Below are positions 1 to 64,000 of a stretch of DNA of 64,000 bases, piece by piece. The notes below the pieces were generated by a model. That model saw only the letters and a program-made list of their open reading frames with translations, ran no database searches and had not been told where the DNA came from. The DNA comes from Thermoplasmatales archaeon (GTDB taxonomy: Archaea; Thermoplasmatota; E2; UBA202; JdFR-43), in contig JACIWA010000003.1 in NCBI GenBank assembly GCA_014361195.1, forward strand, positions 43,681 through 107,680, read 5' to 3'. Numbering within the stretch: position 1 is the first letter of the stretch; each line of letters starts with the position of its first letter. The position numbers and the translations under genes were made by a program.

Positions 1-1
1 G

Positions 2-511
2 GATAAAAATGATGTTTTTGAAAAAGAAATAGAGATAGATATAACAGAGCTTGGCCCACAGATTGCATGCCCTCACAGTGTGGATAATGTAAAGGATATT
101 GAAGATGTGGAGGGAAAAGAAATAGATCAGGCATTACTCGGCTCATGCACAAATGGAAGAATTGAAGATTTGAGGATAGCCGCAAAAATACTGAAAGGAA
201 GGAAAATAGCAAAAAATGTAAGGTTGCTGGTATTTCCCGCATCAATGAAGATTTATAATCAGGCAATAAAGGAAGGGATAATTTCAACTCTCATAGAAGC
301 GGGAGCGGTAATTATGAATCCTGGATGTGGCCCGTGCCTCGGGGCGCATGAGGGAGTGCTCGCGAGCGGGGAGGTTGCGATAACAACAACAAACAGAAAT
401 TTCCAGGGAAGGATGGGAGCAATAGATTCTGAGATTTATCTTGCATCTCCTGCAACTGTTGCTGCGAGTGCGATTGAGGGTAAGATAAGTGACCTAAGAA
501 AATTTATCTGA
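2..511 (+). CDS. leuC: 3-isopropylmalate/homoaconitate dehydratase large subunit (aconitase family), C-terminal part; 5' end lies upstream of the window
   Basis: Frame is open from the window edge (DKNDVFEKEIEIDITELGPQIACPHSVDNVK...); motifs GSCTNGR and NPGCGPCLGAHEGVL...TTTNRNFQGRMG match the aconitase-family LeuC/HacA C-terminus. LeuC versus HacA cannot be distinguished by eye. Confidence 0.75.
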   Translation, partial: DKNDVFEKEIEIDITELGPQIACPHSVDNVKDIEDVEGKEIDQALLGSCTNGRIEDLRIAAKILKGRKIAKNVRLLVFPASMKIYNQAIKEGIISTLIEAGAVIMNPGCGPCLGAHEGVLASGEVAITTTNRNFQGRMGAIDSEIYLASPATVAASAIEGKISDLRKFI

Positions 512-2237
512 GCTTTCTATAAATGAAAAGCAATAACATGATTAAAATTACAATTGGTAAAACTACCGCAATAATCTCAACTCCTCTTAATTTCTTATAT
601 TCTATTCCATATATTTTTTTATCAATTTTTTCAAATATGTCTTTTACAATTTCAATTCCTTTCTTATAATTCCCTTCCTTGAAATAATTCTCCGCCTTTT
701 TATATTCATCATAAAACTTGCTCCCATTTACAATCCTCTCAATATCCACTCTTGTCTTGCACATGCTTAAAATAATTTCACCCAGCTCATTGGAGAAATT
801 TTTTAAAAAATCGATGTTTTTTTCAATTTCACATATTGAGGTATAATAATCCTTTTTCCACAGATTTCTCAAATTTTCTCTTTCTTCATAACTTGAATTT
901 AAAAATATTTTTTGCAAAATAATTGCTTGCTTCTGCATTTCAACATCAACAGAAGTTAATATTTCACTTGCCATATCAATATTTTTCATTGCTATATCCT
1001 CCACCTTTTCATTTTCATATACAAGGACTTCTTCAAAATTTCCAAAACTAACATTCCCATGCCCGTATTTTCTTAATAAGGAAAGAGATATCTCGGCTGC
1101 TTTTCCATTTTCATAATCATCATATATCTCATAATCACATATATGAACTGGAATAAATATGGAAGAACACTGGTCAGGAGCAAACCATCCAGCCATAAGT
1201 ATTTCTGGATTGCTAAGAGGTATCTTAAATATCATACATGCTTTCATTTCATTTTCGCATAATCCTCTTAGCCCTTCTATTTGCCAAGAATGAATTCTAG
1301 ATATATTCATTAAATCAATTACATTTATATTCCTGTATTTCTCATTTAAAATTCTTCCAATTCTATTTTCCCATTCATAATATTCATAGCAAACCCTCAA
1401 TTTTGCTTTTCTTCCATTTGCTTCCTTGAATTCTACATAAAAATTTCCAACCTTGCTTCCATTGCCTTTTTCAATTTTTGTCTCTTCCCCTAAAGGAAAT
1501 TGCTTTACAATTACATAATCATCTTTTATTTCCACTACTCTTATCCCATAAATCCCTCCTATTCTTACAACTTCTTTTTCAAATACATATCCATCAAAAA
1601 CTTTATCAAAAGATGATGCAATTCCAATCTTCCTTAAAAACCTGCTTTTCCATAGATATTTTGGATAATTTGACATAACCTCCAAGCCCTGAACTTCTCT
1701 TGAATAAAAATGAAGTGCATCCGCTTCAATTACATATGCTTCTTTTCCGACAACAAATAAATTTTCTCCTATACCTGGAGCATGCATATCAACAACTTCT
1801 TCAAGCAAGGCAACCGCCTCCTTTTCATTCCCTGCCTGCTGCGCCGCATAGCGGAGCCAATCGAAGTCGTCCCATGCTCTTTTTGTTGGATTTATCCAGT
1901 AGGTGGGCACATCCGCATCACCATATGCAAGACCCGCGCTCGTCATCATCATTCCCGCCTTCACTATATTTGGGGGTATATCTCCAGATGTTGCAACCCC
2001 TATTATTTTATATTTTGTTTTGAAAGCCATTTCATAATTTCTCCAGGGATGGTGGTAATTATATTCATATCCTTCATTTAAAATAAATAAAACCTGCAAA
2101 CCAGAGCGAGATGGGTCACGGACTTTCATGAAAAGATTGTAATTTCCAGAAGTTGCTTCATCCATAACAATTATATCTTTACAAGCGGAAGATAAGGGAA
2201 GAATTAACACTACAATAAGCAGAGCAATTTTATTCAC
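504..2237 (-). CDS. Exported, C-terminally membrane-anchored protein of unknown function (possible Ntn-hydrolase/C69-like peptidase)
   Basis: 577-aa ORF; N-terminal hydrophobic signal (MNKIALLIVVLILPLSSAC) with Cys right after the predicted cleavage site; C-terminal TM plus basic tail (IIAVVLPIVILIMLLLFIYRKLR); functional assignment is weak. Confidence 0.45.
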   Translation of the reverse strand: MNKIALLIVVLILPLSSACKDIIVMDEATSGNYNLFMKVRDPSRSGLQVLFILNEGYEYNYHHPWRNYEMAFKTKYKIIGVATSGDIPPNIVKAGMMMTSAGLAYGDADVPTYWINPTKRAWDDFDWLRYAAQQAGNEKEAVALLEEVVDMHAPGIGENLFVVGKEAYVIEADALHFYSREVQGLEVMSNYPKYLWKSRFLRKIGIASSFDKVFDGYVFEKEVVRIGGIYGIRVVEIKDDYVIVKQFPLGEETKIEKGNGSKVGNFYVEFKEANGRKAKLRVCYEYYEWENRIGRILNEKYRNINVIDLMNISRIHSWQIEGLRGLCENEMKACMIFKIPLSNPEILMAGWFAPDQCSSIFIPVHICDYEIYDDYENGKAAEISLSLLRKYGHGNVSFGNFEEVLVYENEKVEDIAMKNIDMASEILTSVDVEMQKQAIILQKIFLNSSYEERENLRNLWKKDYYTSICEIEKNIDFLKNFSNELGEIILSMCKTRVDIERIVNGSKFYDEYKKAENYFKEGNYKKGIEIVKDIFEKIDKKIYGIEYKKLRGVEIIAVVLPIVILIMLLLFIYRKLR

Positions 2238-2308
2238 AAAAATAATAAAAAAGAGGTAAATTTATTTTTCTAATTGCAAAATATTTTTATTACCAAGAGA
2301 TATTAATC

Positions 2309-2644
2309 ATGGGAAAGTTTAAAGATGCTATTAGTAGCTATATGGAAGCAAAAAAAGAATTGATAAAGAGCGAGCCAGAAATAATGAAAAATTATCAGAA
2401 ATTCGTGGAATCAATTCTGAAAGAAGGACATCTGAGCACAAAAACAAAAGAATTAATTGCACTGGCAATAGCGATTGTAAAAAGATGTGAATATTGCATT
2501 GGAATACATGTTGAAAAAGCATTAAAAGCAGGAGCAACCAAAGAAGAAATAATTGAAGTCGCTTTAGTTTGTACACTGATGGAAGGAGGACCCGCAATGA
2601 CATATTTTACGGAAGTAAAAAAAGCATTGGATGATTTCTGCTAA
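2309..2644 (+). CDS. Carboxymuconolactone decarboxylase / AhpD-like family protein
   Basis: 111 aa; CxxC-containing core (KRCEYCIGIHVEKALKAGATKEEI) typical of AhpD-like fold; stop overlaps rnz start by 1 nt (TAATG). Confidence 0.75.
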   Translation: MGKFKDAISSYMEAKKELIKSEPEIMKNYQKFVESILKEGHLSTKTKELIALAIAIVKRCEYCIGIHVEKALKAGATKEEIIEVALVCTLMEGGPAMTYFTEVKKALDDFC

Positions 2645-3558
2645 TGCAACTCTATATTTATTTCCTTGGGACAGGAGGCAGTTGGCCAACAGTCCAGAGA
2701 AATGTGTCTTCAATAGCAATAAAAAGAGGAGGAGAAGTGCTCCTCTTTGATTGTGGAGAAGGAACGCAACGGCAACTCCAAAAATCTGAAATAAGTTATA
2801 TGCAGATAAAAAGAATTTTTATAACACATTTCCATGGAGATCATATCTTGGGATTGCCTGGATTAATTCAAACTTTTCAGCTAAATGATAGAAAAGAGGA
2901 TTTGCATATATATGGGCCGAAAGGAATAAATGAACTTGTTCATGAAATTGCCCATCTCGGTTACTTCAAGCCTTCCTATAAGATTTATTCACATGAATTG
3001 AATGAAAATGATTGTGTTGATTTTGATGGATATAAAATAAAATGCATTTTTGTTGAGCATAATGTTCCAACCCTTGCATATTGCTTGGAAGAAGATATTA
3101 GACCTGGAAAATTCAACAAAGAAAGAGCTCTATCTCTTGGAATTCCGGAAGGGCATTTATTCAGGGAATTGCAGAAGGGAAAAAGTATAGAGATAAATGG
3201 AAAAATAATAACCCCCGACATGGTGCTCGGCGAGCCCCGCCCCGGGAGAAAAATTATTATATCTGGAGATACAATGCCTTGCAGTAAATTAGTAGAATTT
3301 GCAAAAAAGAGCGATGTGCTGATACATGATGCAACCTTCTCATCAGATATGGAAGAAAAAGCAAAAGAGTATTTTCATTCCACCGCAATGCAATCCGCAC
3401 AAATAGCAAAAGAAGCGGAAGTAGAGATGCTTATTTTAACTCATATAAGTCCAAGATATAAGAATGCAAAAATTTTGGAAGAAGAAGCGAGGAAAATATT
3501 TCCAAATTCATATTTAGCAAATGATTTTATGAAAATTGAAGTTAAATTAAAGAAGTGA
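2644..3558 (+). CDS. rnz: Ribonuclease Z (tRNA 3' endonuclease, metallo-beta-lactamase fold)
   Basis: 304 aa short-form tRNase Z; His motif ITHFHGDHILGLPGL; GTGGSWP N-terminus. Confidence 0.9.
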   Translation: MQLYIYFLGTGGSWPTVQRNVSSIAIKRGGEVLLFDCGEGTQRQLQKSEISYMQIKRIFITHFHGDHILGLPGLIQTFQLNDRKEDLHIYGPKGINELVHEIAHLGYFKPSYKIYSHELNENDCVDFDGYKIKCIFVEHNVPTLAYCLEEDIRPGKFNKERALSLGIPEGHLFRELQKGKSIEINGKIITPDMVLGEPRPGRKIIISGDTMPCSKLVEFAKKSDVLIHDATFSSDMEEKAKEYFHSTAMQSAQIAKEAEVEMLILTHISPRYKNAKILEEEARKIFPNSYLANDFMKIEVKLKK

Positions 3559-3610
3559 GGAGTGAGGTAGAGGAGGTGAAAAGAAAAAGATAAAAAGACC
3601 TCACTCCTCA
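3556..3610. repeat. Perfect 13-bp inverted repeat (TGAGGAGTGAGGT ... ACCTCACTCCTCA) with 29-nt purine-rich loop, starting at the rnz stop codon
   Basis: Read directly: left arm 3556-3568, right arm 3598-3610; followed by T-rich tracts before tRNA-Gln. Confidence 0.6.
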
Positions 3611-3701
3611 TTGAGAATAGATTGTCGATTTATAAATTTTTGGTAAAAGATTTAAAGAATAATTTTTTACATTATTGCTCCATAGTTATTCCTCAATAAT
3701 C

Positions 3702-3774
3702 AGCCCCGTGGTGTAGTGGTCAAGCATGTGAGGCTCTGGACCTCACGACCCAGGTTCGAATCCTGGCGGGGCTA
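3702..3774 (+). tRNA. tRNA-Gln (anticodon CTG)
   Basis: 73-nt cloverleaf: acceptor AGCCCCG/CGGGGCT, anticodon stem TGAGG/CCTCA with loop CTCTGGA, T-arm GGTTCGAATCC; A1-U72 typical of archaeal tRNA-Gln. Confidence 0.85.
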
Positions 3775-5031
3775 TCAAATTTTTTTCCATTTTCTTCCCG
3801 CATATATTGGCTTCTCAATGCCCTCTTCAATTCTCATCAGTTGATTATATTTTTCTGTTCTCTCCGCCCTGCAGGGTGCGCCCGCTTTTATCTGCCCGCA
3901 ATCTATTGCGACTGCTAAATCCGCTATAAATGAATCGCAGGTGTCACCAGAGCGATGGGATACCATTATTGAATAATTATTTTCCTTGCATATTTTTGCT
4001 ACTCTGAGTGTTTCAGTTAATGTGCCGCATTGATTTGGCTTCAGCAGCAATGCATTGCATGCCTTCTTTTTTATTCCTTCTTTTAATCTTTTTGCATTTG
4101 TTACAAAAATATCATCTCCAACAATCTGTATTTTCTTTCCCAATTTTTTTGTTATTTTAACAAATCCATCCCAATCATCTTCAGCAAAAGGATCTTCAAA
4201 TGAAATTATAGGATAATCTTCTACAAGCTCTTCATAAAAATCAATTAGCTCATCCACATCTTTTTCTCCTTCTATATGATAGCTATTGCCTTTATAAAAA
4301 GAAGAGGCTGCGCTATCAATTGCTAACATAACTTCATTTTCATAGCCATTTTCTTCTATAGCATTCATTATTAGCTCAAGGGCGGATCTTGTCTCCTTTA
4401 GAGGAGGAGCAAATCCACCTTCATCACCAACATTTATTGAATTTTTCCCATATTTCTTTAAGAGTATTTCCTTCAATGAATAATATACTTCACATGCCTT
4501 TCTTACCGCATCTGAAAAACTTTTAGCCACCAATGGAGCAATCATGAATTCCTGTATGGCAAGCTCATTTCCCGCATGCTTTCCTCCATTTATTATGTTC
4601 ATGAAAGGAATTGGCAAAATATTTCCATTCTTGTTTAAATATTGATATACAGGAATTTTTTCTTCATTGGCGGAACACTTACAGCAAGCAATTGACGTAG
4701 CTATTGATGCATTTCCCCCAATTATTCTTTTATCTGGTGTCCCATCTATTTTAATAATCTTTTCATCAATTTCCTCCTGCTCTTTTACATCCATCCCCAC
4801 CAAGGCGGGGGCCAGAATTGTATGAACATTTTCTATTGCATTCCTTACTCCTTTCCCATGAAATTCTTTTCCTCCATCTCTAAGCTCAACCGCTTCTCTC
4901 GCTCCGCGACTTGCTCCGGATGGGGCGCTTGCCCTCCCTGTAGCATTTTTTGTTTTTACTTCTACCTCTATCGTTGGATTTCCTCTTGAATCAAGAATTT
5001 GCCTGGCTTTTATGCTCTCTATTCTGCTCAT
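3775..5031 (-). CDS. eno: Enolase (phosphopyruvate hydratase)
   Basis: 418 aa; canonical enolase N-terminus IKARQILDSRGNPTIEVEV, SHRSGDT and KPNQCGTLTE motifs; stop abuts tRNA-Gln 3' end. Confidence 0.95.
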   Translation of the reverse strand: MSRIESIKARQILDSRGNPTIEVEVKTKNATGRASAPSGASRGAREAVELRDGGKEFHGKGVRNAIENVHTILAPALVGMDVKEQEEIDEKIIKIDGTPDKRIIGGNASIATSIACCKCSANEEKIPVYQYLNKNGNILPIPFMNIINGGKHAGNELAIQEFMIAPLVAKSFSDAVRKACEVYYSLKEILLKKYGKNSINVGDEGGFAPPLKETRSALELIMNAIEENGYENEVMLAIDSAASSFYKGNSYHIEGEKDVDELIDFYEELVEDYPIISFEDPFAEDDWDGFVKITKKLGKKIQIVGDDIFVTNAKRLKEGIKKKACNALLLKPNQCGTLTETLRVAKICKENNYSIMVSHRSGDTCDSFIADLAVAIDCGQIKAGAPCRAERTEKYNQLMRIEEGIEKPIYAGRKWKKI

Positions 5032-5064
5032 GAAAATAAATAGGAAATATTTAATAGATTTTTC

Positions 5065-5358
5065 TCAAATTTTTTCCACTTCCTTTTCCAGCAATTTTTT
5101 TCTCTCCTTGGCACTTCTACCTGTTGCCTCAAAAAGAAAACTGTTCCATTTTTTCAATATTTCTGGATTCGGCTCAATTTTTTCAGGTGGTTTTATATCT
5201 ATTAATATCTCATTTTTTTCCTTTTTTATGAATATTTTCCCTATCCCTTCTTCTTCAAATTCAAACCCTTCGCTCAAATTTCCTTCAACATTAAAATATT
5301 TCTTCAGCAATTCATTCAAATCCGCTTTATGCCCCTTCTTTATTGAATACTCCCTCAT
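5065..5358 (-). CDS. Hypothetical small K/E-rich protein
   Basis: 97-aa ORF in the gap between eno and pyrH; no recognisable motif. Confidence 0.35.
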   Translation of the reverse strand: MREYSIKKGHKADLNELLKKYFNVEGNLSEGFEFEEEGIGKIFIKKEKNEILIDIKPPEKIEPNPEILKKWNSFLFEATGRSAKERKKLLEKEVEKI

Positions 5359-5400
5359 AATGGTATAGAAAACATTTTATAAATTCTTTTTAATACATTC

Positions 5401-6054
5401 ATGAAAGTTGCTCTCTCCTTGGGAGGCTCATTGCTCTCTCTGGATAATCCAGAATTTATAGAAGAAATATCAATTTTTCTGAAGAAAATATCAGAGAAAA
5501 TTCCTCTTTTTATTGTTGTTGGTGGTGGAAAAACTGCAAGAGAATATATTTCAGTTGGAAGAAAATTTTGCAAGGATGAAAGATATCTTGATGAAATTGG
5601 AATAATGGCCACCCGTTTAAATGCATACCTCATAAATTCTTTCTTCAGAAAAAAAATCCCTGAGACAATAGAAGAGGCAATTCAAATTGGCCCCCCTCTT
5701 GTGATGGGTGGCACCACTTCAGGCCACTCCACAGATGCGGTGGCGGCGATGCTTGCGAGGGCGGGAAATGCGAGCCATCTTGTGATTGCAACTGATGTTG
5801 ATGGGATATATGATAAGGATCCAAAAATTTACAGTGATGCGATTAAATTTGATAAAATTGGTATAGATGAGCTTATAAAAATGGTTGGGGATGAATGGAA
5901 GAGCGCTGGCTATAAGGTTGTTGTTGATCCTGTTGCATGCAAAATAATAAAGGAAGGAAGGATAAAAACATTTGTTGTTAATGGAAAAAATATTAAAGAA
6001 TTAGAAAATGCTATATATGGGAGAAAATTTAATGGAACAATTATAGAGGTATAA
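5401..6054 (+). CDS. pyrH: UMP kinase (archaeal type, amino-acid kinase fold)
   Basis: 217 aa; VVGGGKTAREY, GGTTSGHSTD, IATDVDGIYDKDP motifs. Confidence 0.9.
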   Translation: MKVALSLGGSLLSLDNPEFIEEISIFLKKISEKIPLFIVVGGGKTAREYISVGRKFCKDERYLDEIGIMATRLNAYLINSFFRKKIPETIEEAIQIGPPLVMGGTTSGHSTDAVAAMLARAGNASHLVIATDVDGIYDKDPKIYSDAIKFDKIGIDELIKMVGDEWKSAGYKVVVDPVACKIIKEGRIKTFVVNGKNIKELENAIYGRKFNGTIIEV

Positions 6055-6055
6055 A

Positions 6056-6250
6056 ATGATTCCACAGCACAGTCATTGCAGGATATGTGGAAAAGCAATA
6101 AAATATGATGAGGATTTTTGCAGTGAAAAATGCAAAAGTGAATATGAAAATTATTTAAAGAAGAGGAGAAGACTACAGATAATATTCTACATCCTGATTT
6201 TCTTGGTAATTATAGTGTATATGTTCTTAATCATTAGCCAGAGGGGCTAG
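6056..6250 (+). CDS. Small zinc-ribbon membrane protein (DUF2116-like)
   Basis: 64 aa; CRICGK...CSEKC zinc-ribbon followed by one TM helix. Confidence 0.5.
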   Translation: MIPQHSHCRICGKAIKYDEDFCSEKCKSEYENYLKKRRRLQIIFYILIFLVIIVYMFLIISQRG

Positions 6251-7260
6251 AGTAATTTCTTTCCATTTATTTCCACTTCACATATATCATTTCCACTGAC
6301 TTTTGCGTCTAAATCAAGGAATTTCTTTAACAAAAATAATTCTGTTGTTGCATGATTGCTAATTTTCTTGCATTTAAAGCATGTTTTATATCCACTTATT
6401 GCAAGGAATGGTATGATTTGGTCAACCGCTTTTTCATCAAGGTCAACATTTGCATAAATTTCCTCAAGAATTTTTTTTGAAACAGATTCTCCTATTTCTT
6501 CCGCCCTCCTGCCCTTCTCCCCCAGGCAATCCGCCCCTAATATTTTTGGCTTGCTCCATAGAACAATTCCTACACCTGGAGAAATTGCCTCATATTTTTC
6601 AATTCTTATATTTTTTGGAAAATCCTTTATATTTTCTTCCACGGATTTCTTTATTCTTTCCGCTATTTGAACTGGAAGATTTGAAATATTAACAATTCCT
6701 TCTATTTCCTCAACTTTTTCATCAAAATAAATCGGCCTTATTTCTTTGCATGGCTTTATAATCACCTCTACCTTCCCTCCACCAGCGGGATAATACCCTC
6801 TTTTGTGCAATTTCCCGTATATTTCTATTCCCATTTTTCTAAGAATTTCAAGAAAAACATTTTTAAAATAATCCCAGGGAGGAGCCCACCTCACATCTGT
6901 CCCTCCCTTCAGAATCAATTTTGTTTCTTTTTCAGCAAAAATTGATGGAATTATGCATGCCTGCAAAACAAGGGCTATACTTCCAGCGGTTCCAACATCA
7001 AATTCGTATTCTCCTCCCTCAATTTCTCTAGGATAAAATTCTATTTCGCTTGAACCAATTTTTAATCCTTTAACATTTGCATTGCATATTTTTGAAACAG
7101 TTTCAATTGAAGCAATGTGCTGATTTCTCAGTCCTGGATTTGGTCTATTTGCCCTTATATTGAAAATTCTAACCGGCTTTTTTGTTATAGAGGAGAATGC
7201 TATGCTCATCCTCAACATCTGCCCTCCGCCTTCTCCATAACTTCCATCTATTTCAATCAT
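6247..7260 (-). CDS. rtcA: RNA 3'-terminal phosphate cyclase
   Basis: 337 aa; N-terminus [22 protein letters not shown] and HxGxG-type core typical of RtcA. Confidence 0.9.
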
Positions 7261-7301
7261 TTTACCACAAAGCTTAAATTATTATATATTTATAATCCCA
7301 T

Positions 7302-7376
7302 AGCGGGGTGGGGTAGTCAGGAAAACCCGTCGGGCTCATAACCCGAAGATCCGTGGTTCAAATCCACGCCCCGCTA
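7302..7376 (+). tRNA. tRNA-Met (anticodon CAT), initiator-like
   Basis: 75 nt; acceptor AGCGGGG/CCCCGCT with A1:U72, anticodon stem with three consecutive G:C pairs flanking loop CTCATAA, T-arm CGTGGTTCAAATCCACG; 3' end abuts cdc48 stop. Confidence 0.85.
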
Positions 7377-9578
7377 CTACATTACTTCTACTCCTTTCTT
7401 CAACTCTTTCTTGGCAACTCCCTTGCCCAACTTCTTCTCCATTTCTTTATAATATTCCATCATTTCTTCATCAACAGATGGATGAACTTCTTTCATAGCC
7501 CTCATGAAATGCTCTCTTGTTACTTCATTTGCATTTTCTCTCAATGCCATCATTCCTGCCTCCCTGCATATCGCTTCTATATCCGCTCCTACATATCCTT
7601 CCGCTATTCCCGCCAGCTCATCTATGCTAACATCTTTTGCAAGTGGCATATTTTTTGTATGTATCTTGAAAATGCTCTTCCTGGCTTCTTTATCTGGTAT
7701 TCCTACAAGTACCAGTTCATCAAACCTCCCGGGGCGAAGGAGGGAGGGGTCAATTATATCTGGCCTGTTCGTTGCACCAATTATAACAACATCACTCATC
7801 TGCTCCAGCCCATCAATTGAAGTTAGAAGTTGATTTACAACAGTTTCAGTTACCCTTGTTCCTTCATGGCTCCCTCTTCTTGGAGCAATTGCATCTATTT
7901 CATCGAAAAATACTATTGATGGAGCGGTCTGCTTTGCCTTCTTGAATAACTCTCTTATTGCTTTCTCACTCTCACCCACCCATTTGCTGAAAATCTCTGG
8001 TCCTTTTACTGACAAAAAGTTTGCTTCACTTTCTGTCGCAACCGCTTTCGCAAGCAATGTTTTTCCTGTTCCTGGTGGGCCATAAAGCAAAATTCCTTTT
8101 GGTGGCCTGATTCCCATTTTTTTAAATGCTTCAGGATTTTTTAATGGCCATTCAACCGCTTCTCTTAATCTTTGCTTCACATCTTCAAGCCCGCCAATAT
8201 CCTCCCACCTAACATTTGGAATTTCAATTAAAACTTCTCTCAGAGCGGATGGTTCAATCATCTTAAGGGCTTCTTTGAAATCATTCATCATAACAACCAT
8301 TTTTTCAAGAACTTCAGTGGGAATTGGCTTATCAAGCTCTATCTCTGGCAAATACCTGCGCAATGCATTCATCGCCGCCTCCCTTGCAAGTGCTGCAAGA
8401 TCCGCTCCAACAAATCCATGGGTTACATCAGCAAGTGCATCCAGATTTACATCTTCCGCAAGGGGCATGCCTCTTGTATGAATTTGAAGAATCTCCTTTC
8501 TGCCATCTCTGTCTGGAACTCCTATTTCAATTTCCCTGTCAAATCTTCCAGGGCGCCTTAAAGCGGGATCCAAAGAATCTGGCCTGTTTGTTGCCCCTAT
8601 AACTATTACTTTTCCCCTTCCCTTTAATCCATCCATTAGAGTAAGCAATTGAGAAACGACTCTTCTTTCAACCTCACCATGCACTTCCTCTCTTTTGGGA
8701 GCAATTGCATCTATTTCATCAATGAAAATTATTGAGGGAGCATTTTTTTCCGCTTCCTCGAATGTCCTTCTCAAATTTTCCTCGCTCTGGCCATAAAATT
8801 TACTCATTATTTCAGGCCCATTTATTGTAAAGAAGCTTGCTCCAGATTCATTTGCAACAGCTTTTGCAATCAATGTTTTTCCTGTTCCTGGTGGGCCATA
8901 AAGCAATACTCCTTTTGGAGGATCTATTCCAAGCCTTTCAAAAAGCTCAGGATGTTTCAATGGCAATTCTATCATCTCTCTTATTTTCATTATTTCTTCA
9001 TCAAGTCCTCCAATATCTTCATAGCTTATCTGTGGCAATTTAAGCAATTCTTCCTTTATCGGCTCTTCTTTGACTATAACACTTGTTTCATCCCCAATAA
9101 CTACTAATCCTTTTGGCTCGGTTTTAACAACTCCAAATGGAAGGGAGTTACCAAAAAGAGCAATTCCTGGAACAATTATTGTATCTCCCGCAGTGAGTGG
9201 GCGTTTATAAAGCCCTCTCTTAACTATGCTCTCTATACCATGCCCAAATTGGATTCTCTGGCTCTGAGAAATTGCTGGGGCAATAACAACCTGGCTCGCT
9301 ACCTTCACTTCCACTTTCCTTATTGTTACCTTATCCCCGATTCCAACTCTCGCATTTTTCCTCGTAAGATTGTCTATCCTTATTATTCCCTTCCCCTCAT
9401 CAATGGGGCGGGCGCGCCAGACTATTGCTCCAGTTTTTCTTCCCCCTTCTATCTCAATTATGTCGCCTGGTGCAACATTTAGCTTCATTCTCGTTTCAGT
9501 ATCGATTCTCGCTCTTCCCGCTCCTACATCCTGACTAAGGCCTTCAGCCACCCTAAGCACAACTTCATTCGTTTCCAT
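7377..9578 (-). CDS. cdc48: CDC48/VCP-like AAA+ ATPase (two AAA domains)
   Basis: 733 aa; two Walker A (GPPGTGKT) and Walker B ([16 protein letters not shown]) modules plus N-terminal Cdc48 domain. Confidence 0.95.
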
Positions 9579-9904
9579 CAGTTTTGATAATACAACACAT
9601 ATTAATTTCTTTTGCTGAATTTATGCAAGCTTTTTATTCCATTAAACCACAGGCACTATCAGGAATTAAATTTAAATAATAGAAAAACTTTCAAAATTAC
9701 TTGATGAAAGAAGAGAATATTTTGCTGAATGTAGGAAAGAGAAAAATTGACTTTGAATCAATTCATTCAGATTCATCTTTTTACTAAACTGAATTTAGAG
9801 GTGTGTGAATAAAAATAACAAGGCAAGGTTTAGGAGCATGGAACTGCATTAGTTAATCTATAATATGGAGGTAAGAATTTCTTGGCACTGAAAGGCAAAC
9901 AATA

Positions 9905-9925
9905 AGTTACATTTTTATATTCCTT
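9905..9925 (+). promoter_or_regulatory. Candidate archaeal TATA box (TTTTTATAT) ~24 nt upstream of the rps19e ATG, implying a leaderless transcript
   Basis: AT-rich TATA-like element at 9913-9921 in a 360-bp divergent intergenic region; spacing consistent with leaderless initiation. Confidence 0.3.
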
Positions 9926-9940
9926 CTTTATTGCTTTTCA

Positions 9941-10375
9941 ATGACCACCGCATATGATGTGCCTGCAGAGCCATTGATAAAAAGGCTTGCAGAAAAACTC
10001 AAAAACGAGTTTAAAATAGCTCCGCCTGAGTGGGCTAAATGGATAAAGACAGGGATACATAAGGAAAGACCACCTGAAAATCCTGAATGGTGGTACATAA
10101 GAGTTGCTGCAATCCTGCGAAAAATTTATATGCGAGGGCCTATTGGAACATCTCGCTTGCGAGGGCTTTATGGAGGAAGGAGAGATAGAAGAAATGCACC
10201 ATACAAGCATGTAAAGGGTAGCGGTTCAATAATAAGAAAAGCGCTTCAGCAATTAGAAGAGCAAGGACTTGTTGAGCAAGTAAAAGGAAAGGGAAGAAAA
10301 ATAACACCTAAGGGGCAATCGCTTGTTGATAATACCGCCCATGAATTAGCGGAGGAGATAGGAAAACTTATATAG
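9941..10375 (+). CDS. rps19e: 30S ribosomal protein S19e
   Basis: 144 aa; DVPAEPLIKRLAEKLK...PPEWAKWIKTG...WWYIRVAAILRKIY typical of S19e. Confidence 0.9.
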   Translation: MTTAYDVPAEPLIKRLAEKLKNEFKIAPPEWAKWIKTGIHKERPPENPEWWYIRVAAILRKIYMRGPIGTSRLRGLYGGRRDRRNAPYKHVKGSGSIIRKALQQLEEQGLVEQVKGKGRKITPKGQSLVDNTAHELAEEIGKLI

Positions 10376-10394
10376 TAGATAGAGGTGATTTATA

Positions 10395-10718
10395 GTGGAT
10401 GATACTGAAGAAATAAAGAGAAGAATGCTTGAGCAAATGCAAAGAGAAGCGGAAGAGGAGCAGAGAAGACAGATTGAAAAAGAGATATGGGAAGCTCAAA
10501 AAAGGAATTTATTGAAAATTTTGCTTGACGCAGATGCGAGGGCGAGATTAGAGAGAATAAGAATGGCTAAGCCGGAAGAAGCGGAATATATAGAAAACCA
10601 AATTATAAGGTTATATCAGATGGGAAAAATAAAAAATAGGATAAATGATGAGGTTTTGAAAATTTTAATATCTCATCTTATGCCAAAGAAAAGAGATATA
10701 AGTATAAGGAGGTTGTAA
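10395..10718 (+). CDS. DNA-binding protein, PDCD5/TFAR19-like (COG2118 family)
   Basis: 107 aa charged helical protein in the conserved position between rps19e and rpl39e. Confidence 0.7.
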
Positions 10719-10719
10719 G

Positions 10720-10875
10720 ATGGCAAAAAATAAACCAGCAGCAAAAAAAAGAAGATTGATGAAAGAAACAAAAAGCAATAGGCGTGTGCCCGCCTGGATA
10801 ATAATAAAGACGAGCAGAAGGTTTCTACAGCACCCAAAAAGAAGACATTGGAGAAGGAGTAATTTAAAGAGGTGA
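10720..10875 (+). CDS. rpl39e: 50S ribosomal protein L39e
   Basis: 51-aa ORF absent from the ORF track (below cutoff): [51 protein letters not shown], matching the L39e pattern RRVPxW...HPKRRHWRR. Confidence 0.8.
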
Positions 10876-10879
10876 TTTT

Positions 10880-11290
10880 ATGGAAGAAAAAATTTATACT
10901 GTGCCGTTGATTAAAACAAAAAATTTTTCCAGAGCTAAAAGAGCTAAAATTGCAATGAAGGAAATAAGAGAATTTTTGAAAAAACATACAAAAAATGATA
11001 ATATTAAGATTGATAAAAGCGTGAATGAAGTTGTATGGGAAAGAGGAATAAAAAATCCCCCAAGCAAAATCAGATTAAAAGTTGTAAAAGTTGACGATAC
11101 TGTATGGGCTTATACACCTGAGACAGAAATTAAAATTGAGGAAATTGAGAAGAAGAAGGAGAAGAAAGAGAAGAAGGAAGAGAAAGAGGAAAAGGAAGAG
11201 GAAAAGATGGAGGAAAAAGAGGAGAAGGGAGAAGAAGAGGAGAAAGAGAAAGTAGAGGAGGAAAAGCAGAGCCATGCTGAAAAGGATTGA
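10880..11290 (+). CDS. rpl31e: 50S ribosomal protein L31e with K/E-rich C-terminal tail
   Basis: 136 aa; L31e core (YTVPLIKTK...VVWERGIKNPPSKIRLKV) followed by a low-complexity EK-repeat tail. Confidence 0.85.
   Translation: MEEKIYTVPLIKTKNFSRAKRAKIAMKEIREFLKKHTKNDNIKIDKSVNEVVWERGIKNPPSKIRLKVVKVDDTVWAYTPETEIKIEEIEKKKEKKEKKEEKEEKEEEKMEEKEEKGEEEEKEKVEEEKQSHAEKD
11150..11270 (+). repeat. Purine-rich GAG/AAG microsatellite-like tract encoding the E/K tail of L31e
   Basis: Direct reading: gagaagaagaaggagaagaaagagaagaaggaagag...; coding low complexity, not a CRISPR. Confidence 0.6.
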
Positions 11291-11951
11291 TTTTAACGGG
11301 AATTCATATTTGGGTATTTATTGTAAAGCAAATAATTTAGTAGCTTTTGTCCAACCCTTTCTTCCTGAAAAAACAAAAAAGGAAATTGAGGAAATTCTTA
11401 AAGTAAAAACTTTTGAGCTTACAATTGGAAGTAGCACAATAATTGGCTCTCTTTTAGCTATAAACTCAAATGCAATTGTTGTTACAGATTTCATAGAAAA
11501 AGAAGAAATGGAAATAATCGAGGATAAATTCGATGGAGAGATATTTATTTTGGAGGATAAATTTAATGCTGCTGGAAATAACATACTTGCAAATGATTAT
11601 GGAGCAATTGTTCATCCCTTGATGGGAGAAGATACTATAAAAAAGCTGGAAAAGGTAATGGAAGTGGAAGTAAGGAAGGGGACAATAGCGGGATTAAATA
11701 CTGTTGGAATGCTCGGATTAGCAACAAATAAAGGAGTGTTATGCCATCCAAAAATAAAGGAGGAGGAGAAAAAATTAATTGAAAAAGTGCTTGATGTGGA
11801 AGTAAATATCGGCACAGTAAATCATGGCATGCCATTTGTGGGGGCGGGGGCGGTGGCGAATAGGCATGGCGCAATTGTGGGGAGCGCCACAACAGGAATA
11901 GAGATGGGGAGGATTGAGGAAGCACTCCACCTTTCTAAAAATGAAGTATAA
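11274..11951 (+). CDS. eif6: Translation initiation factor 6 (aIF6)
   Basis: 225 aa; repeated subdomain pattern with NSNAIVVTD..., GAIVHPL..., GAIVGSATTG typical of eIF6. Confidence 0.9.
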   Translation: MLKRIDFNGNSYLGIYCKANNLVAFVQPFLPEKTKKEIEEILKVKTFELTIGSSTIIGSLLAINSNAIVVTDFIEKEEMEIIEDKFDGEIFILEDKFNAAGNNILANDYGAIVHPLMGEDTIKKLEKVMEVEVRKGTIAGLNTVGMLGLATNKGVLCHPKIKEEEKKLIEKVLDVEVNIGTVNHGMPFVGAGAVANRHGAIVGSATTGIEMGRIEEALHLSKNEV

Positions 11952-11975
11952 ATATTAGAAATTGATATAGGAAGA

Positions 11976-12389
11976 ATGAATGAAGAAGAGCTTAGGAGAA
12001 ATATATATTTATTGCAGAGGCATCAGGAAGAGATTGAGAATACATATGCCCAAATTGAAGTTATTGAAAAAATGATAAATGAGTATAGGAGGACAATTGA
12101 GACACTTCAGGAGATTGCATCTACTGAAGGAGAGAAGGAAATTCTAATGCCATTGGGTGGGAATGTTTTTGCTTACACCAGTTTAAAGGATACAAAGAAA
12201 GTTATAATAAGTATAGGGGATAAAGTATTTATAGAGAAAACAACAAATGGGGCAATTGATTTTTTGAATAAAAAGATAGAGGAATTGATGAGAAGTGAAG
12301 AAAAATTGATAGCCCTTGTTGATGAATTAAGCCAGAGAATGGAGGAAATTTCAAAGAAAATAAAGAAAGAAGATGTTTCAGTTTCTTAA
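11976..12389 (+). CDS. pfdA: Prefoldin alpha subunit
   Basis: 137 aa coiled-coil/beta-hairpin/coiled-coil layout; conserved position before ftsY. Confidence 0.75.
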   Translation: MNEEELRRNIYLLQRHQEEIENTYAQIEVIEKMINEYRRTIETLQEIASTEGEKEILMPLGGNVFAYTSLKDTKKVIISIGDKVFIEKTTNGAIDFLNKKIEELMRSEEKLIALVDELSQRMEEISKKIKKEDVSVS

Positions 12390-13278
12390 AAAAAAGTTAA
12401 AGAAAACAGAGGAAACAATTGAGGAAGAAAAGAAAAAAGGGTTAATTGGAATAAGCGAAAAGAAAATAGATGAATTGCTATGGCAAATCGAAATTGATTT
12501 AATTGAAGCGGATGTTGCATTTGAAGTTATAGAAGAAATTAAAAGGGAGATAAAAAATAGTTTGATAGGATTATCAAGGAGGGAGGCGAAGGAAGAAGTT
12601 GGGAAGATAATCAAAGATGCAATATATAAAATACTGAAGGAGAGCGAGGGAAACTTCTTTGAGGAAATTAAAAAATTTGAGAAGCCAGTGGTTATTTTAT
12701 TTGTCGGAGTGAATGGCTCTGGAAAAACAACCGCAATAGCAAAACTTGCCTGGCAATTAAAAAATATGGGTTATAGTTGTGTAATTGCTGCATGCGATAC
12801 TTTCAGGGCGGGGGCAATTGAACAGCTTGAAAGGCATGCTGAAAAGATAGGGGTTAAATTGATAAAGCATGATTTTGGCTCTGACCCAGCAGCTGTTGCT
12901 TATGATGCAATAGAGCATGCAAAAGCGAGGCATAAGGATTTTGTTTTAATTGACACAGCGGGAAGAATGCAGACAAATATAAACCTTATGGAAGAAATGA
13001 AGAAAATAAAGAGGGTTGCAAAGCCAAATCTTGTAATTTTTGTCGGTGATGCATTAGTTGGAAACGATGCTATAGAGCAGGCAAAGAAATTCAATGATGC
13101 AGTTGGAATAGATGGAGTGATATTATCAAAAGTAGATGCGGATGCAAAAGGAGGAGCATCAATCTCCATAGCATATTCAATAAAGAGGCCTCTTTATTTT
13201 ATAGGTATCGGACAGAATTATGAAGAGCAAATGCCTTTTAATGCGGATTGGATGATAAAGAGGATATTTGAGGAGTAA
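12373..13278 (+). CDS. ftsY: Signal recognition particle receptor FtsY
   Basis: 301 aa; SRP GTPase motifs FVGVNGSGKTT, DTAGR, SKVDADAKGG. Confidence 0.9.
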   Translation: MFQFLKKKLKKTEETIEEEKKKGLIGISEKKIDELLWQIEIDLIEADVAFEVIEEIKREIKNSLIGLSRREAKEEVGKIIKDAIYKILKESEGNFFEEIKKFEKPVVILFVGVNGSGKTTAIAKLAWQLKNMGYSCVIAACDTFRAGAIEQLERHAEKIGVKLIKHDFGSDPAAVAYDAIEHAKARHKDFVLIDTAGRMQTNINLMEEMKKIKRVAKPNLVIFVGDALVGNDAIEQAKKFNDAVGIDGVILSKVDADAKGGASISIAYSIKRPLYFIGIGQNYEEQMPFNADWMIKRIFEE

Positions 13279-13279
13279 T

Positions 13280-14191
13280 TTATCTTTTAATTGACAATAT
13301 TCCTCCAATGAAAGCGGGCAAAAGAATTGTTATTACATACCCACTTAAAGAAAGAGCTACTACTGATGCGCTATCAATTCCATAAAAAGAGAATAAATAG
13401 ATGAGAGTGCTCTCCCTTGTTCCAAAACCAGCAATTGTTACTGGAATTATACCTATTAATGAAGCAACTGAATATATAATTACAAAATCAAGAAATGGAA
13501 TTGAGATATTCATGGAAAGGGATATTATATATATTTGCAGGAATAAAATTAAATAGCTTAAAATCTCTATGAGAATTGTTAAAGAAAGAAAAATAAGGGA
13601 GGGAAAATTGTACACATAATCCAGGGAAATCCATGAGGAGAATCTTTCTGGTATTACAAATTTGAAAAAAGATAATATCTTTTTGCTATTTTTCTCAAAT
13701 ATGAAATATAGGAGGATAAATATGAGGGAAATAAAAAGGAAGGAAGGAAAAAGATAGGGAAATCTTTTGTAAATAAAAATGCTTCCAAAGAGGGCAAGAA
13801 AAATAAGGGATGCTAACTCAATAATTTGATCTATAAAAACATTTATAACACATGCAGAAATCGGCTTTTTGCTCTCTTCTCTAAGATAAGGAGCTCTTAT
13901 ATAATCTCCGAGCCAGAGAGGAGTTATGCTTCCATAGAATAAGCCGATAAGATTAATTTTTATTAAATAAAGATATCTTGCGTCTATACCTTGTTTTTTG
14001 CATATCATCATCCATTTATAAGTGCTTATGAAGAAGCGAGGTATGAAAAGAAGAGAAGAAATTAAAATTGCTTGAAAGGATATTTTCTTAAAAATTTCAA
14101 AAATTTCATTTATTCCAGTATCGTAAATAATATAAAAAAATAGAATTAATCCAAAAAATGGCAATATATTTTTTATATGATTCCATTTCAT
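13280..14191 (-). CDS. Integral membrane protein, UPF0104 / lysylphosphatidylglycerol-synthase-TM-like family
   Basis: 303 aa, multiple TM helices, GFGTRE motif near the C-terminus typical of UPF0104. Confidence 0.6.
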   Translation of the reverse strand: MKWNHIKNILPFFGLILFFYIIYDTGINEIFEIFKKISFQAILISSLLFIPRFFISTYKWMMICKKQGIDARYLYLIKINLIGLFYGSITPLWLGDYIRAPYLREESKKPISACVINVFIDQIIELASLIFLALFGSIFIYKRFPYLFPSFLFISLIFILLYFIFEKNSKKILSFFKFVIPERFSSWISLDYVYNFPSLIFLSLTILIEILSYLILFLQIYIISLSMNISIPFLDFVIIYSVASLIGIIPVTIAGFGTRESTLIYLFSFYGIDSASVVALSLSGYVITILLPAFIGGILSIKR

Positions 14192-14236
14192 AGTGAAAAA
14201 AAGGATAAGTTTATAATATTTTTCTGATATATTTCT

Positions 14237-16405
14237 GTGAAATTTAGATATAAACTAACTCTTCTGCTGATTGCAATTTCACTTATTCCTTTGATTATTC
14301 TTCCCTATACACTATCTGAAAGAACTAAAGTGGAGATTAAAAAGCAAGCGGAGGAAAATATAGAAACAATGGTAAATATAAAATCTGATTTTTATAATCA
14401 CATTTTTTTGGACTTTAGAAATAGAGTAGAGGCGATGGCTCAACTTATAGAGGAAAATTGGGGAAAAGGAAGCTATTATAATTTATCCTACATATATAGC
14501 AAAAATGGAAGCTATCCGGAGGAAATCAAAAATTTTGAATTTATAAAGCAGGCACTTGATATATTTGGTAAAGATAAGAACATAACTCTTATATATTTTG
14601 TATCAGAGAGTGGATTATGTTTTTTTAATAATGCGGAATTTTGTAAAAAATTGAAAGAGATGAGAGAAAGAGGAGAAGCAATTGATCCAAGGGAAAGACC
14701 ATGGTATAAATTGGCAAAAGAAAAGAATTCAACAGTATGGACTCCTCTTTACATTGATTTAAACACTGGAAAACTTACAACAACAATCTCAACGCCTGTA
14801 TTTTTAAACGGCGAGTTTTTTGGGGTGGCGGGCATAGATATTTTGTTTGAAACATTAAAGGAGGATATAATTGATATAAATTTTGCTGGAAATGGATATG
14901 CATTGCTGGTGGAGGAAAATGGCAATATTTTGGTGAGTCCAGAATATACTGAAGGAGGAAAAAAATGGAATGAAACTTTTGAGGAGTGGAATATTTTTGA
15001 TATAAGCGGACTAAAGGAAATGGGAGAATATGTAAAAAATTTCTCTGCTGGAAGGAAAATTATAAAAATTAACAATGAAAATTATTATGCTTTTTCTCAT
15101 CCAATCGAGGAAATTAAAGGTTCATTGATTTTTTTAATTAAGGAAGATATTCTCGCCCAGATTGTTGCCCAAAGGGAAATAGAATATATTTCAATGTTTT
15201 TTATTCTTCTCATAATAGTTATAGCGGTGGCTTTCATATTTTCAAGGAGTTTAACCAAGCCAATAGAAGAGCTTAGAGAAGTTACAAGAGAGGCGGGCAA
15301 GGGAAATCTTGATGTAAGGGCTAAAACAAAAGGAAAAGATGAGATATCAGAGCTTTCAAAAGATTTTAATAGAATGATGGAGGAATTGAGCATATATAAT
15401 AAATCTCTCAGAGAATCAGAGGAAAAATATAGAGGAATATTTGATGAATCAATGGATGCAATCTATATCTCAACATATGAAGGAAAATTTGTTGACATAA
15501 ATAATGCTGGGCTAAAGCTACTTGGCTATACCAGGGATGAAATTTTTAAGATAAATGTTGAAGAAATTTATGAAAAAAGAGAGGATAGGGAGAAATTTAA
15601 AAGAGAAATGGATAAAAGAGGTTTTTTAAAAAATTATGAAGTGAGATTGAAAAGAAAGGATGGAAGAATAATTGACTGCTTGATTTCCGCTGTAAAAATT
15701 GAAAAAGACGGCAAAATATATTATCAGGGAATAATAAAAGATATAACTGAATTGAAGGAAGCTAGGAAAATGCTTGAAATGTATAACTCTTTGATAAGAC
15801 ATGATATAGGAAACAGGAATCAAATTGCAGCGGGCTGTTTAGAATTGCTCGGGGAAAGTAAATTAAAAGATGAAGACAAAAAATTGCTTGACAAAGCATA
15901 TGAAAATATAATGCAATCCCAGAAGCTTCTCTATAAATTGAGTTTGATAGGAAGGCTTGGAGAAAAAGAGCTTAAAAAGATTAGCTTGGATAATGCAATA
16001 GAAAAAAGTATAGAATTTCATAAAAATGTTGCAAATGAAAAGGGAATAAAAATTTCTTTCAAAAAGAAAAATGCTTATGTTATTGCGGATGAGTTGCTGG
16101 AAAATGTATTTTCAAACTTTATAGAGAATTCAATAAATCATTCAAATTGCAAAAATATTGAAATATCAATTGATGAAAATAATGGCTATTATATTGTAAG
16201 AATAAAAGATGATGGGAAAGGAATAAGTGAGGATGTTGCAAAAAGAATATTTGAATTTGGAGTAAAGGGTAAAGAAAGCAAGGGAAGCGGGCTCGGCCTG
16301 CATCTCTCAAAGATTATTGTTGAGGGATATGGGGGAAAAATAGTTCTAAAAAATGCAAAAAATGCGGAATTTGAAATATATCTCAAGAAAGCGGCTAACT
16401 ATTAA
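14237..16405 (+). CDS. Sensor histidine kinase (N-terminal TM + Cache-like extracellular domain, HAMP, PAS, HisKA/HATPase)
   Basis: 722 aa; two TM segments flanking a periplasmic-type sensor domain, HAMP-like linker, PAS (YRGIFDESMDAIYIS), H-box region (RHDIGNRNQ) and ATPase G-box (GSGLGLHLSK); no response regulator adjacent. Confidence 0.85.
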   Translation: MKFRYKLTLLLIAISLIPLIILPYTLSERTKVEIKKQAEENIETMVNIKSDFYNHIFLDFRNRVEAMAQLIEENWGKGSYYNLSYIYSKNGSYPEEIKNFEFIKQALDIFGKDKNITLIYFVSESGLCFFNNAEFCKKLKEMRERGEAIDPRERPWYKLAKEKNSTVWTPLYIDLNTGKLTTTISTPVFLNGEFFGVAGIDILFETLKEDIIDINFAGNGYALLVEENGNILVSPEYTEGGKKWNETFEEWNIFDISGLKEMGEYVKNFSAGRKIIKINNENYYAFSHPIEEIKGSLIFLIKEDILAQIVAQREIEYISMFFILLIIVIAVAFIFSRSLTKPIEELREVTREAGKGNLDVRAKTKGKDEISELSKDFNRMMEELSIYNKSLRESEEKYRGIFDESMDAIYISTYEGKFVDINNAGLKLLGYTRDEIFKINVEEIYEKREDREKFKREMDKRGFLKNYEVRLKRKDGRIIDCLISAVKIEKDGKIYYQGIIKDITELKEARKMLEMYNSLIRHDIGNRNQIAAGCLELLGESKLKDEDKKLLDKAYENIMQSQKLLYKLSLIGRLGEKELKKISLDNAIEKSIEFHKNVANEKGIKISFKKKNAYVIADELLENVFSNFIENSINHSNCKNIEISIDENNGYYIVRIKDDGKGISEDVAKRIFEFGVKGKESKGSGLGLHLSKIIVEGYGGKIVLKNAKNAEFEIYLKKAANY

Positions 16406-18082
16406 TTATTTATGAGAGAAAATTCCTGTTAAGCCATCTTTTCTTTCAATTCTTACAAATCCAAATCTCTCAAATTGAATAATTTCTCCGTCTTTTAGCA
16501 ATTCAACATTTTTCTCCGCATATCCATGAACTATTTTTAGGCTATCTTTATCAAATTCATCGTCTTTAAATGGCAAAAGAGGAACCATTACTTTCATTTC
16601 TATCCTTTCCTCGCTCACCCACTGTATCTTTTCTATTCCTTCAATTATTTTTTCTCCCGCAAATCTTCCCCGCAAATATTCATTTTTCTTTTCAATTTTT
16701 ACATTATACAAATCTTTTAATCTTATGATATCTCCTTCCTTTATTTTCAAAGCATCTTCTTTTGGTATATAAAATATTTTTCCAATTGATATTTTTCTTT
16801 TCCCCATATCAATGGAAGGATGATTTTTCAACTCTACTTCTTTCTCAATCCCATCTTCAACAAAAAGCTTAACTGGCTCTGGAACAAAGAAATATCTTTT
16901 TGCTTTTGGATCAAGATTTTTTCTGTTTATTGCTTCTATATTTTCAAATACAACCATTCCTTCCGATTTAGAAACACCCTGAGAAAGAACAAATTCTCTT
17001 ATTGTTTCAGGCAATATACCTCTCCTCTTTAAACCAATAAGGGTTGGCAGGCGTGGATCATCCCATCCCATAACAATTTTATTTTCTATTAATGGTTTTA
17101 TCTTCCTTTTTGAAACAGGCATCCCTTTTATTTCAAGACGGGAGAATTCCATTAAATGGGGTTTTCTCAGACCAAGGCAATCAAGTATGTAAAAATATAC
17201 CTCATCTCTCAATTCATATTCCTTGCTTCTGAAAGGATGTGTTACCCCTGATAAAGAATCCTCAACCGCTCCATAAAAATCATATGTTGGCCATATTCTA
17301 AACCTGTTTCCATGTATTGGATGAGGATGCTCTATTATCCTAAATAAAACAGGATCTCTCATTGCGGTATTAAGGGATTTCATATCTCCCTTTAACCTTA
17401 TAGTTGCCTCCCCTTCTTTCATTCCCCTGAAATCTTCCCATGAAAAATTACCTCTTATCCTGCATTCACATTCCTTACCAATTGCCCTGTTTTCCCTTAC
17501 TTTTTCCTCACTGCAAGTACATATATATGCATTTCCCTCATAAAGCATTTTCTTAACCAATTCATAATGCTTTGGCAGATTATCAGAAGTTCTATATTCC
17601 TTATCCCATTCTATACCAAGCCATTTCAAATCCTCTTTCTGGGCATCATAGAATTCCTTTCTTTCATTCACTGGATTTGTATCATCGAACCTAAGAATAA
17701 ATGTTCCTTCATAAATTCTGGCATATTCATAATCAACAAAAGCAGCTTTTGCATGCCCTATATGCAAGTAGCCATTCGGCTCGGGCGGGAAGCGCGTAAC
17801 AACTTCCCCCTTTTTTGCAAAGGGAAGGGGTGGTAACTTTTTTTCTTCTTTCGCTTTCTCCTTTTTAATTTCTTCCAAACCCATTCTTTCAATTTCTTCT
17901 CTTTGTTCGTCAGGGCTTAAAGTATTTACTTCCTCAACAATTCTTCTTACAATTGGTATTATTTCTTTTGCATCCACCCCAGCTTCTGCAATAACCTTTC
18001 CAATAACTACTTTGAAATCCGCTTTCCCGAATTTTATTGCATTTATTAAAGCATGTTTTTTTGCAATTTCTTCTATGTTCAT
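16406..18082 (-). CDS. gltX: Glutamyl-tRNA synthetase (archaeal type)
   Basis: 558 aa; class I HIGH motif (PEPNGYLHIGHAKAA) and catalytic core RFDDTNP. Confidence 0.9.
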   Translation of the reverse strand: MNIEEIAKKHALINAIKFGKADFKVVIGKVIAEAGVDAKEIIPIVRRIVEEVNTLSPDEQREEIERMGLEEIKKEKAKEEKKLPPLPFAKKGEVVTRFPPEPNGYLHIGHAKAAFVDYEYARIYEGTFILRFDDTNPVNERKEFYDAQKEDLKWLGIEWDKEYRTSDNLPKHYELVKKMLYEGNAYICTCSEEKVRENRAIGKECECRIRGNFSWEDFRGMKEGEATIRLKGDMKSLNTAMRDPVLFRIIEHPHPIHGNRFRIWPTYDFYGAVEDSLSGVTHPFRSKEYELRDEVYFYILDCLGLRKPHLMEFSRLEIKGMPVSKRKIKPLIENKIVMGWDDPRLPTLIGLKRRGILPETIREFVLSQGVSKSEGMVVFENIEAINRKNLDPKAKRYFFVPEPVKLFVEDGIEKEVELKNHPSIDMGKRKISIGKIFYIPKEDALKIKEGDIIRLKDLYNVKIEKKNEYLRGRFAGEKIIEGIEKIQWVSEERIEMKVMVPLLPFKDDEFDKDSLKIVHGYAEKNVELLKDGEIIQFERFGFVRIERKDGLTGIFSHK

Positions 18083-19026
18083 TTTTCTCTCTTTACCGCA
18101 AATTCAGCAATCTCAATTAACCTCTTTTTTTCTTCGCTATTCTTAATCTTTTCCAAAGCTCTTTTTGCTTTTTCTACATAACTAAAAGCCATATTTTTCG
18201 CATAATCTATTGCCCCTATTTCTTCCAGAAATGAGATTGCTTTTTTAACATCTTCCTCACTTTCTTTCCCGTAATTTTTAAGTAACCTTTCCCTGTCCTT
18301 TTTATATGCATAGATATACAGTATTGTTTTCTTCCCCCTCCTTATATCACTTCCAACTGGCTTACCTATATTCTTTCCAATAACATCAAGGCAATCATCC
18401 CATATTTGAAATGCCATTCCAAGATTGAGACCATAATTTCTCAAAGCTTCTATCTCCTTTTCCTTAGCCCTTCCAATGATTGCACCTCCCATGCTTGCAT
18501 GCTCAAACATTTTTGCTGTTTTTTTCTCAATCATTTCAAGAAATTTTTTTTCATCAACATATTCCATCTTTTCAAAGCTCATATCCATATCCTGCCCCTC
18601 ACAAATTTCTTTTGCCATTATCGCAAGATTTCTTAAAATTCTCTTTGCAATTTTATCATTTTCTATCTGACTTGCTATTTCAAAAGATTTTGCGAATAAT
18701 GCATCGCCCGCCATTATTGCAGTATTCTCTCCAAATAATTTATGAACTGTTGGCTTTCCTCTCCTTTCCTCATCCTTATCCATTATATCGTCATGTATGA
18801 GAGTAAAGGTATGGATTAGCTCAAGAGCAACTCCAAAGGGAATTGTATCCTCCCCTCTCCCTCCGACCGCCTCACAGGAAATGAAGGCAATTATAGGGCG
18901 TAATCTTTTACCTCCCGCAAATGGCAAATGCTTGACCGCATCATACAAATTTTTTGGCTCCATTTCATAAAGATAATTCTCTATTCCCTTATCAATAGCA
19001 ATTCTTATTTCCTCTAAATACTCCAT
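18079..19026 (-). CDS. idsA: Polyprenyl (geranylgeranyl) diphosphate synthase
   Basis: 315 aa; first and second Asp-rich motifs LIHDDIMD and QIWDDCLD. Confidence 0.85.
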   Translation of the reverse strand: MEYLEEIRIAIDKGIENYLYEMEPKNLYDAVKHLPFAGGKRLRPIIAFISCEAVGGRGEDTIPFGVALELIHTFTLIHDDIMDKDEERRGKPTVHKLFGENTAIMAGDALFAKSFEIASQIENDKIAKRILRNLAIMAKEICEGQDMDMSFEKMEYVDEKKFLEMIEKKTAKMFEHASMGGAIIGRAKEKEIEALRNYGLNLGMAFQIWDDCLDVIGKNIGKPVGSDIRRGKKTILYIYAYKKDRERLLKNYGKESEEDVKKAISFLEEIGAIDYAKNMAFSYVEKAKRALEKIKNSEEKKRLIEIAEFAVKREK

Positions 19027-20024
19027 ATTTCCACCTCCCTCAATTCCTCAATATTTTTGCAACCTGTCAAAAATAATGAGAAAAGGAGGGATTTTCTAAA
19101 AATTTCCATCTTTTCTTCCATTGATTTGCTTTTTAAGATAGCACTTGCTACGCCCGCACAATCCGCACCCAATGCAATGGATTTTGCAACATCAAGCCCG
19201 TGCTTTATTCCTCCTGTAGCAATTATTTCAATACCCGCATCTCTGCATATTTCAGATATTTCAATCAAACAATAAGGAGTTGGAATTCCCCAGTCCCAGA
19301 ATATTTTCCCTATTTCTTCCTGTATCCTGTCCTTGATTTTCCTCGCCCTGTAGCTTTCAACCGCTGAAAAAGAAGTTCCTCCCGCTCCTCCTACATCTAT
19401 TCCAACTATATCCGTGTCAAGCAATTTTTCAACAACTTTTCTTGATATACCCGCTCCTGTTTCTTTTACAATAACTGGCTTATCAAGAGAGGATGAAATC
19501 TCTTTTATCATATTCAAGCATCCTTTCGCATTTCTATCACCTTCTGGCTGAATCACTTCCTGCAAAAAATTAAGATGGACTGCAAGCACATGAGCATCTA
19601 TCATCTCTATTGCCTTATTTGCTTTCTCCACCGCATCCTTCCATTCAAGTAGCTGGGGGGCACCAATATTTGCAATTCTTAGAGGAATGCGATAATTCTT
19701 CACAACACTATAGCTTTCCACAAGCCCCGCATCTTCCAGGCCAGCCCTCTGCGAACCAACTCCCATGCCGATGCCGAATTTTTCCGCAATTCTTGCCAAC
19801 CCTTCATTTATTTTTTTTGCTTCTTCAAAACCACCTGTCATTCCCGCAATTATTAAAGGCATTGACAATTTTTTTCCAAAGATCTCTGTTGAGAGGTCTA
19901 TTTCGTCTATATTTATCTCAGGCAATGCATTATGGAGCAACATGAAGTCATCCCAATAATTGTATGAATGCGTGACATCTTCTTCCATCACTATTTCCAG
20001 ATGTTCTTTCTTCCTGTTTTTCAT
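19014..20024 (-). CDS. fni: Isopentenyl-diphosphate delta-isomerase, type 2 (FMN-dependent)
   Basis: 336 aa TIM-barrel flavoprotein; MTGG, VKETGAGIS and GGAGGTSF motifs typical of IDI-2. Confidence 0.9.
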   Translation of the reverse strand: MKNRKKEHLEIVMEEDVTHSYNYWDDFMLLHNALPEINIDEIDLSTEIFGKKLSMPLIIAGMTGGFEEAKKINEGLARIAEKFGIGMGVGSQRAGLEDAGLVESYSVVKNYRIPLRIANIGAPQLLEWKDAVEKANKAIEMIDAHVLAVHLNFLQEVIQPEGDRNAKGCLNMIKEISSSLDKPVIVKETGAGISRKVVEKLLDTDIVGIDVGGAGGTSFSAVESYRARKIKDRIQEEIGKIFWDWGIPTPYCLIEISEICRDAGIEIIATGGIKHGLDVAKSIALGADCAGVASAILKSKSMEEKMEIFRKSLLFSLFLTGCKNIEELREVEIWSI

Positions 20025-20044
20025 CTTTCCATTAATGCTTAAAA

Positions 20045-21370
20045 TTATTTATAATTATTTCTTCCCCTTACAATTGAAGTAAATATTCCAAAAAGACAAA
20101 GAATTGCGGATATTATGAGGGCTTTCTCCATCGCATCTAAAAATTGATTACTTTTTGTAAGGGAAATTGCGATTCCCATGCTTGCAGATTGGCCAACAAC
20201 TCGCATTGTTGCAAGTGTTGCGGATGCGACCCCATATTCCCTGCTTTCTACACTACCCATAATTGCATTTGTGTTTGGAGAAGAGAAAAATGCAAAACCA
20301 AATCCAATTAAAGATAGAGTTGCAATTATTGCAAATATGCTATAATTATTTCTTATGCATAGAGAAAGCAGGAAAACGCCAATTCCAGTTAATCCTATAC
20401 CAAATGATGCAATTATTTTTGCATCTATTTTATCAGATGCCTTTCCAGCAATTGGAGAGAATAATGCCTGAACAACTGATTGAGAAATCAGGATTAGCCC
20501 AGCATTACTTGCGGAGAAGTTTTTTATGTTTTGAAGATAAAGGCTCATAAAAAATGTTAATGAGTAAGTTGCGGAATAATGAATCAATGCGGTTAAATTT
20601 GAAAAAATAAATACAAAATTTCTTTTGAAAATTGATGGTTTTATCAAAGGTTTTTCAATCCTACTCTCATATAAAGTAAAAACTAAAAAAATTAAGAGAG
20701 AGAAGATTGCAAGCATAATTCCTGTAATTGACCCAATTACCGAAATTCCATATATCAGAGAAATTATGAAAGTTGCAAAGAGAAGAGAGCCAAAATAATC
20801 AAATTTCTCATAATTATGAGAAAATTCATATTTAAAATTTCCTAGCAAAAGGATTATTATAATGCATATTAAAATCATTAGAAAAAATATGCTCCTCCAT
20901 CCAAAATAACTTGTTAAAAATCCTCCAATGAGCGGGCCGGTTGAGAGGCCTATATAAGTAAATGAAACATTTATTCCCAGTGCCTTTCCTCTATCCTCTT
21001 TAAAAAAGGAGGAAAGCATAGCAATTCCATTTGAAAAAATAATTGCACTTCCTATTGCATGAATTATCCTGAAAGATAGGAAAAAATAAGGTGGAGAAGG
21101 AATAATTGATAAGAAAGAAGCAATAGCAAAAATTATTATTCCATATAGAAAAACCCTCTTTCTTCCGTAAATATCCCCAATTTTCCCAAATGGCAAAAGA
21201 AAAACCGCGGTAGCCAATATATAGGAAGTGGTAATCCATCCCAGAAAAAATGAATCAACGCCAAAATCCTTTCCTATTGATGGAAGGGCTATATTAATTG
21301 AGGAAGAGGTGAATGGAATAAGGAATGATGAAAAACAAGTTACAATTAAAACTATATTTTTATCCTTCAC
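20045..21370 (-). CDS. MFS transporter (drug:H+ antiporter-like, ~12-14 TM)
   Basis: 441 aa highly hydrophobic; MFS signature GKIGDIYGRKRV between TM2 and TM3. Confidence 0.8.
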   Translation of the reverse strand: MKDKNIVLIVTCFSSFLIPFTSSSINIALPSIGKDFGVDSFFLGWITTSYILATAVFLLPFGKIGDIYGRKRVFLYGIIIFAIASFLSIIPSPPYFFLSFRIIHAIGSAIIFSNGIAMLSSFFKEDRGKALGINVSFTYIGLSTGPLIGGFLTSYFGWRSIFFLMILICIIIILLLGNFKYEFSHNYEKFDYFGSLLFATFIISLIYGISVIGSITGIMLAIFSLLIFLVFTLYESRIEKPLIKPSIFKRNFVFIFSNLTALIHYSATYSLTFFMSLYLQNIKNFSASNAGLILISQSVVQALFSPIAGKASDKIDAKIIASFGIGLTGIGVFLLSLCIRNNYSIFAIIATLSLIGFGFAFFSSPNTNAIMGSVESREYGVASATLATMRVVGQSASMGIAISLTKSNQFLDAMEKALIISAILCLFGIFTSIVRGRNNYK

Positions 21371-22379
21371 TTAAGACCCTCAACTCTTCTATTATCTCCT
21401 TCAATGAGCCAACATCAAAAAATCTCCTCCCAGTTATCTCATTACAAAAAGCTTGATAAATCGATGAAATGCACCTCTTTACTTCCACCCGCAGGAGCGG
21501 GGGCGGGGGAGTAAGCTTCCGCCACCCAATCGCATCAATTTTTTTTGCTTTCTCTATTTCATTGTACCAATCTGTTTTTCTATAGTATATCCTTGCAATT
21601 TCCTTACTTATTGGAATCCCATTTATTGTGAATCTACACTCGTCAGGTGTTCCAACAACATCAACAACAATTATATTTCTCTCTTCATCCATCCCAAATT
21701 CAATTTTTCCATCTTCATTTCTTGCCCCTATTTTTTCTACTTCATCGCTTATCATTCCATTTATCTTTTCCGCAATTCCCAAAATTTCATCTATTTCATC
21801 ATTGCTTATCATCGCAATTCTCTTTACCTCTTCCCTATCTATATATCTATCGATTTCCTCCAGCTTTGTAGAAAATTCAAATATTGGCTCATCAAGTTTT
21901 TGATTTAATTCAATTTTTTTCAATCCATAATTTGCGATATTTATCTTTCCCTCTCTTAATCTTTTCAAAAAGCTTGAGCCTTCTGAAATGAAATTTCTAT
22001 ATATTACTTCAACAGGTATCAGAAAATTTGATTTTTTCTCGAAGTAAATTGAGTAATCATATTTTCCATTAATTATTTTTGGCTTAAAAACCCTTAAAAG
22101 TTTTATTCTCATCCTATTTGTCGCTTTTTTAATTTCATTTATTCTTTTTACCTCACCATTTTCAACAACCCCGATGTAATGATTTTTTATTCCTTTTTTG
22201 CTCATTTTCTCAAAAAAGTATGAACCAATTAAGCAAAGAGATGAGCCCTTATTTTCTATCAAATCGGGCATTTCACCCCAATCAAAAACGGAATAGCGAT
22301 CTGAGAATATGAATTCCGCAATTCCAGGCAAATTTTCTTTTGCATCTTCAATAATTTTTAAGTCCTTTACACTTCCCAT
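21360..22379 (-). CDS. purC: Phosphoribosylaminoimidazole-succinocarboxamide synthase (SAICAR synthetase, long form)
   Basis: 339 aa; GSVKDL...DRYSVFD N-terminal motif, IPVEVIYRNF, EPIFEFSTK, VVDVVGTPDECRF align by eye with long-form PurC (yeast Ade1-like). Confidence 0.7.
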   Translation of the reverse strand: MGSVKDLKIIEDAKENLPGIAEFIFSDRYSVFDWGEMPDLIENKGSSLCLIGSYFFEKMSKKGIKNHYIGVVENGEVKRINEIKKATNRMRIKLLRVFKPKIINGKYDYSIYFEKKSNFLIPVEVIYRNFISEGSSFLKRLREGKINIANYGLKKIELNQKLDEPIFEFSTKLEEIDRYIDREEVKRIAMISNDEIDEILGIAEKINGMISDEVEKIGARNEDGKIEFGMDEERNIIVVDVVGTPDECRFTINGIPISKEIARIYYRKTDWYNEIEKAKKIDAIGWRKLTPPPPLLRVEVKRCISSIYQAFCNEITGRRFFDVGSLKEIIEELRVLSEG

Positions 22380-23134
22380 TTTCTAACCCTTTTCATTGTC
22401 CCTATTCTTTCTCCTTTAATTGCTTTTGTTAAATTACCTCTTATTTTTCCATTAATGAAATAAATATCACAATCTATTTTTTTCGCTTCTTTAATCTTAT
22501 TTTTTATTCCACCTGTAACATCAAAAATTCCTTCACTTGTTTTTACTTCAAATTTTTCATCTATTAATTCTATCAGTTTCGCATTCTTTTCTTTTGGATT
22601 TTTGTCATAAATTCCATCAACATCCATTAAAAATATAACTTTTTCAGCGGAAAAATTGTTTGCAATATATGTTACTATCTGGTCACCGGATAGAATATCA
22701 ATTCCTTTATCAATTGAAATTGCCACATCTCCATAAAGAAAAGGGATAAAATTTTTTTCGATCAAATTTTTAATTACTTCAATATATGCATAAAAAATTT
22801 CTCCTTCCCTTACAATAAAAATTGAAGAAGGACAAACAGGAAAGGATGGCAGTCCTTTTCTAACAAAAATATCAACTATTTTCTTATTCAATTCTATCAT
22901 TGCCCTGTGTGTTTGATAAAAACCAATTGCTTTTTCATCACTCCATCCCTCTCTTATTTTATATTTTTTTGCAACAGGATGGCCGTAGCTACCTCCTCCA
23001 TGAACAATCAAAAATTTTTTTTCCGGATAAAAAGATTTGATTTCATCCGCAATTTGCTCAACAATTTTTTTGTTAAAGGAGAAAGGCTTTTCCTTATTAC
23101 TTATAACACTTCCCCCAATTTTTACAATTATCAT
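22367..23134 (-). CDS. ipk: Isopentenyl phosphate kinase (amino-acid kinase family)
   Basis: 255 aa; IVKIGGSV, VHGGGSYGH and DVDGIYDKNP motifs. Confidence 0.8.
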   Translation of the reverse strand: MIIVKIGGSVISNKEKPFSFNKKIVEQIADEIKSFYPEKKFLIVHGGGSYGHPVAKKYKIREGWSDEKAIGFYQTHRAMIELNKKIVDIFVRKGLPSFPVCPSSIFIVREGEIFYAYIEVIKNLIEKNFIPFLYGDVAISIDKGIDILSGDQIVTYIANNFSAEKVIFLMDVDGIYDKNPKEKNAKLIELIDEKFEVKTSEGIFDVTGGIKNKIKEAKKIDCDIYFINGKIRGNLTKAIKGERIGTMKRVRKWEV

Positions 23135-23523
23135 TTTTCCACTATTACTTCCGCTTCCTTTTCTTTTGCATCTATCGTGATAATATCTCCATTTTCTATA
23201 GCATCTATATCAATTCCATCAACACATACAATTCCAGCAATTATTGCCCCTGTTGCAACTATTGTTTCAGTTTCTTTATTTAATATCGCTTTTGGAGCAA
23301 CACCATTTTTTTTAAGAGCATAAATTACATACGAGCCAACAGTAGAACCCTTTCCTTGTGGAAATACAAAAATCTTATCCTTTATACATTTTCCATATAA
23401 CTGGCTATTTTTATCAATAATTACTCCTGTTTTTGTATCAACTCCTCCATAAAAGCTGAATGCTTCCTTGCTAACCAATGCCTCACCTTTCACTTTCCCC
23501 GGATATATTGTTCTCCCTTTCAT
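23131..23523 (-). CDS. Aconitase X swivel-domain protein (DUF126); putative phosphomevalonate dehydratase small subunit
   Basis: 130 aa; GxAxG-rich swivel fold; translationally coupled to the upstream AcnX catalytic subunit and adjacent to ipk. Confidence 0.7.
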   Translation of the reverse strand: MKGRTIYPGKVKGEALVSKEAFSFYGGVDTKTGVIIDKNSQLYGKCIKDKIFVFPQGKGSTVGSYVIYALKKNGVAPKAILNKETETIVATGAIIAGIVCVDGIDIDAIENGDIITIDAKEKEAEVIVEK

Positions 23524-24686
23524 ATTAATTCCTCCGTTCTTGCAAAAAGGACTTTTTGATTACAAAAACTCGGGAGATAATGAGCTGCTTTCGCAGAATT
23601 TACACCTGTTTTTTCAAAAATTTTCTCAATGGGTGAGACAACCATGCATGTATCCGCTATTATTTTCCCTCCCGCCCTTTCAATTTTCTCATTTAATCCC
23701 ATTCTATCCGCAATTTCCTTAATTGCTCTAGATGTGCATATCCAAAAATTCCTTTTAGCTTTCCTGTTTTCAAGTAAATTCGCAATTTTTATTATTTCAT
23801 TAAGAGACGCATGAGGACATCCAAAAATTGCAATATCCGCATCATCACCGCTTTTGAGATTTGAATATGTCTCCTTTATCTCTTCCTCCCCGACTTCAAT
23901 TTCTTCCTTGCCCTTAATCTCATAGCAACTCGCCTCAGGAGTAATATTTTCAACATGATACATTGCCACCGCCCCGCTCGCCGCCATCGCCGCCCCCAAT
24001 TGCTTCAGGTCATCTGTATCCGCATCTTTTATTCCCCTGAAATAAGGTATCTTATTTTTAATTTCTTTTCCCACATAATAGCCAAGGGCGGAAAAATCCG
24101 TGGAAGATTGAAGATTTGCCTTTACATTTATTATGAAATCCGGCTCCCTGTTTTCATCTAAATGCAATCCATAATATGGAGTTAAGCCTGTTATTGCGGA
24201 TGCAAGAGCGGAAGGGCCTCCTTCTCGATTTGTTCTTGCCCCTATAACGGAGTTTGCAAATGAAACCGCTGATGATTCACTCCAGGCTATGTGTTGCCTA
24301 TATCTTGGCAAGTTTCCAGCAAGATAAGGGGTGCAGGTTGCGGAAATAACAACTCCCATTTTTTTAAAGGCATTTATTATAGCCATTTGTTTCTCTGCAA
24401 AGTCCTCACTTATCCCCATTTCTCGCCAGTTTTCTAAGTCCATTCCCGCAGGATTTAGATAAGTTAAAATTTTAACTCTCGCTTCTTTTGCTATATCTTC
24501 AAGAAATTCAAGACCCGCATCCTCTATTGATTTATATGATACCCCCGCAATCTGGGCGGAATGAACCTCAATCAATTTTTCCGCTTTATAAACTTCCCCG
24601 AGCCTCACAAGGAGGCGGAGTATCCTTGCAACAATTTCTCCTTTCTCACCATCAAGCATTTTTTCCTGCTCTTTGGTCAGGTACAT
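23520..24686 (-). CDS. Aconitase X catalytic-domain protein (DUF521); putative phosphomevalonate dehydratase large subunit
   Basis: 388 aa; Cys ligand pattern (ATCTPY..., DTCMVVSP, FGCPH) and gene context with swivel subunit, IPK, IDI-2, GGPPS. Confidence 0.75.
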   Translation of the reverse strand: MYLTKEQEKMLDGEKGEIVARILRLLVRLGEVYKAEKLIEVHSAQIAGVSYKSIEDAGLEFLEDIAKEARVKILTYLNPAGMDLENWREMGISEDFAEKQMAIINAFKKMGVVISATCTPYLAGNLPRYRQHIAWSESSAVSFANSVIGARTNREGGPSALASAITGLTPYYGLHLDENREPDFIINVKANLQSSTDFSALGYYVGKEIKNKIPYFRGIKDADTDDLKQLGAAMAASGAVAMYHVENITPEASCYEIKGKEEIEVGEEEIKETYSNLKSGDDADIAIFGCPHASLNEIIKIANLLENRKAKRNFWICTSRAIKEIADRMGLNEKIERAGGKIIADTCMVVSPIEKIFEKTGVNSAKAAHYLPSFCNQKVLFARTEELI

Positions 24687-24713
24687 AATTGAATAACCTC
24701 AACAATTAAAAAA

Positions 24714-25244
24714 CTATTTGATGCCGAATTCCATCAATCTTTTTCTTCTGTGCTCTTCTTCAAGGAATCTATAAACTGTTGAATGATTTGCTCCATCGAG
24801 TAGCATCTCTATCGCTTTTTTTGCTATCTGCAAATTTTCAATTTTACCTATTATTCCAACAGTATGACCATAAACACTTACATATGCCCCGCTCAACTCC
24901 TCTATTATCTCCCTTGCTCTCCCATCTTTTCCGATTATTCTGCCAGCGAGTCTTTTGATATGATTTTCCTTTTTTCCAACCCAGTCCCTTATATCAATTA
25001 TTTCAAGATAGTAATCCTCATTGAACAGCAAAAATGCTTTTTCTGGAGAAAAACCTCTCCCGATAGCAACGACAACATTTTCCGCTTCCATTTCCCTTAT
25101 TTTATCCTCGCTCTCTATTTTTACTTCACCAATTTTTGAGTCGACTTCAATTTTTATCCCATAACTTTCTATTTTGCTCTTTGTTTCTCCATTTTTCCCT
25201 ATTAAGACGCCTACTCTATCAATTGGAATCTTTACATATTTCAT
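24714..25244 (-). CDS. KH-domain RNA-binding protein (Dim2/Pno1-like)
   Basis: 176 aa; two KH motifs (IGKNGETKSKIE; IGKDGRAREIIEELSG); conserved neighbour of RIO1 and eIF1A. Confidence 0.8.
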   Translation of the reverse strand: MKYVKIPIDRVGVLIGKNGETKSKIESYGIKIEVDSKIGEVKIESEDKIREMEAENVVVAIGRGFSPEKAFLLFNEDYYLEIIDIRDWVGKKENHIKRLAGRIIGKDGRAREIIEELSGAYVSVYGHTVGIIGKIENLQIAKKAIEMLLDGANHSTVYRFLEEEHRRKRLMEFGIK

Positions 25245-25245
25245 C

Positions 25246-25950
25246 TTAGTCCTCCATTATATAAGAAATTACATCTTCCTCCCCTACATCGATAAACTTT
25301 TTAAAAAATTTTACTATGTTATAAACATCTCTCCTCAAAAACTCAATTGCCATTGGATTATCTCTTTTAACGGTTTGCCCGACATCTATTATAACCGGAT
25401 TGTTTCTATAAACCAGTACATTATATTCAGAAAAATCCGCATGCACGAGCTTTGCTTTCTGATACATCAATTTCAAATAATTCTTTATTTTATCAAAAAT
25501 TTTTTCAGCATTCTTTATATTTGCATCTTTCAAGAGAGGTGCTGGCCTGCTCTTGCTTCCTATATATTCCATTACAATTACATTCCCCTCCATCACGATG
25601 GGCTCTGGCACCCTTACACCCACTTCGTGAAGCTTTTTAAGATTTCCGAATTCTTTTTTTGCCCACGCAAATATTATGTTTCTTCTTTCAAATTTTATTT
25701 TTTCAGGAGGGTCATACATCAAATATTTTGATATGCTTCTGAATGTTGCGGTATTTATTCTATAAATCTTTATTGCTATCAACTTTTCTTTGCACACACC
25801 TCTAAAAACATTTCCCTCCTTTCCTGTTGAAATCGGGAAATCAATATAATCAATAAATCCTTCATCCATCAATTTTGCTAAAGCATTAAGGGTTGTTTTT
25901 TCAAAAACCTCTCCTTCTGTTTTTCTCAAAATTTCATCAATATTTTTCAT
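25246..25950 (-). CDS. rio1: RIO-type serine/threonine protein kinase (RIO1)
   Basis: 234 aa; STGKEGNVF glycine loop, catalytic LVHADFSEYNVL and DVGQ metal-binding motif. Confidence 0.9.
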   Translation of the reverse strand: MKNIDEILRKTEGEVFEKTTLNALAKLMDEGFIDYIDFPISTGKEGNVFRGVCKEKLIAIKIYRINTATFRSISKYLMYDPPEKIKFERRNIIFAWAKKEFGNLKKLHEVGVRVPEPIVMEGNVIVMEYIGSKSRPAPLLKDANIKNAEKIFDKIKNYLKLMYQKAKLVHADFSEYNVLVYRNNPVIIDVGQTVKRDNPMAIEFLRRDVYNIVKFFKKFIDVGEEDVISYIMED

Positions 25951-26255
25951 AAGAATCCTTTAAGAGTGTCAGGGACGAGATTTTTTTTATCCAGATTTAA
26001 TACCTGAGTTGGGGTATAACGATATACAACATCTGCTTTTTCATCTTGAAAATCCCATGTCCTAATAATAAGAAAGTCACCTGTTTTTATCCATTTCTTT
26101 CTCTTTATTTTTCCGGGTATTCTTGCCATTCTTGTTTTTCCGTCCTCGCAAATAATCCTTAATCTACCTCCTCCCATGTGCTGTTCAACAATAGCAAACA
26201 TCTCATTTTCTTCTTTTTTTGGCAGTGGTATTCTCTGTTCAACTTCTTCATCCAT
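25947..26255 (-). CDS. eif1a: Translation initiation factor 1A (aIF1A)
   Basis: 102 aa; S1/OB fold with conserved MGGGRLRIICEDGKTRMARIPGKIKRKKWIKTGDFLI. Confidence 0.9.
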   Translation of the reverse strand: MDEEVEQRIPLPKKEENEMFAIVEQHMGGGRLRIICEDGKTRMARIPGKIKRKKWIKTGDFLIIRTWDFQDEKADVVYRYTPTQVLNLDKKNLVPDTLKGFL

Positions 26256-26481
26256 TATAAAAGTTAATCTGTAAATATATATGAAGATATCGATTTGAGT
26301 TGATTGGGCTCTTTTTCATCAATGAAAGGCAGATTTTATCCCTTTCATTAATAAGATAAAGATTTTTTGCTATAGATTTTACTCTTTTATTTTCTCATTA
26401 TCACTTTTTCACTTTTAGCATTTTTACCCCTTTCAAACTAAAAAAATAAAAAATTAAATTTATGACTTTGCTATTCTTTTT

Positions 26482-29400
26482 GTGGAAGAATATTTTAAAA
26501 GCATAGAAAAAAAAGTAAATGAATGCTATGAAATAGCTATTTTGGCGAGGAAAAAGGGTTTTGATCCAAAAAAAGAGGTTGAAATATCTTTTGCAAAAGA
26601 CCTTGCGGATAGGGTTGAGGAGCTTGTTGGTCCAAAAGGAATTTCTCACAAGATAAGAAAATATTTAAAGGAAAAAGGGAGGGAAGAGACTGCTATCCAG
26701 GTAGCAATTGAAATATGCGAAAACATGCAGGGAAGCCATGCGGAAATAATTGAGCAATCTGTGAGGACAGGGCTTGCAATATTAACTGAGGGTGTTTTAG
26801 TGGCTCCTATAGAAGGAATATCATCTGTTGAGATTGGGAAGAATTCTGATGGAAGTAAATATGTTGATCTCTATTTCTCTGGGCCAATTCGCTCTGCGGG
26901 AGGAACAGGAGAGGCAATGAGTGTTTTAATCGCGGATGTTGTAAGAAGGAAGCTTGGACTGGATAGATATAAACCAACTGATGATGAAGTTGAGAGATAT
27001 AAGGAGGAAATTCCTCTTTATGACAGGATGACCCATCTCCAGTATTTGCCATCCCCAGAGGAAATAGAATTAATAATAAGAAATTGTCCAATATGTATAA
27101 ATGGTGAACCAACTGAAAAAGAAGAAGTTATGGGAAAAAGAGATTTGCCAAGAATCAAAACAAATAGAATAAGAGGAGGGGCATGCCTTGTAATAGCAGA
27201 AGGGCTCTGTTTGAAAGCACCAAAATTAATGAAGCATGTTGCAAGATTGAAACTTGAAGGATGGGATTTCTTAAAAAATTTTTCAAAAGAGCTTGATGAA
27301 AATAAGGAGATAGCTCCATCTGAAAGATACATTGAAGATTTAATAGGGGGGCGCCCCGTTATAAGCCATCCATCACGCAAGGGTGGCTTCAGACTTAGAT
27401 ACGGGCGAGGAAGGACCTGCGGGCTGGGGGCGACCGCCATACACCCCGCAACAATGTATTTGCTGGATGGATTTATTGCGGTTGGGACACAACTAAAAAC
27501 AGAAAGGCCAGGGAAGGGGACGATTGCAACACCCTGCGACACTATAGAGGGGGCAATGGTTTTGCTTGATAATGGTGACTTTATTCAGATAAATTCTATT
27601 GAGGAAGCAATTAAAATTGCTAAAAATGTTAAAAAAATAATTGATTTGGGAGAAATATTAATACCTTTTGGAGAATTTTTTGAGAATAATTCAATCTTGC
27701 CACCCGCAAGCTTCTGCTATGAATGGTGGATAAAAGAGCTCGAGGAAAAAGCAAATATTGAAGAAGTGAAAATAAAACATGGAATAGATAATTTTGAAAG
27801 CATATACTTTGAAAAGGCGATTGAATTATCAAAGGAGTATGATATTCCTCTCCATCCTTCTTATAATCTATTCTGGCATGATATAAGTAAAGAGGAATTT
27901 CAAATTTTAAGAGAATTTATAAGGAAAGGAATATATGATGGAAAATTATACCTTGAAAAGGATAAAAGATTAAAGGAGATTTTGCTAAGCCTTGGAGTAA
28001 CTCATCTTGAGAGAGAAAAATATATAGTGGAAAAATATGCGGATGTTCTTATAAAATGCTGTGGTTTTGAGGTAAAAAATGGAAAAATTTTTGAGGTTAA
28101 GAATAGCTCAAAAGAGGCAATTGAAGCGGTTCAGGAAATTCTTGGAATAAGGATAATTCCAAAGGCACTCCACAGAATCGGGGCGAGAATGGGAAGACCT
28201 GAAAAATCTTCGGAAAGGAAAATGGACCCACCCCCACATGTTCTTTTCCCTGCTGGAATTGGAAAAGGTGGAAAAGAAAGAGTTTTAAATACCGCTGGAA
28301 AGATAAATGCGGAGCTGGGAGAAAGAAAATGTGAAAAATGCGGAAGAATAACTTATAAAACAAAATGTGAGTGTGGAGGACATACTTATTTTACAGGAAA
28401 TACAAAAAATTTTGAAATAGATGTCGGCGAGGAAATTAGTAAAGCAGAGAAAAAATTAAATATTCAAGTAAAGAAAGTTAAAGGAGTTATTGGCTTATCT
28501 TCTTCAAAAAAAACACCCGAGTGCATAGAAAAAGGGATTATAAGGGCTAAATATGATGTTTATGTTTTTAAAGATGGAACCGCTAGATATGATATGACAA
28601 ATATGCCACTAACCCATTTTAAGCCATATGAAATAGGCCTTTCCTTGGATAAACTAAAAGAATTGGGATATGAGCACGACTACAAAGGGGAGAAGCTTGT
28701 AAGAGAAAATCAAATTATTGAATTAAAACCACAAGATGTTATACCTTCAAAAAAATGCGGAGAATATTTTTTAAGAATATCAAAATACATAGATGAAATT
28801 CTTTCAAAAATTTATGGAATGAAACCTTTTTACAATGCAAATAGCTTAAATGACTTAATAGGGCATTTGGTTGTTGGTTTATCCCCTCACACATCCGCAG
28901 GAATTGTTGGTAGAATAATTGGATTTATTGATTTAAATGTATGCTGTGCCCATCCATTTTTCCATGCAGCAAAGAGAAGGAATTGCGATGGTGATGAAGA
29001 TTCTTTAATGCTCTTAACTGATGTATTGATAAATTTTTCAAAAGAATATATACCTGAGAAAAGAGGGGGAAAGATGGATTTGCCCCTTGTTATAGCAATG
29101 AGAATTTCACCAAGTGAAATAGATAAGGAAGCATTGAGTTTAGATACCTTGAATTCCTATCCTCTCATATTTTACAGAAAAACCCATGAATATGCTCATC
29201 CAAAAGAATTGGAAAAGGAAATGGATTTGGTTGCTAATAGATTGGGGAGCGAAAGAGAATATAAATTTTTCGGATTCACACATGATACTAGCAATATAGG
29301 AAATGCTCCAAAAACTTCTTCTTATAAGCTATATGAAAATATGGAGGAAAAGGTAATTGCACAGATAAATTTGGCAAAGAAAATAAGAGCAGTGGATGAA

Positions 29401-29730
29401 GTAGATGTTGTTACAAAAATAATTCAAAAGCATTTCCTTACCGATTTAACAGGAAATTTAAAAGCTTTTACAAAACAGCAGTTCAGGTGCACAAATTGCA
29501 ATACAAAATATAGGAGAATACCTTTAAATGGAAAATGCGGGAAATGTGGAAATTCACTTTCTCTGACAGTTCATGAAAGCTCTATAAAGAAATATTTAGG
29601 AATTATAAAGAAGCTTTCAGATGAGTTTAAAATACCAAATTATGTACAGCAGAGAATAATTCTTTCAGAAAAATTTGTTGAATCCCTATTTAAAGATGAG
29701 AGAGATAAAACTCTCACCGACTTCTTTTAA
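26482..29730 (+). CDS. polC: DNA polymerase II (PolD) large subunit DP2; apparent GTG start
   Basis: 1082 aa; PolD catalytic motifs (GIRIIPKALHRIGARMGRPEKS; zinc clusters CxxC...CxxC near 28330 and 29490; LVVGLSPHTSAGIVGR); no intein-length insertion evident. Confidence 0.9.
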   Translation: MEEYFKSIEKKVNECYEIAILARKKGFDPKKEVEISFAKDLADRVEELVGPKGISHKIRKYLKEKGREETAIQVAIEICENMQGSHAEIIEQSVRTGLAILTEGVLVAPIEGISSVEIGKNSDGSKYVDLYFSGPIRSAGGTGEAMSVLIADVVRRKLGLDRYKPTDDEVERYKEEIPLYDRMTHLQYLPSPEEIELIIRNCPICINGEPTEKEEVMGKRDLPRIKTNRIRGGACLVIAEGLCLKAPKLMKHVARLKLEGWDFLKNFSKELDENKEIAPSERYIEDLIGGRPVISHPSRKGGFRLRYGRGRTCGLGATAIHPATMYLLDGFIAVGTQLKTERPGKGTIATPCDTIEGAMVLLDNGDFIQINSIEEAIKIAKNVKKIIDLGEILIPFGEFFENNSILPPASFCYEWWIKELEEKANIEEVKIKHGIDNFESIYFEKAIELSKEYDIPLHPSYNLFWHDISKEEFQILREFIRKGIYDGKLYLEKDKRLKEILLSLGVTHLEREKYIVEKYADVLIKCCGFEVKNGKIFEVKNSSKEAIEAVQEILGIRIIPKALHRIGARMGRPEKSSERKMDPPPHVLFPAGIGKGGKERVLNTAGKINAELGERKCEKCGRITYKTKCECGGHTYFTGNTKNFEIDVGEEISKAEKKLNIQVKKVKGVIGLSSSKKTPECIEKGIIRAKYDVYVFKDGTARYDMTNMPLTHFKPYEIGLSLDKLKELGYEHDYKGEKLVRENQIIELKPQDVIPSKKCGEYFLRISKYIDEILSKIYGMKPFYNANSLNDLIGHLVVGLSPHTSAGIVGRIIGFIDLNVCCAHPFFHAAKRRNCDGDEDSLMLLTDVLINFSKEYIPEKRGGKMDLPLVIAMRISPSEIDKEALSLDTLNSYPLIFYRKTHEYAHPKELEKEMDLVANRLGSEREYKFFGFTHDTSNIGNAPKTSSYKLYENMEEKVIAQINLAKKIRAVDEVDVVTKIIQKHFLTDLTGNLKAFTKQQFRCTNCNTKYRRIPLNGKCGKCGNSLSLTVHESSIKKYLGIIKKLSDEFKIPNYVQQRIILSEKFVESLFKDERDKTLTDFF

Positions 29731-29765
29731 CAAAAAATTTAAAAAAAATTATTGTATATTATTTG

Positions 29766-29874
29766 CCCGGCGTAACTCAGACTGGTAGAGTGGCGGACTG
29801 TAGTTGCATCCCTTGGGCTATAACCCACCGCCGCGGAAATCCGCAAGTCGCTGGTTCAAATCCGGCCGCCGGGA
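29766..29874 (+). tRNA. tRNA-Tyr (anticodon GTA) with a 35-nt intron at the canonical 37/38 position
   Basis: Acceptor CCCGGCG/CGCCGGG with C1:G72 (archaeal Tyr identity pair) and discriminator A; anticodon stem GCGGA ... TCCGC split by an insertion at 29804-29838; mature loop CTGTAGA; T-arm GCTGGTTCAAATCCGGC. Confidence 0.8.
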
Positions 29875-30563
29875 CTCCAATAATTTTTATCACTCCTTCG
29901 TTTTTTATTGTATCTTTCTAAATGAAAGGATACATATATGAATATTAATACCAGAGGCAGATGTAAATCCCGTTCCACCACAAAAGATCTGGCTGGATTA
30001 AAAAATTCATTATCACATTCCAGAAACAAATGATTGCTCCTAGAAATATTGTAACTCTAACTGTTGCAATATTAACTTTAGGATATAAAGGTGTCATAGT
30101 GCAAAAGGCGCTGAATTTGTAAATAAATAAACCAAATTAAAATCTGGTTTCCCTGATTTAATATCTATCGGGAACCAGAAGGCTAAAAATGCTAACTCAA
30201 CAACCCAATATCTTATAACAGACAAACCCTGAACAAATGAAAAAATTATGTAAGTGAGTGGCGCATAAAAACTAAACTCCCTACTAACCTTTTTTGAAAA
30301 TAATTAATCAATCACAAAAATAATAGGAATAAGCTTAAAAATAGGGTAAAATAGGGATAAATTATCTATTAAAGCATTCCTAAGAAGGTAGGCAATCACT
30401 TCGCTCATTTTAGAGAGATCGTATCCCTTTTCTGTTAGTGGAGGAATTGAGTTGGCCAAGATTAAAATGACAAAGAACCACCATCTGCGATTTATTGATT
30501 CAAGAACTCTTGAATTTTCTCAAGATTTTCTTTTTTCATCCTCTCTAACTCTTTTTAATCCAA

Positions 30564-31853
30564 TCACGGCCTAAGCCTATATCTATCTCTCGGGAAAAGA
30601 ATGCATTCCCTTATATTCTTTAATTTAAGCAAACCCATCAAAAATCTTTCAATTCCATATCCAAACCCGCCGTGAGGTGGCATGCCATATTTAAAGGCTT
30701 TTAGGTAATCTTCAAAATTTTTTAAATTCATTCCAAGCTCACTCATTCTTTTAGTGAGTATTTCATAATCATGTATTCTTTGAGCTCCTGATGCAATTTC
30801 CATTCCTCTTAGCTCTAGGTCAAAAGCTCTTGCATATTTTCCAGATGGCATTGCATAAAAAGGCTTTGATTCAACAGGAAAATCCTTTATAAAATATATT
30901 TCATAACCTAAATTTTTGTATAAAATACTTTCCTCATCTGCTCCTAAATCCTCACCCCATGAAAATTTTATTTCCTTGCTCAGTATTTCAACAACTTCAT
31001 CGTATTTTACTCTTGGATAAGGAGGAGATGGCATTTCTATCTCTAAATTTAATATCTCTAACTCCTTGCTGTTCTCTTCAACTATTTTATTTATTGAATA
31101 ATCTGTCATTTCTTCCGCAATCTTCATCACATCTTCTTCACTTTCAATAAATGCCATTTCTATATCAATTGCAGTTGATTCATTTAAGTGGCGGGTTGTA
31201 TCATGCTCCTCCGCCCTGAAATACCATGCTATTTCAAATACCCTATCCAAACCAGATGCCATTAGCATTTGCTTATACAGCTGAGGGGATTGAACAAGAT
31301 ATGCATCTCTATCAAAATAATTTATTTTGAATACCTCTGTCCCTCCCTCAGAAGAGGATGATGAGATTTTTGGAGTGTGTACTTCTATAAATCCTTTCCT
31401 TCTCAAAAATTCAACAGCATTTTTTATAAATGAATTTCTTATCATGAAAACTGCTCTAACATCATCTTTCCTTAAATCTATTATTCTATTATCAAGGCGT
31501 GTATCAAAATCAACATTAACCTTATCTACAACACCCATTGGTAAGGGAGTTGAGGAAGGGGCAAGTAATTTAAATTCCTCAATCAAAATTTCCCATCCAT
31601 TCATTACTTTTTCATTTTTCTTGCAAATTCCACAAGCGGAAATTACGCTTTCTCTATTTAAAGAAACTAATTCTTTAAAAAGCTCCAAATTTTCTTTTTT
31701 AATAGCGGTAATTTGAGCTCTTCCAGTTCTATCTCTCAATATAATGAATGCTATTCCCCCGAGATTTCTTATTTCCTCAACCCAGCCAGCAAGACAAACC
31801 TTCTTTTCATTCTCTTCTTCTCCTACCTCATTTATATAATGTGTTCGAAGCAT
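30564..31853 (-). CDS. aspS: Aspartyl-tRNA synthetase (archaeal class IIb)
   Basis: 429 aa; N-terminal OB anticodon-binding domain, class II motifs (FRAEEHDTTRHLNE; GGFGYGIERFLM). Confidence 0.9.
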   Translation of the reverse strand: MLRTHYINEVGEEENEKKVCLAGWVEEIRNLGGIAFIILRDRTGRAQITAIKKENLELFKELVSLNRESVISACGICKKNEKVMNGWEILIEEFKLLAPSSTPLPMGVVDKVNVDFDTRLDNRIIDLRKDDVRAVFMIRNSFIKNAVEFLRRKGFIEVHTPKISSSSSEGGTEVFKINYFDRDAYLVQSPQLYKQMLMASGLDRVFEIAWYFRAEEHDTTRHLNESTAIDIEMAFIESEEDVMKIAEEMTDYSINKIVEENSKELEILNLEIEMPSPPYPRVKYDEVVEILSKEIKFSWGEDLGADEESILYKNLGYEIYFIKDFPVESKPFYAMPSGKYARAFDLELRGMEIASGAQRIHDYEILTKRMSELGMNLKNFEDYLKAFKYGMPPHGGFGYGIERFLMGLLKLKNIRECILFPRDRYRLRP

Positions 31854-31884
31854 AAAGTTATATTATTGCCCATTATATTTTTTC

Positions 31885-32481
31885 TCATTCATAAAGCAAG
31901 CCAGCGATTATAACCGCTATTATTCCTGTAAGAAAAACCATATCAAGAATTGCTGCCCCTCCAATACTTGCAATTCCTGGAGAAGCTACTTCCAAAAATT
32001 CCTCAAAATGGAGGAAATCCGCTCCAATGATTGCACCAAATGTTCCACAGGAATAGGCAATGCTTGCGACCCTCCTTTTATTTTTATAGCCAGCAATTAA
32101 TGAATACAGGCCCGCTGAAACGGGAGGGAGGAGCCAATATGGAAAAGGAGATACAATTCCTTGAGAAGATGGATAGCTAACCATATATGCAATAAATGAA
32201 ACAATTGCTATGCCTGGCAAACTTCTTAAAAATATTTTTCTTGAGATGATTAAATAGATGCTTATCATCAAGGGCAAAAATGCTCCGCTCAAATTTATCG
32301 CTATAATCATCCCCTTATACTGAAATAACGGGATATCTATATTTCTAAAAAGGACGGAGCCAAAAACTATTAAGCTCGCCTCCCACCATTTAAAGCCAAC
32401 TTCCTCAAAAACATAAGTTAAGATAGAATAAACAAGAAATGAAATTAATGCTAATATCAGGAATATAAAGAGAGATATCAT
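31885..32481 (-). CDS. Integral membrane protein (DUF1614-like)
   Basis: 198 aa, ~5 predicted TM helices; family assignment tentative. Confidence 0.4.
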   Translation of the reverse strand: MISLFIFLILALISFLVYSILTYVFEEVGFKWWEASLIVFGSVLFRNIDIPLFQYKGMIIAINLSGAFLPLMISIYLIISRKIFLRSLPGIAIVSFIAYMVSYPSSQGIVSPFPYWLLPPVSAGLYSLIAGYKNKRRVASIAYSCGTFGAIIGADFLHFEEFLEVASPGIASIGGAAILDMVFLTGIIAVIIAGLLYE

Positions 32482-33104
32482 ATTTTGATATACTTTTCAA
32501 ATATTTTAATTAATTCATTTAAATCCCTCTTTTCAACCACAAAATTTGCAAAATTTTTTATCTCATCTGTTGGATTAAAAGCAATCTTTACTCCAGCTCT
32601 TCTGAACATATCAATATCATATTTTGTATCTCCTATCACAATTACATTCTCTTTCTCAACCCCTAATTTTTCAATTAGCTTTTCAAGCACTTTTCCTTTT
32701 TCCATCAATGGCACATTTAGAATTGCTTTCCAAGGCAAATTTTCTCTATAAATTATTCCATTTGCAAAAACATATTTTATTCCAAAATTGGCAATTCTTT
32801 TTGCTAGCGTATCAATTCCTCCAGAGATAATTGCAATTTCTCCAATTTCATTGAGATATTCAATGCATTCCCTGCATCCAGAGGTGAGGTCTATTGAATT
32901 GAAAATTTTTTCAATATTCTCTTTTCTTATCCCCTTTTCTCTCCACCTTTCAATATCTCTATTTAAAAATTCTTCATCATCTATCTCCCCCTTTTTATAA
33001 GCTTCAACAATATCATCATTTTTTATCCCGTATTTTTTATGAATTACTTTCCATGAACTCCTCTCTTCAATAAATACTCCATCCATGTCAAATACTATAA
33101 GCAT
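32478..33104 (-). CDS. HAD-superfamily hydrolase (phosphoserine-phosphatase-like)
   Basis: 208 aa; motif I FDMDGV, motif III K...GD(T)KYD. Confidence 0.7.
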   Translation of the reverse strand: MLIVFDMDGVFIEERSSWKVIHKKYGIKNDDIVEAYKKGEIDDEEFLNRDIERWREKGIRKENIEKIFNSIDLTSGCRECIEYLNEIGEIAIISGGIDTLAKRIANFGIKYVFANGIIYRENLPWKAILNVPLMEKGKVLEKLIEKLGVEKENVIVIGDTKYDIDMFRRAGVKIAFNPTDEIKNFANFVVEKRDLNELIKIFEKYIKI

Positions 33105-33172
33105 AATAGTATTTCAGCGAAGATAAAAATATTTTTGGCAAAAATTATTTAATTACCTCCAATTTTTCTTTC

Positions 33173-34891
33173 ATGTATCTTAGACAGCCAATCGTTGCGG
33201 TTCTCGGACACGTCGACCATGGAAAAACAACTCTACTTGACTACATAAGAGGTAGTTGCGTAGCAGCCAAGGAGGCGGGAGCAATCACCCAGCATATAGG
33301 AGCAACTGAGGTGCCAATAGAAACAGTTAAAGAATTATGCGGTAATTTGCTTAAAGGGAAGGAATTCAAAGTTCCTGGGTTGCTTTTTATAGATACTCCC
33401 GGACATTTTGCCTTCACAACTTTAAGGGCGAGGGGCGGGGCGCTCGCGGACCTGGCAATTCTTGTTGTGGATATAAATGAGGGAATTATGGAGCAGACAA
33501 AAGAGGGAATTGCGATATTGAAAAAGTATAAGACGCCTTTTGTTGTAGCGGCAAATAAGATAGATTTAATAGATCTATGGAGAAAAGAGGGGGGGATAAT
33601 ATCTCAAAGGCTCGAAAAGCAAAATGAAATAGCAAAAGGAGATTTTGATAAAAAATTTTATAGACTTGTTGAACAGCTTTACAATCTGGGTTTTTCATCT
33701 GATAGATATGACAGGATAAGGGATTTTACAAGAAATGTTGCAATTGTTCCAATTTCAGCAAAAACTGGCGAGGGAATAGGTGAATTAATAATGGTTCTGA
33801 TTGGGTTATCTCAAAAATTTCTTGAAGAAAACCTGATTTGCGAGGAAAGGCCAGCGGAAGGAACAGTTCTTGAAGTTAAAGAAGAAAAAGGACTTGGAAC
33901 AACCATTGATGTAATAATCTATAATGGTGTTATTAAGGAAGGAGATGAAATAGTAATTGCTGGAAAAAAGGGAGTAATAGTCACATCAGTAAGAGCATTG
34001 TTAAAACCTAAACCCCTTGATGAAATAAGGGCTCCTGAGGAAAAATTTAAAAGAATTAAGCTCGCCACCGCAGCATGTGGATTAAAAATAGCTGCTCCAA
34101 ATCTAGAGGATGTTTTTCCTGGTGCTCCGATAAGAGTTTTGAGCAATTTGGAAGAAGATATAAAGAGGATAAATGAGGAAATGAAAATAAATATTGAAAC
34201 AACTGAAGAAGGAATTGTATTAAAAGCGGATGCTCTTGGCTCACTCGAAGCACTATCCTTAATTCTTAAAGAAAAAGGCATACCTCTAAGAAAGGCGGAT
34301 ATAGGAGATATATCAAAAAGGGATATTTTTGAGGCAAAGACAAATGAAAAGGAGATAAATAAAGTGGTTATTGGTTTCAATGTGAAAGTTCTTCCTGAAA
34401 TAGAAGATAATGAAGGAGTTGAAATAATAACAGATAACATAGTCTATCACTTAATTGAAAAGCTTGAAATATGGAGGGAAAAGAAGAAGAAAGAAGAAGA
34501 GGAGAAGAAAAGAAAGGAAATAACATATCCTGGGATGATCCTTTTCCTTCCAAATTGCACATTTAGGCTTAGCAAGCCAGCAATTATTGGAGTTAGAGTT
34601 CTTGCGGGGGAAATCAGACCAGAGCAACATTTGATAAGAGAAGATGGAAAAAGTGTTGGAAAAATAAAAAGCATTCAAAAAGAAAAAAAGACAATTGATA
34701 GAGCAACACAAGGAATGGAAGTTGCAATTTCAATAGATGGGGCAACTGTTGGAAGGCAGATAAAGCCTGAGCAAATACTTTTTGTTGATTTAAGTAATGA
34801 AGATATACAAAAATTGCTTGAAGAAGAGCTCACTTTGGATGAAAAAGATGTTCTTGAAAAAGTAATAAAAATAAAGAGAAAGCATGATTGA
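33173..34891 (+). CDS. infB: Translation initiation factor aIF5B (IF-2 homolog)
   Basis: 572 aa; GTPase G1-G4 (GHVDHGKTT, DTPGH, NKID), beta-barrel domains; no intein. Confidence 0.9.
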   Translation: MYLRQPIVAVLGHVDHGKTTLLDYIRGSCVAAKEAGAITQHIGATEVPIETVKELCGNLLKGKEFKVPGLLFIDTPGHFAFTTLRARGGALADLAILVVDINEGIMEQTKEGIAILKKYKTPFVVAANKIDLIDLWRKEGGIISQRLEKQNEIAKGDFDKKFYRLVEQLYNLGFSSDRYDRIRDFTRNVAIVPISAKTGEGIGELIMVLIGLSQKFLEENLICEERPAEGTVLEVKEEKGLGTTIDVIIYNGVIKEGDEIVIAGKKGVIVTSVRALLKPKPLDEIRAPEEKFKRIKLATAACGLKIAAPNLEDVFPGAPIRVLSNLEEDIKRINEEMKINIETTEEGIVLKADALGSLEALSLILKEKGIPLRKADIGDISKRDIFEAKTNEKEINKVVIGFNVKVLPEIEDNEGVEIITDNIVYHLIEKLEIWREKKKKEEEEKKRKEITYPGMILFLPNCTFRLSKPAIIGVRVLAGEIRPEQHLIREDGKSVGKIKSIQKEKKTIDRATQGMEVAISIDGATVGRQIKPEQILFVDLSNEDIQKLLEEELTLDEKDVLEKVIKIKRKHD

Positions 34892-36716
34892 TTTTTTCCC
34901 ATATAAGCCAAGGAAATTTCAGCTCGAAATTATTTCAAAAATTGAGGAATGCCTCAAAAATAAAAAAAATCTGGTGATGGAGGCGCCCGCTGGGAGCGGA
35001 AAAACAATATGCGCTCTGGCACCGTGCATCAGTTTTACGGTTGAGAAGGATATGGGGGTAATTTATATAACGAGGACAAACTCTCAGCAAAAGCAAGCAA
35101 TAAGCGAAATGAAAAGAATGGGTAAAAAAATCAAGGCGAGTGGATTGCAGGGAAGAACAAATATGTGCTTGCTAATTGAAGATTTTCCTTCATTGAGAAA
35201 TTGCAGTAATGAAGAGCTTTCAAGAATATGTGCTAGGAGGAAAAAAGGGTGTATGGAAAGGAAGAAAGATGATTTCAACAGGTGCATATTTTTTGAGAAT
35301 TTTCTTAAGATAAAAGAGGACTTTGGATATATTTTATCATCTGAAGAGATATATTCATATGGAAAAATGCATAATGCCTGTCCTTATGAAATAAACAAGG
35401 AGATGGTCAAAAAATCAAGGGTAGTTATAGCTCCCTATATTTACATTTTTGATGAAATACTGAGGGAGAAATTCTTCTCCTTATATCAATATCCACCAGA
35501 AAAAACAATATTGATAATAGATGAAGCTCATAATCTACCAGATTTTTGCAGAGAATTGCTTTCAACATCCCTTTCTTATAACTCATTGAAAATGGGAATA
35601 AAGGAGGCAGAGGAATATGGTGTTAGAGATAAAAGTATTTTGAGTTTCCTGAATATTATAGATAAAATTTTTGAAGAAATGCGGGAGGAGTTTAAGCTAT
35701 CAGAGGAAGGAGATGCTTTAATTGGGGATTTTTTTGATAACAGGATTAAGAAATATTTTTCAATTGATGAAATAAAAAGGGTTTCTGAGAGCATGATTGC
35801 ATATGGGGAGGCAATTGCGGATATAAAAGAAAAAAATAATAGTTTTCCAAGGTCTTTTTTAAGGAGCATAGGTAATTTTATTCTTTACTGGATTAATCTG
35901 GATAATAGATGGGTTAAACTGATTGAAGTAGATGATGAAAATTTCAGAATTGTTGCCTATTGCCTTGAGCCATCTATAGCATCTTCAATAATCAATTCAT
36001 TTTATTCATCAATTCATATGTCAGGCACATTGCAACCGATAGATGAATACATAAATTCTATTGGAATTGAAGCGGAGAAAGCAATTTTTCCCTCCCCTTT
36101 CCCAAAGGAAAATAGAAAGATTTTCTATCTTGGAGGGGTATCAACAAAATATTATATGGAAGATGAAATGGTTAAAAAAATAGCTGGTTTGATAGAGGAA
36201 ATATGCAATAATGTAAATAAAAATACTTTAGTTTTTTTCCCTTCCTATTCAGTAATGAATAGATTCATAAACTCTTTGAATATAAAGAGGAATTTGTATA
36301 TAGAAGGAAGGAATGAAAGGCAGGAAGAGTTAATGAATAAAATAGAGAATTTTAAGAGATCAGGAGGTGTTTTTTTATCGGTTATTGGAGGAAAAATATC
36401 CGAGGGAATTGATTTTCCATCTGAAGAGCTTGAAATTGTTTTAATAGTTGGATTGCCATATCCTCCTCCTTCTGCAAAACAATCCTCATTGCAGGAATAC
36501 TATGAAAGGAAAAGCCAGAATGGCTGGAAATATGCTTTTGAGGCACCCGCAATAAGAAAGACAATGCAAGCGATAGGCAGACTTATAAGGAACGAAAATG
36601 ATAGAGGAATTGCAATTATATTGGATGAGAGAGCAACCAGGTTTAAAAAATATGTTGAAATTGAAAAAACAAATGATGCACTTGCAGAAATAAAAAAATT
36701 CTTCGGAAAAAGTTAA
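34884..36716 (+). CDS. xpd: XPD/Rad3-family 5'-3' DNA helicase with FeS domain
   Basis: 610 aa; Walker A EAPAGSGKT, DEAH box IIDEAHNL, Cys cluster in the FeS domain (C...C...C...C between helicase motifs). Confidence 0.85.
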   Translation: MIDFFPYKPRKFQLEIISKIEECLKNKKNLVMEAPAGSGKTICALAPCISFTVEKDMGVIYITRTNSQQKQAISEMKRMGKKIKASGLQGRTNMCLLIEDFPSLRNCSNEELSRICARRKKGCMERKKDDFNRCIFFENFLKIKEDFGYILSSEEIYSYGKMHNACPYEINKEMVKKSRVVIAPYIYIFDEILREKFFSLYQYPPEKTILIIDEAHNLPDFCRELLSTSLSYNSLKMGIKEAEEYGVRDKSILSFLNIIDKIFEEMREEFKLSEEGDALIGDFFDNRIKKYFSIDEIKRVSESMIAYGEAIADIKEKNNSFPRSFLRSIGNFILYWINLDNRWVKLIEVDDENFRIVAYCLEPSIASSIINSFYSSIHMSGTLQPIDEYINSIGIEAEKAIFPSPFPKENRKIFYLGGVSTKYYMEDEMVKKIAGLIEEICNNVNKNTLVFFPSYSVMNRFINSLNIKRNLYIEGRNERQEELMNKIENFKRSGGVFLSVIGGKISEGIDFPSEELEIVLIVGLPYPPPSAKQSSLQEYYERKSQNGWKYAFEAPAIRKTMQAIGRLIRNENDRGIAIILDERATRFKKYVEIEKTNDALAEIKKFFGKS

Positions 36717-36738
36717 AAAACCTTTCATGTTTTTTAAT

Positions 36739-36809
36739 GGGCGGGTCACCTAGTGGCAGGGTGGCGGACTGCAGATCCGCATACGCGGGTTCAATTCCCG
36801 CCCCGCCCT
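36739..36809 (+). tRNA. tRNA-Cys (anticodon GCA)
   Basis: Acceptor GGGCGGG/CCCGCCC, anticodon stem GCGGA/TCCGC with loop CTGCAGA, T-arm GCGGGTTCAATTCCCGC, discriminator U73 (CysRS identity element). Confidence 0.85.
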
Positions 36810-36846
36810 TCCAAAATATTTATATCTTTCCATAATTTGCAATAGT

Positions 36847-38133
36847 ATGATTGATCCATGGGGTTCGCAGAAATATGAATATGATGAGCTATTTGAGAAA
36901 TTTGGGATAGAAAAATTCTCGAGTGAGCTATGGAGGGATTTGCCAAATCCTCCTTTTTTCTTTCGCAGAAATATAGTATTTGGACATAGAGGATTTTACA
37001 ATATAAAGGAGGCAATTAAAAGGCGCATGAAATGGAAAATATTGACTGGATTGATGCCATCTGGTAAAATGCATTTCGGGCATAAAATAGTGATAGATCA
37101 GGTTATTTATTATCAATCAATAGGGGCAAATGTTAGCATTGCGGTTGCGGATATAGAAGCATATGCAACAAGAGATATTTCTCCAAAAGAAGGAGAGAAA
37201 ATTGCAATTGAAGAATATATTTTGAATTATATTGCTCTCGGCTTAAAGCCGTGCAGAATATATTTTCAGTCAAAAAATGAAGAAGTTAAGAGCCTAGCTT
37301 ACTTATTGGCAAAAAAAGTAAATTTCTCTGAGGTAAATGCAATTTATGGATTCCAAGGTTCAACAAATATGGCACATATTTTTGCACCATTTGTCCAGAT
37401 TGGAGATATATTGCATGTTCAACTTGATGAATATGGAGGAATATGTCCAACTCTTGTGCCTGTTGGAGTTGATCAGGATCCCCATATAAGGCTTTGTAGA
37501 GATACAGCAAACTCACATCGCATTTATAGTATAGTTAAAGAAGAAAGCAGGGTAGGAATATTTATAAAGGGAGATGAAGATGTGAAAAAATTTTTAGATA
37601 TTGCGGAGAAAATTGTAAAAGATTATGGAGAAGTTATAGAAAGGATTGATGGCTATAAAGCAATATATGCAAAAATTGATGATTTATTTTCTTTTGAATA
37701 TGAAATTGCTAAAGCGGAAAGAGAAAATGGAGGATATGGATTTATCCCGCCTTCTTCAACATACCATAGATTTATAACTGGTTTAGATGGAAATAAAATG
37801 TCAAGCAGTAGGCCAAACTATGCAATATTTCTTACAGACAATTTAGATGATTTGAAAAAGAAAATATGGAATGCAAAAACCGGAGGCGCAATTTCCGCTG
37901 AAGAACAAAGAAAATTTGGCGGGAGGCCTGAGGAATGCATAATATATGAAATTTTCAATTATGGAGTTTTGGAAGACGATGATGAAATTTTTAGAATAAA
38001 GGAGAGATGCAAAAAAGGAGAAATTTTATGCGGGGAATGCAAAAAATATGCTTATGAACTACTTTCAAAATTTTTAAATGAAATAAAAGAAAAAAGAGAG
38101 TGTGCAAGAGATGAAATAAAAGAGTATATCTAA
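36847..38133 (+). CDS. trpS: Tryptophanyl-tRNA synthetase (archaeal/eukaryal type)
   Basis: 428 aa; HIGH-equivalent PSGKMHFGHK, KMSSS motif, VGVDQDPHIRL; appears to carry an extra segment before the KMSSS loop. Confidence 0.85.
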   Translation: MIDPWGSQKYEYDELFEKFGIEKFSSELWRDLPNPPFFFRRNIVFGHRGFYNIKEAIKRRMKWKILTGLMPSGKMHFGHKIVIDQVIYYQSIGANVSIAVADIEAYATRDISPKEGEKIAIEEYILNYIALGLKPCRIYFQSKNEEVKSLAYLLAKKVNFSEVNAIYGFQGSTNMAHIFAPFVQIGDILHVQLDEYGGICPTLVPVGVDQDPHIRLCRDTANSHRIYSIVKEESRVGIFIKGDEDVKKFLDIAEKIVKDYGEVIERIDGYKAIYAKIDDLFSFEYEIAKAERENGGYGFIPPSSTYHRFITGLDGNKMSSSRPNYAIFLTDNLDDLKKKIWNAKTGGAISAEEQRKFGGRPEECIIYEIFNYGVLEDDDEIFRIKERCKKGEILCGECKKYAYELLSKFLNEIKEKRECARDEIKEYI

Positions 38134-38447
38134 ATTTTTTCTATTTCCAAATCAAGAATGCCATTTTTAAAGGTTTTCTTTATTTTTTTATTAATTTTGC
38201 ACGGGAGATTTATTCTTTTTGTCCATCCATTTTTTAATCTTATTTCAATTGCATCCTTATATGCCTTAACTTTTATATCCTCTTCGCTCGCATCCAGTTC
38301 AATTGTAACATAAATTTTTTTATCATCTTCATTTATTTCAATATTCTTTTCTCCAGAAAATTGCTCTATGGCATCCCTAAATACTTCTTCAAATATTTTC
38401 TCCATTTCCTTTATTATCTTCCTAAATTCATCTTCTTCATCAACCAT
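38130..38447 (-). CDS. Small heat-shock protein (Hsp20 / alpha-crystallin domain)
   Basis: 105 aa; alpha-crystallin-like strands (KIYVTIELDASEEDIKVKAYKDAIEI ... GILDLEIEK). Confidence 0.65.
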   Translation of the reverse strand: MVDEEDEFRKIIKEMEKIFEEVFRDAIEQFSGEKNIEINEDDKKIYVTIELDASEEDIKVKAYKDAIEIRLKNGWTKRINLPCKINKKIKKTFKNGILDLEIEKI

Positions 38448-38496
38448 TAAATAAAAAGAAAAAGGGATATTAAAATATTTTGGGAAGAGGGTTAGC

Positions 38497-41400
38497 TTAT
38501 TTTCTTCTTCTCAGCAAGAAAATCGCTGCAAACATTGCAATTGCAATGCCTATCATTTCAAAGCCTGGTGTCTTTGGCCCAGCTTTCACTTCAACTGTCT
38601 TTGTTGCTTTGTAATAGCCATCCTTCTCCGCAACTATTGTTATAGTTCCTTCCTTGTCTGGTGTGAATTTTATCTCACCATTTGCATCTGTTGTAAATGT
38701 CTTTCCATCTATTGTTACTTTTGCATTTGCAACTGGTTTTCCACCTCTTGTTGTAACTGTTATCCTTGCTTCCTTTCCTTTTTCAAGCTCAGGAGCAATT
38801 ATCTTCAATCCAATTGCCACATCTATGCTTCCTGCATCATCGTCCTCTACAACTATCTGTATCTTTCCTGTTTCGAGTGGAACAATTCCAAACAGTAACT
38901 TTCCATTTGAATCTGTTTCTCCAACATCTATTGCTCCCATTGGAGTGATTATTCTAACATTTAATCCTTTTAATCCCGCATTTGTTAATGGGTGTTTGAC
39001 AAGAATTGTTATCAGATTTTCCTCTGCAAGGAATGCAACTTTTTCTGCGGGTTCAATTATTTCAACTGTTGGAGTTGTTATTCTAAGCATTCCATTCGCC
39101 TCCGCAAATTCGCTTCCATCAGCGGATGGTTTAAATTCGAAGGTTATGTTGCCTATTGCAGTTGCATTTACTTCGCTGACATTTCCTATTCCATTTGTTA
39201 TTGTTATTTCAATTGTATCATTTACCCATGTAACATTTTGGGCATTAATTCCTTTTATGCGCAGTGTTCCATTGAATGCCTTTTCTTCCCATGTAACGCT
39301 GAATGATACTGTTACATTTTTATCTACATTCTTTACAAGCAAGCTCGGGCTTGCGGTAACTGTTGCTTTTGTTACTTCAAAGCTTGGCTCATTTTCCATG
39401 TTATCATGCTTTTTGTCAGCAGTTCTTACATATAGATAATATTTCCCAGCTTCTTCTATATGATATTTGAATGTTGAATTTGCACTGCTTGTTGTATGCA
39501 CTGGAGAAGGCAATGTAAATGTGCCTTCATGCAGTTTTTGCAATTCTGTTTCATTTAATATAAAGAATTCAAAGTTATCTGAATAAGCTTGTCCTCCTTT
39601 TGTTATATTAACTGTAAATTCAGTATTTTCTCCCGCAAGAACTTTTGATGGGGTAATTGTTACATTTAGGTCATGTGCAGCTCTTGATTCAATTCTTGCA
39701 TATGCATATTGGGTTCCTACTCCAACTATATAATCTACAACAACTATTATATTCTTTCCAGCATGTTTTGAAGTAATTGTGAAATTGTATTTTCCATTCA
39801 AGCCTTTTCCAGGTGAGCCATCTCCTGATATTGTTGCATTTTCAACAGCGTCACCCAAAAAATAGAGATTTTCTTCATAATACATACTTACATTTGCATT
39901 TGCAATTGGATTTCCATATCTATCTTTTACCTCTACTTCAATATTTGTTGGTGTATCAACCACTATTGCTTTTGGTGTAACTGTTACAACTCCTCCATCA
40001 CTTATATTTATTGTTTCTTTTGCGGTTCCTTTTTCAGGCCATGTAACATTTATGTAAATGATTCCGTTTCCTTTTGTTGGGAATACGTAAATTTCCCATG
40101 TTCCATTTCCTAAATGATTATATGCATTTTCTGGTGGAGAATAAATTACATCTCCTTCTATTTTAATTCTATCTGTCACATTTTCATTATTTGCTCCTAT
40201 ATTTAATGCATCTGGAGTGCCATATGTTGTCATATTGCTTCCAAATATCTGAATTCTTAAAAGCTGTTTATTTGCAGCAGGTGCCAAAACATTCATTATT
40301 TTATCCAATGGCTGTAAAACCTTTATATTTACCGCTGGCGCTGAAGGGATGCTGAAATCTTTCTCGCCAACATATTCCCAATTTCCATCTCCAGTTACAT
40401 CAACATCAACTTTGAGTATATAATTTCCCGCCTCCCACATCAGTGATGTTAGATTTAGGAATTTTCCATCTATATTAAAAACAATATTTGTTTGATTGCT
40501 TGTTCCTGTATTATTTCTCCATGCATACAACTCTCCACCTTTATAAACGGATATGTTATAATTGTTCCCTGGCAATAATTGCAAACCATCTTCTGGATAT
40601 GTTATTTCAAAGCTTACTTTTCCTATATCAAATCCACCTATTGCATTATTAACTAATAAACTTATATTTGGTGCAACTGTTTTAACATTTACAATATCAT
40701 AACCAAATGCATCTGGATATTGCTCATCTCCAATATATGCAGTAACATTATATTTACCCGCTCCTTTCTGCCCTATATTTCTATCAATGAATGAAAACCT
40801 TCCATCGCTTGTAACATTTTGAGTTTCATTGCTTCCATCTGGATAAATTAATTTAATTTTTGCCTGCGTCGCTGGCTGGCCAGCCATTGTGACTGTTCCT
40901 TCAATGTTTATGTAGCATCCTGGTTTGCCAACTTTTATATAATTCACTTCATCAGGAGTGGCATTTACAACAAGTTCAACTGGCTTAACATCTATTGCAA
41001 ATGCATTTGCCTTGTTATCATTTACCTTGTCAACTATCCACCATTTTCCACTTATATTGAGTAATACGTTTGACCATCTTACATAGCCCGGTCCCTGTGC
41101 AGTAAATCTTGGCTCTGTTTCACGTGGAGCATATAAATAGACTGTTCCTTCTGCATTATTTATTTCAATTGTCTTTGTTTCATTCCAATTTGCAGTTGTT
41201 GGAGTAACTTGCAGTGTGGTCAAATTTGCAATTGGAATATAATCGGTATTAACATCTTCTTCATTCCCTTCATTGTCTATGCTGTAATATTCTATTTTAT
41301 GCTTCCCTGGTGTGCTCAATGTAAATGGTGCGGTATAAGTTATCCAATTTCCTTCATTTATTCTATAATATGTTGCATTTACCCCGCTCTCGTCATCTTG

Positions 41401-41583
41401 TGCAGTAAGTGTTACTGTTACATTTGTTACATACCATCCCCAGACTGGCAATTGTGGCTCAACAGATATTGTTGTCACTGGTGGAGTGGTATCTTGTGCC
41501 AAGACTGGCAAAGCGCTCGCTAATATTGCAACTACCACAACCAAACTTCCTATTTTTCTAATATTTCTTCTATTCATTTTCAT
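38497..41583 (-). CDS. Large secreted surface (S-layer-like) glycoprotein with PGF-CTERM archaeosortase sorting signal
   Basis: Signal peptide MKMNRRNIRKIGSLVVVVAILASALPVLAQ with a purine-rich GGGGGA just upstream (the ORF extends to 41652 but the internal Met is preferred); many N-x-S/T sequons; Ig-like/CarboxypepD-reg-like beta repeats; C-terminus PGFEMIGIAIAMFAAIFLLRRRK = PGF motif + TM + basic tail. Confidence 0.8.
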   Translation of the reverse strand: MKMNRRNIRKIGSLVVVVAILASALPVLAQDTTPPVTTISVEPQLPVWGWYVTNVTVTLTAQDDESGVNATYYRINEGNWITYTAPFTLSTPGKHKIEYYSIDNEGNEEDVNTDYIPIANLTTLQVTPTTANWNETKTIEINNAEGTVYLYAPRETEPRFTAQGPGYVRWSNVLLNISGKWWIVDKVNDNKANAFAIDVKPVELVVNATPDEVNYIKVGKPGCYINIEGTVTMAGQPATQAKIKLIYPDGSNETQNVTSDGRFSFIDRNIGQKGAGKYNVTAYIGDEQYPDAFGYDIVNVKTVAPNISLLVNNAIGGFDIGKVSFEITYPEDGLQLLPGNNYNISVYKGGELYAWRNNTGTSNQTNIVFNIDGKFLNLTSLMWEAGNYILKVDVDVTGDGNWEYVGEKDFSIPSAPAVNIKVLQPLDKIMNVLAPAANKQLLRIQIFGSNMTTYGTPDALNIGANNENVTDRIKIEGDVIYSPPENAYNHLGNGTWEIYVFPTKGNGIIYINVTWPEKGTAKETINISDGGVVTVTPKAIVVDTPTNIEVEVKDRYGNPIANANVSMYYEENLYFLGDAVENATISGDGSPGKGLNGKYNFTITSKHAGKNIIVVVDYIVGVGTQYAYARIESRAAHDLNVTITPSKVLAGENTEFTVNITKGGQAYSDNFEFFILNETELQKLHEGTFTLPSPVHTTSSANSTFKYHIEEAGKYYLYVRTADKKHDNMENEPSFEVTKATVTASPSLLVKNVDKNVTVSFSVTWEEKAFNGTLRIKGINAQNVTWVNDTIEITITNGIGNVSEVNATAIGNITFEFKPSADGSEFAEANGMLRITTPTVEIIEPAEKVAFLAEENLITILVKHPLTNAGLKGLNVRIITPMGAIDVGETDSNGKLLFGIVPLETGKIQIVVEDDDAGSIDVAIGLKIIAPELEKGKEARITVTTRGGKPVANAKVTIDGKTFTTDANGEIKFTPDKEGTITIVAEKDGYYKATKTVEVKAGPKTPGFEMIGIAIAMFAAIFLLRRRK

Positions 41584-41760
41584 TCCCCCTTCGATTTTCT
41601 TTCTAAAATGCTTTTCCTTTTTTAACTTTTTCTCTTTTTCCATTTTAAACAAGTAGAATTCAATTCCTTTTTATAAAGATTTTGCTTTTTACAATACTCT
41701 GGCTAACACAAAAAGCTTATATTTAGATTTGTTTTAACATTTTGTTAGCAAAATGATAAT

Positions 41761-42165
41761 ATGAGTAAGCCAATTGGAGTAAGAGTTGATGAAAAGCAGG
41801 AAGAGGTATGGCTTAAATTCAAGGAGTTTGTAGAAGGAAAATACGGAAAAAAACATACTGTTTTAGGAAATGAGCTTGTAAAGGCTTTACAGCTATATTT
41901 AGAGTTATATGAGAAAATAAATTATAAGAAAGAGCCACAAACACATCTTATAAGGGAGAGGAGAGGAGATATAGAGCTCATGCCTCTTAGAGAAATATCT
42001 TATGATTTGCTAAATACATTGATAGCATGTCGTGGATACTTAGAGCATATAGAAGATGAACTGGAAAATATTCCAGATAGCGCCAGGGAAAAAATAGATA
42101 AGATAAGGCAATCCCTTTTCAAAATGCAAAAAATTATTCAAGATAGAATAGAGACAATTAAATGA
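41761..42165 (+). CDS. Hypothetical protein with possible N-terminal ribbon-helix-helix fold
   Basis: 134 aa; N-terminus IGVRVDEKQEEVWLKFKEFVE resembles strand-helix-helix of CopG/Arc-type regulators; weak. Confidence 0.4.
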   Translation: MSKPIGVRVDEKQEEVWLKFKEFVEGKYGKKHTVLGNELVKALQLYLELYEKINYKKEPQTHLIRERRGDIELMPLREISYDLLNTLIACRGYLEHIEDELENIPDSAREKIDKIRQSLFKMQKIIQDRIETIK

Positions 42166-43220
42166 AGAAAATAGGTTTTATAATAAATCCAATTGCTGGA
42201 ATGGGAGGGAAAGTAGGATTGAAGGGCACAGATGGAAAACTTGAAGAGGCAATCAGAAGAGGGGCAAAACCTGTCGCAATAGAAAGAGCTCTCGAATTTT
42301 TATCAAGCACAAAAAAAGATTATGAATTTATCACATGCTCATCTGAAATGGGGGAAAATGCTCTCTTAAGGGGTCAAAAAAAATTCAAAGTTGTTTATGA
42401 AGCAGGGGAAAAAACAACCGCGGAAGACACAAAAAGAGGAGCAAAAATAATCTCCAAGGAGGCAGAGATAATAGTTTTTGTGGGTGGAGACGGCACCGCA
42501 AGGGATATTTTTGAGGCTATCGACGCCAAATTGCCGATACTTGGGGTGCCATCAGGAGTGAAGATGTATTCGGGTGTGTTTGCAATGACTCCAGGTGATG
42601 CGGGTAAGATAGTTGATGAAATTGATGAGCTGGGGTTTGAGGAGAGGGAAATATTTGATATAGATGAAGATGTGCTCAAGGAAGATAAGATAATAACAAG
42701 AATAGTGGGTTATGCAATTGTTCCTCGCCATGAAAAAGTTCAATGCGGTAAAGAAGTTTATTATGGAAATGGAAAAGAGGAGATTGCTTCTTGGTTTATT
42801 GAAGAAATGGAAAGAGATGTTTTATATATAATAGGAGGAGGATCCACAACTTGGGAAATAAAAAAGAGGATTGGAGGAGGATCTTTTCTTGGCATAGATT
42901 TAGCAAAAAATGGAAAAATTATTTTTAAAGATGCGAGTGAAGAGGATATAAAAAAATTTTTGAAAGGGAAGGCAAAAATTGTTGTATCTCCTATGGGGGG
43001 ACAGGGATTTATTTTTGGAAGGGGTAATCAGCCAATAAGTGCGGAAATAATAAGAAATGTGGGCAAGGAAAATATAATAGTTGTTTCAACAAAAGAAAAA
43101 TTGGATAGAATAGATTCCTTAAAAGTGGATACTGGAAGCGAGGAGGTAAATGAAATTCTTCATGGCTTCATCTCAGTTTATACAGGATATAAGGAAAGAA
43201 AAATAATGAAGGTGGTATAA
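42162..43220 (+). CDS. ATP-NAD kinase / diacylglycerol-kinase-like family protein (COG3199-type)
   Basis: 352 aa; GGDGT motif (IIVFVGGDGTARD) and second glycine-rich segment IIGGGST. Confidence 0.65.
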   Translation: MKKIGFIINPIAGMGGKVGLKGTDGKLEEAIRRGAKPVAIERALEFLSSTKKDYEFITCSSEMGENALLRGQKKFKVVYEAGEKTTAEDTKRGAKIISKEAEIIVFVGGDGTARDIFEAIDAKLPILGVPSGVKMYSGVFAMTPGDAGKIVDEIDELGFEEREIFDIDEDVLKEDKIITRIVGYAIVPRHEKVQCGKEVYYGNGKEEIASWFIEEMERDVLYIIGGGSTTWEIKKRIGGGSFLGIDLAKNGKIIFKDASEEDIKKFLKGKAKIVVSPMGGQGFIFGRGNQPISAEIIRNVGKENIIVVSTKEKLDRIDSLKVDTGSEEVNEILHGFISVYTGYKERKIMKVV

Positions 43221-43621
43221 TGTTAATAGCAGAAAGAGATAAAATAATTGAAATTTTAAAAAATGCAAGGAACATTGCAATAGTCGGGATATCAAAAGAT
43301 GAGGGAAGAGCAAGTTATCAAATTGCAAAAAAACTTGGCAAATATAATCTATTTTTTGTGAACCCAAAATATGCAAATGAAGAAATTCTTGGAAGAAAAG
43401 TTTATTCTTCCCTTAAAGAGATAAAAGATAAAATAGACATAGTAGATGTTTTCAGAAATAAACTATATGCGGAAGAAGTAATAAAAGAGGCAATTGAGGC
43501 AAGGGCAAAAGTTGTGTGGTTTCAACCCGGCTCCGAAAATTTGGAGATAATAGAAAAATACAGGGATGAGATAGATATTATATTCAATGCGTGTATTGGA
43601 GTTATAAACGGTTTTATATAA
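43220..43621 (+). CDS. CoA-binding domain protein (YccU-like)
   Basis: 133 aa Rossmann-like; NIAIVGIS...VDVF...VWFQPG pattern of CoA_binding_2. Confidence 0.7.
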   Translation: MLIAERDKIIEILKNARNIAIVGISKDEGRASYQIAKKLGKYNLFFVNPKYANEEILGRKVYSSLKEIKDKIDIVDVFRNKLYAEEVIKEAIEARAKVVWFQPGSENLEIIEKYRDEIDIIFNACIGVINGFI

Positions 43622-43637
43622 TAAAAGATTTACTATC

Positions 43638-44594
43638 ATGCAAGCATTCTCGCTCCTTAATTCATTTCCCGAGCAAATAAAGGATGCATTGAAAATAGCA
43701 AGCTCTTATAATTTCTCATTTTCTGCTGATAAAATAATTTTTTGTGGGATGGGTGGCTCAGGAATAAGCGGGGAGATATTAAAAAATTTCTCAAATGTCC
43801 CTTTTATTGCTGTTAAAGATTATAATCTCCCATATTTTGCAGACTCTTCTACTCTTTTAATTGCAATGAGTTACAGTGGAAATACATCGGAAGTAATTTC
43901 ATGCTATAAAGAAGCAAAGAAGAAAGGTTGTAAAATTCTTGCGGTAACATCAGGTGGCATACTTTCAAAAGAGAAAAATTCAATAATTTTGCCCGCAGGC
44001 ATGCCCCCAAGATTTGCAATTGCATATCTTCTTTTTACACTTGCATTAACTCTTGAAAATAACGGGCTTATCAAAAAGCAAGATTACGAAGAAATAATAA
44101 CAGTTACTGAAATTATCAGAGATAGAATGAAAGAGAAGGGCAATATTGCGGAAGAAATTGCAAAAAAAATAAAAGGAATTCCATTGATATATGGATATGC
44201 GGAAATGGCGAGCATAGCAAAAAGATGGAGGCAACAATTAAATGAAAATGCAAAAATGCTTGCATTTGATTTTCAAGTAAGCGAATGCAATCATAATGAA
44301 ATCGAGGCTTGGGAAAGAGATTTAAAAAATTTAACATGCATTTTTTTAAGAGGAAATGAAAATGAGGAAGTTAAAAAAAGATTTGATTTCATGAAAAGAA
44401 AATATGGAGAAAAAGCAATAATTATTGAATATTTTGCGGAAGGTAAAAGTTTGTTTGCAAAAATGATATCTTCTCTTTATATAGGCGATTATGTGAGCTT
44501 ATATAAAGCAAATTTGGATGGTTTTGATCCAATAGAAACAAAATTGATAAAAGAGTTGAAGAAAGAGCTGGCAAGCAAAACTCCGCAAAAATAA
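43638..44594 (+). CDS. Bifunctional phosphoglucose/phosphomannose isomerase (archaeal SIS-domain PGI/PMI)
   Basis: 318 aa; SIS motifs CGMGGSGISG and SYSGNTSE. Confidence 0.75.
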   Translation: MQAFSLLNSFPEQIKDALKIASSYNFSFSADKIIFCGMGGSGISGEILKNFSNVPFIAVKDYNLPYFADSSTLLIAMSYSGNTSEVISCYKEAKKKGCKILAVTSGGILSKEKNSIILPAGMPPRFAIAYLLFTLALTLENNGLIKKQDYEEIITVTEIIRDRMKEKGNIAEEIAKKIKGIPLIYGYAEMASIAKRWRQQLNENAKMLAFDFQVSECNHNEIEAWERDLKNLTCIFLRGNENEEVKKRFDFMKRKYGEKAIIIEYFAEGKSLFAKMISSLYIGDYVSLYKANLDGFDPIETKLIKELKKELASKTPQK

Positions 44595-44615
44595 TAAATT
44601 GCATTTCTATATACT

Positions 44616-45575
44616 TTGGGGATAAAAATGGAAGAAATGTACGATGTTATAGTTGTTGGAGGTGGGCCTGCTGGTTTGACAACTGCTATCATGTGTGCAA
44701 GCAGGATGCTTAAAACGCTTGTGCTTGAAAGTGGGAAATGGGGTGGATTGCCCGCTACTCTATACCCGAGTAAAGTGATACCAAATTATCCAGGATTTCC
44801 GGAAGGTATAACCGGAATTGAACTTGTGAGGAAATGGATAAAGCAAGCAAGGGAGAGCAAATATATTACAATGGTCAGGGAAAGAGTTATTAAAATAGAG
44901 AAAGGAGGTGTTGTTAAAACAGAGGAAAATGAATATCATGGAAAGACAATTGTTATAGCAACTGGAACACGCCCGCAGGAGCTTGGCATAGAAGGAGAGA
45001 GTAAATTCAATAAAGGAGACAAAGGGGTTTATTACTATGTTACCCATAGAGAGGATTTCATAGGGAGTAAAGTTCTTGTTGTGGGAGGGGGAGATACTGC
45101 GGTTGATGCATCACTTGATTTAGTTGACCTTGCTGAAGAAATAACAATAATTCACAGGAGAGATAGATTCAGGGCTTTAGATGAAAATGTGAAGAAGATG
45201 GAGGAAAGCAAGATAAATATAATGCTAAATACAGAGCTTGAAGAAATAAGAGGAAAGGATAAAGTTGAGGAAGCCATTCTTTTCAACAACAAAACAGGAG
45301 AAAGAAAGACATTGAAAGTAGATAAAATAGTTCTTGCGGTTGGTCTAAAACCAAATACAGAAATGTTTGAAGAACTTGGAATAAAAACAGATGAAAAAGG
45401 ATATATAATAACCGATCACATGCAGCGCACAAATGTTGAAGGAGTTTTTGCGGTGGGAGATATCGTGAGGGGGGCATTCCGCCTTCTCATTGTTGGCGCA
45501 GCCCACGGAGCAATAGCATCCCAAAAGATATATGAATATGTAAGGAAGCCATATTGGGCGGGAGAAATCAGCTGA
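44616..45575 (+). CDS. Thioredoxin-reductase-like FAD/NAD(P)-binding oxidoreductase (no redox-active CxxC seen)
   Basis: 319 aa; FAD GxGxxG (VIVVGGGPAG), NAD(P) GxGxxA (VLVVGGGDTAVD), C-terminal FAVGDI; the CATC-type disulfide of true TrxR is absent. Confidence 0.7.
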   Translation: MGIKMEEMYDVIVVGGGPAGLTTAIMCASRMLKTLVLESGKWGGLPATLYPSKVIPNYPGFPEGITGIELVRKWIKQARESKYITMVRERVIKIEKGGVVKTEENEYHGKTIVIATGTRPQELGIEGESKFNKGDKGVYYYVTHREDFIGSKVLVVGGGDTAVDASLDLVDLAEEITIIHRRDRFRALDENVKKMEESKINIMLNTELEEIRGKDKVEEAILFNNKTGERKTLKVDKIVLAVGLKPNTEMFEELGIKTDEKGYIITDHMQRTNVEGVFAVGDIVRGAFRLLIVGAAHGAIASQKIYEYVRKPYWAGEIS

Positions 45576-48500
45576 ACATCCTTCTAATCCTCTTATAATA
45601 AGGTAATTCAGAGTACTTGAAATCTATCTTGAAATCTACCCCAATATCTGCGTCGCAAATTTCTATTCCTTTTTCCAAAATTCTCTCTTTCAATTCTTCA
45701 AAATATTTATTTTTTTCAAAATTTAAAAAGCATATTTTCTTCAATTTTTCTGCATTAAAATCCATGATTATTCCCAAATCAAGTATATCCTCAACTTCAA
45801 AAGGAGTAAAAAATTCGTGATTGAATTTTATTTCTGGGTCAATTTCTATTGATTTTGCAAATATTTCAATTTCTTTCTCTTTTTCTTCATAATCAATAGC
45901 ATTTTTAATGCATTCATTTCCACATATTCCGCAACCCAGACAAGCTCTGCATGCCAAGCATCTATTTGCTTCACTAACAGCGGTTTTTTTATCAAAACCT
46001 TTCTCAACTTCCTTAAATGTGCTTATCCTTTCATCAATGCTTATCTCCTCAATATTTTTTCTCTTTTCTTTTCCAAAAATTGATAAAACAACATTTCTTT
46101 TCATGATATCAACGTCTTCATAACTTGCTATCATTCTATTTATATCTCTTTCAACAGGATCAAAATCTATTTTTTTGCCATGTAAATAGGCATCTATTGC
46201 CTTTGCAACTCTTCTTCCCCATGCAACCGCTTCTATTACTATAGATGGGCCACTCACCGCATCTCCTCCCGCAAAAACTCCCGGCAGAGATGTTGTTCCA
46301 GTATTTTCATCAACATAAATCAATCCATCCTTCTTTATTTCATCTGGCAGAAATGATAGATCAGGTTGCTGACCAATTGCAGAAATAACAACATCCGCCT
46401 CAATGAAAAACTCACTGCCTTTCTTTGGAACAGGTTTTCTTCTCCCACTTTCATCTGGCTCTCCTAGCTCCATCTTCACACATTCAATTTTCTCAACGCT
46501 TTCTTTTCCAACAATTTTTAAAGGAGCGGTTAGGAAAAGAAAATTCACTCCCTCTTCTTCTGCATATCTTATTTCTTCCTCGCGAGCGGGCATTTCCTGC
46601 CTGCTCCTTCTATATAAAATTGTCACATCGCATCCAAATCTTATTGCACACCTTGCAGCATCTATTGCAACATCTCCTCCACCTATAACAACAACTTTCT
46701 TCCCTGAAATAATTGCCCTTACATTTTCTGGATATATATTTACTTCTCTTAAGAAATCAACTCCAGGTATAACTCCTTTTAAATTTTCCCCTTCTATACC
46801 CATCTTTCTGCTCTTATGAGCTCCTACTCCAATAAATATTGCATCAAAATTCTTCCTGATCTCTTCAAAAGATATATCCTTTCCTATCCTACAATTCAAC
46901 TGTATCTCAACACCCATTTCAAGAATTGCATTTATTTCTCTATTCAGCACATCTTTTGGAAGCCTATAGGGAGGAATGCCAACCGCGAGCATTCCCCCTG
47001 CAACAGGTAGTGCTTCAAAAATTTTAACTTTATACCCCATTCTTGCAAGTTCATATGCAACAGTTAAACCCGCTGGGCCTGAGCCAATTACCGCAATCTT
47101 ATATTTACTATTTTCATTTACTGGCATTTTTCCGAGATCAATTTTTCCCTTATTTTCCCACTCCCAATCCGCAACAAATCTCTTCAATAACCTTATTGAA
47201 ATTGCCCCATCAATTCCATTTCTCCTGCAAATTTCCTCACAGGGATGAGGACACACCCTTCCAAGCACACCTGGCAAAGGAAGGCGCTCTCTTATTAAAT
47301 TTATTGCCCCTTCAAAATCTCCTTCCGCAATTCTCGCCACATATCCTCGAACATCAACATGTGCAGGGCAATTAGTTTGGCAGAAAGGGCTCTCCTTCTC
47401 AAGGAAAAATGTGCTTGGTGCGCCATTTCTTCCATAAATTGCTTTCCTTGAAAAAATAGTTTGCTCCCTATCAACTGTCCTTACAGGGCATATTTCATAG
47501 CATATATTGCAGTTGTTGCAGTTTTCATTAACTCTTGTAGGATATTTTATTATTTTTACAACCCCATCCCTTATGCTTTTTACAATTGAATTGTTTGCAA
47601 TAAATATTTTTCCTTCCTTTACTAAGGCCAGAAACTCGTCATATTTGCAATCATCGTTTAAAGAGGAGAGGTGCTTCCTTATGGTATATTTATTTATTGA
47701 TGGATATTTCTCAACAATAACAACATTTTCTCCATTTTTTGATAATTCAATCGCCTTGTTTATGCCATATGCTCCTCCTCCTATTATCACATGTGCCTTC
47801 TTCAATTCGCTTATATCTTTTGTTTCGCTTATATCTAATGAAAAATCTTTTTCCTCTTTTTTTATTTCATTTTCTAATAAAAATACATATTTTCCATTTT
47901 CCTCTCTGAAAGATAATTCCCCATTTTTTATCATATCAAGCAAATATAAATATAGAATTTTTTTATCAATAAACTTCGATATTTCATCAAATCCTTTTCC
48001 TTCATTGATTAAAAATTTTATTGTTTCTATATTCATCTCATCTCTTAAAATTTCATCGCCTATTCTGTCAAACTCATAATTTGTATAAATTTCATCATAT
48101 TTATTTCCAAGGAATGTGAGCATTCTGTGCTTTCCCGCAATAATTCTTGCTCTTGGTTTAATTGAAACATTGTATGCAACTTTAAGAAGGGTATCATCTT
48201 TCAACTCCTCTTTCAATGGCCCGAGCTTTTCAATTTCTCTTGAAAATTCATCAACAATCCTTGCAAATTTTTCTCCCTCAGAAGCAGAAATCCATTCCAG
48301 CCTTAAGCGAGATGGATTAACCCCCGCAAATTTAAGTAGCTTTTTTGCAACATAAATCTTCCCTATTGTATAATAATTTCCAGTGACATAATGGCAGTCT
48401 CCAAGATGACAACCTCCAACAAGAACACCATCAACACCTTTTAGAAATGCTTTAATAATGAAAAATGGCTCAACCCTGGTTGAGCACATAACGCGAACAA

Positions 48501-48594
48501 CTCTTATTGTAGGAGGATATTGATATCTGCTCACTCCCGCCAGATCCGCGCCCGCATAACTGCACCAGTTGCAGAGTAGGCCAAGTATTTTCAA
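45568..48594 (-). CDS. Multidomain oxidoreductase: N-terminal MvhD (hydrogenase delta-subunit) domain fused to a GltD/NfnB/SudA-like FAD-NAD(P)H-FeS oxidoreductase
   Basis: 1008 aa; MvhD signature LCNWCSYAGADLAG...CSTR...GGCHLGDCHY at the N-terminus; GltD-type FeS region (FCQTNCP...GRVCPHPCEEIC) followed by KIAVIGSGPAGL and VVVIGGGDVAIDAAR nucleotide-binding motifs; C-terminal CLACRACLGCGIC cluster. Confidence 0.8.
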   Translation of the reverse strand: MKILGLLCNWCSYAGADLAGVSRYQYPPTIRVVRVMCSTRVEPFFIIKAFLKGVDGVLVGGCHLGDCHYVTGNYYTIGKIYVAKKLLKFAGVNPSRLRLEWISASEGEKFARIVDEFSREIEKLGPLKEELKDDTLLKVAYNVSIKPRARIIAGKHRMLTFLGNKYDEIYTNYEFDRIGDEILRDEMNIETIKFLINEGKGFDEISKFIDKKILYLYLLDMIKNGELSFREENGKYVFLLENEIKKEEKDFSLDISETKDISELKKAHVIIGGGAYGINKAIELSKNGENVVIVEKYPSINKYTIRKHLSSLNDDCKYDEFLALVKEGKIFIANNSIVKSIRDGVVKIIKYPTRVNENCNNCNICYEICPVRTVDREQTIFSRKAIYGRNGAPSTFFLEKESPFCQTNCPAHVDVRGYVARIAEGDFEGAINLIRERLPLPGVLGRVCPHPCEEICRRNGIDGAISIRLLKRFVADWEWENKGKIDLGKMPVNENSKYKIAVIGSGPAGLTVAYELARMGYKVKIFEALPVAGGMLAVGIPPYRLPKDVLNREINAILEMGVEIQLNCRIGKDISFEEIRKNFDAIFIGVGAHKSRKMGIEGENLKGVIPGVDFLREVNIYPENVRAIISGKKVVVIGGGDVAIDAARCAIRFGCDVTILYRRSRQEMPAREEEIRYAEEEGVNFLFLTAPLKIVGKESVEKIECVKMELGEPDESGRRKPVPKKGSEFFIEADVVISAIGQQPDLSFLPDEIKKDGLIYVDENTGTTSLPGVFAGGDAVSGPSIVIEAVAWGRRVAKAIDAYLHGKKIDFDPVERDINRMIASYEDVDIMKRNVVLSIFGKEKRKNIEEISIDERISTFKEVEKGFDKKTAVSEANRCLACRACLGCGICGNECIKNAIDYEEKEKEIEIFAKSIEIDPEIKFNHEFFTPFEVEDILDLGIIMDFNAEKLKKICFLNFEKNKYFEELKERILEKGIEICDADIGVDFKIDFKYSELPYYKRIRRMFS

Positions 48595-50264
48595 TCTATC
48601 ACCTCTATTTCCGCAACTATTTGCTCATCTCTGAAATGCTTCATATCAATTGCTTTATGTATGCAGGATGAAGAGCATGCCCCGCATCCCTTACAAGCAG
48701 CGGGTATATTTTCAGCAACTTTCTTACCATTTTTTTCAACAATTATCATTGCTCCATATGGACAAACTTCAACACACATTCCACAGCCCATGCATTTATT
48801 TTCATCAATATATGGCGTATATGGCTCAACTTTCACAAAACCATTTAACATAGGAATGGATGCCCTTCCAGCAGCTGCAAGAGCTTGAATTTTTGCTTCC
48901 TCAATTGTTGCGGGCGCCCTGCAGGAACCACACATGTAAATTCCATCTGTTGCAAAATCAACAGGGCGCAACTTTACATGGGCCTCAAAGAAAAAGCCAT
49001 CTAAACCAAGAGGAACTTTTAGCATTTGGGATATTTTTTTAGCGTCTTCGCTTTCTACAAGAGGAGTGGAAAGAATAACCAGATCCGCAGGCAATTCAAT
49101 TTTTCTCCTGAGCCCTGGATGATACAATCCAACAAATATTTTGCCATCTTTTCTTTCAATTGATGAAACTGTTGGAATGCTATCACTAACTCTTATGAAC
49201 CTAACACCTTCTTCTCTTGCCTTCCTCACATATTCTTCATATTTTACTCCATAACTCTGCAAACCCTTATGAATTATATATACATTTGAATCAGGAATCA
49301 TTTTCTTAATTATCCTTGCATTTTTCACCGAGTTCATACAGCATATCCTTGAGCAATACCTTACTCTTTCCCCTCTCCCTCCAACACATTGTATAAAAAC
49401 AAAATCATTTCCTTTTAATTTATTCTCCTTAAGCATTTTTTCAAGCTCAATCTGGGTTATTATATTTTCATATTCCTGATAATTATACATATATGTTGGC
49501 TGATATGGCTTTGCTCCAATTGCAACAATTATTGTTCCTACCTTTATTTCCTTATTTATTTTCCCTCTTATTAGCACGTTGAAATTTCCTATATAGCCAT
49601 CAATTTTTTCAACCTTGCTTGATAAATATATATTTATGTTCCTGTACTTTTTAACTTCCTCAACAGCATCTTTTAGCACTTTGCTCGCTTCTTCATCTTC
49701 TGGATATACCTTATATATATAATTCAATATTCCCCCGAGTCTATCCTCTTTTTCAACTAAATGCACCTCAATTCCCTGCTTTGCAAGGGCAACAGCAGAA
49801 GTTAATCCAGAAATGCCTCCCCCTATAATAAGGCAGGATTTTTCAACAGGTATTTTTATTTCTTCTAATGGCTCTAATAAGCGGGCTTTTGCAACTCCCA
49901 TTCTTATTAAATCCTTTGCTTTTTCTGTTGCCTTCTCCCTTTCCTTTTGATGAACCCATGAGCATTGGTCGCGAATATTAACAAATTCAAATAAAAATTT
50001 ATTCAACCCAGCCATCTCACAAGCTTTTCTGAAAAGTGGCTCATGCGTTCTTGGCGTGCAGGATGCAACAACAACCCTGTCAAGCTTATATTCCTTTATT
50101 GCATTAATTATTTCCTGCAGACCTGCATTGGAGCATGTGTACATATTTTCCTTTACATAAACCACGTCTGGCAAGCTCTTTGCATACTCACACACCACTG
50201 GTACATCTAAAAAGCCCGCTATATTTGTACCGCAATCACAAACAAAAACCCCTATTCTAGGCAT
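48591..50264 (-). CDS. Heterodisulfide reductase subunit A-like flavoprotein (HdrA/QmoB-like, with C-terminal 2x[4Fe-4S] ferredoxin domain)
   Basis: Start taken at MPRIGVFVCDCGTNIAG (8-nt overlap ATGCCTAG with the upstream gene); FAD motif IIGGGISGL; HdrA Cys signature CVGGRGERVRYCSRICC; CMGCGMCVEVCP and CKGCGACSSSC ferredoxin motifs. Confidence 0.8.
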   Translation of the reverse strand: MPRIGVFVCDCGTNIAGFLDVPVVCEYAKSLPDVVYVKENMYTCSNAGLQEIINAIKEYKLDRVVVASCTPRTHEPLFRKACEMAGLNKFLFEFVNIRDQCSWVHQKEREKATEKAKDLIRMGVAKARLLEPLEEIKIPVEKSCLIIGGGISGLTSAVALAKQGIEVHLVEKEDRLGGILNYIYKVYPEDEEASKVLKDAVEEVKKYRNINIYLSSKVEKIDGYIGNFNVLIRGKINKEIKVGTIIVAIGAKPYQPTYMYNYQEYENIITQIELEKMLKENKLKGNDFVFIQCVGGRGERVRYCSRICCMNSVKNARIIKKMIPDSNVYIIHKGLQSYGVKYEEYVRKAREEGVRFIRVSDSIPTVSSIERKDGKIFVGLYHPGLRRKIELPADLVILSTPLVESEDAKKISQMLKVPLGLDGFFFEAHVKLRPVDFATDGIYMCGSCRAPATIEEAKIQALAAAGRASIPMLNGFVKVEPYTPYIDENKCMGCGMCVEVCPYGAMIIVEKNGKKVAENIPAACKGCGACSSSCIHKAIDMKHFRDEQIVAEIEVID

Positions 50265-51531
50265 TGCACCACTCCCCCGCCCTGCATGCGGCAGCGCTTG
50301 CCTGATAAACACTTTCTGTTATATCTTTAGGGGCACAGCAACAACCTGCTGCATATATTCCTTTCCTTGTTGTTTCAACACCATTTGTTTTAATGAACCC
50401 ATGTTCATCAAGCTCTATTCCAAGGATTTTTGAAATTTCTGAATTGGTATCTGATGGCATTATAGGGGTTGCAAGAATAACCATTTCTACTTCAAGCTCT
50501 TTCACCTTCCCCTCATTTTCATCTTCATAATATATTATCAAATTTTTAGTATTTTTATCCTCAATTATTTCTCCTGGACGAGCATGTATATATGTAATTT
50601 TATAATCCTTCTCCCCTCTTTTGCTATACTCATAAAATCTTTTGCTAAAGATTCTTAAATCTGAATAAAATATGAAGGACTCAATATCATTATAATGCTC
50701 ATTTGCTAGCATTGCACTTTTTATAGATACCATACAGCAAACAGAAGAGCACCATCTGCATCTTCTAACATCTCTTGAGCCTACACATTGAATAAATGCA
50801 ATCTTTTTAGGTCTTCTTCCATCAGGAGCACATTTCAAATGTCCATGAGTTGGACCAGATGCGTTTATAAGCCTTTCATATTCAATCCAAGTATGAACAT
50901 TTGCAAATTTTCCATAGCCATATTCTTTTATATCATATGGCTCATATGCTTTTAAACCCGTAGCAACAATTATTGAAGCAACTTCAATTTCAATTGTTTT
51001 ATCTTCCTGACTATAATCTATTGCTTTTGCCTTGCATATTTTCTGACATAGCCCGCACCTATTCTTAGTTAATTTCAGGCAATATCTCTTATCAATTGTT
51101 GCTTTCCTTGGAACCGCTTGAGGAAATGGAAGAAAAATTGCCTTTCTTTTATCGATATAGTTATTATATTCATTTGGCACTTCTGTAGGACATTTTTCCA
51201 TGCAATCACCGCATCCAGTGCATTTGCTAGCATCAACATATTTTGCCCTCCTCTTCACTTTAACCTTAAAATTTCCCGCATTTCCATTAAGCCCAACAAC
51301 TTCAGAATATTCAAGTATCTCTATATTTGGATGAGATGCACATTCATTCATTTTAGGAGCAAGAATGCATATACTGCAGTCATTTGTTGACATTGTCTTA
51401 TCTAACAAAGCCATCCTCCCACCGATGCTGGGCTCCTTTTCAACTAAATAAACATGTATACCTCTATCCGCTAAATCAAGCGCCGCCTGAATGCCCGCAA
51501 CCCCTCCGCCAATAACAAGCACGCTTTTCAT
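50257..51531 (-). CDS. Heterodisulfide reductase subunit A-like flavoprotein (HdrA/QmoA-like)
   Basis: 424 aa; FAD motif VIGGGVAGIQAALDLA, DCSICILAPK, HdrA Cys signature CVGSRDVRRCRWCSSVCC, one ferredoxin-type CTGCGDCMEKCP motif. Confidence 0.8.
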   Translation of the reverse strand: MKSVLVIGGGVAGIQAALDLADRGIHVYLVEKEPSIGGRMALLDKTMSTNDCSICILAPKMNECASHPNIEILEYSEVVGLNGNAGNFKVKVKRRAKYVDASKCTGCGDCMEKCPTEVPNEYNNYIDKRKAIFLPFPQAVPRKATIDKRYCLKLTKNRCGLCQKICKAKAIDYSQEDKTIEIEVASIIVATGLKAYEPYDIKEYGYGKFANVHTWIEYERLINASGPTHGHLKCAPDGRRPKKIAFIQCVGSRDVRRCRWCSSVCCMVSIKSAMLANEHYNDIESFIFYSDLRIFSKRFYEYSKRGEKDYKITYIHARPGEIIEDKNTKNLIIYYEDENEGKVKELEVEMVILATPIMPSDTNSEISKILGIELDEHGFIKTNGVETTRKGIYAAGCCCAPKDITESVYQASAAACRAGEWCNA

Positions 51532-52586
51532 ATTGCTTCTCCAATTGCTTCAACAAAATCCTTTACTTCGAGCTCATAATTTTCATGACTCATGGTACAT
51601 AGGAAATGAATTTTGCATTTGGGACAGGTTGTTATTAGCATTTTTGATTGCTGTTCCGCTTCTAAAAGCCTTTCTTTCCTTATTTGCTCCGCCTTCCAAT
51701 CACAGGCCATCCATGCGGAAGTGGAACAACAAATTGCTTTCTCTTTTGAATGGGACATTTCTTTTATTTCATATCCCGCATTCCTTAATGCTTCTCTTGG
51801 CTCTTCATAAATTCCTAGATGGCGACCTAATCTACAGGAATCATGGAATGTGCACTCTTTATTTAAATTTCCCTCAATTTTGCTATTTTTAAGGAATTCA
51901 GAAATATGCATCATTTCAATGCCAGCTTTGTAATCATATTTAAAAGTTCTATAGCATTCAGGGCAGGAGAATATTATTTTTTCAAAATTTTTTATTTTTT
52001 CCATGTTCTTTTTCTTCATCTTTTCAAAAATCTCATTATTTCCATTCCATAATGCGTCATGCCCACAGCATGAAAATAAAACAGCGGGAGCAATGTCAAA
52101 ATAATTCAAAATTTTTATTGTGTTTTCTGCAATTGAAATTCCACTGAATCCGATATTTTCAAAAAATACATCATACAATGGCAGACAGCCAGCAAAATAA
52201 AGAATTTTTGATTTTTCATCTATTTCTACATTTTTTATGCTAAAATTTAAATCATTTTTTTCAAATAGAATGGGCAATTTTCCAAAAATATTTTCATGAG
52301 CTGGAATTCCAAAATTTTTATTTTCCATTGCAATCTCTCTCACTTTTCTTATAAAAGATAAAAAATCAACACCAGATGGACATATTTCCTCACAAATTCC
52401 ACATGTCAAACATTTCCATATATCATTTGAATAAACCAATTCATCTTCTATACCTATAAGAGATCTTTCAACAATGCTTGCAGGAGAGAATTTGCCATAA
52501 ACTCTTGTAACAGGGCATGCGGAGCTACATTTCCTGCATTCAACACAATAGTATGCCTTACTCTCATTTACTATCTCTTTAATCAT
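51528..52586 (-). CDS. HdrC/HdrB-like fusion protein (2x[4Fe-4S] ferredoxin domain + CCG cysteine-rich domains)
   Basis: Two CxxCxxCxxxCP motifs (CVECRKCSSACP, CLTCGICEEICP) followed by CCG-domain-like Cys patterns (FAGC, SCCGHD, HDSCRLGRH, CCSTS); start placed at MIKEIV (8-nt overlap with the upstream ferredoxin); a longer start at 52637 is possible. Confidence 0.7.
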   Translation of the reverse strand: MIKEIVNESKAYYCVECRKCSSACPVTRVYGKFSPASIVERSLIGIEDELVYSNDIWKCLTCGICEEICPSGVDFLSFIRKVREIAMENKNFGIPAHENIFGKLPILFEKNDLNFSIKNVEIDEKSKILYFAGCLPLYDVFFENIGFSGISIAENTIKILNYFDIAPAVLFSCCGHDALWNGNNEIFEKMKKKNMEKIKNFEKIIFSCPECYRTFKYDYKAGIEMMHISEFLKNSKIEGNLNKECTFHDSCRLGRHLGIYEEPREALRNAGYEIKEMSHSKEKAICCSTSAWMACDWKAEQIRKERLLEAEQQSKMLITTCPKCKIHFLCTMSHENYELEVKDFVEAIGEAI

Positions 52587-53049
52587 TTTTAACACCAAAT
52601 AAATGGATAATTTTTGAAAATTTTTTGAATTTTTCACTATCTGAAATCTTATCAGAAAAAATGCATTTCCTAACCTCTATTTTTTTCCCCTCATATAACT
52701 TTTCAATTGCAATTCCGATATCAAATCTTCTCTCGCAAAAAATTACTGAATTTTCCTTCTCAATAAATTCATACAAGCATTTTTCACATTCAAATTCATT
52801 TACTTCAATTTTTTCAGATAAATAAAAAAATGATTCATCTTGTATGTGATATATGGCGGAAGATGGACATGAAGCAACACATACACCACAACCCTTGCAT
52901 GAAATATCATTAACCGAGACAATTTTTTTCTCTTTATCATATGAGAAGCAATCGCATATTGATAAACATATTCTGCATTTTGAGCATTTTTCTTGATCTA
53001 TTGAGACTGGAAATTGTTTATAAAGGAGCATCGCTGAAATAATTCGCAT
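52579..53049 (-). CDS. 4Fe-4S ferredoxin-domain protein
   Basis: 156 aa; CSKCRICLSIC and CKGCGVCVASCP cluster motifs plus additional Cys pairs. Confidence 0.6.
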   Translation of the reverse strand: MRIISAMLLYKQFPVSIDQEKCSKCRICLSICDCFSYDKEKKIVSVNDISCKGCGVCVASCPSSAIYHIQDESFFYLSEKIEVNEFECEKCLYEFIEKENSVIFCERRFDIGIAIEKLYEGKKIEVRKCIFSDKISDSEKFKKFSKIIHLFGVKND

Positions 53050-53074
53050 CTCTTATTTATTATTTACTTTGACA

Positions 53075-53845
53075 TTAAATAGCATGCTTATATTTAGCAT
53101 ACTCAAAAACTGGCCCATCAATACATGAATAATAACTTCCAACAATACAATGCCCACATTTACCTATTCCACATTTCATTCTTCTCTCAACCGATAGATA
53201 GATTTTTTCTTCATTTGCTCCCCTTTTTATAGCTCTTTCTATAACTGGTTTAAACATTGCGGGAGGGCCACATATCAGAATATATTCATTTCCATCAAAG
53301 ACTATTTCATCCAATAGCTCAGTCACAAACCCTCTTCTTGCTCCTTCTTTTTCAAAAATTTCATATACTTCAGCATGTCTCTTCCATTCCTCAATTTCTT
53401 CCTGAAATAGCATATCTCGCCTGCTTCTTGCCCCAAAAAGAATTCTCAACTGATTATAAATTTTTGAATGAATTGCTTCCTTTATAAAACTTCTTAAAGG
53501 TAATATACCGAGGCCTCCAATTATTGCAACAATATCTTTTCCTTTCAATTTTTCCATCGGAAAACCATTTCCAAAAGGTCCTCTATAAAAGATATATTCA
53601 ATTTTATCTAAATTGTAAAGAAAGGAGGTTGCTCTTCCAACATTTCTTACACAAATTTCAAAAAAATTTTTTTCATATGGAGGAGAACATATTGAGATGG
53701 GAAATTCTCCAATTCCAGCAAGAGATATTTCAACAAATTGCCCAGGAATAAAATTAAAATTTTCCGCTTCAATCCTTAAAAATTTTTTATCATCTATCTT
53801 CTTATTTTCTATTACCCTCCCTTTTACTGGCATGAATGGGTTCAT
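53075..53845 (-). CDS. NfnA/PyrK/sulfhydrogenase-gamma-like FAD-NAD(P)H oxidoreductase subunit with C-terminal [2Fe-2S] motif
   Basis: 256 aa ferredoxin-reductase fold (VAIIGGLGILP, ICGPPAM) and C-terminal CGIGKCGHC...C cluster. Confidence 0.75.
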   Translation of the reverse strand: MNPFMPVKGRVIENKKIDDKKFLRIEAENFNFIPGQFVEISLAGIGEFPISICSPPYEKNFFEICVRNVGRATSFLYNLDKIEYIFYRGPFGNGFPMEKLKGKDIVAIIGGLGILPLRSFIKEAIHSKIYNQLRILFGARSRRDMLFQEEIEEWKRHAEVYEIFEKEGARRGFVTELLDEIVFDGNEYILICGPPAMFKPVIERAIKRGANEEKIYLSVERRMKCGIGKCGHCIVGSYYSCIDGPVFEYAKYKHAI

Positions 53846-53868
53846 TGGTGTAATATTTGCGGATATAT

Positions 53869-55104
53869 TTATTTTTTAACAGCGGATTTAATGGCTGGCT
53901 CTCCTCCCGCATGCCAGCTTCTCCTCGGTCTTATTTTTACTAAATGACTTACTTCTGTTATATCATCAACTATTAATGCAACCCCTTTTTCACTCCCCAT
54001 TTTCTTAATTGCCTCTCCTATACTCTCCCTCATATAAGTGGGTCTCACATTATTCATCGCATCAATATCCTCTTGTGAGGTCAAACGATGGCAAATTATT
54101 ATATCCGCATGAGAAAGCACTTCCGCGTCCATTGAACTAACTCTTTGTGTAGCCAGAATTAAGCTAAGGCCCGGCTGGCGCCCCTGGCGGAGCCATTTCC
54201 TGATGAAAACATCTTTTGTTATCTTATCTTCTTTTGGCAGAAAAATGTGAGCTTCATCTATTGCAAGCCATATGAAAGGCAGATTTTGCTGGGTTTGAGA
54301 AATTCCCATTTCTCTTTCCTCATCTCTTTTTCTTTCAATAATCCTTTCATAAAAAATAATTTCTCCTAAGATGCTTAAAATTACTTCCTTTATGCTCTCA
54401 TCATAAGCGCTTAGATCAATTATAGATATTTTTCCTTTTTTGGCTATATCCGCCAGATTTATTCCTTCTTTACCAAATATTTTCAAATTTTTTGCCATGA
54501 TAAAAAAATTTATGCAGGCCAACTTAGTTTCTTTGCTTATCTCATCATCATTCCTTATTTTCTCTATTACATCATCTATACTATATTTCCCCTCCATATC
54601 ACCTATTGCTCTTGATATCGCAACTCCTTCCGCAGAAAGAGAGGATATTCCAAAGAGCCTGCACCAGTGAAATGGCTTAAGGAAGGATGTAGCTATTAAA
54701 ATTTCTTTTGCATCTATTCCAAATCTCCTGTAATAATTCACCAGCTCAGGAGATGAAAATATTTCAATTTCCACCCCGCTCGCCTCAATTCCCCATCTCT
54801 CCAATTTTTCCTCCTCCTTCCTGTTCGGGAAAATACTGGACCAAAATATTCCTAATGTGTCCGCAACAATAAAGGAAATATTTTTCCTTATTTCTTCATC
54901 AAGAGAATAAAATTCCTCAAGGAGAACTCCTATAGTATATGATTTTCCATACCCTCTTTTCCCGCATAAAAAAATCACATGTGGCTTTGAAATGTCCAAA
55001 TACACGGGCGCCCCGAGCGAGCCATCCAGCGCATAATATCTCCCAATATTCAAAACCGCTTTTTCATTTCCTTCTTTAGCCCCCAGGATATATTTTCTAT
55101 CCAT
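53869..55104 (-). CDS. HerA/FtsK-like P-loop ATPase (DUF87 family)
   Basis: 411 aa; Walker A HVIFLCGKRGYGKSYT, Walker B IWLAIDEAHIF, arginine-finger region RQGRQPGLSLILATQRVS. Confidence 0.65.
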   Translation of the reverse strand: MDRKYILGAKEGNEKAVLNIGRYYALDGSLGAPVYLDISKPHVIFLCGKRGYGKSYTIGVLLEEFYSLDEEIRKNISFIVADTLGIFWSSIFPNRKEEEKLERWGIEASGVEIEIFSSPELVNYYRRFGIDAKEILIATSFLKPFHWCRLFGISSLSAEGVAISRAIGDMEGKYSIDDVIEKIRNDDEISKETKLACINFFIMAKNLKIFGKEGINLADIAKKGKISIIDLSAYDESIKEVILSILGEIIFYERIIERKRDEEREMGISQTQQNLPFIWLAIDEAHIFLPKEDKITKDVFIRKWLRQGRQPGLSLILATQRVSSMDAEVLSHADIIICHRLTSQEDIDAMNNVRPTYMRESIGEAIKKMGSEKGVALIVDDITEVSHLVKIRPRRSWHAGGEPAIKSAVKK

Positions 55105-55139
55105 AAAATATATATTTAAACAATAAATTAATTTTTTGA

Positions 55140-57236
55140 ATGAATTATAGGATAATTAAGGAAGGGGGACTTAACTTAATTGAAATAGATTGCTATTCAT
55201 GTAATTATTCCTCCTCTCTTTTGGATGAAAACTGTAGGAGAGAATTGATTGAAATAATTGGAAGGGAAGGAAAAATCGATAGAATAAAATTAAATCATTA
55301 TTTTGTGAAGATAATAGAAGGAGAGGCTCTGGAAAATCTTTTTGAGATTTCAAAATTCAAGGAAGAATTGTCCTCTCTTAGAGCAAATGATTGCAATGAT
55401 TGTATTTTTAGCAAAGAAATAAAGGGTATATTGGAATTGGCTGATAAAGATCAGATAAAATCTTTTTTTAGTCTCTCAAATCTATTTTATAAACTTAAGA
55501 AACCTTTTATTTTCAGAAAAGAAGAATGCGAGGAATGTAGGAGTGAAAATTTAAGGAAGATGGAGAATATAATAAGAAAATTTGAGAAATTGAGGCATAT
55601 CTCTTATGAAGATATAAGAATTTATCTAAGGCCAATATTTTTTGATACATCAATTGAATATACTCCTCCAAATGATGCAATTTTTATTAAAAGTTATGAA
55701 ATAAAAAGAGAAAGAGGTTCAATAAAAGTTTCTCTGTATGAATTAAAAAGAAGAGCGGAGAAATTATATTTTATCATACCTCCAGAGTATAATATAAATC
55801 TGGAGGAACTTAAAATACTTATTAAAGCAAAGGAAAAGCTTGCAAAACACAGACCACCAGATACTTCATTCATGGATCCTGAAAGGACGAGGGAATATTT
55901 TTACAGGTTTGGAAAGGAAAAGATAATAGAGATAGCAAAAAATATAAATTATAAGATCAGTAGCGAAAAAATAGATTTTTTGGCGGATATATTTGCAAAA
56001 TACACATCTGGGTTTGGAATACTTGAAGATTTACTGGCGGATAAAAAAATACAGGATATTTATATAAATGCTCCAGTGAGTTACAATCCCCTGCACATAG
56101 TACTTGAGGGAGAAGAATATGTAACAAATATCTATTTTTCGGAGAATGATATCGAAGCACTTTCATCGCGCCTTAGAAGCCTTAGCGGAAGAGGTTTTTC
56201 TGAGGCAATTCCAGTGATGGATGTTGGGCTCCCTGAATATGACTCACGTATAACCGCAATTTCTCCTCCAATAACTCCAAAAGGAATAGCATTTGCAATA
56301 AGGAGACATTCAAGCGAGCTATGGACTCTCCCAAAATTTATTTCATGCAAGATGCTCTCTCCTTTAGCTGCGGGCATGCTGAGCTTCTTTATTGATGGGC
56401 AGGCGACAATTCTAATTGCGGGCTCGAGGGGGGCGGGCAAAACCTCTTTGCTATCTTCTCTAATGCTTGAGATACCGCAGAGGTATAGGATATTAACTAT
56501 AGAAGATACGCCTGAGTTGCCAGTTGATGAATTGCAGAGGTTGGGATATAAGATTCAATCTCTCGTCACTAAATCAGCTGTCAGTAACGAAGGTATAGAT
56601 GAAAAAACCGCAATTAAAACCGCTTTAAGATTGGGTGAATCAGTTATAATTCTTGGGGAAGTTCGTGGGGAGGAGGCAAAAATATTGTTTGAGGCAATGA
56701 GGATAGGGGCAGCTGGAAATTTAGTTATGGGAACAATTCATGGCTCAACTTCAAGAGATGTTTTTGATAGAATTGTTTATGATATTGGCGTGCCACCAGT
56801 TTCATTCAAAGCAACAGATGTGGTTGTAATTGCTTCACCAATAAGAGTAGGTGGTGGAATTGAAAGATTGAGAAGGGTTATACAAATATCTGAGGTTAGT
56901 AAGAAGTGGGAAAGGGAGGATGTTGATAAAATTTTTTATGATATAATGCAATATGATTACTCAAAGGATATGCTTGAGGCAACAGATATTTTTTATATGG
57001 GACAATCAGAAATAATAGGGAAAATAGCAAGAAAATGGGGAATCCGCATGGAGGATGCAATAGAAAATATAAAAATGAGGGCAAGGATGAAAGAAAAAAT
57101 TGCTGAGATTGGAAAAACAGATGCAAAATTTGTAAGGGATGCAAACAATTTTTATTGGTCTTCTCTTGAAGAAACTAAAAATTTTTATGAAATCGAGGAA
57201 AAATGGAATGAATGGTTGAAGAAACATGCAATTTGA
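55140..57236 (+). CDS. Type II/IV secretion-family ATPase (archaeal type IV pilus / archaellum assembly ATPase, FlaI/PilB-like) with long Cys-rich N-terminal extension
   Basis: 698 aa; Walker A AGSRGAGKTS, RILTIEDTPEL, Walker B/His-box VIILGEVRGEE...GTIHGS; the N-terminal ~300 aa carry CxxC-type pairs (CYSC...C, CNDC, CEEC). Confidence 0.85.
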   Translation: MNYRIIKEGGLNLIEIDCYSCNYSSSLLDENCRRELIEIIGREGKIDRIKLNHYFVKIIEGEALENLFEISKFKEELSSLRANDCNDCIFSKEIKGILELADKDQIKSFFSLSNLFYKLKKPFIFRKEECEECRSENLRKMENIIRKFEKLRHISYEDIRIYLRPIFFDTSIEYTPPNDAIFIKSYEIKRERGSIKVSLYELKRRAEKLYFIIPPEYNINLEELKILIKAKEKLAKHRPPDTSFMDPERTREYFYRFGKEKIIEIAKNINYKISSEKIDFLADIFAKYTSGFGILEDLLADKKIQDIYINAPVSYNPLHIVLEGEEYVTNIYFSENDIEALSSRLRSLSGRGFSEAIPVMDVGLPEYDSRITAISPPITPKGIAFAIRRHSSELWTLPKFISCKMLSPLAAGMLSFFIDGQATILIAGSRGAGKTSLLSSLMLEIPQRYRILTIEDTPELPVDELQRLGYKIQSLVTKSAVSNEGIDEKTAIKTALRLGESVIILGEVRGEEAKILFEAMRIGAAGNLVMGTIHGSTSRDVFDRIVYDIGVPPVSFKATDVVVIASPIRVGGGIERLRRVIQISEVSKKWEREDVDKIFYDIMQYDYSKDMLEATDIFYMGQSEIIGKIARKWGIRMEDAIENIKMRARMKEKIAEIGKTDAKFVRDANNFYWSSLEETKNFYEIEEKWNEWLKKHAI

Positions 57237-59064
57237 AAAATTATGTAGAAAGGTTGTTGGAAAATTGAAAATAAAAGAGGAAGATAAAGAGAGAGTAAAT
57301 AAAAGAGTATCTAAGGAATTTTTAGATAGCTTGCATTTCACTGGAATTGACCTTGAACCCTATGAAATAATCTATTTTTCTTATATCTGCGCATTAATTT
57401 CTTTTTTAATTACATTCCTTATTTCTATTTCAATTTTTGCAATTTATGGTTTTTCAATAAGAAATATGGGTTTTTTAACAATTTTCTTGATAATTTTGCT
57501 TCTTTTTGTTTTTCCTCTTCTTTCATTGCACTATGTAAGTGAATACCCTAAAATAAAGGCAAAATATATGAAAGCACGCTCCCTGGGCGATATACCGGAG
57601 ATAATATCTTATCTTGTAATGTATCTAAAATTAGTTCCAAATTTAGAAAGAGCATTTAATTTTGCAGCAAAAGAGTCAAATTCTTCTCTTTCAAAAGATT
57701 TAAGGAAAATTATATGGGATCTACAGATAAGAATACATAAAAGTATAGATGATGCAATAACTTATTTTGCAAATTTATGGGGGGAATGGAATGAATATTT
57801 AAGGAGGGCAATTCATTTAATAAGAAATTCTGTAAAGGAAAAAGAAAATGAAAGAGTTGCTACATTAGATAGAGCTCTTGATGTTGTTCTGGAAGGAACA
57901 AGGGATTTAATGATTGATTTCTCCAATAAACTTCATCAGCCAACTCTTATAATATATTCTCTTGGCTTTATGCTCCCTATTGCAACAATGGCAATGCTTC
58001 CAGCGGTTAATGTAATCGGCCTCAGATTCTCTATCTTTCATATAATCATATTTTATGATATTCTTCTACCTGTTTTCCTGTTTTTTTATATAAGAAAAAT
58101 TCTTGCAAATCGCCCCGCAACTTTCAACCCACCTTCAATTCCATCAAAAAAAATCAGGAACATAAAAAATATCTTAATTTCAATTTTTCTTTTCCTTCCT
58201 TTCCTAGCCCTTTTTCTTCGTCCCCCTACTTCTCTCTTTTCTAAAAATTTTTTCCTGATATGGGGTGTGGCAATTTCAGTCTCGATTTACTGCCTCCTTA
58301 CCTATAACAAAGATAAAAAGGAAAGAGATAAAATAAGGAAAATGGAGAAAGAATTTGGTGACGCCCTCTATATCCTCGGCAGGAGGGTGGCGGAAGGCAA
58401 GCCCCCAGAAGAAGCATTTAATCATGTAGCCCAAGCAATGAAAGGCTCTACTATAGGAGAAGTTTTTGCAAAAGCATTTTATAATCTGATTTCCAGAAGG
58501 ATAAAAATTGAGAATGCGTTTTTTGATGAAGAATATGGAGCTCTTGCCAATGTTTATTCAGATAGAATAAAGGCTATAATAAAAATTTTTATAGAAGGAG
58601 TTAAGAAAAGCTATGAATATGCTGGAATTGCAATAGTTAAAATAGCGGATCATCTAAAACAGCTTCAGGATGTGGAAAAGAAAATAAGAGACAGCTTATC
58701 TTCAATAACTTCTTCTCTTCGTTCAACCGCGACATTTTTTGCTCCTTTGATAGGGGGAGTAACTCTTGGAATGACAAATCTAATGCAAAAAATTCTTTCT
58801 TCATTGAATTTTTCATTTTCTGAGGATGTAACAATTCCAATATTTGGAAAGATATTTTATGTTGAAACAACAGGTGATTTTGCTATTGTAATTGGAATCT
58901 ATATTATTCTTCTTGTATTTTTGATATTGAGGCTCGCAAATGGAATAGATGAGGGGGATGATAAAATAGAATATTTCTATGGAGTTGGAAAATCTCTCCC
59001 AATAGCGGTTTTCATTTTTACAATTTCCTCCGTGTTTTCTTACATGATTTTTTCAAGTTTATGA
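57226..59064 (+). CDS. Type II secretion system F-domain membrane platform protein (FlaJ/TadC/PilC-like)
   Basis: 612 aa polytopic membrane protein with two T2SSF-like cytoplasmic helical domains separated by TM blocks; overlaps the upstream ATPase gene. Confidence 0.8.
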   Translation: MQFEKLCRKVVGKLKIKEEDKERVNKRVSKEFLDSLHFTGIDLEPYEIIYFSYICALISFLITFLISISIFAIYGFSIRNMGFLTIFLIILLLFVFPLLSLHYVSEYPKIKAKYMKARSLGDIPEIISYLVMYLKLVPNLERAFNFAAKESNSSLSKDLRKIIWDLQIRIHKSIDDAITYFANLWGEWNEYLRRAIHLIRNSVKEKENERVATLDRALDVVLEGTRDLMIDFSNKLHQPTLIIYSLGFMLPIATMAMLPAVNVIGLRFSIFHIIIFYDILLPVFLFFYIRKILANRPATFNPPSIPSKKIRNIKNILISIFLFLPFLALFLRPPTSLFSKNFFLIWGVAISVSIYCLLTYNKDKKERDKIRKMEKEFGDALYILGRRVAEGKPPEEAFNHVAQAMKGSTIGEVFAKAFYNLISRRIKIENAFFDEEYGALANVYSDRIKAIIKIFIEGVKKSYEYAGIAIVKIADHLKQLQDVEKKIRDSLSSITSSLRSTATFFAPLIGGVTLGMTNLMQKILSSLNFSFSEDVTIPIFGKIFYVETTGDFAIVIGIYIILLVFLILRLANGIDEGDDKIEYFYGVGKSLPIAVFIFTISSVFSYMIFSSL

Positions 59065-59965
59065 ATAAAGATGTCTATTTTGCAAAATCTTTTCATAGAT
59101 TACCAATCTCTTCAAGCGCTTCTGACAATTATTGCATTAGCCATATTCGCCCGCATTCACAATTCCCTTAATAATCATTTTGATATTACCCCCAATAATC
59201 TCTAATTTAACCAAAAGAATAAAGAAGGCAGTTTATTCCCATTTCATTGCATTTCCGGATGACTCTTTTAGAAAAATCGCTAGCAATTATCACTCCCGCA
59301 ATACATTTATGAAATCGAGCAATAGGGATAGAATCTTTGATAAGAATGTCCACATGTAACTCTGGCAAGGCTTTTTCACCAAGGAATTCCAAATCTTTTG
59401 GACTTATAAAAGATTGGAATAAGAATTCCTTAAAGTAAAAAATTCAGGTGGTGAGACAAGAGATTTGTTCCATGTAAGAAAATTGTAAATACTTCATAAT
59501 TATCGCTCCGAAAAAATGTGTTTTTCTGTAACCTCCTCTTAAAAGCAAATTTTCCGCAACATAAGCAAACTCTGGCCTTACCATAGGTTCAACAAATTCA
59601 AGGAGTGGTTTTAAATAGAGGTGAAAAAGAAAATAATAGGTTTCCTCTCTAACCTACTATTGCAGCATATAAAAAAGAGATATACTCTCCTGTTTGAATG
59701 TTTGTGAATGCCCATAATCCATTTATACTATTTGTAAACCCTGCAAGAGATATTTTATACATAAATCCAAATTGGTTCTATTTGATACAGAAATTAAAAA
59801 GTAAGACATATTATTCACCCTTGCCAAGTTTTATCTCCTTAAATATAACTTTTTAAATCTTAATGAATTTTGTTTAACCTTAAATTGGCAAAATTACCCA
59901 CTTTAAGCTACTTCACTCATGCAAAATCTTATCTATTAGTTTCTTATTTCTTTTTTGGTGTAAAG

Positions 59966-60349
59966 ATGAAGGAAATGGCAGAAGTAAGAGAACTTAAAGA
60001 GAATAGATACATAATCATTGATGATGAGCCTTGCAAAATTCTTAGCATAGCCACTTCAAAGCCAGGGAAACATGGAGAAGCAAAAGCAAGAATAGATGCG
60101 ATCGGTATATTTGATAATCAAAAGAGAAGTGTCATATATCCAGTAAAACATAAGGTCGCAATTCCAATAATTGAGAAAAGGACTGCACAAGTCATATCTG
60201 TAAGAGGAGATAAACTACAATTGATGGACATGGAGACATATGAAACTTTCGAAATGGATATACCAGAGGAATTCAAGGGCAAAGTTGAGGAAGGAAAAGA
60301 AATAGAATATCTGCAGGCGATGGGGAAAAAGAAAATAACAAGAGTATGA
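59966..60349 (+). CDS. eif5a: Translation initiation factor 5A (aIF5A, hypusine-containing)
   Basis: Start placed at internal MKEMAEV (the longer ORF from 59870 adds a non-conserved hydrophobic leader); hypusination loop [13 protein letters not shown]. Confidence 0.85.
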
Positions 60350-61128
60350 AGTTTGCTGATGCAGAAAATAGCTACGAAGATGCAAAGTTTGTTATTATTG
60401 GCATACCATATGAGGATGCAGAAATGTCTTTTAGGAAAGGTACTTCATTTGCACCTGATCACATAAGATATGAAAGCTGGAACTATGAAAGCTATGATTT
60501 AAGAAACAATTTTGACTTGAGCACCGCAAAAATAAATGATGCGGGGAATTTTGGGCTTGATGAAGGAAGGAAATTTGTAAATAAAGTAATATCTGATGGA
60601 AAAATTCCGATTATAGTAGGAGGGGCTCATTCAATTTCACCTTCTATTTTGCCAGATGAAACAGGGGTTGTTATTTTAGACGCACATCTTGATTTTAGAG
60701 AAGAATATTTAGGAGATAAAAATAGCCATGCATGCGCCGCCCGCAGGATTTTTGAGAGGGTAGGAAAGGAAAAAATAGTTTCTTTTGGAATTAGATCCGC
60801 CTGCAAGGAGGAAATTGGGGATGCAAAAAAACTTGGCTTAAAACATTTTTATGCGTGGGAATTTAAAGCGGGGATGGCGGAAAATATTGATTTTGATAAA
60901 ATTTTTTTGAGTATTGATATGGATGTTTTTGACCCGTGTTTTGCTCCAGGTGTAAGCAATCCTGAGCCATTTGGGCTTGGGTATGAAATATTTGATTTTA
61001 TAAAAATTATTTCAAAAAAAGTGCTTGCAATGGATGTTGTTGAAGTATGTCCTCCTTATGATGATGGTAGAGCATCTTTACTTGCAGCAAGAATTATAAG
61101 AGATTTTATTTCATTTAGAAGGTTTTAG
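60346..61128 (+). CDS. speB: Agmatinase (arginase/ureohydrolase family)
   Basis: 260 aa; metal-binding motifs [19 protein letters not shown]; classic coupling with aIF5A. Confidence 0.85.
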
Positions 61129-62145
61129 CCCATCAACGATTCTATCAATATCCAAGCCAGCGAACTTACTCAATTTTTCGTGAGTCTCTATCAATTTTTT
61201 AACCTGCTTATCCCCAAATTTTTTAAATTCATTTATAGCCTCTTCAATATTCCTGTAACCATTTGAAGTGAGATTATCTGCATGCGAAACAATTTCCTCT
61301 TCTATGCTTTTTGGAATATAATCTTTTTTCGGCAAACCAAGCCTTTCAGCGTCTTCCTCATCTATTCCGGAGCCAACATGCCTTTCTATTATTGCCACTA
61401 CCTTCTTTGGCAGACCGTATTTTTTTGCAATTTTAACTCCTTCAACAACATGCATCAAATCATTTCTTTTGGCTCTACCAACATCATGGAGAATTGCGCC
61501 CGCTTCAATTGCTTCCATATCCAAATTTATTCCATTTTCCGCTATTTTTTCAGCAATTTTAATTGCCAGATCTCTGACTTTTTTGCAGTGTTCAATAACA
61601 TCTTTACTGCATCCCTCCTTTTCAAGAATTTTCAAGTAATTATATGATAATTTTTTTCCTTTCTTGCTCGGAATTATTTTAATTACCCCGCCAAAATTTC
61701 TCTTCATCCATTCCCCGCCATTAAGCATGTGTAAAAAAATGGCAATAGATGAAACTTCTGAATGAGGTTGATTTCCTATTGCAACATTATAATCTGATAT
61801 TTCATAAAATTCTCCTGGAACCTTTTCAGAACCAACAATAACAAGAATATTTTCAAATTTTTTAATTTCTTCTATAACATTCTCAATTTTCTCCCCATAC
61901 ATTGTAAGATGAATTATTTTTCCGTTCCATTCTTTGATCAACTTTTTCCAATCTATTCCACTTTCAATAAAAAAATTCCCTCCAAATCTCTCGATCACCT
62001 TCCTAATTCTTTTTTCTAATTCCTCGTCTTTTCTATCTACAAAAATACCATCCGCCCCAAAAGCCCTGGCAGCAAGCGCAACATGGGTTGTCATTCTTTT
62101 ATCTCTTTCTATTCTGTGCCCGTATCTATAAACTATAACCTTCAT
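61111..62145 (-). CDS. tRNA (cytidine56-2'-O)-methyltransferase Trm56 (SPOUT) fused to a C-terminal HD-domain phosphohydrolase
   Basis: 344 aa; N-terminus MKVIVYRYGHRIERDKRMTTHVALAARAFGADG matches aTrm56; C-terminal half has HD motif (ILHDVGR) and downstream His/Asp residues. Confidence 0.75.
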   Translation of the reverse strand: MKVIVYRYGHRIERDKRMTTHVALAARAFGADGIFVDRKDEELEKRIRKVIERFGGNFFIESGIDWKKLIKEWNGKIIHLTMYGEKIENVIEEIKKFENILVIVGSEKVPGEFYEISDYNVAIGNQPHSEVSSIAIFLHMLNGGEWMKRNFGGVIKIIPSKKGKKLSYNYLKILEKEGCSKDVIEHCKKVRDLAIKIAEKIAENGINLDMEAIEAGAILHDVGRAKRNDLMHVVEGVKIAKKYGLPKKVVAIIERHVGSGIDEEDAERLGLPKKDYIPKSIEEEIVSHADNLTSNGYRNIEEAINEFKKFGDKQVKKLIETHEKLSKFAGLDIDRIVDGLKPSK

Positions 62146-62212
62146 CTCTTTTTATCAATTTATATTAATAAATTTTTTTGCAAAGTTTATAAATCTATAG
62201 ATAATTCAGTCC

Positions 62213-62863
62213 ATGAAAGTTGGAAAAAATACATTTATAGCAAAAAATGCAGTAATTATAGGAGATGTAGAAATAGGGGAAAAATGCAGTATATGGTATA
62301 ATGCAATTTTAAGAGCGGATTTGAACAGGATATATATAGGAGATGAGAGCAACATTCAGGATTGCTGTGTAATTCACTGTTCAAAGGAGAATTCTGTAAC
62401 AATAGGAAAAAATGTTTCAGTTGGGCATGGAGCAATTGTGCACGGAGCAAAAATAGAAGATGACTGTATAATTGGAATAAATTCAACAGTTTTGGATGGC
62501 TCAAAAATAGGGAAGGGAAGTATAGTTGCAGCAAATGCGATTGTTTTGCCAAATACAGTTATACCCCCAAATAGCTTGGTTGCGGGTGTGCCAGCGAAAG
62601 TGATAAGGGAGGATGAAAAACTCATTGAAGAAATAAGGAAGAATTCCTCAATTTATGTTGAGCTTGCGGAAAGATACTTAAAAGGAGGGTTTGAAGAGGG
62701 TAAAAAATGTCCCGTATGCAATGGAAATATGGAGAAAATTGCATCTGGAAAGGATTTTCCACCAATTCCATTTATAAAAATTCCAGATTGGATAAAGGAA
62801 GTAGATGCTTATAAATGCAATTCATGCGGATTTGTTGGATTATGGATTTGCCATTCATTATAG
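62213..62863 (+). CDS. Gamma-class carbonic-anhydrase-like hexapeptide-repeat protein with C-terminal zinc-ribbon extension
   Basis: 216 aa; left-handed beta-helix hexapeptide repeats (IGEKCSIWYNAIL..., VGHGAIVHGAKIEDDCIIGINSTV) then CPVCNG...CNSCG. Confidence 0.8.
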   Translation: MKVGKNTFIAKNAVIIGDVEIGEKCSIWYNAILRADLNRIYIGDESNIQDCCVIHCSKENSVTIGKNVSVGHGAIVHGAKIEDDCIIGINSTVLDGSKIGKGSIVAANAIVLPNTVIPPNSLVAGVPAKVIREDEKLIEEIRKNSSIYVELAERYLKGGFEEGKKCPVCNGNMEKIASGKDFPPIPFIKIPDWIKEVDAYKCNSCGFVGLWICHSL

Positions 62864-62864
62864 G

Positions 62865-63380
62865 CTACCATCCGTTATAATGAATCATATCATTGATTTC
62901 TCTTAACTCTTTCTCTTCAGGCTCTTCGTCCGCATAACCAACAGGAACAATTGCAACTGGCTTTATATAAGATGGTAAATTCAATATTTTAGCAATCTCT
63001 TCTTCATCAAAAGCTCCTACCCAGCATGTAGCAAGTCCTTCATCAAATGCAGAAAGTAAGAAATTTTCAACAGCTGCACAAGTATCTTCTATGCAGTAAA
63101 GCTTACCTCTTTTCCCATAGGGCAAAATTCTTCTTTCATTAGCACAAAAAACAACAACAAAAGGAGCGGATGAAATAAATTTTTGCCCATAAGAAGCTTC
63201 CGCAATTTTCTCCTTTATTTCTTTCTTATCAACAATTATGAATTCTCTCGCTTGCAGATTGCCCGCAGAAGGGGCAAGATTTGCAAGATAAAGAATATTG
63301 ATTAGTTTCTCTATATCAAATTTTTTATATGAAAATTTCCTTATTGACCTTCTATTTTTAATTGCTTCTTTTAGCTCCAT
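62865..63380 (-). CDS. Nitroreductase-family flavoprotein
   Basis: Start at internal MELKEAIKNRRSIRKF (ATG overlaps the upstream TAA by 1 nt); RRSIRKF motif and FMN-binding core; the longer ORF to 63485 overlaps the neighbouring gene. Confidence 0.8.
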   Translation of the reverse strand: MELKEAIKNRRSIRKFSYKKFDIEKLINILYLANLAPSAGNLQAREFIIVDKKEIKEKIAEASYGQKFISSAPFVVVFCANERRILPYGKRGKLYCIEDTCAAVENFLLSAFDEGLATCWVGAFDEEEIAKILNLPSYIKPVAIVPVGYADEEPEEKELREINDMIHYNGW

Positions 63381-63697
63381 TACGCCTTCATTATACCAGC
63401 AAGAAATACTCCAATAGCAATAACCGCGCCAATAATTCCCCCTACAAGCGAGGCAATGCCTTTCTTCACTATTTCCCAGTCCCATGCTCTATCTCCCCAT
63501 ATTGCCCCGCCACTGTAATTGTAGAAAACCAAGGCAACAACCAGGCCTATTATCAGCAGAATTGCGCCTATCGCCCTGCTCCTCCCCGAGCCAAAGTATA
63601 TTGTAAATAGCCCCCCTATTATTGTTCCAACCGCAAACACTAATAGAAGCATGCTCAAAAACAACCCCATAATATCGCTCATTTTTTCACCTCTCAA
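63380..63697 (-). CDS. Small integral membrane protein (3 TM, Gly-rich)
   Basis: 105-aa ORF, strongly hydrophobic, translationally coupled to the nitroreductase. Confidence 0.45.
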   Translation of the reverse strand: MRGEKMSDIMGLFLSMLLLVFAVGTIIGGLFTIYFGSGRSRAIGAILLIIGLVVALVFYNYSGGAIWGDRAWDWEIVKKGIASLVGGIIGAVIAIGVFLAGIMKA

Positions 63698-63927
63698 AAT
63701 TTTGTTCCAGTAAGGGTTTTTGTATCAGTTACCCCATCTATCTTTCTTATTTTTTCTACAACAATTCTTCCAAGCTCTTCCAAGTCCTTTGCCTCTATTT
63801 TTGCAATTAAGTCATATTCTCCAAACAATGGGTGTAATTCCGCTATTTCCTTCAACTTTAAAAGTTCATTGTAAACCTGGTGCTCTTTTGCAGGTGCGGT
63901 GGATATCAATACAAACCCCACTGGCAT
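63694..63927 (-). CDS. Stand-alone Lrp/AsnC-type regulatory (ligand-binding RAM) domain protein
   Basis: 77 aa; beta-alpha-beta-beta-alpha-beta pattern VLISTAPAKEHQVYNELLKLKEIAELHPLFGEYDLIAKIEAKDLEEL typical of the AsnC C-terminal domain; no HTH domain. Confidence 0.65.
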   Translation of the reverse strand: MPVGFVLISTAPAKEHQVYNELLKLKEIAELHPLFGEYDLIAKIEAKDLEELGRIVVEKIRKIDGVTDTKTLTGTKF

Positions 63928-64000
63928 AAGAGATAATATAATTTCTACTTATTAATTTTTCTATTTTCAAACCAGTTTCAATTTTCCGAGTTGAGGCTCA

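Follow-up and report, generated by a model that had tools for sequence, protein, structure and literature searches.

Why should a densely coded archaeal contig carry about 680 bp of apparently empty DNA between a tRNA gene and a tRNA ligase gene? We analysed a window of 64,000 nucleotides (64 kb) of archaeal DNA from a 201-kb contig in the metagenome-assembled genome (MAG) of a Thermoplasmatales archaeon. Long open reading frames (ORFs) are packed throughout the rest of this window, and the longest that overlap positions 29881–30563 measure only 57, 52, 51 and 50 amino acids. An earlier note on this DNA was therefore right that the stretch holds no ORF of 60 amino acids or more. It had offered three readings of the gap: a decayed gene for a small membrane protein on the minus strand, the remnant of an element integrated beside tRNA-Tyr, or a regulatory or terminator structure for aspS.

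The setting of the gap is as that note described it, between tRNA-Tyr and the 3′ end of aspS, with the two genes convergent around it (Table 1). The tRNA-Tyr gene contains an intron; ARAGORN missed it in default mode and recovered it with the intron option. Upstream of it, the gene for the large subunit of DNA polymerase II (PolD) ends at 29730. On the other side, aspS is intact and is named aspartate--tRNA(Asn) ligase in its source record. The GenBank accessions of PolD (MBC7081173) and aspS (MBC7081174) are consecutive, so no protein is annotated between them. Two other stretches of the window, 59064–59870 and 9578–9938, are without an ORF of at least 90 amino acids and without an Rfam match at gathering score.

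Table 1 Positions of the features discussed, in window coordinates unless a locus handle precedes them.
Feature	Position	Strand	Evidence or detail
tRNA-Tyr(GUA)	29766–29875	+	Rfam RF00005, 52.7 bits; ARAGORN intron option; 35-nt intron in the anticodon loop (about 29802–29836)
T-rich tRNA-Tyr trailer, left edge of the variable slot	29876–29890	+	Last stretch alignable with relatives (blastn, L172–L178)
Lineage-specific filling of the tRNA-Tyr/aspS slot	29891–30561	.	Sister-genome homology stops on both sides
Probable pseudogene, uncharacterised family of 265–280-aa multipass membrane proteins	29856–30539	-	Joined translation, tblastn, alignment, DNA identity
Lesion 1, 1-nt deletion	30505–30509	-	Codon 12; frame shifted after MKKENLEKIQ
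Lesion 2, in-frame TAA	30304–30306	-	Aligned with P0004 residue 81–82 (VFA/L)
Lesion 3, junction of in-frame deletion of about 41 codons	30217–30226	-	P0004 residues ~109–150 lost
Lesion 4, 7-nt deletion	30100–30109	-	Frameshift in the conserved TN.AGLAFC.MTP motif
Lesion 5, junction of 8-codon (24-nt) in-frame deletion	30082–30083	-	LGILTLYY absent after TMTPLY
Lesion 6, 2-nt deletion	29966–29968	-	Frameshift after conserved WWNG; conserved LHLPL... in another frame
Nested palindromes	30499–30525	.	Pseudogene codons 6–14 (L-E-K-I-Q-E-F-L-E), CTTGAG..ATTCAAG..CTTGAA
aspS, non-discriminating aspartate--tRNA ligase	30564–31853	-	Intact; stop codon is the right edge of the slot
Low-GC family genes	L082:5001–5801; L085:4001–4768; L086:3482–4249; L101:4001–4768		GC values in the text, same order
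CRISPR-Cas loci in the slot of sister strains	L165:6291–11290; L166:6291–11290; L172:1–6470; L174:1–6470		
tRNA-Leu(GAG) after aspS	L009:5073–5158; L010:7297–7382; L011:4380–4465; L013:7306–7391		

Coding content of the gap

On the minus strand, a hydrophobic frame runs from 30519 to 30097. It was reported earlier as roughly 100 codons broken by one in-frame TAA; the single TAA is there, but the frame comprises 141 codons and the whole gap belongs to the gene. We built a joined translation from three minus-strand frames, in which the consecutive pieces MKKENLEKIQ, LESINRRWWFF...TNSA, AFCTMTPLY...WWNG and LHLPLVLIFIY... follow one another. This translation matches 76 protein clusters, the best with E = 3.9e-58 and 48% identity at 97% query coverage, and all of the full-length matches are 257–307 amino acids long, mostly 265–280. 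When intact members were compared with the whole window by tblastn, the sole match was the gap, in three successive frames (E = 4e-52 for P0004 and 1e-54 for P0001). The DNA itself is 70–74% identical over about 350 nt to homologues on unrelated contigs (blastn E = 4.5e-61).

The window copy keeps the family motifs RRWWF, YPIFK, RYWVV.LAFLAFWFP, PDFN, FCTMTP, PKVN, RVT, WWNG and LHLPL. Its best relatives are 45–49% identical over all query residues and 59–61% over aligned columns, and a metagenome scan for a close intact orthologue returned none above 49% identity. Neither the joined translation nor its pieces match any Pfam or NCBIfam model. A caveat had been raised that AT-rich DNA yields hydrophobic translations by chance; the protein and DNA matches to one family exclude this. 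The reconstructed frame of 227 codons contains one stop where about 17 would be expected from base composition, and the six raw frames have 11–25 stops.

The pseudogene starts at an ATG (30539–30537) 24 nt past the aspS stop. In its present frame the last piece reaches a stop at 29856–29858, inside the 3′ end of tRNA-Tyr, and the original stop probably lay near 29891. Of the 671 bp between the tRNA-Tyr trailer and aspS, which we call the slot, 649 are taken up by the pseudogene. We conclude that the gap is very probably the broken remnant of a membrane-protein gene of about 275 codons, an ordinary pseudogene. The proposal of a decayed membrane-protein gene is thereby upheld, through the family match and the six mapped lesions described below; the parent gene, at that length, was not the small one that had been supposed.

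Lesions and parent family

We mapped the lesions in a 17-sequence alignment with intact members (Table 1). At the first site the window reads CAAGAG-TTCTTGAA and the homologues CAAGGAACACTTGAA. The third lesion takes away three of the ten columns that are invariant in the family (G117, W135 and E138), together with the predicted β-hairpin and the helix 122–141 of the AlphaFold model (pLDDT 94.7). All five indels are deletions, of 1 nt, about 123 nt, 7 nt, 24 nt and 2 nt, and restoring the missing bases gives about 280 codons, the length of the family. The window copy is collinear with the intact members P0001–P0076 but, compared with them, lacks about 49 codons, including the three invariant columns, and has its frame broken by three frameshifts and a stop. 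Judged by these lesions, it is a derelict copy and no working member of the family, and no part of it would be able to make the original protein. The decay is local, and the flanking genes are intact.

A deletional bias has been measured in noncoding DNA of archaea and bacteria (PMC2817411), and the deletions-only pattern seen here fits it. The window copy resembles the eroded prokaryotic pseudogenes described by Kuo and Ochman in 2009 (PMC2817411) in having intact homologues, several disabling mutations and only deletions among its indels, in an otherwise compact genome. It differs from them in that its parent family is itself uncharacterised and in that the lineage of the window has no known intact orthologue by which its inactivation could be dated or explained. 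Since only one stop is present against the ~17 expected, either the gene decayed recently or part of it is still under constraint.

The contig comes from a MAG, and an error is conceivable for the three lesions that are small indels (1, 2 and 7 nt); the gene could then be intact in the organism and the lesions be faults of assembly or sequencing in the contig. We consider this very improbable. Six independent lesions fall within 684 bp, and they include a nonsense codon and in-frame deletions of 123 nt and 24 nt with loss of invariant residues, which are not typical errors and which an artefact would not explain. The 1-nt deletion lies outside any long homopolymer, and the adjacent 3.2-kb PolD gene, the 1.3-kb aspS and all other long genes of the window are uninterrupted.

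The family to which this probable pseudogene belongs was delimited with a profile of 72 members, searched at E ≤ 0.001 against 1.84 billion representatives. The search returned 472 clusters (50% identity), and almost all full-length matches were 255–290 amino acids long with a single domain. Family representatives (P0001–P0076) include QXH37_03950 from a Bathyarchaeia MAG and JSW61_10910 from a Thorarchaeota MAG, which NCBI lists as ‘hypothetical protein’. Placed by source names and neighbouring genes, members occur in archaea (Bathyarchaeia and Thorarchaeota) and in bacteria (contigs with Rho or DivIVA, and an Acidobacteria record). No neighbour gene recurred in 84 family loci, and the family has no match among Pfam, NCBIfam, PADLOC or PHROG models or among the solved structures of the PDB. 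The AlphaFold model cited above gives it a confidently predicted fold without a solved relative.

Several family genes are lower in GC than their host loci (0.35 versus 0.44, 0.39 versus 0.45, 0.37 versus 0.46 and 0.34 versus 0.40), and the top members are 70–79% identical in protein across bacterial and archaeal contigs. Low GC and high identity between contigs are compatible with horizontal spread of the family.

Palindromes downstream of aspS

The nested palindromes noted earlier are present: TTCAAGA-AC-TCTTGAA at 30499–30514 and TCTTGA-ATTTTC-TCAAGA at 30508–30525. Lying 38–65 nt downstream of the aspS stop, in a region poor in ORFs, they invite the reading that the gap is functional non-coding DNA, be it a terminator for aspS, a regulatory hairpin or a small RNA gene. 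They coincide with codons near the 5′ end of the pseudogene (Table 1), where the (T)TCAAG of Ile-Gln has CTTGAG and CTTGAA (Leu-Glu) as its reverse complement. In unrelated genomes, intact homologues carry this arrangement too, as CTTGAA...ATTCAAG...CTTGAA in the coding sequence at their 5′ end, with no aspS upstream of any of them (L081, L082, L083 and L087).

The window contains 89 perfect 7-bp stems with loops of 0–8 nt and Markov-simulated sequence 99 ± 11, which places such stems at chance frequency. No T-run follows the stem on the aspS strand, where the minus-strand sequence is CAATAAATCG. In sister genomes homology ends 1–2 nt past the aspS stop, and none of the sequence downstream is conserved. 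In a search of Rfam 15 only the tRNA reached gathering score, and the matches from a permissive scan all had E ≥ 2.7. A non-coding function for the gap is accordingly extremely improbable, and the suggested terminator or regulatory structure for aspS was not borne out. We read the palindromes as a side effect of the LE..IQ..LE codons in the 5′ part of the gene.

The tRNA-Tyr/aspS slot in relatives and its history

We recovered sister genomes with 83–85% DNA identity through the clusters of aspS and eIF-1A. Their homology to the window stops at 29890, 15 nt past tRNA-Tyr, and at 30562 (30577 in L178) by blastn, so that alignment with the same locus in relatives does reveal a boundary on each side, with content between them that is not conserved. 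Searches by tblastn with family members gave no trace of the family gene in these relatives, and no counterpart came to light when the region was compared by tblastn and blastn with 80 aspS loci of related species. The tRNA-Tyr gene and its intron are nearly invariant in the alignment with L172, L174, L176 and L178, although the flanking protein genes are only ~84% identical among relatives.

Between the aspS stop and the tRNA-Tyr 3′ end lie 688 nt in the window; elsewhere this distance varies widely, with values of -1, 3, 159, 1508 and ~2000 nt and of ~10 kb where CRISPR-Cas is present. In two distant relatives tRNA-Tyr abuts aspS (L004, -1 nt; L008, 3 nt). The slot of L178 holds about 157–159 nt of unrelated sequence, and those of L003, L001 and L005 hold 1.5–2 kb with as many as three genes, for a membrane protein, an M20-like peptidase and a GNAT protein; L003 has two of them and lacks the membrane protein.

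The nearest strains have a CRISPR array (30-nt repeat, 66-nt period) in the slot, with cas2-cas1-cas4, a type III-A or type I effector module and cas6; in JAWCBX010000001.1 the locus extends over ~10 kb. The flanks of these loci are identical, with the array and cas2-cas1-cas4 beside aspS and cas6 beside tRNA-Tyr. The effector module between them is type III-A (cas10/csm2-5) in L165, L172 and L173 and type I (cas3, DevR/cas7 and cas5) in L166 and L174, a difference suggesting that modules were exchanged inside one species-level group. Neither the relatives’ CRISPR repeat nor any tandem array turned up when the window was searched, and a decayed CRISPR array as the content of the slot was rejected on this ground.

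In L178 (GCA_014361245.1) a defence-like block of genes at 84–4889 is inserted between the DUF1614 gene and aspS, which are adjacent in the window; it encodes a DEAD/SNF2-type helicase, an SMC_N/AAA_23 protein and a Dnd-associated protein. A more distantly related group, whose aspS is ~60% identical, has tRNA-Leu(GAG) in the place of tRNA-Tyr, 6–10 nt past the aspS stop. A convergent tRNA gene directly behind aspS seems to be a recurring arrangement.

Could the gap be the scar of an integrase-mediated island that inserted into the 3′ end of tRNA-Tyr and decayed to one cargo gene? The segment is lineage-specific and lies immediately 3′ of the tRNA gene, the cargo of the slot differs among relatives and includes a complete CRISPR-Cas locus, and the family occurs on bacterial and archaeal contigs without conserved neighbours, as fits a mobile gene. 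Against this, no second copy of the tRNA-Tyr 3′ end exists in the 64 kb (22-mer, up to 3 mismatches), and the direct repeat by which the integrated element was to be recognised is thus missing. No att-like direct repeats flank the slot. We found no integrase or remnant of one within it; the pseudogene fills the slot, and its pieces have no Pfam match. Neither an integrase nor a tRNA recurs as a neighbour in the 84 family loci. With a GC content of 0.317 the slot comes close to the window as a whole (0.346); composition does not flag it as foreign, and codons for membrane proteins are AT-rich in any case. An island scar is on balance improbable. What stands of the integrated-element proposal is a lineage-specific, variable slot; the tRNA repeat, the att repeats and the integrase that would mark such an element are absent.

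Like tRNA-adjacent genomic islands and hot spots of horizontal transfer flanked by core genes, the window has a variable slot with conserved core genes at its edges, aspS at one and tRNA-Tyr with PolD at the other, and the cargo among relatives is unrelated: nothing, three genes, type I or III CRISPR-Cas, or the family gene. It departs from such islands in that the tRNA end is not duplicated as an att site and an integrase is missing, and its cargo is a single dead gene. The locus is a hot spot of gene turnover beside a tRNA gene, without the marks of integrase-mediated insertion.

Our preferred reading remains an ordinary pseudogene, and the following history would account for it. The aspS strand would once have carried, between aspS and tRNA-Tyr, a single gene of about 275 codons that encoded a multipass membrane protein; the family it belongs to is small, uncharacterised and patchy in its distribution. 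Its acquisition was probably horizontal, as the absence of the family gene from related Thermoplasmatota loci suggests, and the gene may have been read through from aspS. It would then have been inactivated and eroded, mainly by deletions and by one TAA nonsense codon. The DNA of the gap would now have no function beyond spacing two convergent genes.

An annotation gap is explained in this way: the ‘empty’ 680 bp would be a dead gene, and neither a regulatory element, an RNA gene nor an att site. As an ordinary feature, it carries little weight for biology at large. It does mark a hot spot of gene turnover between the convergent core genes aspS and intron-containing tRNA-Tyr, which in sister strains is a CRISPR-Cas site. 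A further reading, which we hold to be doubtful, is that in hydrothermal Thermoplasmatota the aspS/tRNA-Tyr interval is a dedicated site of cassette exchange that works without a tRNA-targeting integrase, with the pseudogene as a former occupant and its parent family as mobile cargo. If this were true, cassettes would be swapped there as a whole; those observed comprise single genes, sets of three genes and complete CRISPR-Cas loci, whose type I and type III effector modules would be interchangeable. The pseudogene also draws attention to a compact, well-conserved family of membrane proteins that stands without a counterpart in Pfam, NCBIfam or the PDB.

Follow-up and report, generated by a model that had tools for sequence, protein, structure and literature searches.

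A Thermoplasmatales-type operon predicted to encode a variant of the Hdr/HdrL-type complexes, with two complementary HdrA proteins and two putative hydride-donor modules

Fusions of HdrA with GltD were given the name HdrL in 2009 (PMC2702500), and an HdrABC/FeS/MvhD/HdrL cluster was detected at the protein level in S. fumaroxidans in a 2018 proteomics study, being abundant under sulfate-reducing conditions (PMC5947623). ANME-1 proteins with an NfnB insertion (HdrA9-11) were described in 2022, together with tandem HdrA heterodimers (PMC9012536), and a 'type III HdrA' with a GltD/NfnB-like module was described from genomes in 2025. A literature search found no purification or structure of such a complex. 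To this extent the original prediction, of a complex not characterized before, is supported; however, genomes had already shown Hdr in combination with an NAD(P)H module of the GltD/NfnB-like type, and the premise that Hdr occurs only with MvhADG, Flx or QmoC finds no support in view of HdrL, the HdrABC/HdrL cluster and the ANME-1 HdrA9-11 proteins. The predicted complex is a variant of the Hdr/HdrL-type complexes seen in the genomes of sulfate reducers and methane oxidizers and not a new kind of enzyme. What is new is the inserted-GltD architecture of gene 6, the ferredoxin-MvhD-like adaptor of gene 2 and the complementarity of the two HdrA proteins.

The window, to which all positions refer, is the whole 64 kb stretch of DNA that was analysed. 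Six co-directional, closely packed open reading frames occupy positions 45568-53845 of the minus strand, where the original prediction had placed them, and a convergent gene adjoins them.

53075..53845, minus strand: gene 1, 256 residues, PyrK-superfamily flavoprotein (FAD, NAD(P)H, [2Fe-2S]), sulfhydrogenase-gamma/AsrB (FlxA-like) subtype
52579..53049, minus strand: gene 2, 156 residues, 2x[4Fe-4S] domain and, C-terminal to it, a shortened MvhD-like domain; start probably M7 at 53031
51528..52586, minus strand: gene 3, 352 residues from M18 (reading frame to 52637, 369 residues), HdrC-HdrB fusion, HdrD/TfrB-like
50257..51531, minus strand: gene 4, 424 residues, HdrA core with thioredoxin-reductase-like FAD domain, HA4 cluster motif and inserted ferredoxin domain
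48591..50264, minus strand: gene 5, 557 residues from M17 (reading frame to 50312, 573 residues), HdrA with N-terminal cluster, FAD, HA4 motif and C-terminal ferredoxin domains
48220..48594, minus strand: gene 6 residues 1-125, MvhD/FlpD [2Fe-2S] adaptor domain
47809..48219, minus strand: gene 6 residues 126-262, fast-evolving helical linker with a winged-helix-like element
47395..47808, minus strand: gene 6 residues 263-400, remains of an HdrA FAD domain (first half, GxGxxG...E) and ferredoxin motif A
46165..47394, minus strand: gene 6 residues 401-810, GltD/NfnB-fold FAD and NADP(H) module with two [4Fe-4S] clusters, Stn/NfnABC type
45568..46164, minus strand: gene 6 residues 811-1008, equivalent of the NfnB N-terminus (844-883), ferredoxin motif B and a short HdrA C-terminal remnant
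44616..45575, plus strand: context gene, 319 residues, thioredoxin-reductase-fold flavoprotein lacking the CxxC dithiol; shares 8 nt with the 3' end of gene 6

Domain assignments were checked against Pfam and NCBIfam, in which the predicted families of all six products hold at the superfamily level. Junction lengths were computed with homologue-supported starts and agree with the four predicted overlaps of 4-8 nt: gene 3 overlaps the upstream stop codon by 8 nt from its start at M18 (52586), gene 4 overlaps its neighbour by 4 nt, gene 5 by 8 nt from M17 (50264) and gene 6 by 4 nt from a TTG codon at 48594, which is identical to the NCBI protein start. The remaining junction, between genes 1 and 2, measures 25 nt as predicted if the longest gene 2 reading frame is used and 43 nt if gene 2 begins at M7, the start favoured by NCBI and the homologues. 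No transmembrane segment is predicted in any subunit. Reading of the sequence by eye also revealed a possible archaeal TATA-like element, TAAATATAT (53863..53871, minus strand), located 18-26 nt upstream of the gene 1 ATG, where it shares nucleotides with the stop codon of the preceding HerA-like gene.

The host is a Thermoplasmatales-type metagenome-assembled genome (MAG) of the thermophilic JdFR-43/HyVt-like groups. Conservation of the gene order in related genomes, a check proposed with the prediction, is borne out by its recurrence in about ten independent Thermoplasmatota species representatives, and the middle region of the 1008-residue protein is 46-71% identical in the nine loci matched over its full length. 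Beyond Thermoplasmatota, a four-gene core (the HdrC/B fusion, two complementary HdrA proteins and the MvhD plus GltD-type module) is common in ANME-1 and Methanosarcinales MAGs and is present in Asgard archaea and Desulfobacterota. Since the order recurs in about ten species and the core across phyla, the arrangement reflects more than chance.

The two HdrA proteins have the FAD domain, the HA4 motif, E356 and K409 in common. [quoted passage not shown] Residues 18-251 and 255-570 of gene 5 align with residues 4-237 and 318-647 (491 bits), with no counterpart of HdrA 238-317 and with 'PEDEEAS' in place of 'TNDCSIC'. Neither Cys194/197 nor the inserted ferredoxin domain is present in this protein, and in the homologue alignment no conserved cysteine occurs between C117 and C309. 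The 424- and 573-residue proteins score 510 and 550 bits, respectively, with the NCBIfam HdrA2 model (cut-off 1100). On sequence grounds the two proteins complement each other as would be expected if they form a heterodimer, which would have only one complete low-potential branch; the complementarity of the N-terminal domain and Cys197 matches the tandem HdrA heterodimers proposed previously (PMC9012536).

Pfam identifies Fer4_8 and two CCG domains in gene 3, which amounts to an HdrC-type dicluster (two [4Fe-4S] motifs) and a pair of complete CCG motifs. The cysteine patterns C151-x38-CC-x33-CxxC and C268-x34-CC-x33-CxxC are kept in 9/9 sequences. Its top NCBIfam match is TfrB (122 bits; cut-off 385), with HdrC at 52 bits (cut-off 160). 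This fusion is the most constant partner in the cluster across phyla and is the putative site for reducing a disulfide or another acceptor.

The 1008-residue product of gene 6 had been described as an N-terminal MvhD domain joined to a GltD-type module; both are present, together with an incomplete HdrA and a ferredoxin domain in two parts, which that description lacked. The N-terminus matches Pfam FlpD (167 bits, residues 3-125) and PDB entry 5odc_D (167 bits), with C8, C11, C37, C62 and C67 kept in 10/10 sequences. For the linker, an AF2 model shows helices at 172-223 and then a beta-hairpin at 227-240 (pLDDT >90), and a search gave only two matches among 1.8 billion cluster representatives. 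Residues 266-387 align with residues 2-133 of the 424-residue HdrA (BLASTP, E = 2e-6), G272, E295 and C359-C369 being invariant in the family alignment; C359, C362, C365 and C369 constitute ferredoxin motif A. Motif B (C885, C888, C891 and C895) lies beyond the GltD module, within a segment (853-936) that aligns with HdrA-424 residues 126-203. The HdrA remnant lacks the HA4 cysteines and K409, and the CVGSRD / CSxxCC region is absent from the family alignment. Gene 6 is thus predicted to be an MvhD domain plus a truncated HdrA whose ferredoxin domain is interrupted by the GltD module.

The nearest sequence and fold matches of the GltD module are NfnABC-A and StnC (9n5u_A, 473 bits; 9bov_A, 443; 8oh5_C, 383), ahead of 4ylf_B (356), and Foldseek ranks them likewise. 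The segment equivalent to NfnB 4-43, residues 844-883 including C879/C882, is placed after the flavin domains. K471, at the position of StnC K170, is invariant in 58/58 sequences and corresponds to the Stn/NfnABC-type lysine ligand of the proximal cluster, whereas NfnB has a glutamate there. This ligand weakens the reading of the module as 'Nfn-like', as do the subtype and the patchy occurrence of gene 1 described below. The nucleotide site carries the NADPH-type motif G638-G-G640-D-V-A643 (GxGxxA) and Y661-R-R-S-R665 (YRRSR), which is replaced by an NADH-like LE in 7/58 relatives.

Gene 1 contains NAD_binding_1 and DHODB_Fe-S_bind (Pfam), with C225, C230, C233 and C241 kept in 7/7 homologues. 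The predicted 'NfnA/PyrK-like' character is correct as to the PyrK superfamily but not as to NfnA, as HydG/AsrB (FlxA-like) proteins score far higher: NCBIfam gives PRK08345 238 bits, ShyC 214 and AsrB 197 against 81 for the NfnA-type PRK06222 (cut-off 220), and the sulfhydrogenase I (SHI) gamma subunit 9nez_C gives 190 bits against 55 and 50 for the NfnA/NfnS structures 4ylf_A and 5jca_S. This putative hydride-donor module is found in 7/11 related loci and is missing from clusters L002, L007 and L013. Gene 2, originally termed a ferredoxin, does contain a 2x[4Fe-4S] domain, which resembles the C-terminal ferredoxin domain of HdrA (its residues 13-70 align with positions 570-629 of the NCBIfam HdrA2 model); that description was incomplete, since comparison of the gene 2 family with the MvhD profile (hhalign, 95.4% probability, E = 1.8e-8) adds a shortened MvhD-like domain with invariant C88, C91, C105 and C129. 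The MvhD part of the designation ferredoxin-plus-MvhD-like adaptor comes from profile comparison; the AF2 model is poor (pLDDT 51) and a fold search with it gave no match. In six ANME/Methanosarcinales-type loci the donor is swapped for FrhB and a 210-residue Fd-FlpD protein in the same position, to which the ferredoxin part of gene 2 is 38% identical.

The preferred reading, with an estimated probability of roughly 0.55, is that the operon specifies a soluble complex of the HdrABC/HdrL ('type III HdrA') kind in which HdrA bifurcates or confurcates electrons; it would contain an asymmetric HdrA heterodimer and two hydride-donor modules and would probably split NAD(P)H electrons between ferredoxin and a disulfide. 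Each HdrA is predicted to have a 'ferredoxin domain plus MvhD' tail: that of the 573-residue protein would comprise its own ferredoxin domain in cis and the MvhD N-terminus of the 1008-residue protein, and that of the 424-residue protein would be supplied in trans by the 156-residue adaptor. Each MvhD-type adaptor adjoins a pyridine-nucleotide flavoprotein, either the Stn-type GltD module or the HydG/AsrB (FlxA)-like 256-residue protein. [quoted passage not shown] Bifurcation there would send one electron by way of HA4 and the gene 3 product to a high-potential acceptor, which may be a disulfide, and the other to ferredoxin by way of the N-terminal cluster, to which the partner HdrA would contribute Cys197, and the ferredoxin domain inserted in that partner; the reverse, confurcating direction is also possible. 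The 256-residue protein and its adaptor may serve as a second, exchangeable hydride input or output, at which ANME-like relatives would use the FrhB/F420 module. The direction of electron flow through the GltD module is uncertain because full-length type III HdrA carries GltD on the normal ferredoxin-exit branch.

Alternatively, NAD(P)H electrons could flow downhill by way of the Fe-S clusters and HdrA flavins and reduce a disulfide, a fumarate-like compound or another acceptor at the CCG site, with no energetic coupling to ferredoxin, as Qmo-type HdrA-like proteins are usually drawn. The two-HdrA split is like the QmoA/QmoB architecture, as was remarked in the original prediction, the CCG protein scores best with TfrB and LdhH-type proteins rather than HdrB, and the Stn type to which the GltD module belongs is non-bifurcating. 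This alternative is nevertheless considered unlikely: the HdrA proteins score 458-491 bits with bifurcating methanogen HdrA and 87-158 with the non-bifurcating sHdr HdrA (6tjr); E356 and K409 are retained in both, and the N-terminal cluster, Cys197 and an inserted ferredoxin domain that makes up a complete low-potential exit are present; and a downhill reaction needs no cofactor chain so elaborate. E356 and K409 correlate with bifurcation, and no more than that; to our knowledge, bifurcation is not known for QmoAB and sHdr HdrA, which are HdrA-like. The version originally proposed, in which an NfnAB-like pair (the 256-residue protein in the role of NfnA and the GltD module, with a bifurcating FAD of its own, in that of NfnB) is added to Hdr to give two bifurcation sites and Nfn-type transhydrogenase activity, could draw on the 44% identity of the module to NfnB/NfnI-L (structure-based alignment; 356-360 bits), on the presence of a PyrK-superfamily FAD/[2Fe-2S] protein in the operon and on the two sites suggested by Chadwick et al. 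for HdrA-NfnB fusions. It appears distinctly improbable given that Lys471 is present in 58/58 relatives as in StnC/NfnABC-A and the StnC FAD is reported to be non-bifurcating (PMC10482914), that the 256-residue protein scores far from NfnA (190 bits to SHI gamma versus 50-55; 81 against the cut-off of 220), and that its gene adjoins the Fd-MvhD adaptor gene and not the GltD gene, is missing in L002, L007 and L013 and gives way to FrhB in ANME-like loci.

An HdrA-based transhydrogenase, in which NADPH (GltD) and NADH or F420H2 (FlxA-like protein or FrhB) would be coupled with ferredoxin at the HdrA flavin and the CCG protein would be accessory or regulatory, is equally doubtful. Such an enzyme would be suited by the two different hydride-carrier modules with their separate MvhD-type adaptors, by the fact that no thiol-carrier gene was found in the conserved neighbourhood and by the adjoining conserved TrxR-fold flavoprotein, a possible ferredoxin:NADP reductase, but the HdrC/B fusion, with its two CCG motifs, is the most constant partner across phyla, some clusters do without the second donor module, and we know of no precedent for an Hdr without a CCG-site substrate. 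Finally, the nearest characterized HdrA relatives are methanogenic and the core is common in ANME-1 and Methanosarcinales MAGs, as would befit a genuine CoM-S-S-CoB heterodisulfide reductase of methane or alkane metabolism. Such a role is very improbable in a Thermoplasmatales-type MAG (JdFR-43/HyVt-like) with no mcr or related gene found among the larger reading frames scanned in the window, scores that miss all NCBIfam Hdr equivalog cut-offs widely (HdrA2, 550 versus 1100; HdrC, 52 versus 160) and a core that is present in Desulfobacterota and Asgard archaea too.

The neighbourhood is consistent with the original statement that no hydrogenase or formate dehydrogenase subunit is nearby: neither was found, nor was mcr, among the larger reading frames scanned with Pfam, which made up 30 of the 67 open reading frames of at least 110 residues in the 64 kb window. 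DsrC, mcr and coenzyme M/B genes were not found within the window, and no thiol-carrier gene was found in the conserved neighbourhood of the cluster. The convergent 319-residue gene adjoins the cluster in seven loci (83-95% identity). Its product matches Pyr_redox_2 (Pfam, 180 bits) and TRX_reduct (NCBIfam, 256 bits, below the cut-off of 343), contains a single cysteine and scores equally against TrxR and TrxR-like ferredoxin:NADP reductase (FNR) structures, so it is possibly a TrxR-type ferredoxin:NADP reductase.

The claim that Hdr-type genes joined to an Nfn-type module form an undescribed combination is not borne out, as HdrL, HdrA9–11 and type III HdrA are on record; the operon is an architectural and taxonomic variant of this HdrABC/HdrL (type III HdrA) kind. 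It consists of six co-directional ORFs at positions 45568–53845 of the minus strand. With homologue-supported starts, four junctions overlap by 4–8 nt and genes 1 and 2 are separated by 25 nt (43 nt if M7 is the start of gene 2), in agreement with the tight six-gene unit of the original prediction. A TATA-like TAAATATAT situated 18–26 nt 5' of the first ATG could be a candidate promoter element. Profile searches against Pfam and NCBIfam confirmed the domain calls made earlier; the observation is real and its description was largely correct. The Pfam scan covered the larger 30 of the 67 window ORFs of at least 110 residues and returned no hydrogenase, formate dehydrogenase or mcr among them, so that the claimed lack of a hydrogenase or formate dehydrogenase subunit nearby holds for the ORFs scanned. 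No apr gene was found among the scanned ORFs, no Complex1_51K or NuoE-type protein in the cluster or the scanned ORFs, no dsr gene in the window and no transmembrane segment in any of the six subunits. The window is archaeal (an intron-containing tRNA, PolD DP2, aIF5A and aTrm56 are present), with a G+C content of ∼34%. The 1008-residue protein of gene 6 has 100% identity with a MAG protein in NCBI (P0001, 'Thermoplasmatales archaeon'), which is annotated there only as 'hydrogenase iron-sulfur subunit'.

The whole gene order is found in ∼10 Thermoplasmatota species representatives, the carriers including JdFR-43, HyVt-387 and Guaymas MAGs from thermophilic Thermoprofundales-like subgroups; chance adjacency or an assembly chimera is rejected on the basis of this same order in ∼10 independent MAGs. 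Gene 1 is missing from three related loci (L002, L007 and L013). The core HdrCB-HdrA-HdrA-MvhD-(relic HdrA::GltD) occurs again in Methanophagales/ANME-1, Methanosarcinales MAGs and Methanolliviera, and also in Asgard MAGs, Desulfobacterales and Syntrophobacteraceae. In six loci of the ANME type the two upstream genes encode an FrhB-like protein and an Fd-FlpD adaptor, and MvhD (252 residues) and the GltD protein (855 residues) are encoded by separate genes. The replacement of gene 1 by the FrhB-like gene in these loci suggests that the donor module is exchangeable, with the adaptor and core remaining constant. Three loci in Desulfobacterota (L040, L045 and L049) contain tandem Hdr sets, HdrA-HdrA-MvhD followed by HdrCB-HdrA-HdrA-MvhD-GltD, in which tblastn matches the short HdrA in two pieces; such a break fits in-frame selenocysteine codons like those reported for D. 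autotrophicum.

Convergent with gene 6, and overlapping it by 8 nt, is a plus-strand gene (44616–45575) for a flavoprotein of the thioredoxin reductase (TrxR) fold that has a single cysteine and is devoid of the redox-active CxxC. It scores equally against structures of TrxR and of TrxR-type ferredoxin:NADP reductases. This gene adjoins the cluster in seven related loci with 83–95% identity, above that of the Hdr genes, and an FrhB-like gene lies beyond it in five loci.

The 424- and 573-residue proteins encoded by genes 4 and 5 both resemble methanogen HdrA closely (458 and 491 bits, respectively, to M. wolfeii HdrA, 5ODC_A, the numbering of which is used here for HdrA residues). Both keep the equivalents of the HA4 [4Fe-4S] cysteines Cys386, Cys399, Cys403 and Cys404 (the cysteines in 11/11 sequences) together with Glu356 and Lys409 in the alignment with 5ODC_A. 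The 573-residue protein is without Cys194/Cys197 and the inserted ferredoxin domain, both of which are present in the 424-residue protein, which has neither terminal domain. Thus, the N-terminal cluster, the partner Cys197 and the inserted and C-terminal ferredoxin domains are provided only jointly by the two proteins. It was from such a complementary pattern that Chadwick et al. deduced heterodimers of HdrA in ANME (PMC9012536).

Gene 3 encodes a fusion of HdrC (2×[4Fe-4S]) and HdrB in a 369-residue ORF with two Pfam CCG domains. The two dicluster motifs are conserved and both complete Cx(34–38)CCx33CxxC motifs are kept in 9/9 sequences, so that the HdrC part and the two CCG motifs expected of an Hdr are present. 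The best curated NCBIfam match is TfrB, with a score of 122 bits that is far below the cutoff of 385.

The AlphaFold2 model of the 1008-residue protein is confident (pLDDT 87, pTM 0.88), and the following parts can be distinguished.

Residues 1–125: MvhD (Pfam FlpD, 167 bits at residues 3–125).
Residues 126–262 (47809–48219, minus strand): fast-evolving linker, helical and winged-helix-like.
Remnant of an HdrA core, corresponding to its first ∼200 residues: GxGxxG...E is kept and the HA4 motif, Lys409 and the C-terminal half are lost.
Inserted-ferredoxin domain: motif A (Cys359–Cys369) and motif B (Cys885–Cys895), split by the GltD/NfnB-fold module.
GltD/NfnB-fold module: a segment resembling the N-terminus of NfnB (residues 844–883) is placed after the flavin domains.

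The whole aligns colinearly with the deltaproteobacterial HdrL-type and Asgard fusion proteins and with the 424-residue HdrA. As in HdrL and type III HdrA, the GltD module lies between the two cluster motifs of the inserted-ferredoxin domain (Cys359–Cys369 and Cys885–Cys895), and the associated MvhD is present as an N-terminal fusion. The HdrA FAD domain is incomplete, with CVGSRD/CSxxCC, Lys409 and the C-terminal half absent. The linker is predicted with high confidence as helices followed by a β-hairpin, which gives it a winged-helix-like look. An exhaustive HMMER search of 1.8 billion representatives returned two relatives of it, which says little beyond the fact that it evolves fast; one linker homologue gave a weak match to the Pfam family 'Sulfolobus_pRN'. 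Antisense ORFs within the gene, such as 46403–46819 on the plus strand, seem 'conserved' in six to nine related loci, which is most simply explained as a by-product of the strongly conserved minus-strand coding sequence and not as evidence of genes.

By sequence and by fold alike, the GltD module comes closest to the NfnABC A subunits of T. sibiricus and C. saccharolyticus and to StnC of S. ovata (9n5u_A, 9bov_A and 8oh5_C), ahead of NfnB, NfnI-L and GltD. The module also has the GltD fold, FAD, NADPH site and two [4Fe-4S] clusters of NfnB/L (356–360 bits to 4ylf_B and 5jca_L; Foldseek TM-score 0.78–0.81 normalized by target length). The position of the non-cysteine ligand of the proximal cluster is taken by Lys471, which is equivalent to Lys170 of StnC and invariant in 58/58 relatives, whereas NfnB has a glutamate ('LERF' versus 'LKRF' here); the three-cysteine, one-glutamate cluster of NfnAB is therefore not present. 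Thus, the proposal of a GltD/NfnB-like module stands as regards the fold and fails as regards the Nfn type: the module is Stn-type. The second Rossmann motif, GGGDVA followed by YRRSR, is as in the NADPH-binding NfnB and StnC, and the combination of GxGxxA and RR in the sequence indicates probable NADPH binding. In seven of the 58 relatives (alignment A3, positions 661–665), all distant and comprising 910-residue proteins and some 1290–1675-residue fusion proteins, (C/T/M)LES replaces YRRS(R/E). The LE in place of RR looks NADH-like, suggesting that NADH- and NADPH-specific lineages might exist within one family.

The 256-residue product of gene 1 is an FAD/NAD(P)H/[2Fe-2S] protein from the PyrK superfamily and of the sulfhydrogenase-γ/AsrB (HydG/AsrB, FlxA-like) subtype, with scores of 190 bits to SHI γ (9nez_C), 238 bits to PRK08345 and 197 bits to AsrB. 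Its scores against NfnA/NfnS structures are only 50–55 bits, and the NfnA-type NCBIfam model PRK06222 gives 81 bits (cutoff 220). The 'Nfn-like' reading of this small flavoprotein is weakened by the contrast with the 190 bits to SHI γ. The 156-residue product of gene 2 had been called a ferredoxin; it does have an N-terminal 2×[4Fe-4S] part, which matches the C-terminal ferredoxin domain of HdrA/HdrA2, but it is not a plain ferredoxin, since an MvhD-like domain in shortened form, in which four cysteines are invariant, makes up the C-terminal half (hhalign probability 95.4%, E = 1.8 × 10−8). The 210-residue Fd-FlpD protein at the same position in ANME-like loci is homologous to it. An AlphaFold2 model from a seven-sequence alignment is poor (pLDDT 51) and its Foldseek matches are at chance level only; the MvhD-like assignment therefore rests on hhalign and on the alignment with the ANME Fd-FlpD protein.

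The closest described systems are the HdrABC/HdrL clusters of D. autotrophicum (HdrL1–3, each with an MvhD; PMC2702500) and S. fumaroxidans (Sfum_0819–0824), in the latter of which the HdrABC/FeS/MvhD/HdrL proteins are abundant when sulfate is present (PMC5947623). These clusters, like the operon, bring together HdrA-type flavoproteins, one or more CCG proteins, MvhD and a large protein that combines HdrA sequence with a GltD-type NAD(P)H module, with no hydrogenase. Deltaproteobacterial proteins of 1126–1138 residues (for example the homologues P0040 and P0042) align with the 1008-residue protein over the ferredoxin motifs and the GltD module, Lys471 and all cluster cysteines being invariant between them, and the order HdrCB-HdrA-HdrA-MvhD-GltD is common to the operon and the Syntrophobacteraceae/Desulfobacterales loci. 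In contrast to HdrL, the GltD protein of the operon has a truncated HdrA, without HA4, Lys409 and the C-terminal half of the FAD domain, and MvhD is fused to its N-terminus; the operon has no selenocysteines, adds a HydG/AsrB(FlxA)-like flavoprotein and an Fd-MvhD-like adaptor, and belongs to a thermophilic archaeon with a dsr-free window. The features that set it apart are thus the MvhD fused to a truncated HdrA::GltD, the FlxA/HydG-like donor, the Fd-MvhD-like adaptor and the thermophilic Thermoplasmatota host.

HdrA9–11 of ANME-1 are HdrA proteins with an NfnB-like insertion (PMC9012536) and 'type III HdrA' denotes a GltD/NfnB-like domain in HdrA, for which NAD+ specificity was inferred in a 2025 paper (PMC12054007); both papers covered methane-metabolizing archaea only. 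The operon shares with them the position of the GltD/NfnB-like domain inside the HdrA inserted-ferredoxin domain, tandem HdrA genes with N-terminal-domain/Cys197 complementarity and an HdrD-like fusion. ANME-like loci have the same order HdrCB-HdrA-HdrA-MvhD-GltD protein at 41–53% identity, although the upstream donor there is FrhB-like (F420) instead of FlxA-like. The NAD+ specificity inferred for type III HdrA differs from the NADPH to which GxGxxA and RR in the second Rossmann motif of the operon would point.

In MvhADG–HdrABC of M. wolfeii (5ODC) and HdrA2B2C2 of M. acetivorans, the FAD domain, HA4, the N-terminal cluster with a trans Cys197, the inserted and C-terminal ferredoxin domains, the MvhD adaptor, the HdrC dicluster and two CCG motifs are present as in the operon, and in HdrA2 the C-terminal ferredoxin domain is likewise followed by MvhD. 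The operon differs in that two complementary polypeptides share its HdrA domains between them, its donors are pyridine-nucleotide modules with no hydrogenase or Fdh, and its proteins miss the equivalog cutoffs. For D. vulgaris, Ramos et al. in 2015 reportedly described FlxABCD as an NAD(P)H/FAD/[2Fe-2S] flavoprotein, Fe–S proteins and an MvhD-like protein encoded beside hdrABC, and bifurcation or confurcation linking NADH, ferredoxin and a protein disulfide is said to have been proposed for FlxABCD–HdrABC. Going by this description, the HydG/AsrB-type flavoprotein, Fd-MvhD-like adaptor and Hdr genes of the operon may be comparable, but the operon has two HdrAs, an extra GltD-type NADPH module and a fused HdrB/HdrC, and DsrC is not in evidence. 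QmoABC has two HdrA-like flavoproteins, a short one and a longer one, the longer followed by an MvhD-type domain. The likeness of this pair to that of the operon, for which NCBIfam gave no match to a QmoA or QmoB model, is an architectural analogy: a QmoC-like membrane subunit is absent, with the QmoC model matching only the HdrC-like dicluster region (40 bits, cutoff 300), and there is no aprBA nearby.

Homology to these systems suggests, with a probability of about 0.55, that the operon encodes a bifurcating or confurcating complex, probably soluble, built on one HdrA heterodimer. Each HdrA would have a 'ferredoxin domain plus MvhD' tail connecting it to a hydride-carrier flavoprotein. Electrons from NADPH would pass through the GltD FAD, two [4Fe-4S] clusters and the split ferredoxin domain to the [2Fe-2S] cluster of MvhD, and thence through the C-terminal ferredoxin domain of the 573-residue HdrA to the HdrA FAD, while a second path would lead from NAD(P)H through the 256-residue flavoprotein and the 156-residue adaptor to the 424-residue HdrA. 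From the bifurcating HdrA FAD, a high-potential branch would lead by way of HA4 and the HdrC part to the CCG clusters, and from these to a disulfide or other acceptor. The low-potential branch would proceed through the single N-terminal cluster, formed by the N-domain of the 573-residue protein and Cys55 of the 424-residue protein, and would leave for ferredoxin by the only intact inserted-ferredoxin domain. The reverse direction, confurcation, may also apply and would suit a fermenter making reduced ferredoxin and NAD(P)H.

A reductase running downhill with no bifurcation is unlikely, if a possibility to be reckoned with; both the 573- and the 424-residue proteins have the HdrA FAD domain with the HA4 motif and the bifurcation-associated Glu356 and Lys409. 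A true NfnAB-like second bifurcation site would accord with the GltD-fold FAD/NADPH subunit with two [4Fe-4S] clusters and the PyrK-superfamily FAD/[2Fe-2S] protein, both of which NfnAB (NfnSL) also has. Unlike NfnAB, the operon has lysine instead of glutamate at the proximal cluster and a small subunit of the HydG/AsrB subtype, and it is not a stand-alone two-subunit enzyme; the scores of the 256-residue protein and the absence of its gene from three related clusters speak against a partner of the NfnA subtype. The Lys ligand, segment order and NADPH-type motif of the GltD module are instead those of StnABC/NfnABC (Bfu family; 8OH5, 9BOV and 9N5U), where the FAD of StnC is experimentally a non-bifurcating NADPH input (PMC10482914), and the second site is improbable. 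The likeness to Stn is confined to this Lys-ligated NADPH module: the HydBC/NuoEF-type FMN bifurcating module and the NuoG/Fdh-like domain are absent, and the NADPH module forms part of an HdrA-derived protein. An HdrA-based transhydrogenase would draw on the two pyridine-nucleotide modules and is hardly more than a slight prospect beside the complete CCG motifs of the HdrC–HdrB fusion. A genuine CoM-S-S-CoB reductase is highly improbable despite the likeness to methanogen HdrA, as the NCBIfam equivalog cutoffs are missed (HdrA2, 550 and 510 bits versus 1100; HdrC, 52 bits for gene 3 versus 160) and no mcr occurs among the scanned window ORFs. Sulfur-oxidizing Hdr (sHdr) is rejected since the HdrAs score 87–158 bits against 6tjr and 458–491 against methanogen HdrA, and there is a single CCG protein. 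Plain glutamate synthase is likewise rejected, as there is no GltB and the GltD module is embedded in HdrA-derived sequence.

A more specific version of the heterodimer model, in which the arrangement is pseudo-symmetric with two donors, is rather doubtful. NADPH (Stn-type GltD via MvhD) and a second hydride carrier (via the Fd-MvhD adaptor) would meet at one bifurcating HdrA flavin, where both would be coupled to ferredoxin and thiol/disulfide, with the second carrier being NAD(P)H via the FlxA-like subunit here and F420H2 via FrhB in the ANME relatives. If so, the complex would be an HdrA-based transhydrogenase/disulfide reductase that solves the Nfn/Stn problem in a third, independent way and is widespread among anaerobic archaea and Desulfobacterota.

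Hdr complexes with a GltD/NfnB-like NAD(P)H module have been known from genomes since 2009, are common in ANME-1 and are abundant as proteins in a syntrophic sulfate reducer. The literature searched contains no complex of the HdrL/type III HdrA kind that has been purified, assayed or structurally solved, and its donors, acceptors and bifurcation site are accordingly putative; Hdr is not mentioned in a Thermoprofundales genomics paper. The operon is compact, with all parts in one six-gene unit, MvhD pre-fused to the NADPH module and no selenocysteine, and its origin in hydrothermal-type lineages makes its proteins probably thermostable. It is thus a practical candidate for heterologous expression and cryo-EM, and its main value lies in being a tractable candidate for characterizing the HdrL/type III class, together with the structural predictions that it offers. 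Judged from the sequences, an HdrA heterodimer should form, the GltD module should be a non-bifurcating, NADPH-specific input with a Lys-ligated cluster, the Fd-MvhD adaptor should serve the second HdrA and the donor modules should be exchangeable. Confirmation would clarify the balance of NADPH, ferredoxin and the thiol pool in fermentative and methane- or sulfur-cycling anaerobes.

A gene for a HerA/DUF87-type ATPase (53869–55104, minus strand) precedes the operon on the same strand, its end lying 23 nt away. It was considered as a seventh member and is treated as unrelated, as it adjoins the cluster only in the related loci L005 and L012. Diverging from it are genes for a T2SSE/VirB11-type ATPase (55140–57236, plus strand) and a 612-residue protein with no Pfam match (57226–59064, plus strand); together, the three could be a secretion, pilus or defence module.

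Elsewhere in the window, a series of isoprenoid genes such as is typical for the modified mevalonate pathway of archaea (18079–24686, minus strand) encodes the large and small subunits of AcnX, a polyprenyl synthetase, an FMN-dependent dehydrogenase-family protein (IDI2-like) and an amino-acid-kinase-family protein that is probably isopentenyl phosphate kinase, interleaved with an MFS transporter and SAICAR synthetase. A 109-nt tRNA at 29766–29874 (plus strand; Rfam, 52.7 bits) was missed by ARAGORN in the bacterial setting and is probably an intron-containing archaeal tRNA. The 1051-residue protein encoded at 38497–41652 (minus strand), the sole recognizable domain of which is C-terminal and CarboxypepD_reg-like, is probably a surface or secreted protein.

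Follow-up and report, generated by a model that had tools for sequence, protein, structure and literature searches.

An MvhD domain fused to a truncated HdrA-like protein with an inserted GltD module: a probable NADPH entry subunit of an HdrA-based complex in an uncultured Thermoplasmatales archaeon

The window analysed here, a stretch of 64,000 nucleotides from an uncultured Thermoplasmatales archaeon, encodes a 1008-aa protein (45568-48594, minus strand) that is probably the entry subunit for NAD(P)H, most plausibly NADPH, of a soluble complex built on HdrA and working by flavin-based electron bifurcation. The protein consists of two parts: an MvhD adaptor with an extension (aa 1-~245), predicted to bind one [2Fe-2S] cluster, and a degenerate HdrL/type III HdrA paralogue (aa ~260-1008). 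In the second part, a non-bifurcating GltD module of the Stn/NfnABC type, with one FAD and two [4Fe-4S] clusters predicted, is inserted in the 2x[4Fe-4S] 'inserted ferredoxin' domain, and the HdrA flavin domain of this remnant is truncated and would be no more than a scaffold. The domains of the protein and the neighboring genes are listed in Table 1.

Table 1. Domains of the 1008-aa protein and genes upstream of it, with coordinates in the window.
Feature	Position	Strand	Evidence and sites
MvhD/FlpD domain, aa 1-130	48205..48594	-	Pfam FlpD, 5odc_D, alignment A1; predicted [2Fe-2S] site
Helical extension, then winged-helix-like subdomain (~aa 190-242), then low-confidence acidic linker, aa 131-258	47821..48204	-	
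HdrA-type thioredoxin-reductase-like domain, N-terminal part, aa 259-350	47545..47820	-	GxGxxG G272/G274/G277, E295; hhalign, hdrA_Methbact
HdrA 'inserted ferredoxin' domain, first half, aa 351-402	47389..47544	-	C359, C362, C365, C369-P; hhalign
GltD/NfnB/StnC-like flavoprotein, aa 403-810	46165..47388	-	Pfam, PDB matches, Foldseek E 1e-50 to 1e-39
GltD module C-terminal extension, aa 811-878	45961..46164	-	common to StnC/NfnABC and HdrL
Cys-rich stretch C879, C882, C885, C888, C891, C895, aa 879-905	45880..45960	-	Fer4_7/Fer4_9, hhalign
HdrA thioredoxin-reductase-like fold, truncated degenerate continuation, aa 906-1008	45571..45879	-	hhalign
HdrA paralogue, 557 aa (ATG 50264; ORF listed from 50312), upstream gene	48591..50264	-	5odc_A alignment
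HdrA paralogue HdrA424, 424 aa	50257..51531	-	5odc_A residues 146-562, E 1.8e-136
Fused HdrC/HdrB-like protein	51528..52637	-	Pfam CCG x2, Fer4_8; HdrC 5odc_C 1e-12
156-aa ferredoxin, two [4Fe-4S] motifs	52579..53049	-	Pfam Fer4_10/Fer4_7
256-aa FAD/NAD(P)-binding [2Fe-2S] protein (sulfhydrogenase gamma/PyrK/NfnA/FlxA-like)	53075..53845	-	Pfam NAD_binding_1, DHODB_Fe-S_bind

The reading frame is uninterrupted from 48594 to 45568, and an identical protein has been deposited as MBC7081187.1. It is the last gene of a conserved operon; its TTG start is preceded by a GAGGTG ribosome-binding motif and overlaps the stop of the upstream 557-aa HdrA gene (4-nt overlap). There is next to no chance that a separate mvhD gene has been joined to a GltD-like gene through a frameshift or mis-assembly: the 3027 nt contain no stop or change of frame, the GC content is even, and the AF2 model is confident over the junctions. 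Neither the ORF, the GC content, the orthologues, nor the model gave any sign of a mis-join, which is excluded because a collinear single ORF (997-1055 aa, 43-88% identity) recurs in at least 18 independent assemblies from NCBI, JGI, ENA, and Logan. The AF2 model is confident as one body (pLDDT 89.6, pTM 0.90), with the lowest confidence in the MvhD cluster loops (pLDDT 46-56). About 23 MvhD-first relatives were found, and none of the relatives is from a cultured organism.

The initial annotation recognized an MvhD signature at the start of the protein, and two comparisons agree with it: Pfam FlpD/MvhD covers aa 3-125 over its full profile (1-123; E 1.9e-49), and the solved MvhD 5odc_D matches aa 2-131 (E 7e-50), in an alignment that takes in CNWCSYAGADLAG and GGCHLGDCHY. 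The five MvhD cysteines (Cys8, 11, 37, 62, and 67) are invariant in the 18 full-length homologues of alignment A1. The accompanying statement that MvhD occurs only as a stand-alone subunit or as a C-terminal extension is incomplete; N-terminal MvhD fusions exist with [FeFe]-hydrogenase, HdrC/B-like CCG proteins, and ferredoxins.

The rest of the protein had been described as a GltD-like C-terminal two-thirds preceded by a short dinucleotide-binding/ferredoxin-like insert. A GxGxxG motif followed by CxxCxxCxxxCP is present at aa 266-371, but as part of an HdrA fold and not as a linker; the GltD/NfnB-type module found by Pfam takes up roughly half of the chain (403-~895), and the final ~110 residues are not GltD-like but share the HdrA-like fold of the supposed insert (hhalign). 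In hhalign comparisons, aa 266-402 match HdrA424 residues 2-150 (probability 99.8%, E 2.4e-29) and aa 897-958 match residues 168-248 of 424 (probability 98.4%, E 6.7e-15); aa 235-402 also match positions 107-286 of the NCBIfam profile hdrA_Methbact. Judged by these profile alignments, each of the two segments is one half of an HdrA thioredoxin-reductase-like domain that includes the inserted ferredoxin domain, and the GltD module sits within that ferredoxin domain, in a truncated HdrA paralogue. The Pfam domain order by itself would also fit a simple fusion of MvhD and a GltD/NfnB-like oxidoreductase with a short spacer of the kind first described; however, this is scarcely credible when the module lies between two halves of one HdrA fold (hhalign and the NCBIfam HdrA match) and more than 100 HdrL-type homologues are interrupted in the same way.

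Among 119 homologues, C359, C362, C365, and C369 are at least 90% conserved, as is each of C879, C882, C885, C888, C891, and C895. The latter stretch, with a Fer4_7/Fer4_9 match at aa 884-911, would complete the GltD cluster set and supply the second half of the inserted ferredoxin domain. The continuation (aa 906-1008) is without the CCM Fe-S motif and the C-terminal FAD-binding half, and is poorly conserved in alignment A1. In the same alignment the Cys197-equivalent of the remnant is not conserved and GxGxxG and E295 are kept; the remnant may have retained nucleotide binding. Of the ~23 MvhD-first relatives found, six were tested, and all six have a truncated HdrA-like fold. The HdrL, Asgard, and Anaerolineae proteins used for comparison, whose MvhD is separate or C-terminal, have the complete fold; the HdrL and Asgard proteins align up to ~408-415 of HdrA424. 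Truncation only behind MvhD, in the members tested, is expected if the remnant no longer has a flavin of its own within reach and depends on MvhD instead.

The two adjacent HdrA-like genes reported initially are borne out by alignment of both products to 5odc_A. The 557-aa HdrA aligns to residues 4-237 and 318-647 (E 5e-146); it has neither Cys197 nor the inserted ferredoxin domain, 'PEDEEAS' replacing the HdrA sequence 'PTNDCSIC'. HdrA424 consists of just the thioredoxin-reductase (TrxR) domain and the inserted ferredoxin domain, with the Cys197 motif, TNDCSIC, still in place. Their domain losses are complementary, which is consistent with a heterodimeric HdrA by analogy with those for which such losses have been described (PMC9012536). 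The HdrC/HdrB-like protein, which probably starts at Met18 (nt 52586), has two CxxCxxCxxxCP motifs and two intact CCG motifs as read in translation. Two other loci, L001 and L085, have the same cluster, ferredoxin-HdrCB-HdrA-HdrA-target, at 63-65% identity, and both keep the 156-aa ferredoxin. In the window and L001 the gene of the 256-aa protein stands first in the cluster; L085 lacks it. The window and L001 therefore differ from L085 in encoding a second NAD(P)H-binding module, made up of this HydG/FlxA-like protein and the ferredoxin, whose role the scheme proposed here leaves unexplained. Pfam/NCBIfam domain annotation finds no hydrogenase gene in the cluster.

The GltD module carries a FAD site (GSGPAG), an NADPH site (GGGDVA...YRRS), and two predicted [4Fe-4S] ligand sets (C405, C409, C448, C452, C456, and K471). 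Pfam places Fer4_20 at aa 402-482 and Pyr_redox_2 at aa 498-791, and the PDB matches include 9n5u_A (1.5e-140), 8oh5_C (2.7e-113), and 4ylf_B (2.9e-105). Identity to the solved StnC and NfnABC NfnA chains is 41-47%, with the FAD, NADPH, and Cys motifs invariant. Alignments to 9n5u_A, 9bov_A, and 8oh5_C extend to aa 888-918, and aa 856-888 match Fer4_20 profile positions 1-33, so the Fer4_20 domain is split around the Rossmann folds. K471 is invariant in the 119 homologues and aligns with StnC K170 and the NfnABC lysines, while bifurcating NfnB has Glu; by analogy, this StnC/NfnABC-type lysine points to a plain, non-bifurcating NADPH entry site. The GltD-like domain of StnC has been found experimentally to be such a site, wired through Fe-S clusters to a separate bifurcating module (PMC10482914).

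The same residue bears on whether there is a second bifurcation site, in which the GltD module and the 256-aa PyrK/NfnA-like subunit would form an NfnAB-like unit, NADPH being bifurcated to NAD+ and to a low-potential Fe-S chain leading through MvhD to HdrA, with two bifurcating flavins in series. Two sites were earlier proposed for ANME HdrA-NfnB fusions (PMC9012536), the GltD module shares 45% identity with T. maritima NfnB, and the PyrK/NfnA-type gene comes first in the cluster in the window and L001. This arrangement is nevertheless very unlikely, given K471 in place of the NfnB glutamate ligand, the CPHPCExxCRR motif that is likewise of the Stn type (PMC10482914), and a 256-aa protein that is much nearer to sulfhydrogenase gamma (9nez_C, 5e-55) than to NfnA (4ylf_A, 1e-13) and is missing from L085.

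In the wiring that we infer, NADPH would reduce the GltD FAD, and electrons would pass through the two GltD [4Fe-4S] clusters, the two ferredoxin-domain [4Fe-4S] clusters, and the MvhD [2Fe-2S] cluster to the C-terminal ferredoxin domain of the 557-aa HdrA, and from there to the bifurcating FAD of the HdrA557/HdrA424 heterodimer. The path would be reversible, and the GltD module would stand where MvhADG-HdrABC has the MvhAG hydrogenase. A point against this scheme is that reduction of ferredoxin and disulfide driven by NADPH is thermodynamically marginal. The coupling of NAD(P)H to HdrA suggested initially is consistent with the presence of MvhD, a GltD/NfnB-type module, and two adjacent HdrA genes, and HdrA, MvhD, and the remnant are naturally fused in a protein of 1737 aa (P0122). 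The C-terminal ferredoxin domain of HdrA is the MvhD docking site in solved complexes (PMC9012536, PMC5861303), and in Moorella MetFV-HdrABC-MvhD, whose HdrA has the same GltD insertion, NADH is the donor (PMC9430772, PMC5861303).

Against the proposed wire, the GltD-bearing ferredoxin domain of HdrL/type III HdrA is on the ferredoxin branch and not on the MvhD side (PMC12054007), so that homology by itself predicts another wiring. The GltD-bearing ferredoxin domain of the remnant would then dock in trans on the 557-aa HdrA and connect NAD(P)(H) to the 'ferredoxin' branch, MvhD would serve another partner (e.g., the 256-aa HydG/FlxA-like protein with the 156-aa ferredoxin), and the fusion would concern assembly or stoichiometry without an internal wire. 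The 557-aa HdrA lacks precisely the inserted ferredoxin domain, and the GltD module at the tip of that domain in HdrL, ANME-1 HdrA9-11, and Moorella HdrA is thought to replace ferredoxin (PMC12054007, PMC9012536, PMC9430772). The cluster also encodes a Flx-like NAD(P)H module, and FlxABCD-HdrABC, as summarized in PMC4759654, uses the MvhD-like FlxD between such a module and HdrA. However, the heterodimer has a single N-terminal cluster site, for which HdrA424 already provides Cys197 and an intact inserted ferredoxin domain, the remnant shows no conservation at its Cys197-equivalent, L085 keeps the other cluster genes without the HydG/FlxA-like gene, and truncation of the remnant coincides with fusion behind MvhD in the members tested. 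This alternative is thus rather unlikely, and transfer through MvhD is the reading preferred here.

Each part of the protein has known counterparts. The MvhD of MvhADG-HdrABC (5ODC, 7BKB, 8RVU) is 59-66% identical over the whole 125-130-residue domain, with the conserved Cys all present, and in both systems an HdrA gene with a C-terminal ferredoxin domain adjoins. In the solved structures MvhD is a separate subunit of 129-141 aa that connects HdrA with a [NiFe]-hydrogenase or a formate dehydrogenase, whereas here a helical and winged-helix extension of ~115 aa follows the domain, and the same polypeptide carries an NADPH module. For the GltD module, the solved structures that match best are StnC of Sporomusa ovata StnABC (8OH5) and NfnA of NfnABC (9N5U, 9BOV), with E 1e-113 to 1e-140 and Foldseek E ~1e-48 to 1e-50; they have in common with it the C-terminal extension, the CPHPCExxCRR motif, and the proximal-cluster lysine. 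In Stn/NfnABC the GltD-like domain is part of a NuoG/HydA-like subunit and passes electrons to a NuoF-type FMN module, but here it lies within an HdrA-type ferredoxin domain and its acceptor would be an HdrA FAD. NfnB of NfnAB (4YLF, 5JCA) has the same fold and cofactor motifs (~45% identity), but is a stand-alone bifurcating subunit with a Glu ligand instead of K471 and a differently spaced second Cys motif. FlxABCD-HdrABC of Desulfovibrio (Ramos et al. 2015, as cited in PMC4759654 and PMC5861303) is similar in concept, combining NAD(P)H dehydrogenase, Fe-S proteins, an MvhD-like adaptor, and HdrABC, and the window, too, has genes for a small ferredoxin and for a FAD/NAD(P)/[2Fe-2S] protein that is FlxA-like; as described in those citing papers, however, FlxABCD is without a GltD module and FlxD is a separate small protein.

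The closest relatives are HdrL of Desulfobacterium autotrophicum and the type III HdrA/HdrA9-11 of ANME-1 and Bathyarchaeota, which have the same GltD insertion in the HdrA inserted ferredoxin domain (PMC2702500, PMC9012536, PMC12054007), the same Cys pattern (C359...C369, C405...C456, C879...C895) and invariant K471, a 47-55% identical GltD part, and a genomic association with MvhD. They differ in that their HdrA flavin domain is complete, usually accompanied by Fe-S domains at the N- and C-terminus, and in having MvhD as a separate downstream gene and not fused in front. In Moorella thermoacetica MetFV-HdrCBA-MvhD, one HdrA unit carries the GltD insertion, another is without the inserted ferredoxin domain, and MvhD is the third block (PMC9430772), and ~1648-aa Asgard/Anaerolineae fusions, HdrA(GltD)-HdrA-MvhD, are built from the same three blocks. 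The order in these systems is GltD-HdrA, HdrA, MvhD, while here it is HdrA424, HdrA557, MvhD-GltD-HdrA remnant, with a third, flavin-less HdrA-like unit besides two complete ones; the MetFV genes of Moorella are absent here. The initial description of the fusion as unusual thus holds for the MvhD-first order and the degenerate HdrA part, which alone are new, but not for the combination of GltD, HdrA, and MvhD, which is known (PMC2702500, PMC9012536, PMC12054007, PMC9430772). On sequence grounds, the 1008-aa protein is a rare rearrangement of known HdrL/type III HdrA parts and no new kind of enzyme, pairing an MvhD domain that comes first and has a helical and winged-helix extension with an HdrA-like fold minus its Fe-S motif and C-terminal FAD half.

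The MvhD fusion protein is encoded by an uninterrupted minus-strand ORF of 1008 codons (48594 to 45568 in the window), with even GC content across the region. Its TTG start, preceded by GAGGTG, overlaps the stop codon of an upstream HdrA gene by 4 nt; this HdrA has a C-terminal ferredoxin domain. The protein is identical to GenBank MBC7081187.1, which carries the misleading database name [quoted passage not shown] The possibility raised in the initial annotation that a frameshift or mis-assembly joined separate genes is contradicted by the unbroken frame and by 18 full-length, collinear homologues (997-1055 aa, 43-88% identity) in independent assemblies from NCBI, JGI, ENA, and Logan. These homologues come from Thermoplasmatota and, at approximately 44% identity, also from Halobacteriota, and a single ORF is likewise found at the related loci L001, L002/L003, and L004. 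The AlphaFold2 model is confident across all junctions (mean pLDDT 89.6, pTM 0.90).

A complete FlpD/MvhD domain occupies aa 3-125 (Pfam PF02662; E 1.9e-49; score 167.2 bits, cut-off 22.3; all 123 profile positions matched), and the solved MvhD chain 5odc_D aligns with aa 2-131 (E 7e-50) with every cysteine kept. The MvhD cysteine ligands assumed at the outset are present on alignment: C8, C11, C37, C62, and C67, predicted to bind a [2Fe-2S] cluster, match those of the solved MvhD and are invariant in the 18 homologues. The model for HdrA-MvhD fusions, NF040770, matches only through its MvhD part (profile positions 649-776, at aa 2-129) and scores 232 bits against a cut-off of 1100; the protein does not have the HdrA2-type arrangement, in which MvhD is C-terminal to a complete HdrA. 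The premise that MvhD is either a stand-alone subunit or a C-terminal extension was too narrow, since N-terminal MvhD domains are also fused to [FeFe]-hydrogenase, HdrC/B-like CCG proteins, and ferredoxins. MvhD behaves as a general adaptor or plug, fused to many donor or acceptor modules. In L001, L002, and L085, as in the window, an HdrA gene adjoins the gene for the fusion protein. The linker contains the motif GNKYDEIYTNYEFDRI at aa 160-178 (window 48061-48117), in which N164, Y166, E168, T171, and E174 are invariant in the family. It recalls the HdrA motif YGYGxYxNVxTxxEFERL, but at an hhalign probability of only 2% the likeness lacks significance and is probably due to chance.

The remainder of the protein had been described as a GltD-like oxidoreductase preceded by an extra insert. 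Unexpectedly, aa 235-402 match positions 107-286 of an HdrA model (NCBIfam), and segment-wise BLAST, with 119 homologues, places the region between MvhD and GltD also in deltaproteobacterial proteins of ~1136 aa and Asgard proteins of ~1648 aa, where an HdrA unit begins with it. In hhalign comparisons with HdrA424, the 424-aa HdrA paralogue encoded upstream, aa 266-402 correspond to residues 2-150 (probability 99.8%, E 2.4e-29) and contain the FAD-type GxGxxG fold and the first CxxCxxCxxxCP motif of the inserted ferredoxin domain, while aa 897-958 correspond to residues 168-248 (98.4%, E 6.7e-15). Because these two matches flank aa 403-~895, the GltD-like module lies inside an HdrA-type fold, as an insertion within its inserted ferredoxin domain. 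The supposed insert and the tail are the two halves of that fold and not a spacer, so a simple two-module fusion of MvhD and GltD is contradicted. The HdrA homology stops at residue 248 of 424, with only ~50 residues after it, and the alignments have no conserved cysteine in this tail. A complete HdrA flavin domain, with the C-terminal FAD-binding half, the CCM [4Fe-4S] motif, and the K409 region, is not present. Fifteen cysteines are at least 90% conserved in the 119 sequences (C359/362/365/369, C405/409/448/452/456, and C879/882/885/888/891/895), which would suffice in number for four [4Fe-4S] clusters. Foldseek comparison of the whole model with the PDB gave only GltD-type matches and none to the HdrA-like part.

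Within the inserted module, Pyr_redox_2 is found at aa 498-791 (Pfam), and the GltD-like subfamily PRK12771 matches aa 400-910 near threshold (NCBIfam; 514.8 bits against a cut-off of 516). The motifs GSGPAG (for FAD), GGGDVA with YRRS after it (second Rossmann fold), and GGD are all invariant, a pattern typical of NADPH-dependent GltD/NfnB/DPD enzymes, and the Fer4_20 cluster domain and two Rossmann folds of GltD, NfnB, and DPD domain II are present. Fer4_20 is split: aa 402-482 cover its profile positions 28-111, and aa 856-888 cover positions 1-33. The displaced first ~30 positions, which include the RCxxC motif, come after both Rossmann folds. Compared with NfnB/GltD, the domain looks circularly permuted. 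The same split is found in HdrL and in the solved chains of StnC and NfnABC, whose alignments to the protein extend to aa ~888.

The FAD-proximal cluster has one non-cysteine ligand position, occupied here by K471, which is invariant in the 119 homologues. This residue aligns with K170 of StnC (8oh5_C) and with the lysine of both NfnABC structures (9n5u_A, 9bov_A), whereas bifurcating NfnB from Thermotoga and Pyrococcus has glutamate (4ylf_B, 5jca_L). A bifurcating module of the NfnB type is made unlikely by this substitution. Other Stn-type features are also present, namely the CPHPCExxCRR motif and a C-terminal extension with RCxxC. The GltD-type domain of StnC has been shown experimentally to have lost bifurcation; it relays NADPH electrons over Fe-S clusters, and bifurcation takes place in a separate module (PMC10482914). 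With K471 and this precedent, we infer that the fusion protein would serve simply as a port through which NADPH electrons enter or leave.

The arrangement is rare. When aa 1-400 were used as the query in a HMMER scan of all 1.84 billion cluster representatives, one representative, P0002, had the same N-terminal arrangement (772 bits), and the next match scored 250 bits. MvhD precedes GltD in one ORF only at L004 among the matches listed (80 loci in GTDB species genomes), which gives at least one further species with this architecture in the contig scan of those genomes; the opposite order, GltD before MvhD, occurs at least four times among the same 80 loci. The order is also found within larger fusions (P0122, of 1737 aa, P0124, and P0126) composed of HdrA, MvhD, an extension, GltD, and truncated HdrA, and P0131 from Chloroflexota is a partial protein with MvhD ahead of GltD. 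A literature search found no description of an MvhD-first, truncated-HdrA arrangement; the sequence is already public, and in principle the arrangement is unsurprising.

The gene is the last of six close-packed, partly overlapping genes on the minus strand (Table). The block of ferredoxin, HdrCB, two HdrAs, and the fusion protein is kept in L001 and L085, where the orthologues of the fusion protein share 63% and 65% identity with it, respectively. Immediately ahead of the homologue in a Halobacteriota MAG is a double HdrA of 998 aa, and at L084 a 502-aa HdrA is upstream of the 1737-aa fusion. The cluster contains no hydrogenase or formate dehydrogenase gene. HdrA557, the 557-aa paralogue, lacks exactly the inserted ferredoxin domain and Cys197, and the domain losses of HdrA424 and HdrA557 are exactly complementary. 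The 256-aa flavoprotein (sulfhydrogenase-gamma/FlxA-like) and the small ferredoxin at the cluster head provide a second predicted pyridine-nucleotide site. In relatives, the cluster head lies at 3668-4939 in L001 (flavoprotein and ferredoxin) and at 4482-4952 in L085. A second bifurcation site like that of NfnAB, made of the GltD module and the 256-aa subunit, is disfavoured: K471 counts against it, the PyrK-like 256-aa protein is only weakly similar to NfnA (1e-13), and its gene, present in L001, is missing from L085, which has a 615-nt uncalled gap where it stands elsewhere.

Table. Positions of the cluster genes, the split domain, and neighboring genes in the window
Feature	Position	Strand	Remarks
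T2SSE-type secretion ATPase	55140-57236	plus	divergent from HerA/DUF87-type ATPase
HerA/DUF87-type ATPase	53869-55104	minus	ends 23 nt upstream of first Hdr-cluster gene
256-aa FAD/NAD(P)/[2Fe-2S] protein	53075-53845	minus	closest to sulfhydrogenase gamma (9nez_C, 5e-55)
156-aa 2x[4Fe-4S] ferredoxin	52579-53049	minus	Pfam, translation
Fused HdrC/HdrB-like protein		minus	third gene of cluster; both CCG motifs intact; Pfam, structure match
HdrA424	50257-51531	minus	flavin domain and inserted ferredoxin domain only; Cys197 motif; 5odc_A 146-562
HdrA557	48591-50264	minus	N-terminal, flavin, and C-terminal ferredoxin domains; 5odc_A 4-237 and 318-647
Split Fer4_20 (DPD domain II)	47149-47391 and 45931-46029	minus	from Pfam profile positions
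319-aa thioredoxin-reductase-fold flavoprotein	44616-45575	plus	convergent with MvhD fusion gene; 8-nt overlap at its 3' end
1051-aa secreted surface protein	38497-41652	minus	N-terminal signal-like segment; C-terminal '...GPKTPGFEMIGIAIAMFAAIFLLRRRK' tail

The convergent 319-aa flavoprotein has only one cysteine and lacks a CxxC redox motif; its matches to thioredoxin reductases and to ferredoxin-NADP reductases of the TrxR type are of similar strength (E 1e-44 to 1e-51). A convergent TrxR-fold neighbor is also found in L001 (12111-13067). An FrhB/FdhB-like (F420- or flavin-binding) Fe-S protein adjoins the homologue in L001 (13234-14301), L085 (12049-13116), and L002 (1290-2738); its place in the window is taken by a PGI-like SIS-domain gene (43638-44594), a small ORF (43220-43621), and NAD kinase (42162-43220). 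The HerA/DUF87 and T2SSE ATPases have no obvious link to the Hdr genes, and in L001 the gene upstream of the cluster encodes a PIN-domain protein and lies on the opposite strand. The tail of the 1051-aa surface protein presumably resembles a PGF-CTERM archaeosortase sorting signal. Other genes in the window are ordinary archaeal housekeeping genes, such as those for PolD DP2, CDC48, aIF5B, XPD, and tRNA synthetases.

Flavin-based electron-bifurcating enzymes fall into four known classes, of which HdrA complexes are one. In the proposed path, electrons from NADPH would pass to the GltD FAD, through two GltD clusters and two ferredoxin-domain clusters, all of them predicted, and then to the MvhD [2Fe-2S] cluster, a step that is the weak link. 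From MvhD they would enter the C-terminal ferredoxin domain of HdrA557, the docking site of MvhD in solved complexes (PMC5861303, PMC9012536), and reach the bifurcating FAD. They would leave through HdrCB, toward some disulfide, and through the inserted ferredoxin domain of HdrA424, toward ferredoxin. Loss of the flavin half from the truncated HdrA is associated with its fusion behind MvhD, which fits rerouting through MvhD, and the natural fusions of HdrA, MvhD, and truncated HdrA fit contact between MvhD and the preceding HdrA. Alternatively, the truncated HdrA might dock in trans on the HdrA without an inserted ferredoxin domain. NAD(P)(H) would then connect with the ferredoxin branch, which is the wiring suggested for type III HdrA, and MvhD would serve the HydG/FlxA-like module; we consider this unlikely.

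To our knowledge, coupling of donors other than H2, formate, or F420H2 to HdrA is known only from gene context and a poorly resolved Moorella MetFV-Hdr complex. The fusion protein has donor module, wire, and MvhD adaptor on a single chain with a confident AlphaFold prediction and is therefore a convenient target for testing NAD(P)H-to-HdrA wiring, and a compact model for plugging NAD(P)H into HdrA. It shows that an HdrA paralogue can shed its flavin half yet persist as an Fe-S scaffold, and suggests that uncultured Thermoplasmatota carry out bifurcation linked to NAD(P)H. The full reading, for which the odds are poor, is an undescribed six-subunit Hdr machine of non-methanogenic Thermoplasmatota with two pyridine-nucleotide sites (Stn-type for NADPH on the MvhD fusion and HydG/FlxA-type for NAD(P)H), one HdrA bifurcating core, an HdrCB disulfide reductase, and a truncated HdrA as scaffold. 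If true, the machine would work as a transhydrogenase built on Hdr or as a ferredoxin/thiol reductase driven by NADPH, and the flavin-less HdrA would be a new kind of Fe-S scaffold that shifts a ferredoxin-branch module to the MvhD port.

Parts of this system resemble known ones. In their Pfam domains, the 256-aa and 156-aa proteins fit the composition of FlxABCD-HdrABC, in which the NADH dehydrogenase FlxA, the Fe-S proteins FlxB/C, and the MvhD-like FlxD are encoded beside hdrABC. HdrA424 and HdrA557 fit the pattern proposed for ANME and Moorella HdrA, in which complementary losses were interpreted by Chadwick et al. as an obligate HdrA heterodimer (PMC9012536). GltD within the ferredoxin domain is known from HdrL of Desulfobacterium autotrophicum (PMC2702500), the HdrA9-11 proteins of ANME-1, where the insertion is NfnB-like (PMC9012536), type III HdrA (PMC12054007), and the N-terminal half of Moorella thermoacetica HdrA (PMC9430772). 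The protein shares this defining insertion with HdrL and type III HdrA but lacks their complete flavin domain, and is therefore best regarded as a degenerate branch derived from that group and fused to MvhD.

Follow-up and report, generated by a model that had tools for sequence, protein, structure and literature searches.

A HerA-clade ATPase conserved beside a type-IV-pilus-like motor and platform in Thermoplasmatota

Organization of the locus

The locus comprises three open reading frames (ORFs) and an intergenic spacer (Table 1), and lies in a window by which we mean the whole 64-kb stretch of DNA that was analysed. The ORF list places the three genes, encoding proteins of 411, 698 and 612 aa, exactly where an earlier sequence-only reading had put them, and bears out its description of an ATPase gene on the opposite strand, 35 bp from the pilus genes as measured between the start codons.

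Table 1. Features of the divergent locus, in coordinates of the 64-kb window
Feature	Position	Strand	Basis
HerA-clade P-loop ATPase, 411 aa, without HAS barrel	53869..55104	-	ORF list, motifs
Intergenic spacer, 35 bp, between divergent start codons	55105..55139	.	Sequence read: AAAATATATATTTAAACAATAAATTAATTTTTTGA
TadA/CpaF/FlaI-type secretion ATPase, 698 aa	55140..57236	+	Pfam T2SSE, PDB sequence matches, NCBIfam
Polytopic membrane protein, 612 aa, predicted platform	57226..59064	+	PilC/GspF/TadC-type cytoplasmic helical bundles in model

The start of the 612-aa gene overlaps the 698-aa ATPase gene by 11 bp. The spacer is 89% A+T, with G or C at 4 of its 35 bp, and is presumed to act as a shared bidirectional promoter giving rise to leaderless or short-leader mRNAs; in relatives the divergent spacing ranges from about -80 to +230 bp. 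A string of Hdr-like oxidoreductase genes follows the HerA-like gene on the same strand after 23 bp. As noted earlier, FlaH, FlaF/G and pilin genes are absent beside the core, judging from the window's ORF list and a scan for class III signals, and the same signal scan found no pilin-like ORF in the entire window. Neither an A24 peptidase (searched for by tblastn and a GxGD motif scan) nor a homologue of a ~190-aa family that is conserved at related loci was found in the 64 kb. It is well supported that the pilins and the prepilin peptidase of this genome are encoded elsewhere than in the window; because the window has neither, filament assembly by this genome stays a prediction.

The pilus-type ATPase and its membrane partner

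The 698-aa protein is a member of the T2SSE/TadA-CpaF-FlaI superfamily, matching Pfam T2SSE at 66.7 bits (cutoff 24.9) and, among PDB sequences, CpaF (7e-30), the Archaeoglobus GspE (7e-27) and FlaI (4e-22). Its Walker A motif (GSRGAGKT, aa 428-435) is conserved in orthologues, and an N-terminal extension of ~160 aa, which precedes the N-domain and the ATPase core, bears seven cysteines (C18, C21, C32, C85, C88, C130 and C133), each of which is retained in 87-100% of 61 orthologues. This Cys-rich N-domain probably binds metal.

The best NCBIfam match of this ATPase is FlaI, and a homologue of the EarA-like archaellum regulator occurs near some related loci, as might be expected of a degenerate archaellum locus in which FlaI and FlaJ persist with a substitute for FlaH. 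We consider the likelihood of such an origin close to negligible. The FlaI equivalog was rejected on its score, 143 bits where the cutoff is 550, and on the lack of any archaellin or ORF with a class III signal in the window and of any adjoining Fla genes; the window as a whole has no FlaB, FlaF/G, FlaH or FlaC/D/E. Moreover, a Cys-rich N-domain has not been described for FlaI, and the small proteins associated with the locus in relatives are pilin-like proteins with Ig-like domains, not archaellins.

The 612-aa protein has about 8-9 transmembrane (TM) segments and no match in Pfam (including T2SSF, PF00482), in NCBIfam or, by phmmer, in PDB, and none of its 240 listed homologues carries a precomputed Pfam domain. 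The informative evidence comes from fold searches only, in which its structural model was found to contain the PilC/GspF cytoplasmic fold; an expected internal duplication was not detected when its two halves were aligned with HHalign. Based on the helical-bundle fold of the model, the polytopic topology and the position of the gene directly downstream of that for the T2SSE ATPase, the protein is well supported as the predicted platform of the machine. A function at the level of the fold can thereby be assigned to a large family of ‘hypothetical’ membrane proteins of 610-680 aa, which appear to be divergent PilC/TadC platforms missed by the Pfam model. The initial description of the locus as a minimal pilus-type core, with a TadA/FlaI-family ATPase and a platform protein beside a small divergent HerA/DUF87 ATPase, stands.

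The HerA-like ATPase and its linkage to the pilus genes

All the motifs that had been picked out in the 411-aa protein are present and are invariant in 37 homologues, namely Walker A (GKRGYGKS, aa 48-55), Walker B (WLAIDEAH, aa 279-286), RQGRQPG (aa 306-312) and ATQR (aa 318-321). The catalytic residues are invariant across homologues, and the C-terminus carries a conserved RPRxSWH(A/G)G. Among the three classes between which the sequence-only reading had left the protein, the HerA clade is the one that was borne out, by a match to the Pfam DUF87/HerA central domain (42 bits; cutoff 23.2) and by the presence of the HerA-type RecA core fold. The models for CedB/CedD and VirB4 score far below their cutoffs, and the partner genes of those systems (CedA/A1/A2, or those of a T4SS) were not found; likewise, the KaiC/FlaH-type ATPases provide neither the best fold match nor a Pfam match (PF06745).

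The protein also differs from the housekeeping HerA DNA repair helicase of the HerA-NurA system. It has no Pfam match to a HAS barrel, with ~47 residues ahead of the P-loop as against ~147 in the solved HerA, it scores 38-53 bits with HerA equivalog models that have cutoffs of 800-970, and its gene has no NurA, Mre11 or Rad50 neighbour in the window. These observations likewise speak against a housekeeping HerA with its NurA partner elsewhere, a possibility raised at the outset; in the close relative L094 a separate ATPase with a weak HAS-barrel match adjoins a NurA-like gene (also a weak match). The HerA-like ATPase of the locus is predicted not to act in DNA repair.

Starting from the HerA-like gene, a scan of genomes recovered the divergent pilus ATPase in 60/60 Thermoplasmatota-type loci, a count that takes in those with enough flank only, and an independent scan of metagenomes that started from the platform gene recovered the HerA-like gene in 46/46 loci, giving 106/106 linked loci with the same divergent arrangement. 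These loci have the arrangement in common, with protein identities of 43-57%, but not the genes that flank it, and the three core proteins are about equally conserved, with median identities of 49, 51 and 47%. Because the linkage holds in 60/60 and 46/46 independent loci, at this level of identity and with differing flanks, it is not due to chance: the pairing of the HerA-like gene with the pilus genes is conserved far beyond chance expectation. The concern that the HerA-like gene might prove unlinked from the pilus genes in related genomes was thus dispelled within the phylum. The tree of the HerA-like protein follows taxonomy; a search of a phage collection gave no match, and a search of a plasmid collection gave distant matches only (<=32% identity), in unrelated contexts. 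A mobile-element origin was rejected because the phage search was empty and the plasmid matches were distant, and on the same evidence, together with the tree, the locus is chromosomal and vertically inherited.

A defence or mobile module, that is, an anti-phage HerA ATPase (as in Sir2-HerA, DUF4297-HerA or MADS) or an integrated conjugative or viral element, would be in keeping with the best PADLOC match of the 411-aa protein, which is to mad8 over its full length (E 1.6e-21), with the matches of antiphage HerA models to its C-terminal half, and with a 32%-identical paralogue encoded on a Haloplanus plasmid among BREX-ATPase and AddAB-like genes. This alternative is nevertheless very improbable: no effector (Sir2, DUF4297, nuclease or methylase) adjoins the gene, and the PADLOC matches reflect homology only; the locus has a stable position in a housekeeping region, and its HerA-like tree is the taxonomic one mentioned above; and there is no integrase, tRNA-flanked island or composition shift at the locus. 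A defence system was accordingly rejected on gene context despite the PADLOC matches.

The genes that accompany the core in relatives provide further contextual information. Directly after the HerA-like gene and on the same strand, 53/80 genome loci have one of two genes: an A24 prepilin peptidase (11 loci, in most of which the two genes overlap by 4 bp) or a conserved pilin-like protein of ~190 aa that has a hydrophobic helix at its N-terminus (42 loci). The 190-aa family had no significant match in Pfam, NCBIfam or PDB-profile searches, and the only matches, those of its N-terminal helix with bacterial type IV pilins, fell short of significance (E 0.16-1.5). A homologue of this family in ANME-2 lies ~1.8 kb downstream of the platform gene, past two pilin-like genes and one divergent gene, and small pilin-like genes come after the platform gene in Methanosarcinales relatives. 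Further type IV pilus (T4P) genes in related loci code for Pilin_N, DUF7289 and the EarA-like regulator.

The linkage does not hold everywhere. Orthologues from Methanosarcinales (44-47% identity) are unlinked at 8/10 loci, where they sit among housekeeping genes (PolB, SMC, EF-2 and primase), and on one Methanoperedens contig the HerA-like gene is missing beside the ATPase, platform and pilin-like genes. Distant homologues (35-38% identity) from DPANN-like and other archaea occur among informational genes or adjoining DUF835, and many of them carry inteins sited at the P-loop; inteins are frequent in core housekeeping genes. The unlinked Methanosarcinales loci, the placement of distant homologues among translation and replication genes, the P-loop inteins and an identity of ~45% between phyla, unusually high for pilus accessory proteins, would all suit an independent housekeeping ATPase unrelated to pili, with only a shared bidirectional promoter region frozen in Thermoplasmatota. 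We hold this to be decidedly unlikely, given that the linkage is retained in 106/106 loci of a deep clade in which the neighbouring genes are otherwise scrambled, that a peptidase or pilin-like gene directly follows on the same strand in so many loci, and that the ATPase and the platform are conserved as strongly as the HerA-like protein. Were the HerA-like ATPase merely an unrelated neighbour, the locus would be an ordinary minimal pilus core.

A predicted pilus machine with a second ATPase

Subclade 4F of the archaeal T4P systems is characterized by ATPases with an additional N-terminal Cys-rich domain and a long TadC (Makarova, Koonin and Albers 2016, PMC4858521). Compared by description and architecture, the locus has both of these features, and shares with the subclade an ATPase of 620-800 aa, a TadC-type platform of ~580-660 aa with about 9 TM encoded directly downstream, small pilin-like genes after the platform gene (in relatives), pilins often encoded in trans, and a distribution across Methanomicrobia and Methanomassiliicoccales-type Thermoplasmata. 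The sizes of the core proteins match the Haloarcula 4F pair (619 and 581 aa), whereas the platform of the locus has diverged too far to be matched by the Pfam T2SSF model. We propose that the three genes constitute the invariant core of a machine for type-IV-pilus-like filaments in Thermoplasmatota, the likeness to 4F being one of architecture, and we give about an even chance to its being a subclade-4F-like archaeal machine in which a pilus-like motor and platform are joined by a second, HerA-type ATPase. In such a machine the TadA/FlaI-type ATPase with its Cys-rich N-domain would act as a hexameric motor and the PilC/TadC-type polytopic protein as the platform, both well-supported assignments, while the HerA-clade ATPase, with its intact catalytic motifs, may form a cytoplasmic ring that works with them as a second ATPase.

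By analogy, this ATPase might be an accessory motor or else have a switching or regulatory role. Other archaeal T4P motors have FlaH and KaiC-like ATPases at their side, and the locus has in common with the archaellum FlaI-FlaJ-FlaH and with the KaiC-like ATPases of T4P clades 2 and 4B a second RecA-fold P-loop ATPase in the same locus. Members of the FtsK/HerA superfamily such as VirB4 and the inovirus pI/Zot power the extraction of filament subunits from the membrane; unlike VirB4 of T4SS and pI/Zot of filamentous phages, the 411-aa protein lacks a membrane or VirB3-binding domain at its N-terminus, and its gene lies outside a T4SS or phage gene context. On a bolder reading, which strikes us as rather unlikely, the HerA-like ring would be docked to the T4P platform and translocate a substrate, either as the pump for DNA uptake or export that archaea are missing, working through a T4P machine, or as their missing equivalent of a retraction or second filament motor; if true, the locus would encode a nanomachine of a hybrid kind, ‘T4P + FtsK/HerA’, that is retained across Thermoplasmatota and undescribed in any domain. 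To our knowledge, PilT is absent from archaea.

There is also a rather small chance that the HerA-like hexamer is a DNA translocase coupled to the pilus, importing or exporting DNA either through the platform or next to it in a competence- or transfer-type system analogous to the Ups pili and Ced of Sulfolobales or to the bacterial ComG and ComFA. The Ced/Ted systems of Crenarchaeota do resemble the locus in associating an archaeal HerA/VirB4-superfamily ATPase with a surface-filament or membrane machine, but they are homologous to conjugation machinery (with a VirB2-like pilin and a VirB6-like channel) and not to T2SSE/PilC. The earlier hint at a Ced/Ted-like import or export of DNA was not sustained, as CedB/CedD remained unmatched (like VirB4, far under cutoff), CedA-type genes are missing and no DNA channel was recognised. 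More generally, the called or annotated neighbours of the module include no recognisable ComEC- or CedA-like membrane channel, DNA-binding receptor or nuclease, the DNA-related neighbours of the HerA-like gene are not conserved, and the genes directly behind it on the same strand code for the prepilin peptidase and the pilin-like protein instead of proteins that handle DNA.

The prevailing picture has a single T2SSE-type ATPase powering each archaeal type IV pilus machine. The present evidence points to the HerA-type ATPase as a second ATPase, so far undescribed, of such a machine; present beside the pilus motor and platform in every relative checked in the phylum, it is a testable candidate component, with a bearing on how archaeal pili retract and on what powers archaeal DNA uptake. 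In a 2025 study of Thermoplasmatales pili, even two T2SSE-type ATPases in one operon were called unique (PMC12448462). No paper that came up in our literature searches describes a HerA/DUF87 ATPase as part of an archaeal T4P system, and such an ATPase is not among the components of subclade 4F in the study that defined the features compared above, although its supplement lists, without comment, an arCOG00280 ‘HerA helicase’ adjoining a 4F pilin in Haloarcula hispanica (PMC4858521).

Assignment of the three gene products

The ORF list places the three genes exactly where the sequence-only reading had put them, with a 35 bp spacer containing 4 G/C bases between the divergent start codons, as read from the sequence, and an 11 bp overlap between the two genes on the forward strand. 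The family and fold assignments of their products are well supported.

Principal features of the window and of related loci
Sequence	Feature	Position	Strand	Description
Window	tRNA match	29766-29874	+	109 nt, 52.7 bits (Rfam)
Window	Hdr-like oxidoreductase string	45568-53845	-	six genes: 1008-aa fused MvhD/HdrA/GltD-like; two HdrA-like; HdrB/C-like CCG protein; ferredoxin; 256-aa PyrK-like
Window	HerA-like ATPase gene	53869-55104	-	411 aa
Window	T2SSE-type ATPase gene	55140-57236	+	698 aa
Window	Platform gene	57226-59064	+	612 aa
Window	Interval from platform gene to aIF5A	59065-59962		~900 bp, longest ORF at most 61 aa
Window	aIF5A and agmatinase genes	59963-61128		follow the pilus module
L088 (Haloplanus sp. 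HW8-1 plasmid NZ_CP098519)	HerA-like paralogue	7823-10131		389 aa, 32% identity; overlaps a 380-aa hypothetical gene
L089 (ANME-2)	Platform gene, then two small proteins	7742-12349		~140-160 aa each
L091 (Methanoperedens)	Platform gene, then two small proteins	5564-12331		~140-160 aa each
L094 (relative, platform 84% identical)	Second ATPase and adjoining gene	11417-13821		570-aa ATPase; weak NurA match

Judged by its sequence, the 698-aa protein is a TadA/CpaF/FlaI-type secretion ATPase, matching the Pfam T2SSE model at 66.7 bits (cutoff 24.9) and having CpaF, Archaeoglobus GspE and FlaI as its closest solved relatives. Seven cysteines (CxxC...C, CxxC, CxxC) lie within its N-terminal ~160 residues and are conserved at 87-100% across 61 orthologues, a feature also reported for the ‘subclade 4F’ archaeal T4P ATPases (Makarova et al. 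2016, PMC4858521). Identity with the archaellum FlaI was rejected, the score being 143 bits against the 550 required by the NCBI equivalog model.

The 612-aa protein has no match to any profile in Pfam, NCBIfam or PDB, and 240 listed homologues, every one of which is annotated as hypothetical, are likewise without a profile match. Its AlphaFold model (pLDDT 82) is entirely helical and shows some 8-9 hydrophobic stretches, and Foldseek agrees with a platform-type fold; therefore, the earlier designation as a platform protein stands at the level of fold, and not at that of sequence, where the profiles are silent.

The 411-aa protein is a HerA-clade P-loop ATPase, scoring over the cutoff for Pfam DUF87 and yielding a structural model of pLDDT 88.6. 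It is devoid of the HAS barrel, with ~47 residues before the P-loop versus ~147 in solved HerA chains. The invariance of its Walker A and Walker B motifs, RQGRQPG and ATQR in 37 homologues marks it as an active ATPase under selection. It falls one to two orders of magnitude under each of the NCBIfam equivalog cutoffs for HerA, antiphage HerA, CedD and VirB4, and the NCBIfam CedB model gives no match. Membership in the Ced/Ted DNA-transfer systems, of which the pairing had appeared reminiscent, was tested and is not borne out, and the conserved module has no recognized gene for a DNA channel or for DNA handling; what is left of a DNA-transfer role is a functional possibility.

Conservation of the arrangement and its pilus-gene partners

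Using the HerA-like protein as seed against one genome per species, we recovered 80 loci, 68 of them labelled Thermoplasmata, Thermoplasmatota or similar. Of these, 60 have 2.5 kb or more of upstream sequence, and all 60 possess a divergent upstream T2SSE gene, followed by the platform gene wherever the contig reaches far enough. Relative to the three proteins of the window, the median identity is 49, 51 and 47%, and the neighbors outside the module vary from clade to clade. A reciprocal scan of metagenome contigs seeded with the platform protein yielded 80 further loci; where there was room, the ATPase gene lies directly upstream of the platform gene (67/67) and the HerA-like gene is divergent (46/46), with no exception among them. 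The invariance of the three-gene arrangement is well supported, and the pairing of a HerA-type ATPase with a pilus core, first noticed in this single sequence, is retained in these relatives. As the HerA-like protein tree follows taxonomy, the gene is vertically inherited.

The same-strand pilus-gene partners of the HerA-like gene in relatives are likewise well supported. Directly 3' of it, 11 genome loci, including that of a 64%-identical relative, encode a ~270-aa A24 prepilin peptidase, mostly with a 4-bp overlap, which displays the motifs IPN and GGGD(V/A)KL and reaches 46-49 bits with Pfam Peptidase_A24 (cutoff 26.5). In 42 loci a gene for a conserved ~190-aa protein lies 3', with a short charged N-terminus preceding a hydrophobic helix (A-x-E-M-I-P-x-R-L-I...); the matches of this helix to the N-termini of bacterial pilins were all non-significant. 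Related loci also hold Pilin_N, DUF7289 and an EarA-like regulator. On an ANME-2 contig, the platform gene is followed, ~1.8 kb downstream, by a homologue of the 190-aa family, with two ~150-aa pilin-like genes showing hints of Ig-like domains and one divergent gene between them.

The window itself displays the bare three-gene core: its 64 kb contain no pilin in a class III signal scan and no A24 peptidase by tblastn and GxGD motif scan. The peptidase and 190-aa genes are absent from the site throughout its sub-lineage (relatives L008, L093 and L094), where they were lost or never present. The surrounding genes are housekeeping ones in an ordinary chromosomal setting of 30-40% G+C; readings of the locus as a defence system, mobile element or archaellum are disfavored by context.

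As side observations, the small proteins of L089 and L091 have hydrophobic N-termini of the form ‘(G/A)-x-(E/G)-LPI’ and match Ig-like models (DUF7382/Big_1) below threshold. On the ANME-2 contig the pilin-like pair is followed by genes for a coiled-coil membrane protein and the homologue of the 190-aa family, and the T2SSE gene does not adjoin the platform gene.

Possible roles of the HerA-like ATPase

The best-supported reading is that the locus encodes a subclade-4F-like archaeal T4P machine with, in Thermoplasmatota, a HerA-type protein as a second ATPase of its core. VirB4 and inovirus pI/Zot belong to the FtsK/HerA superfamily of ATPases and move filament subunits out of the membrane. 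By analogy with these, and with the FlaH and KaiC-like ATPases accompanying other archaeal T4P systems (PMC4858521), we favor the proposal that the HerA-like ring might physically work with the motor and platform as an accessory motor or switch.

The broader HerA-like family is older and wider than its association with pili, and therefore a function independent of pili is also a possible reading. An exhaustive profile search retrieved 318 clusters at E<=1e-30, many comprising DPANN proteins with inteins interrupting the P-loop and others fusions to DUF835 or an S8 peptidase; no pilus genes occur near two distant homologues (35-38% identity) from this search. Of 10 loci with Methanosarcinales orthologues (44-47% identity), only 2 are module-linked, the unlinked orthologues adjoining EF-2, PolB, SMC, Fic or primase genes, and a Methanoperedens contig that carries ATPase and platform genes along with two pilin-like ones lacks a HerA-like gene.

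A full-text literature search found no report of an association between HerA-like ATPases and archaeal T4P. The reference census lists no HerA-like component, and in its supplement an arCOG00280 ‘HerA helicase’ is shown, uncommented, next to a 4F pilin of Haloarcula hispanica and close to FlaI in Cenarchaeum (PMC4858521). According to a 2025 paper on Thermoplasmatales pili, archaeal pilus operons reported to date have one ATPase gene each (PMC12448462).

Several further observations concern the wider family. In many homologues the P-loop is directly followed by one or two inteins that contain LAGLIDADG endonucleases, P0371, P0373, P0376, P0404 and P0405 being intein-bearing proteins of Nanoarchaeia and Aenigmarchaeota. 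Fusions to an S8 peptidase plus a wHTH domain also occur, and in homologous locus L097 the ATPase gene has a DUF835 gene 3 bp upstream of it. The Haloplanus paralogue neighbors BREX-type ATPase, PD-(D/E)XK nuclease and helicase genes; given this context and the full-length match of the PADLOC mad8 model to the 411-aa protein, small HAS-less HerA-like ATPases occur in defence-like islands too. The 570-aa ATPase of L094 has weak HAS-barrel and CedB matches; it and its NurA-like neighbor, located 3.6 kb away from the pilus module, are probably the canonical HerA-NurA pair in this lineage.

Flanking regions of the locus

The Hdr-like string shares the strand of the HerA-like gene and begins 23 bp beyond it, an adjacency also seen in L008, L093 and L094, and the two are possibly co-transcribed in this lineage; in the related locus L009 a prepilin peptidase gene lies between them. 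On the other side, 112 bp separate the platform stop codon from aIF5A in the close relative L093, with which only the final ~48 bp of the window's longer interval are alignable; its fragmented minus-strand ORFs suggest a decayed gene or insertion remnant. In Aciduliprofundum boonei, an aIF5A-SpeB pair precedes a clade-2 T4P locus with pilin and ATPase (supplement of PMC4858521), and this shared context may reflect residual synteny from a pilus locus once present at the site. Elsewhere in the window, the tRNA match, where ARAGORN reports none, is probably an intron-containing archaeal tRNA.
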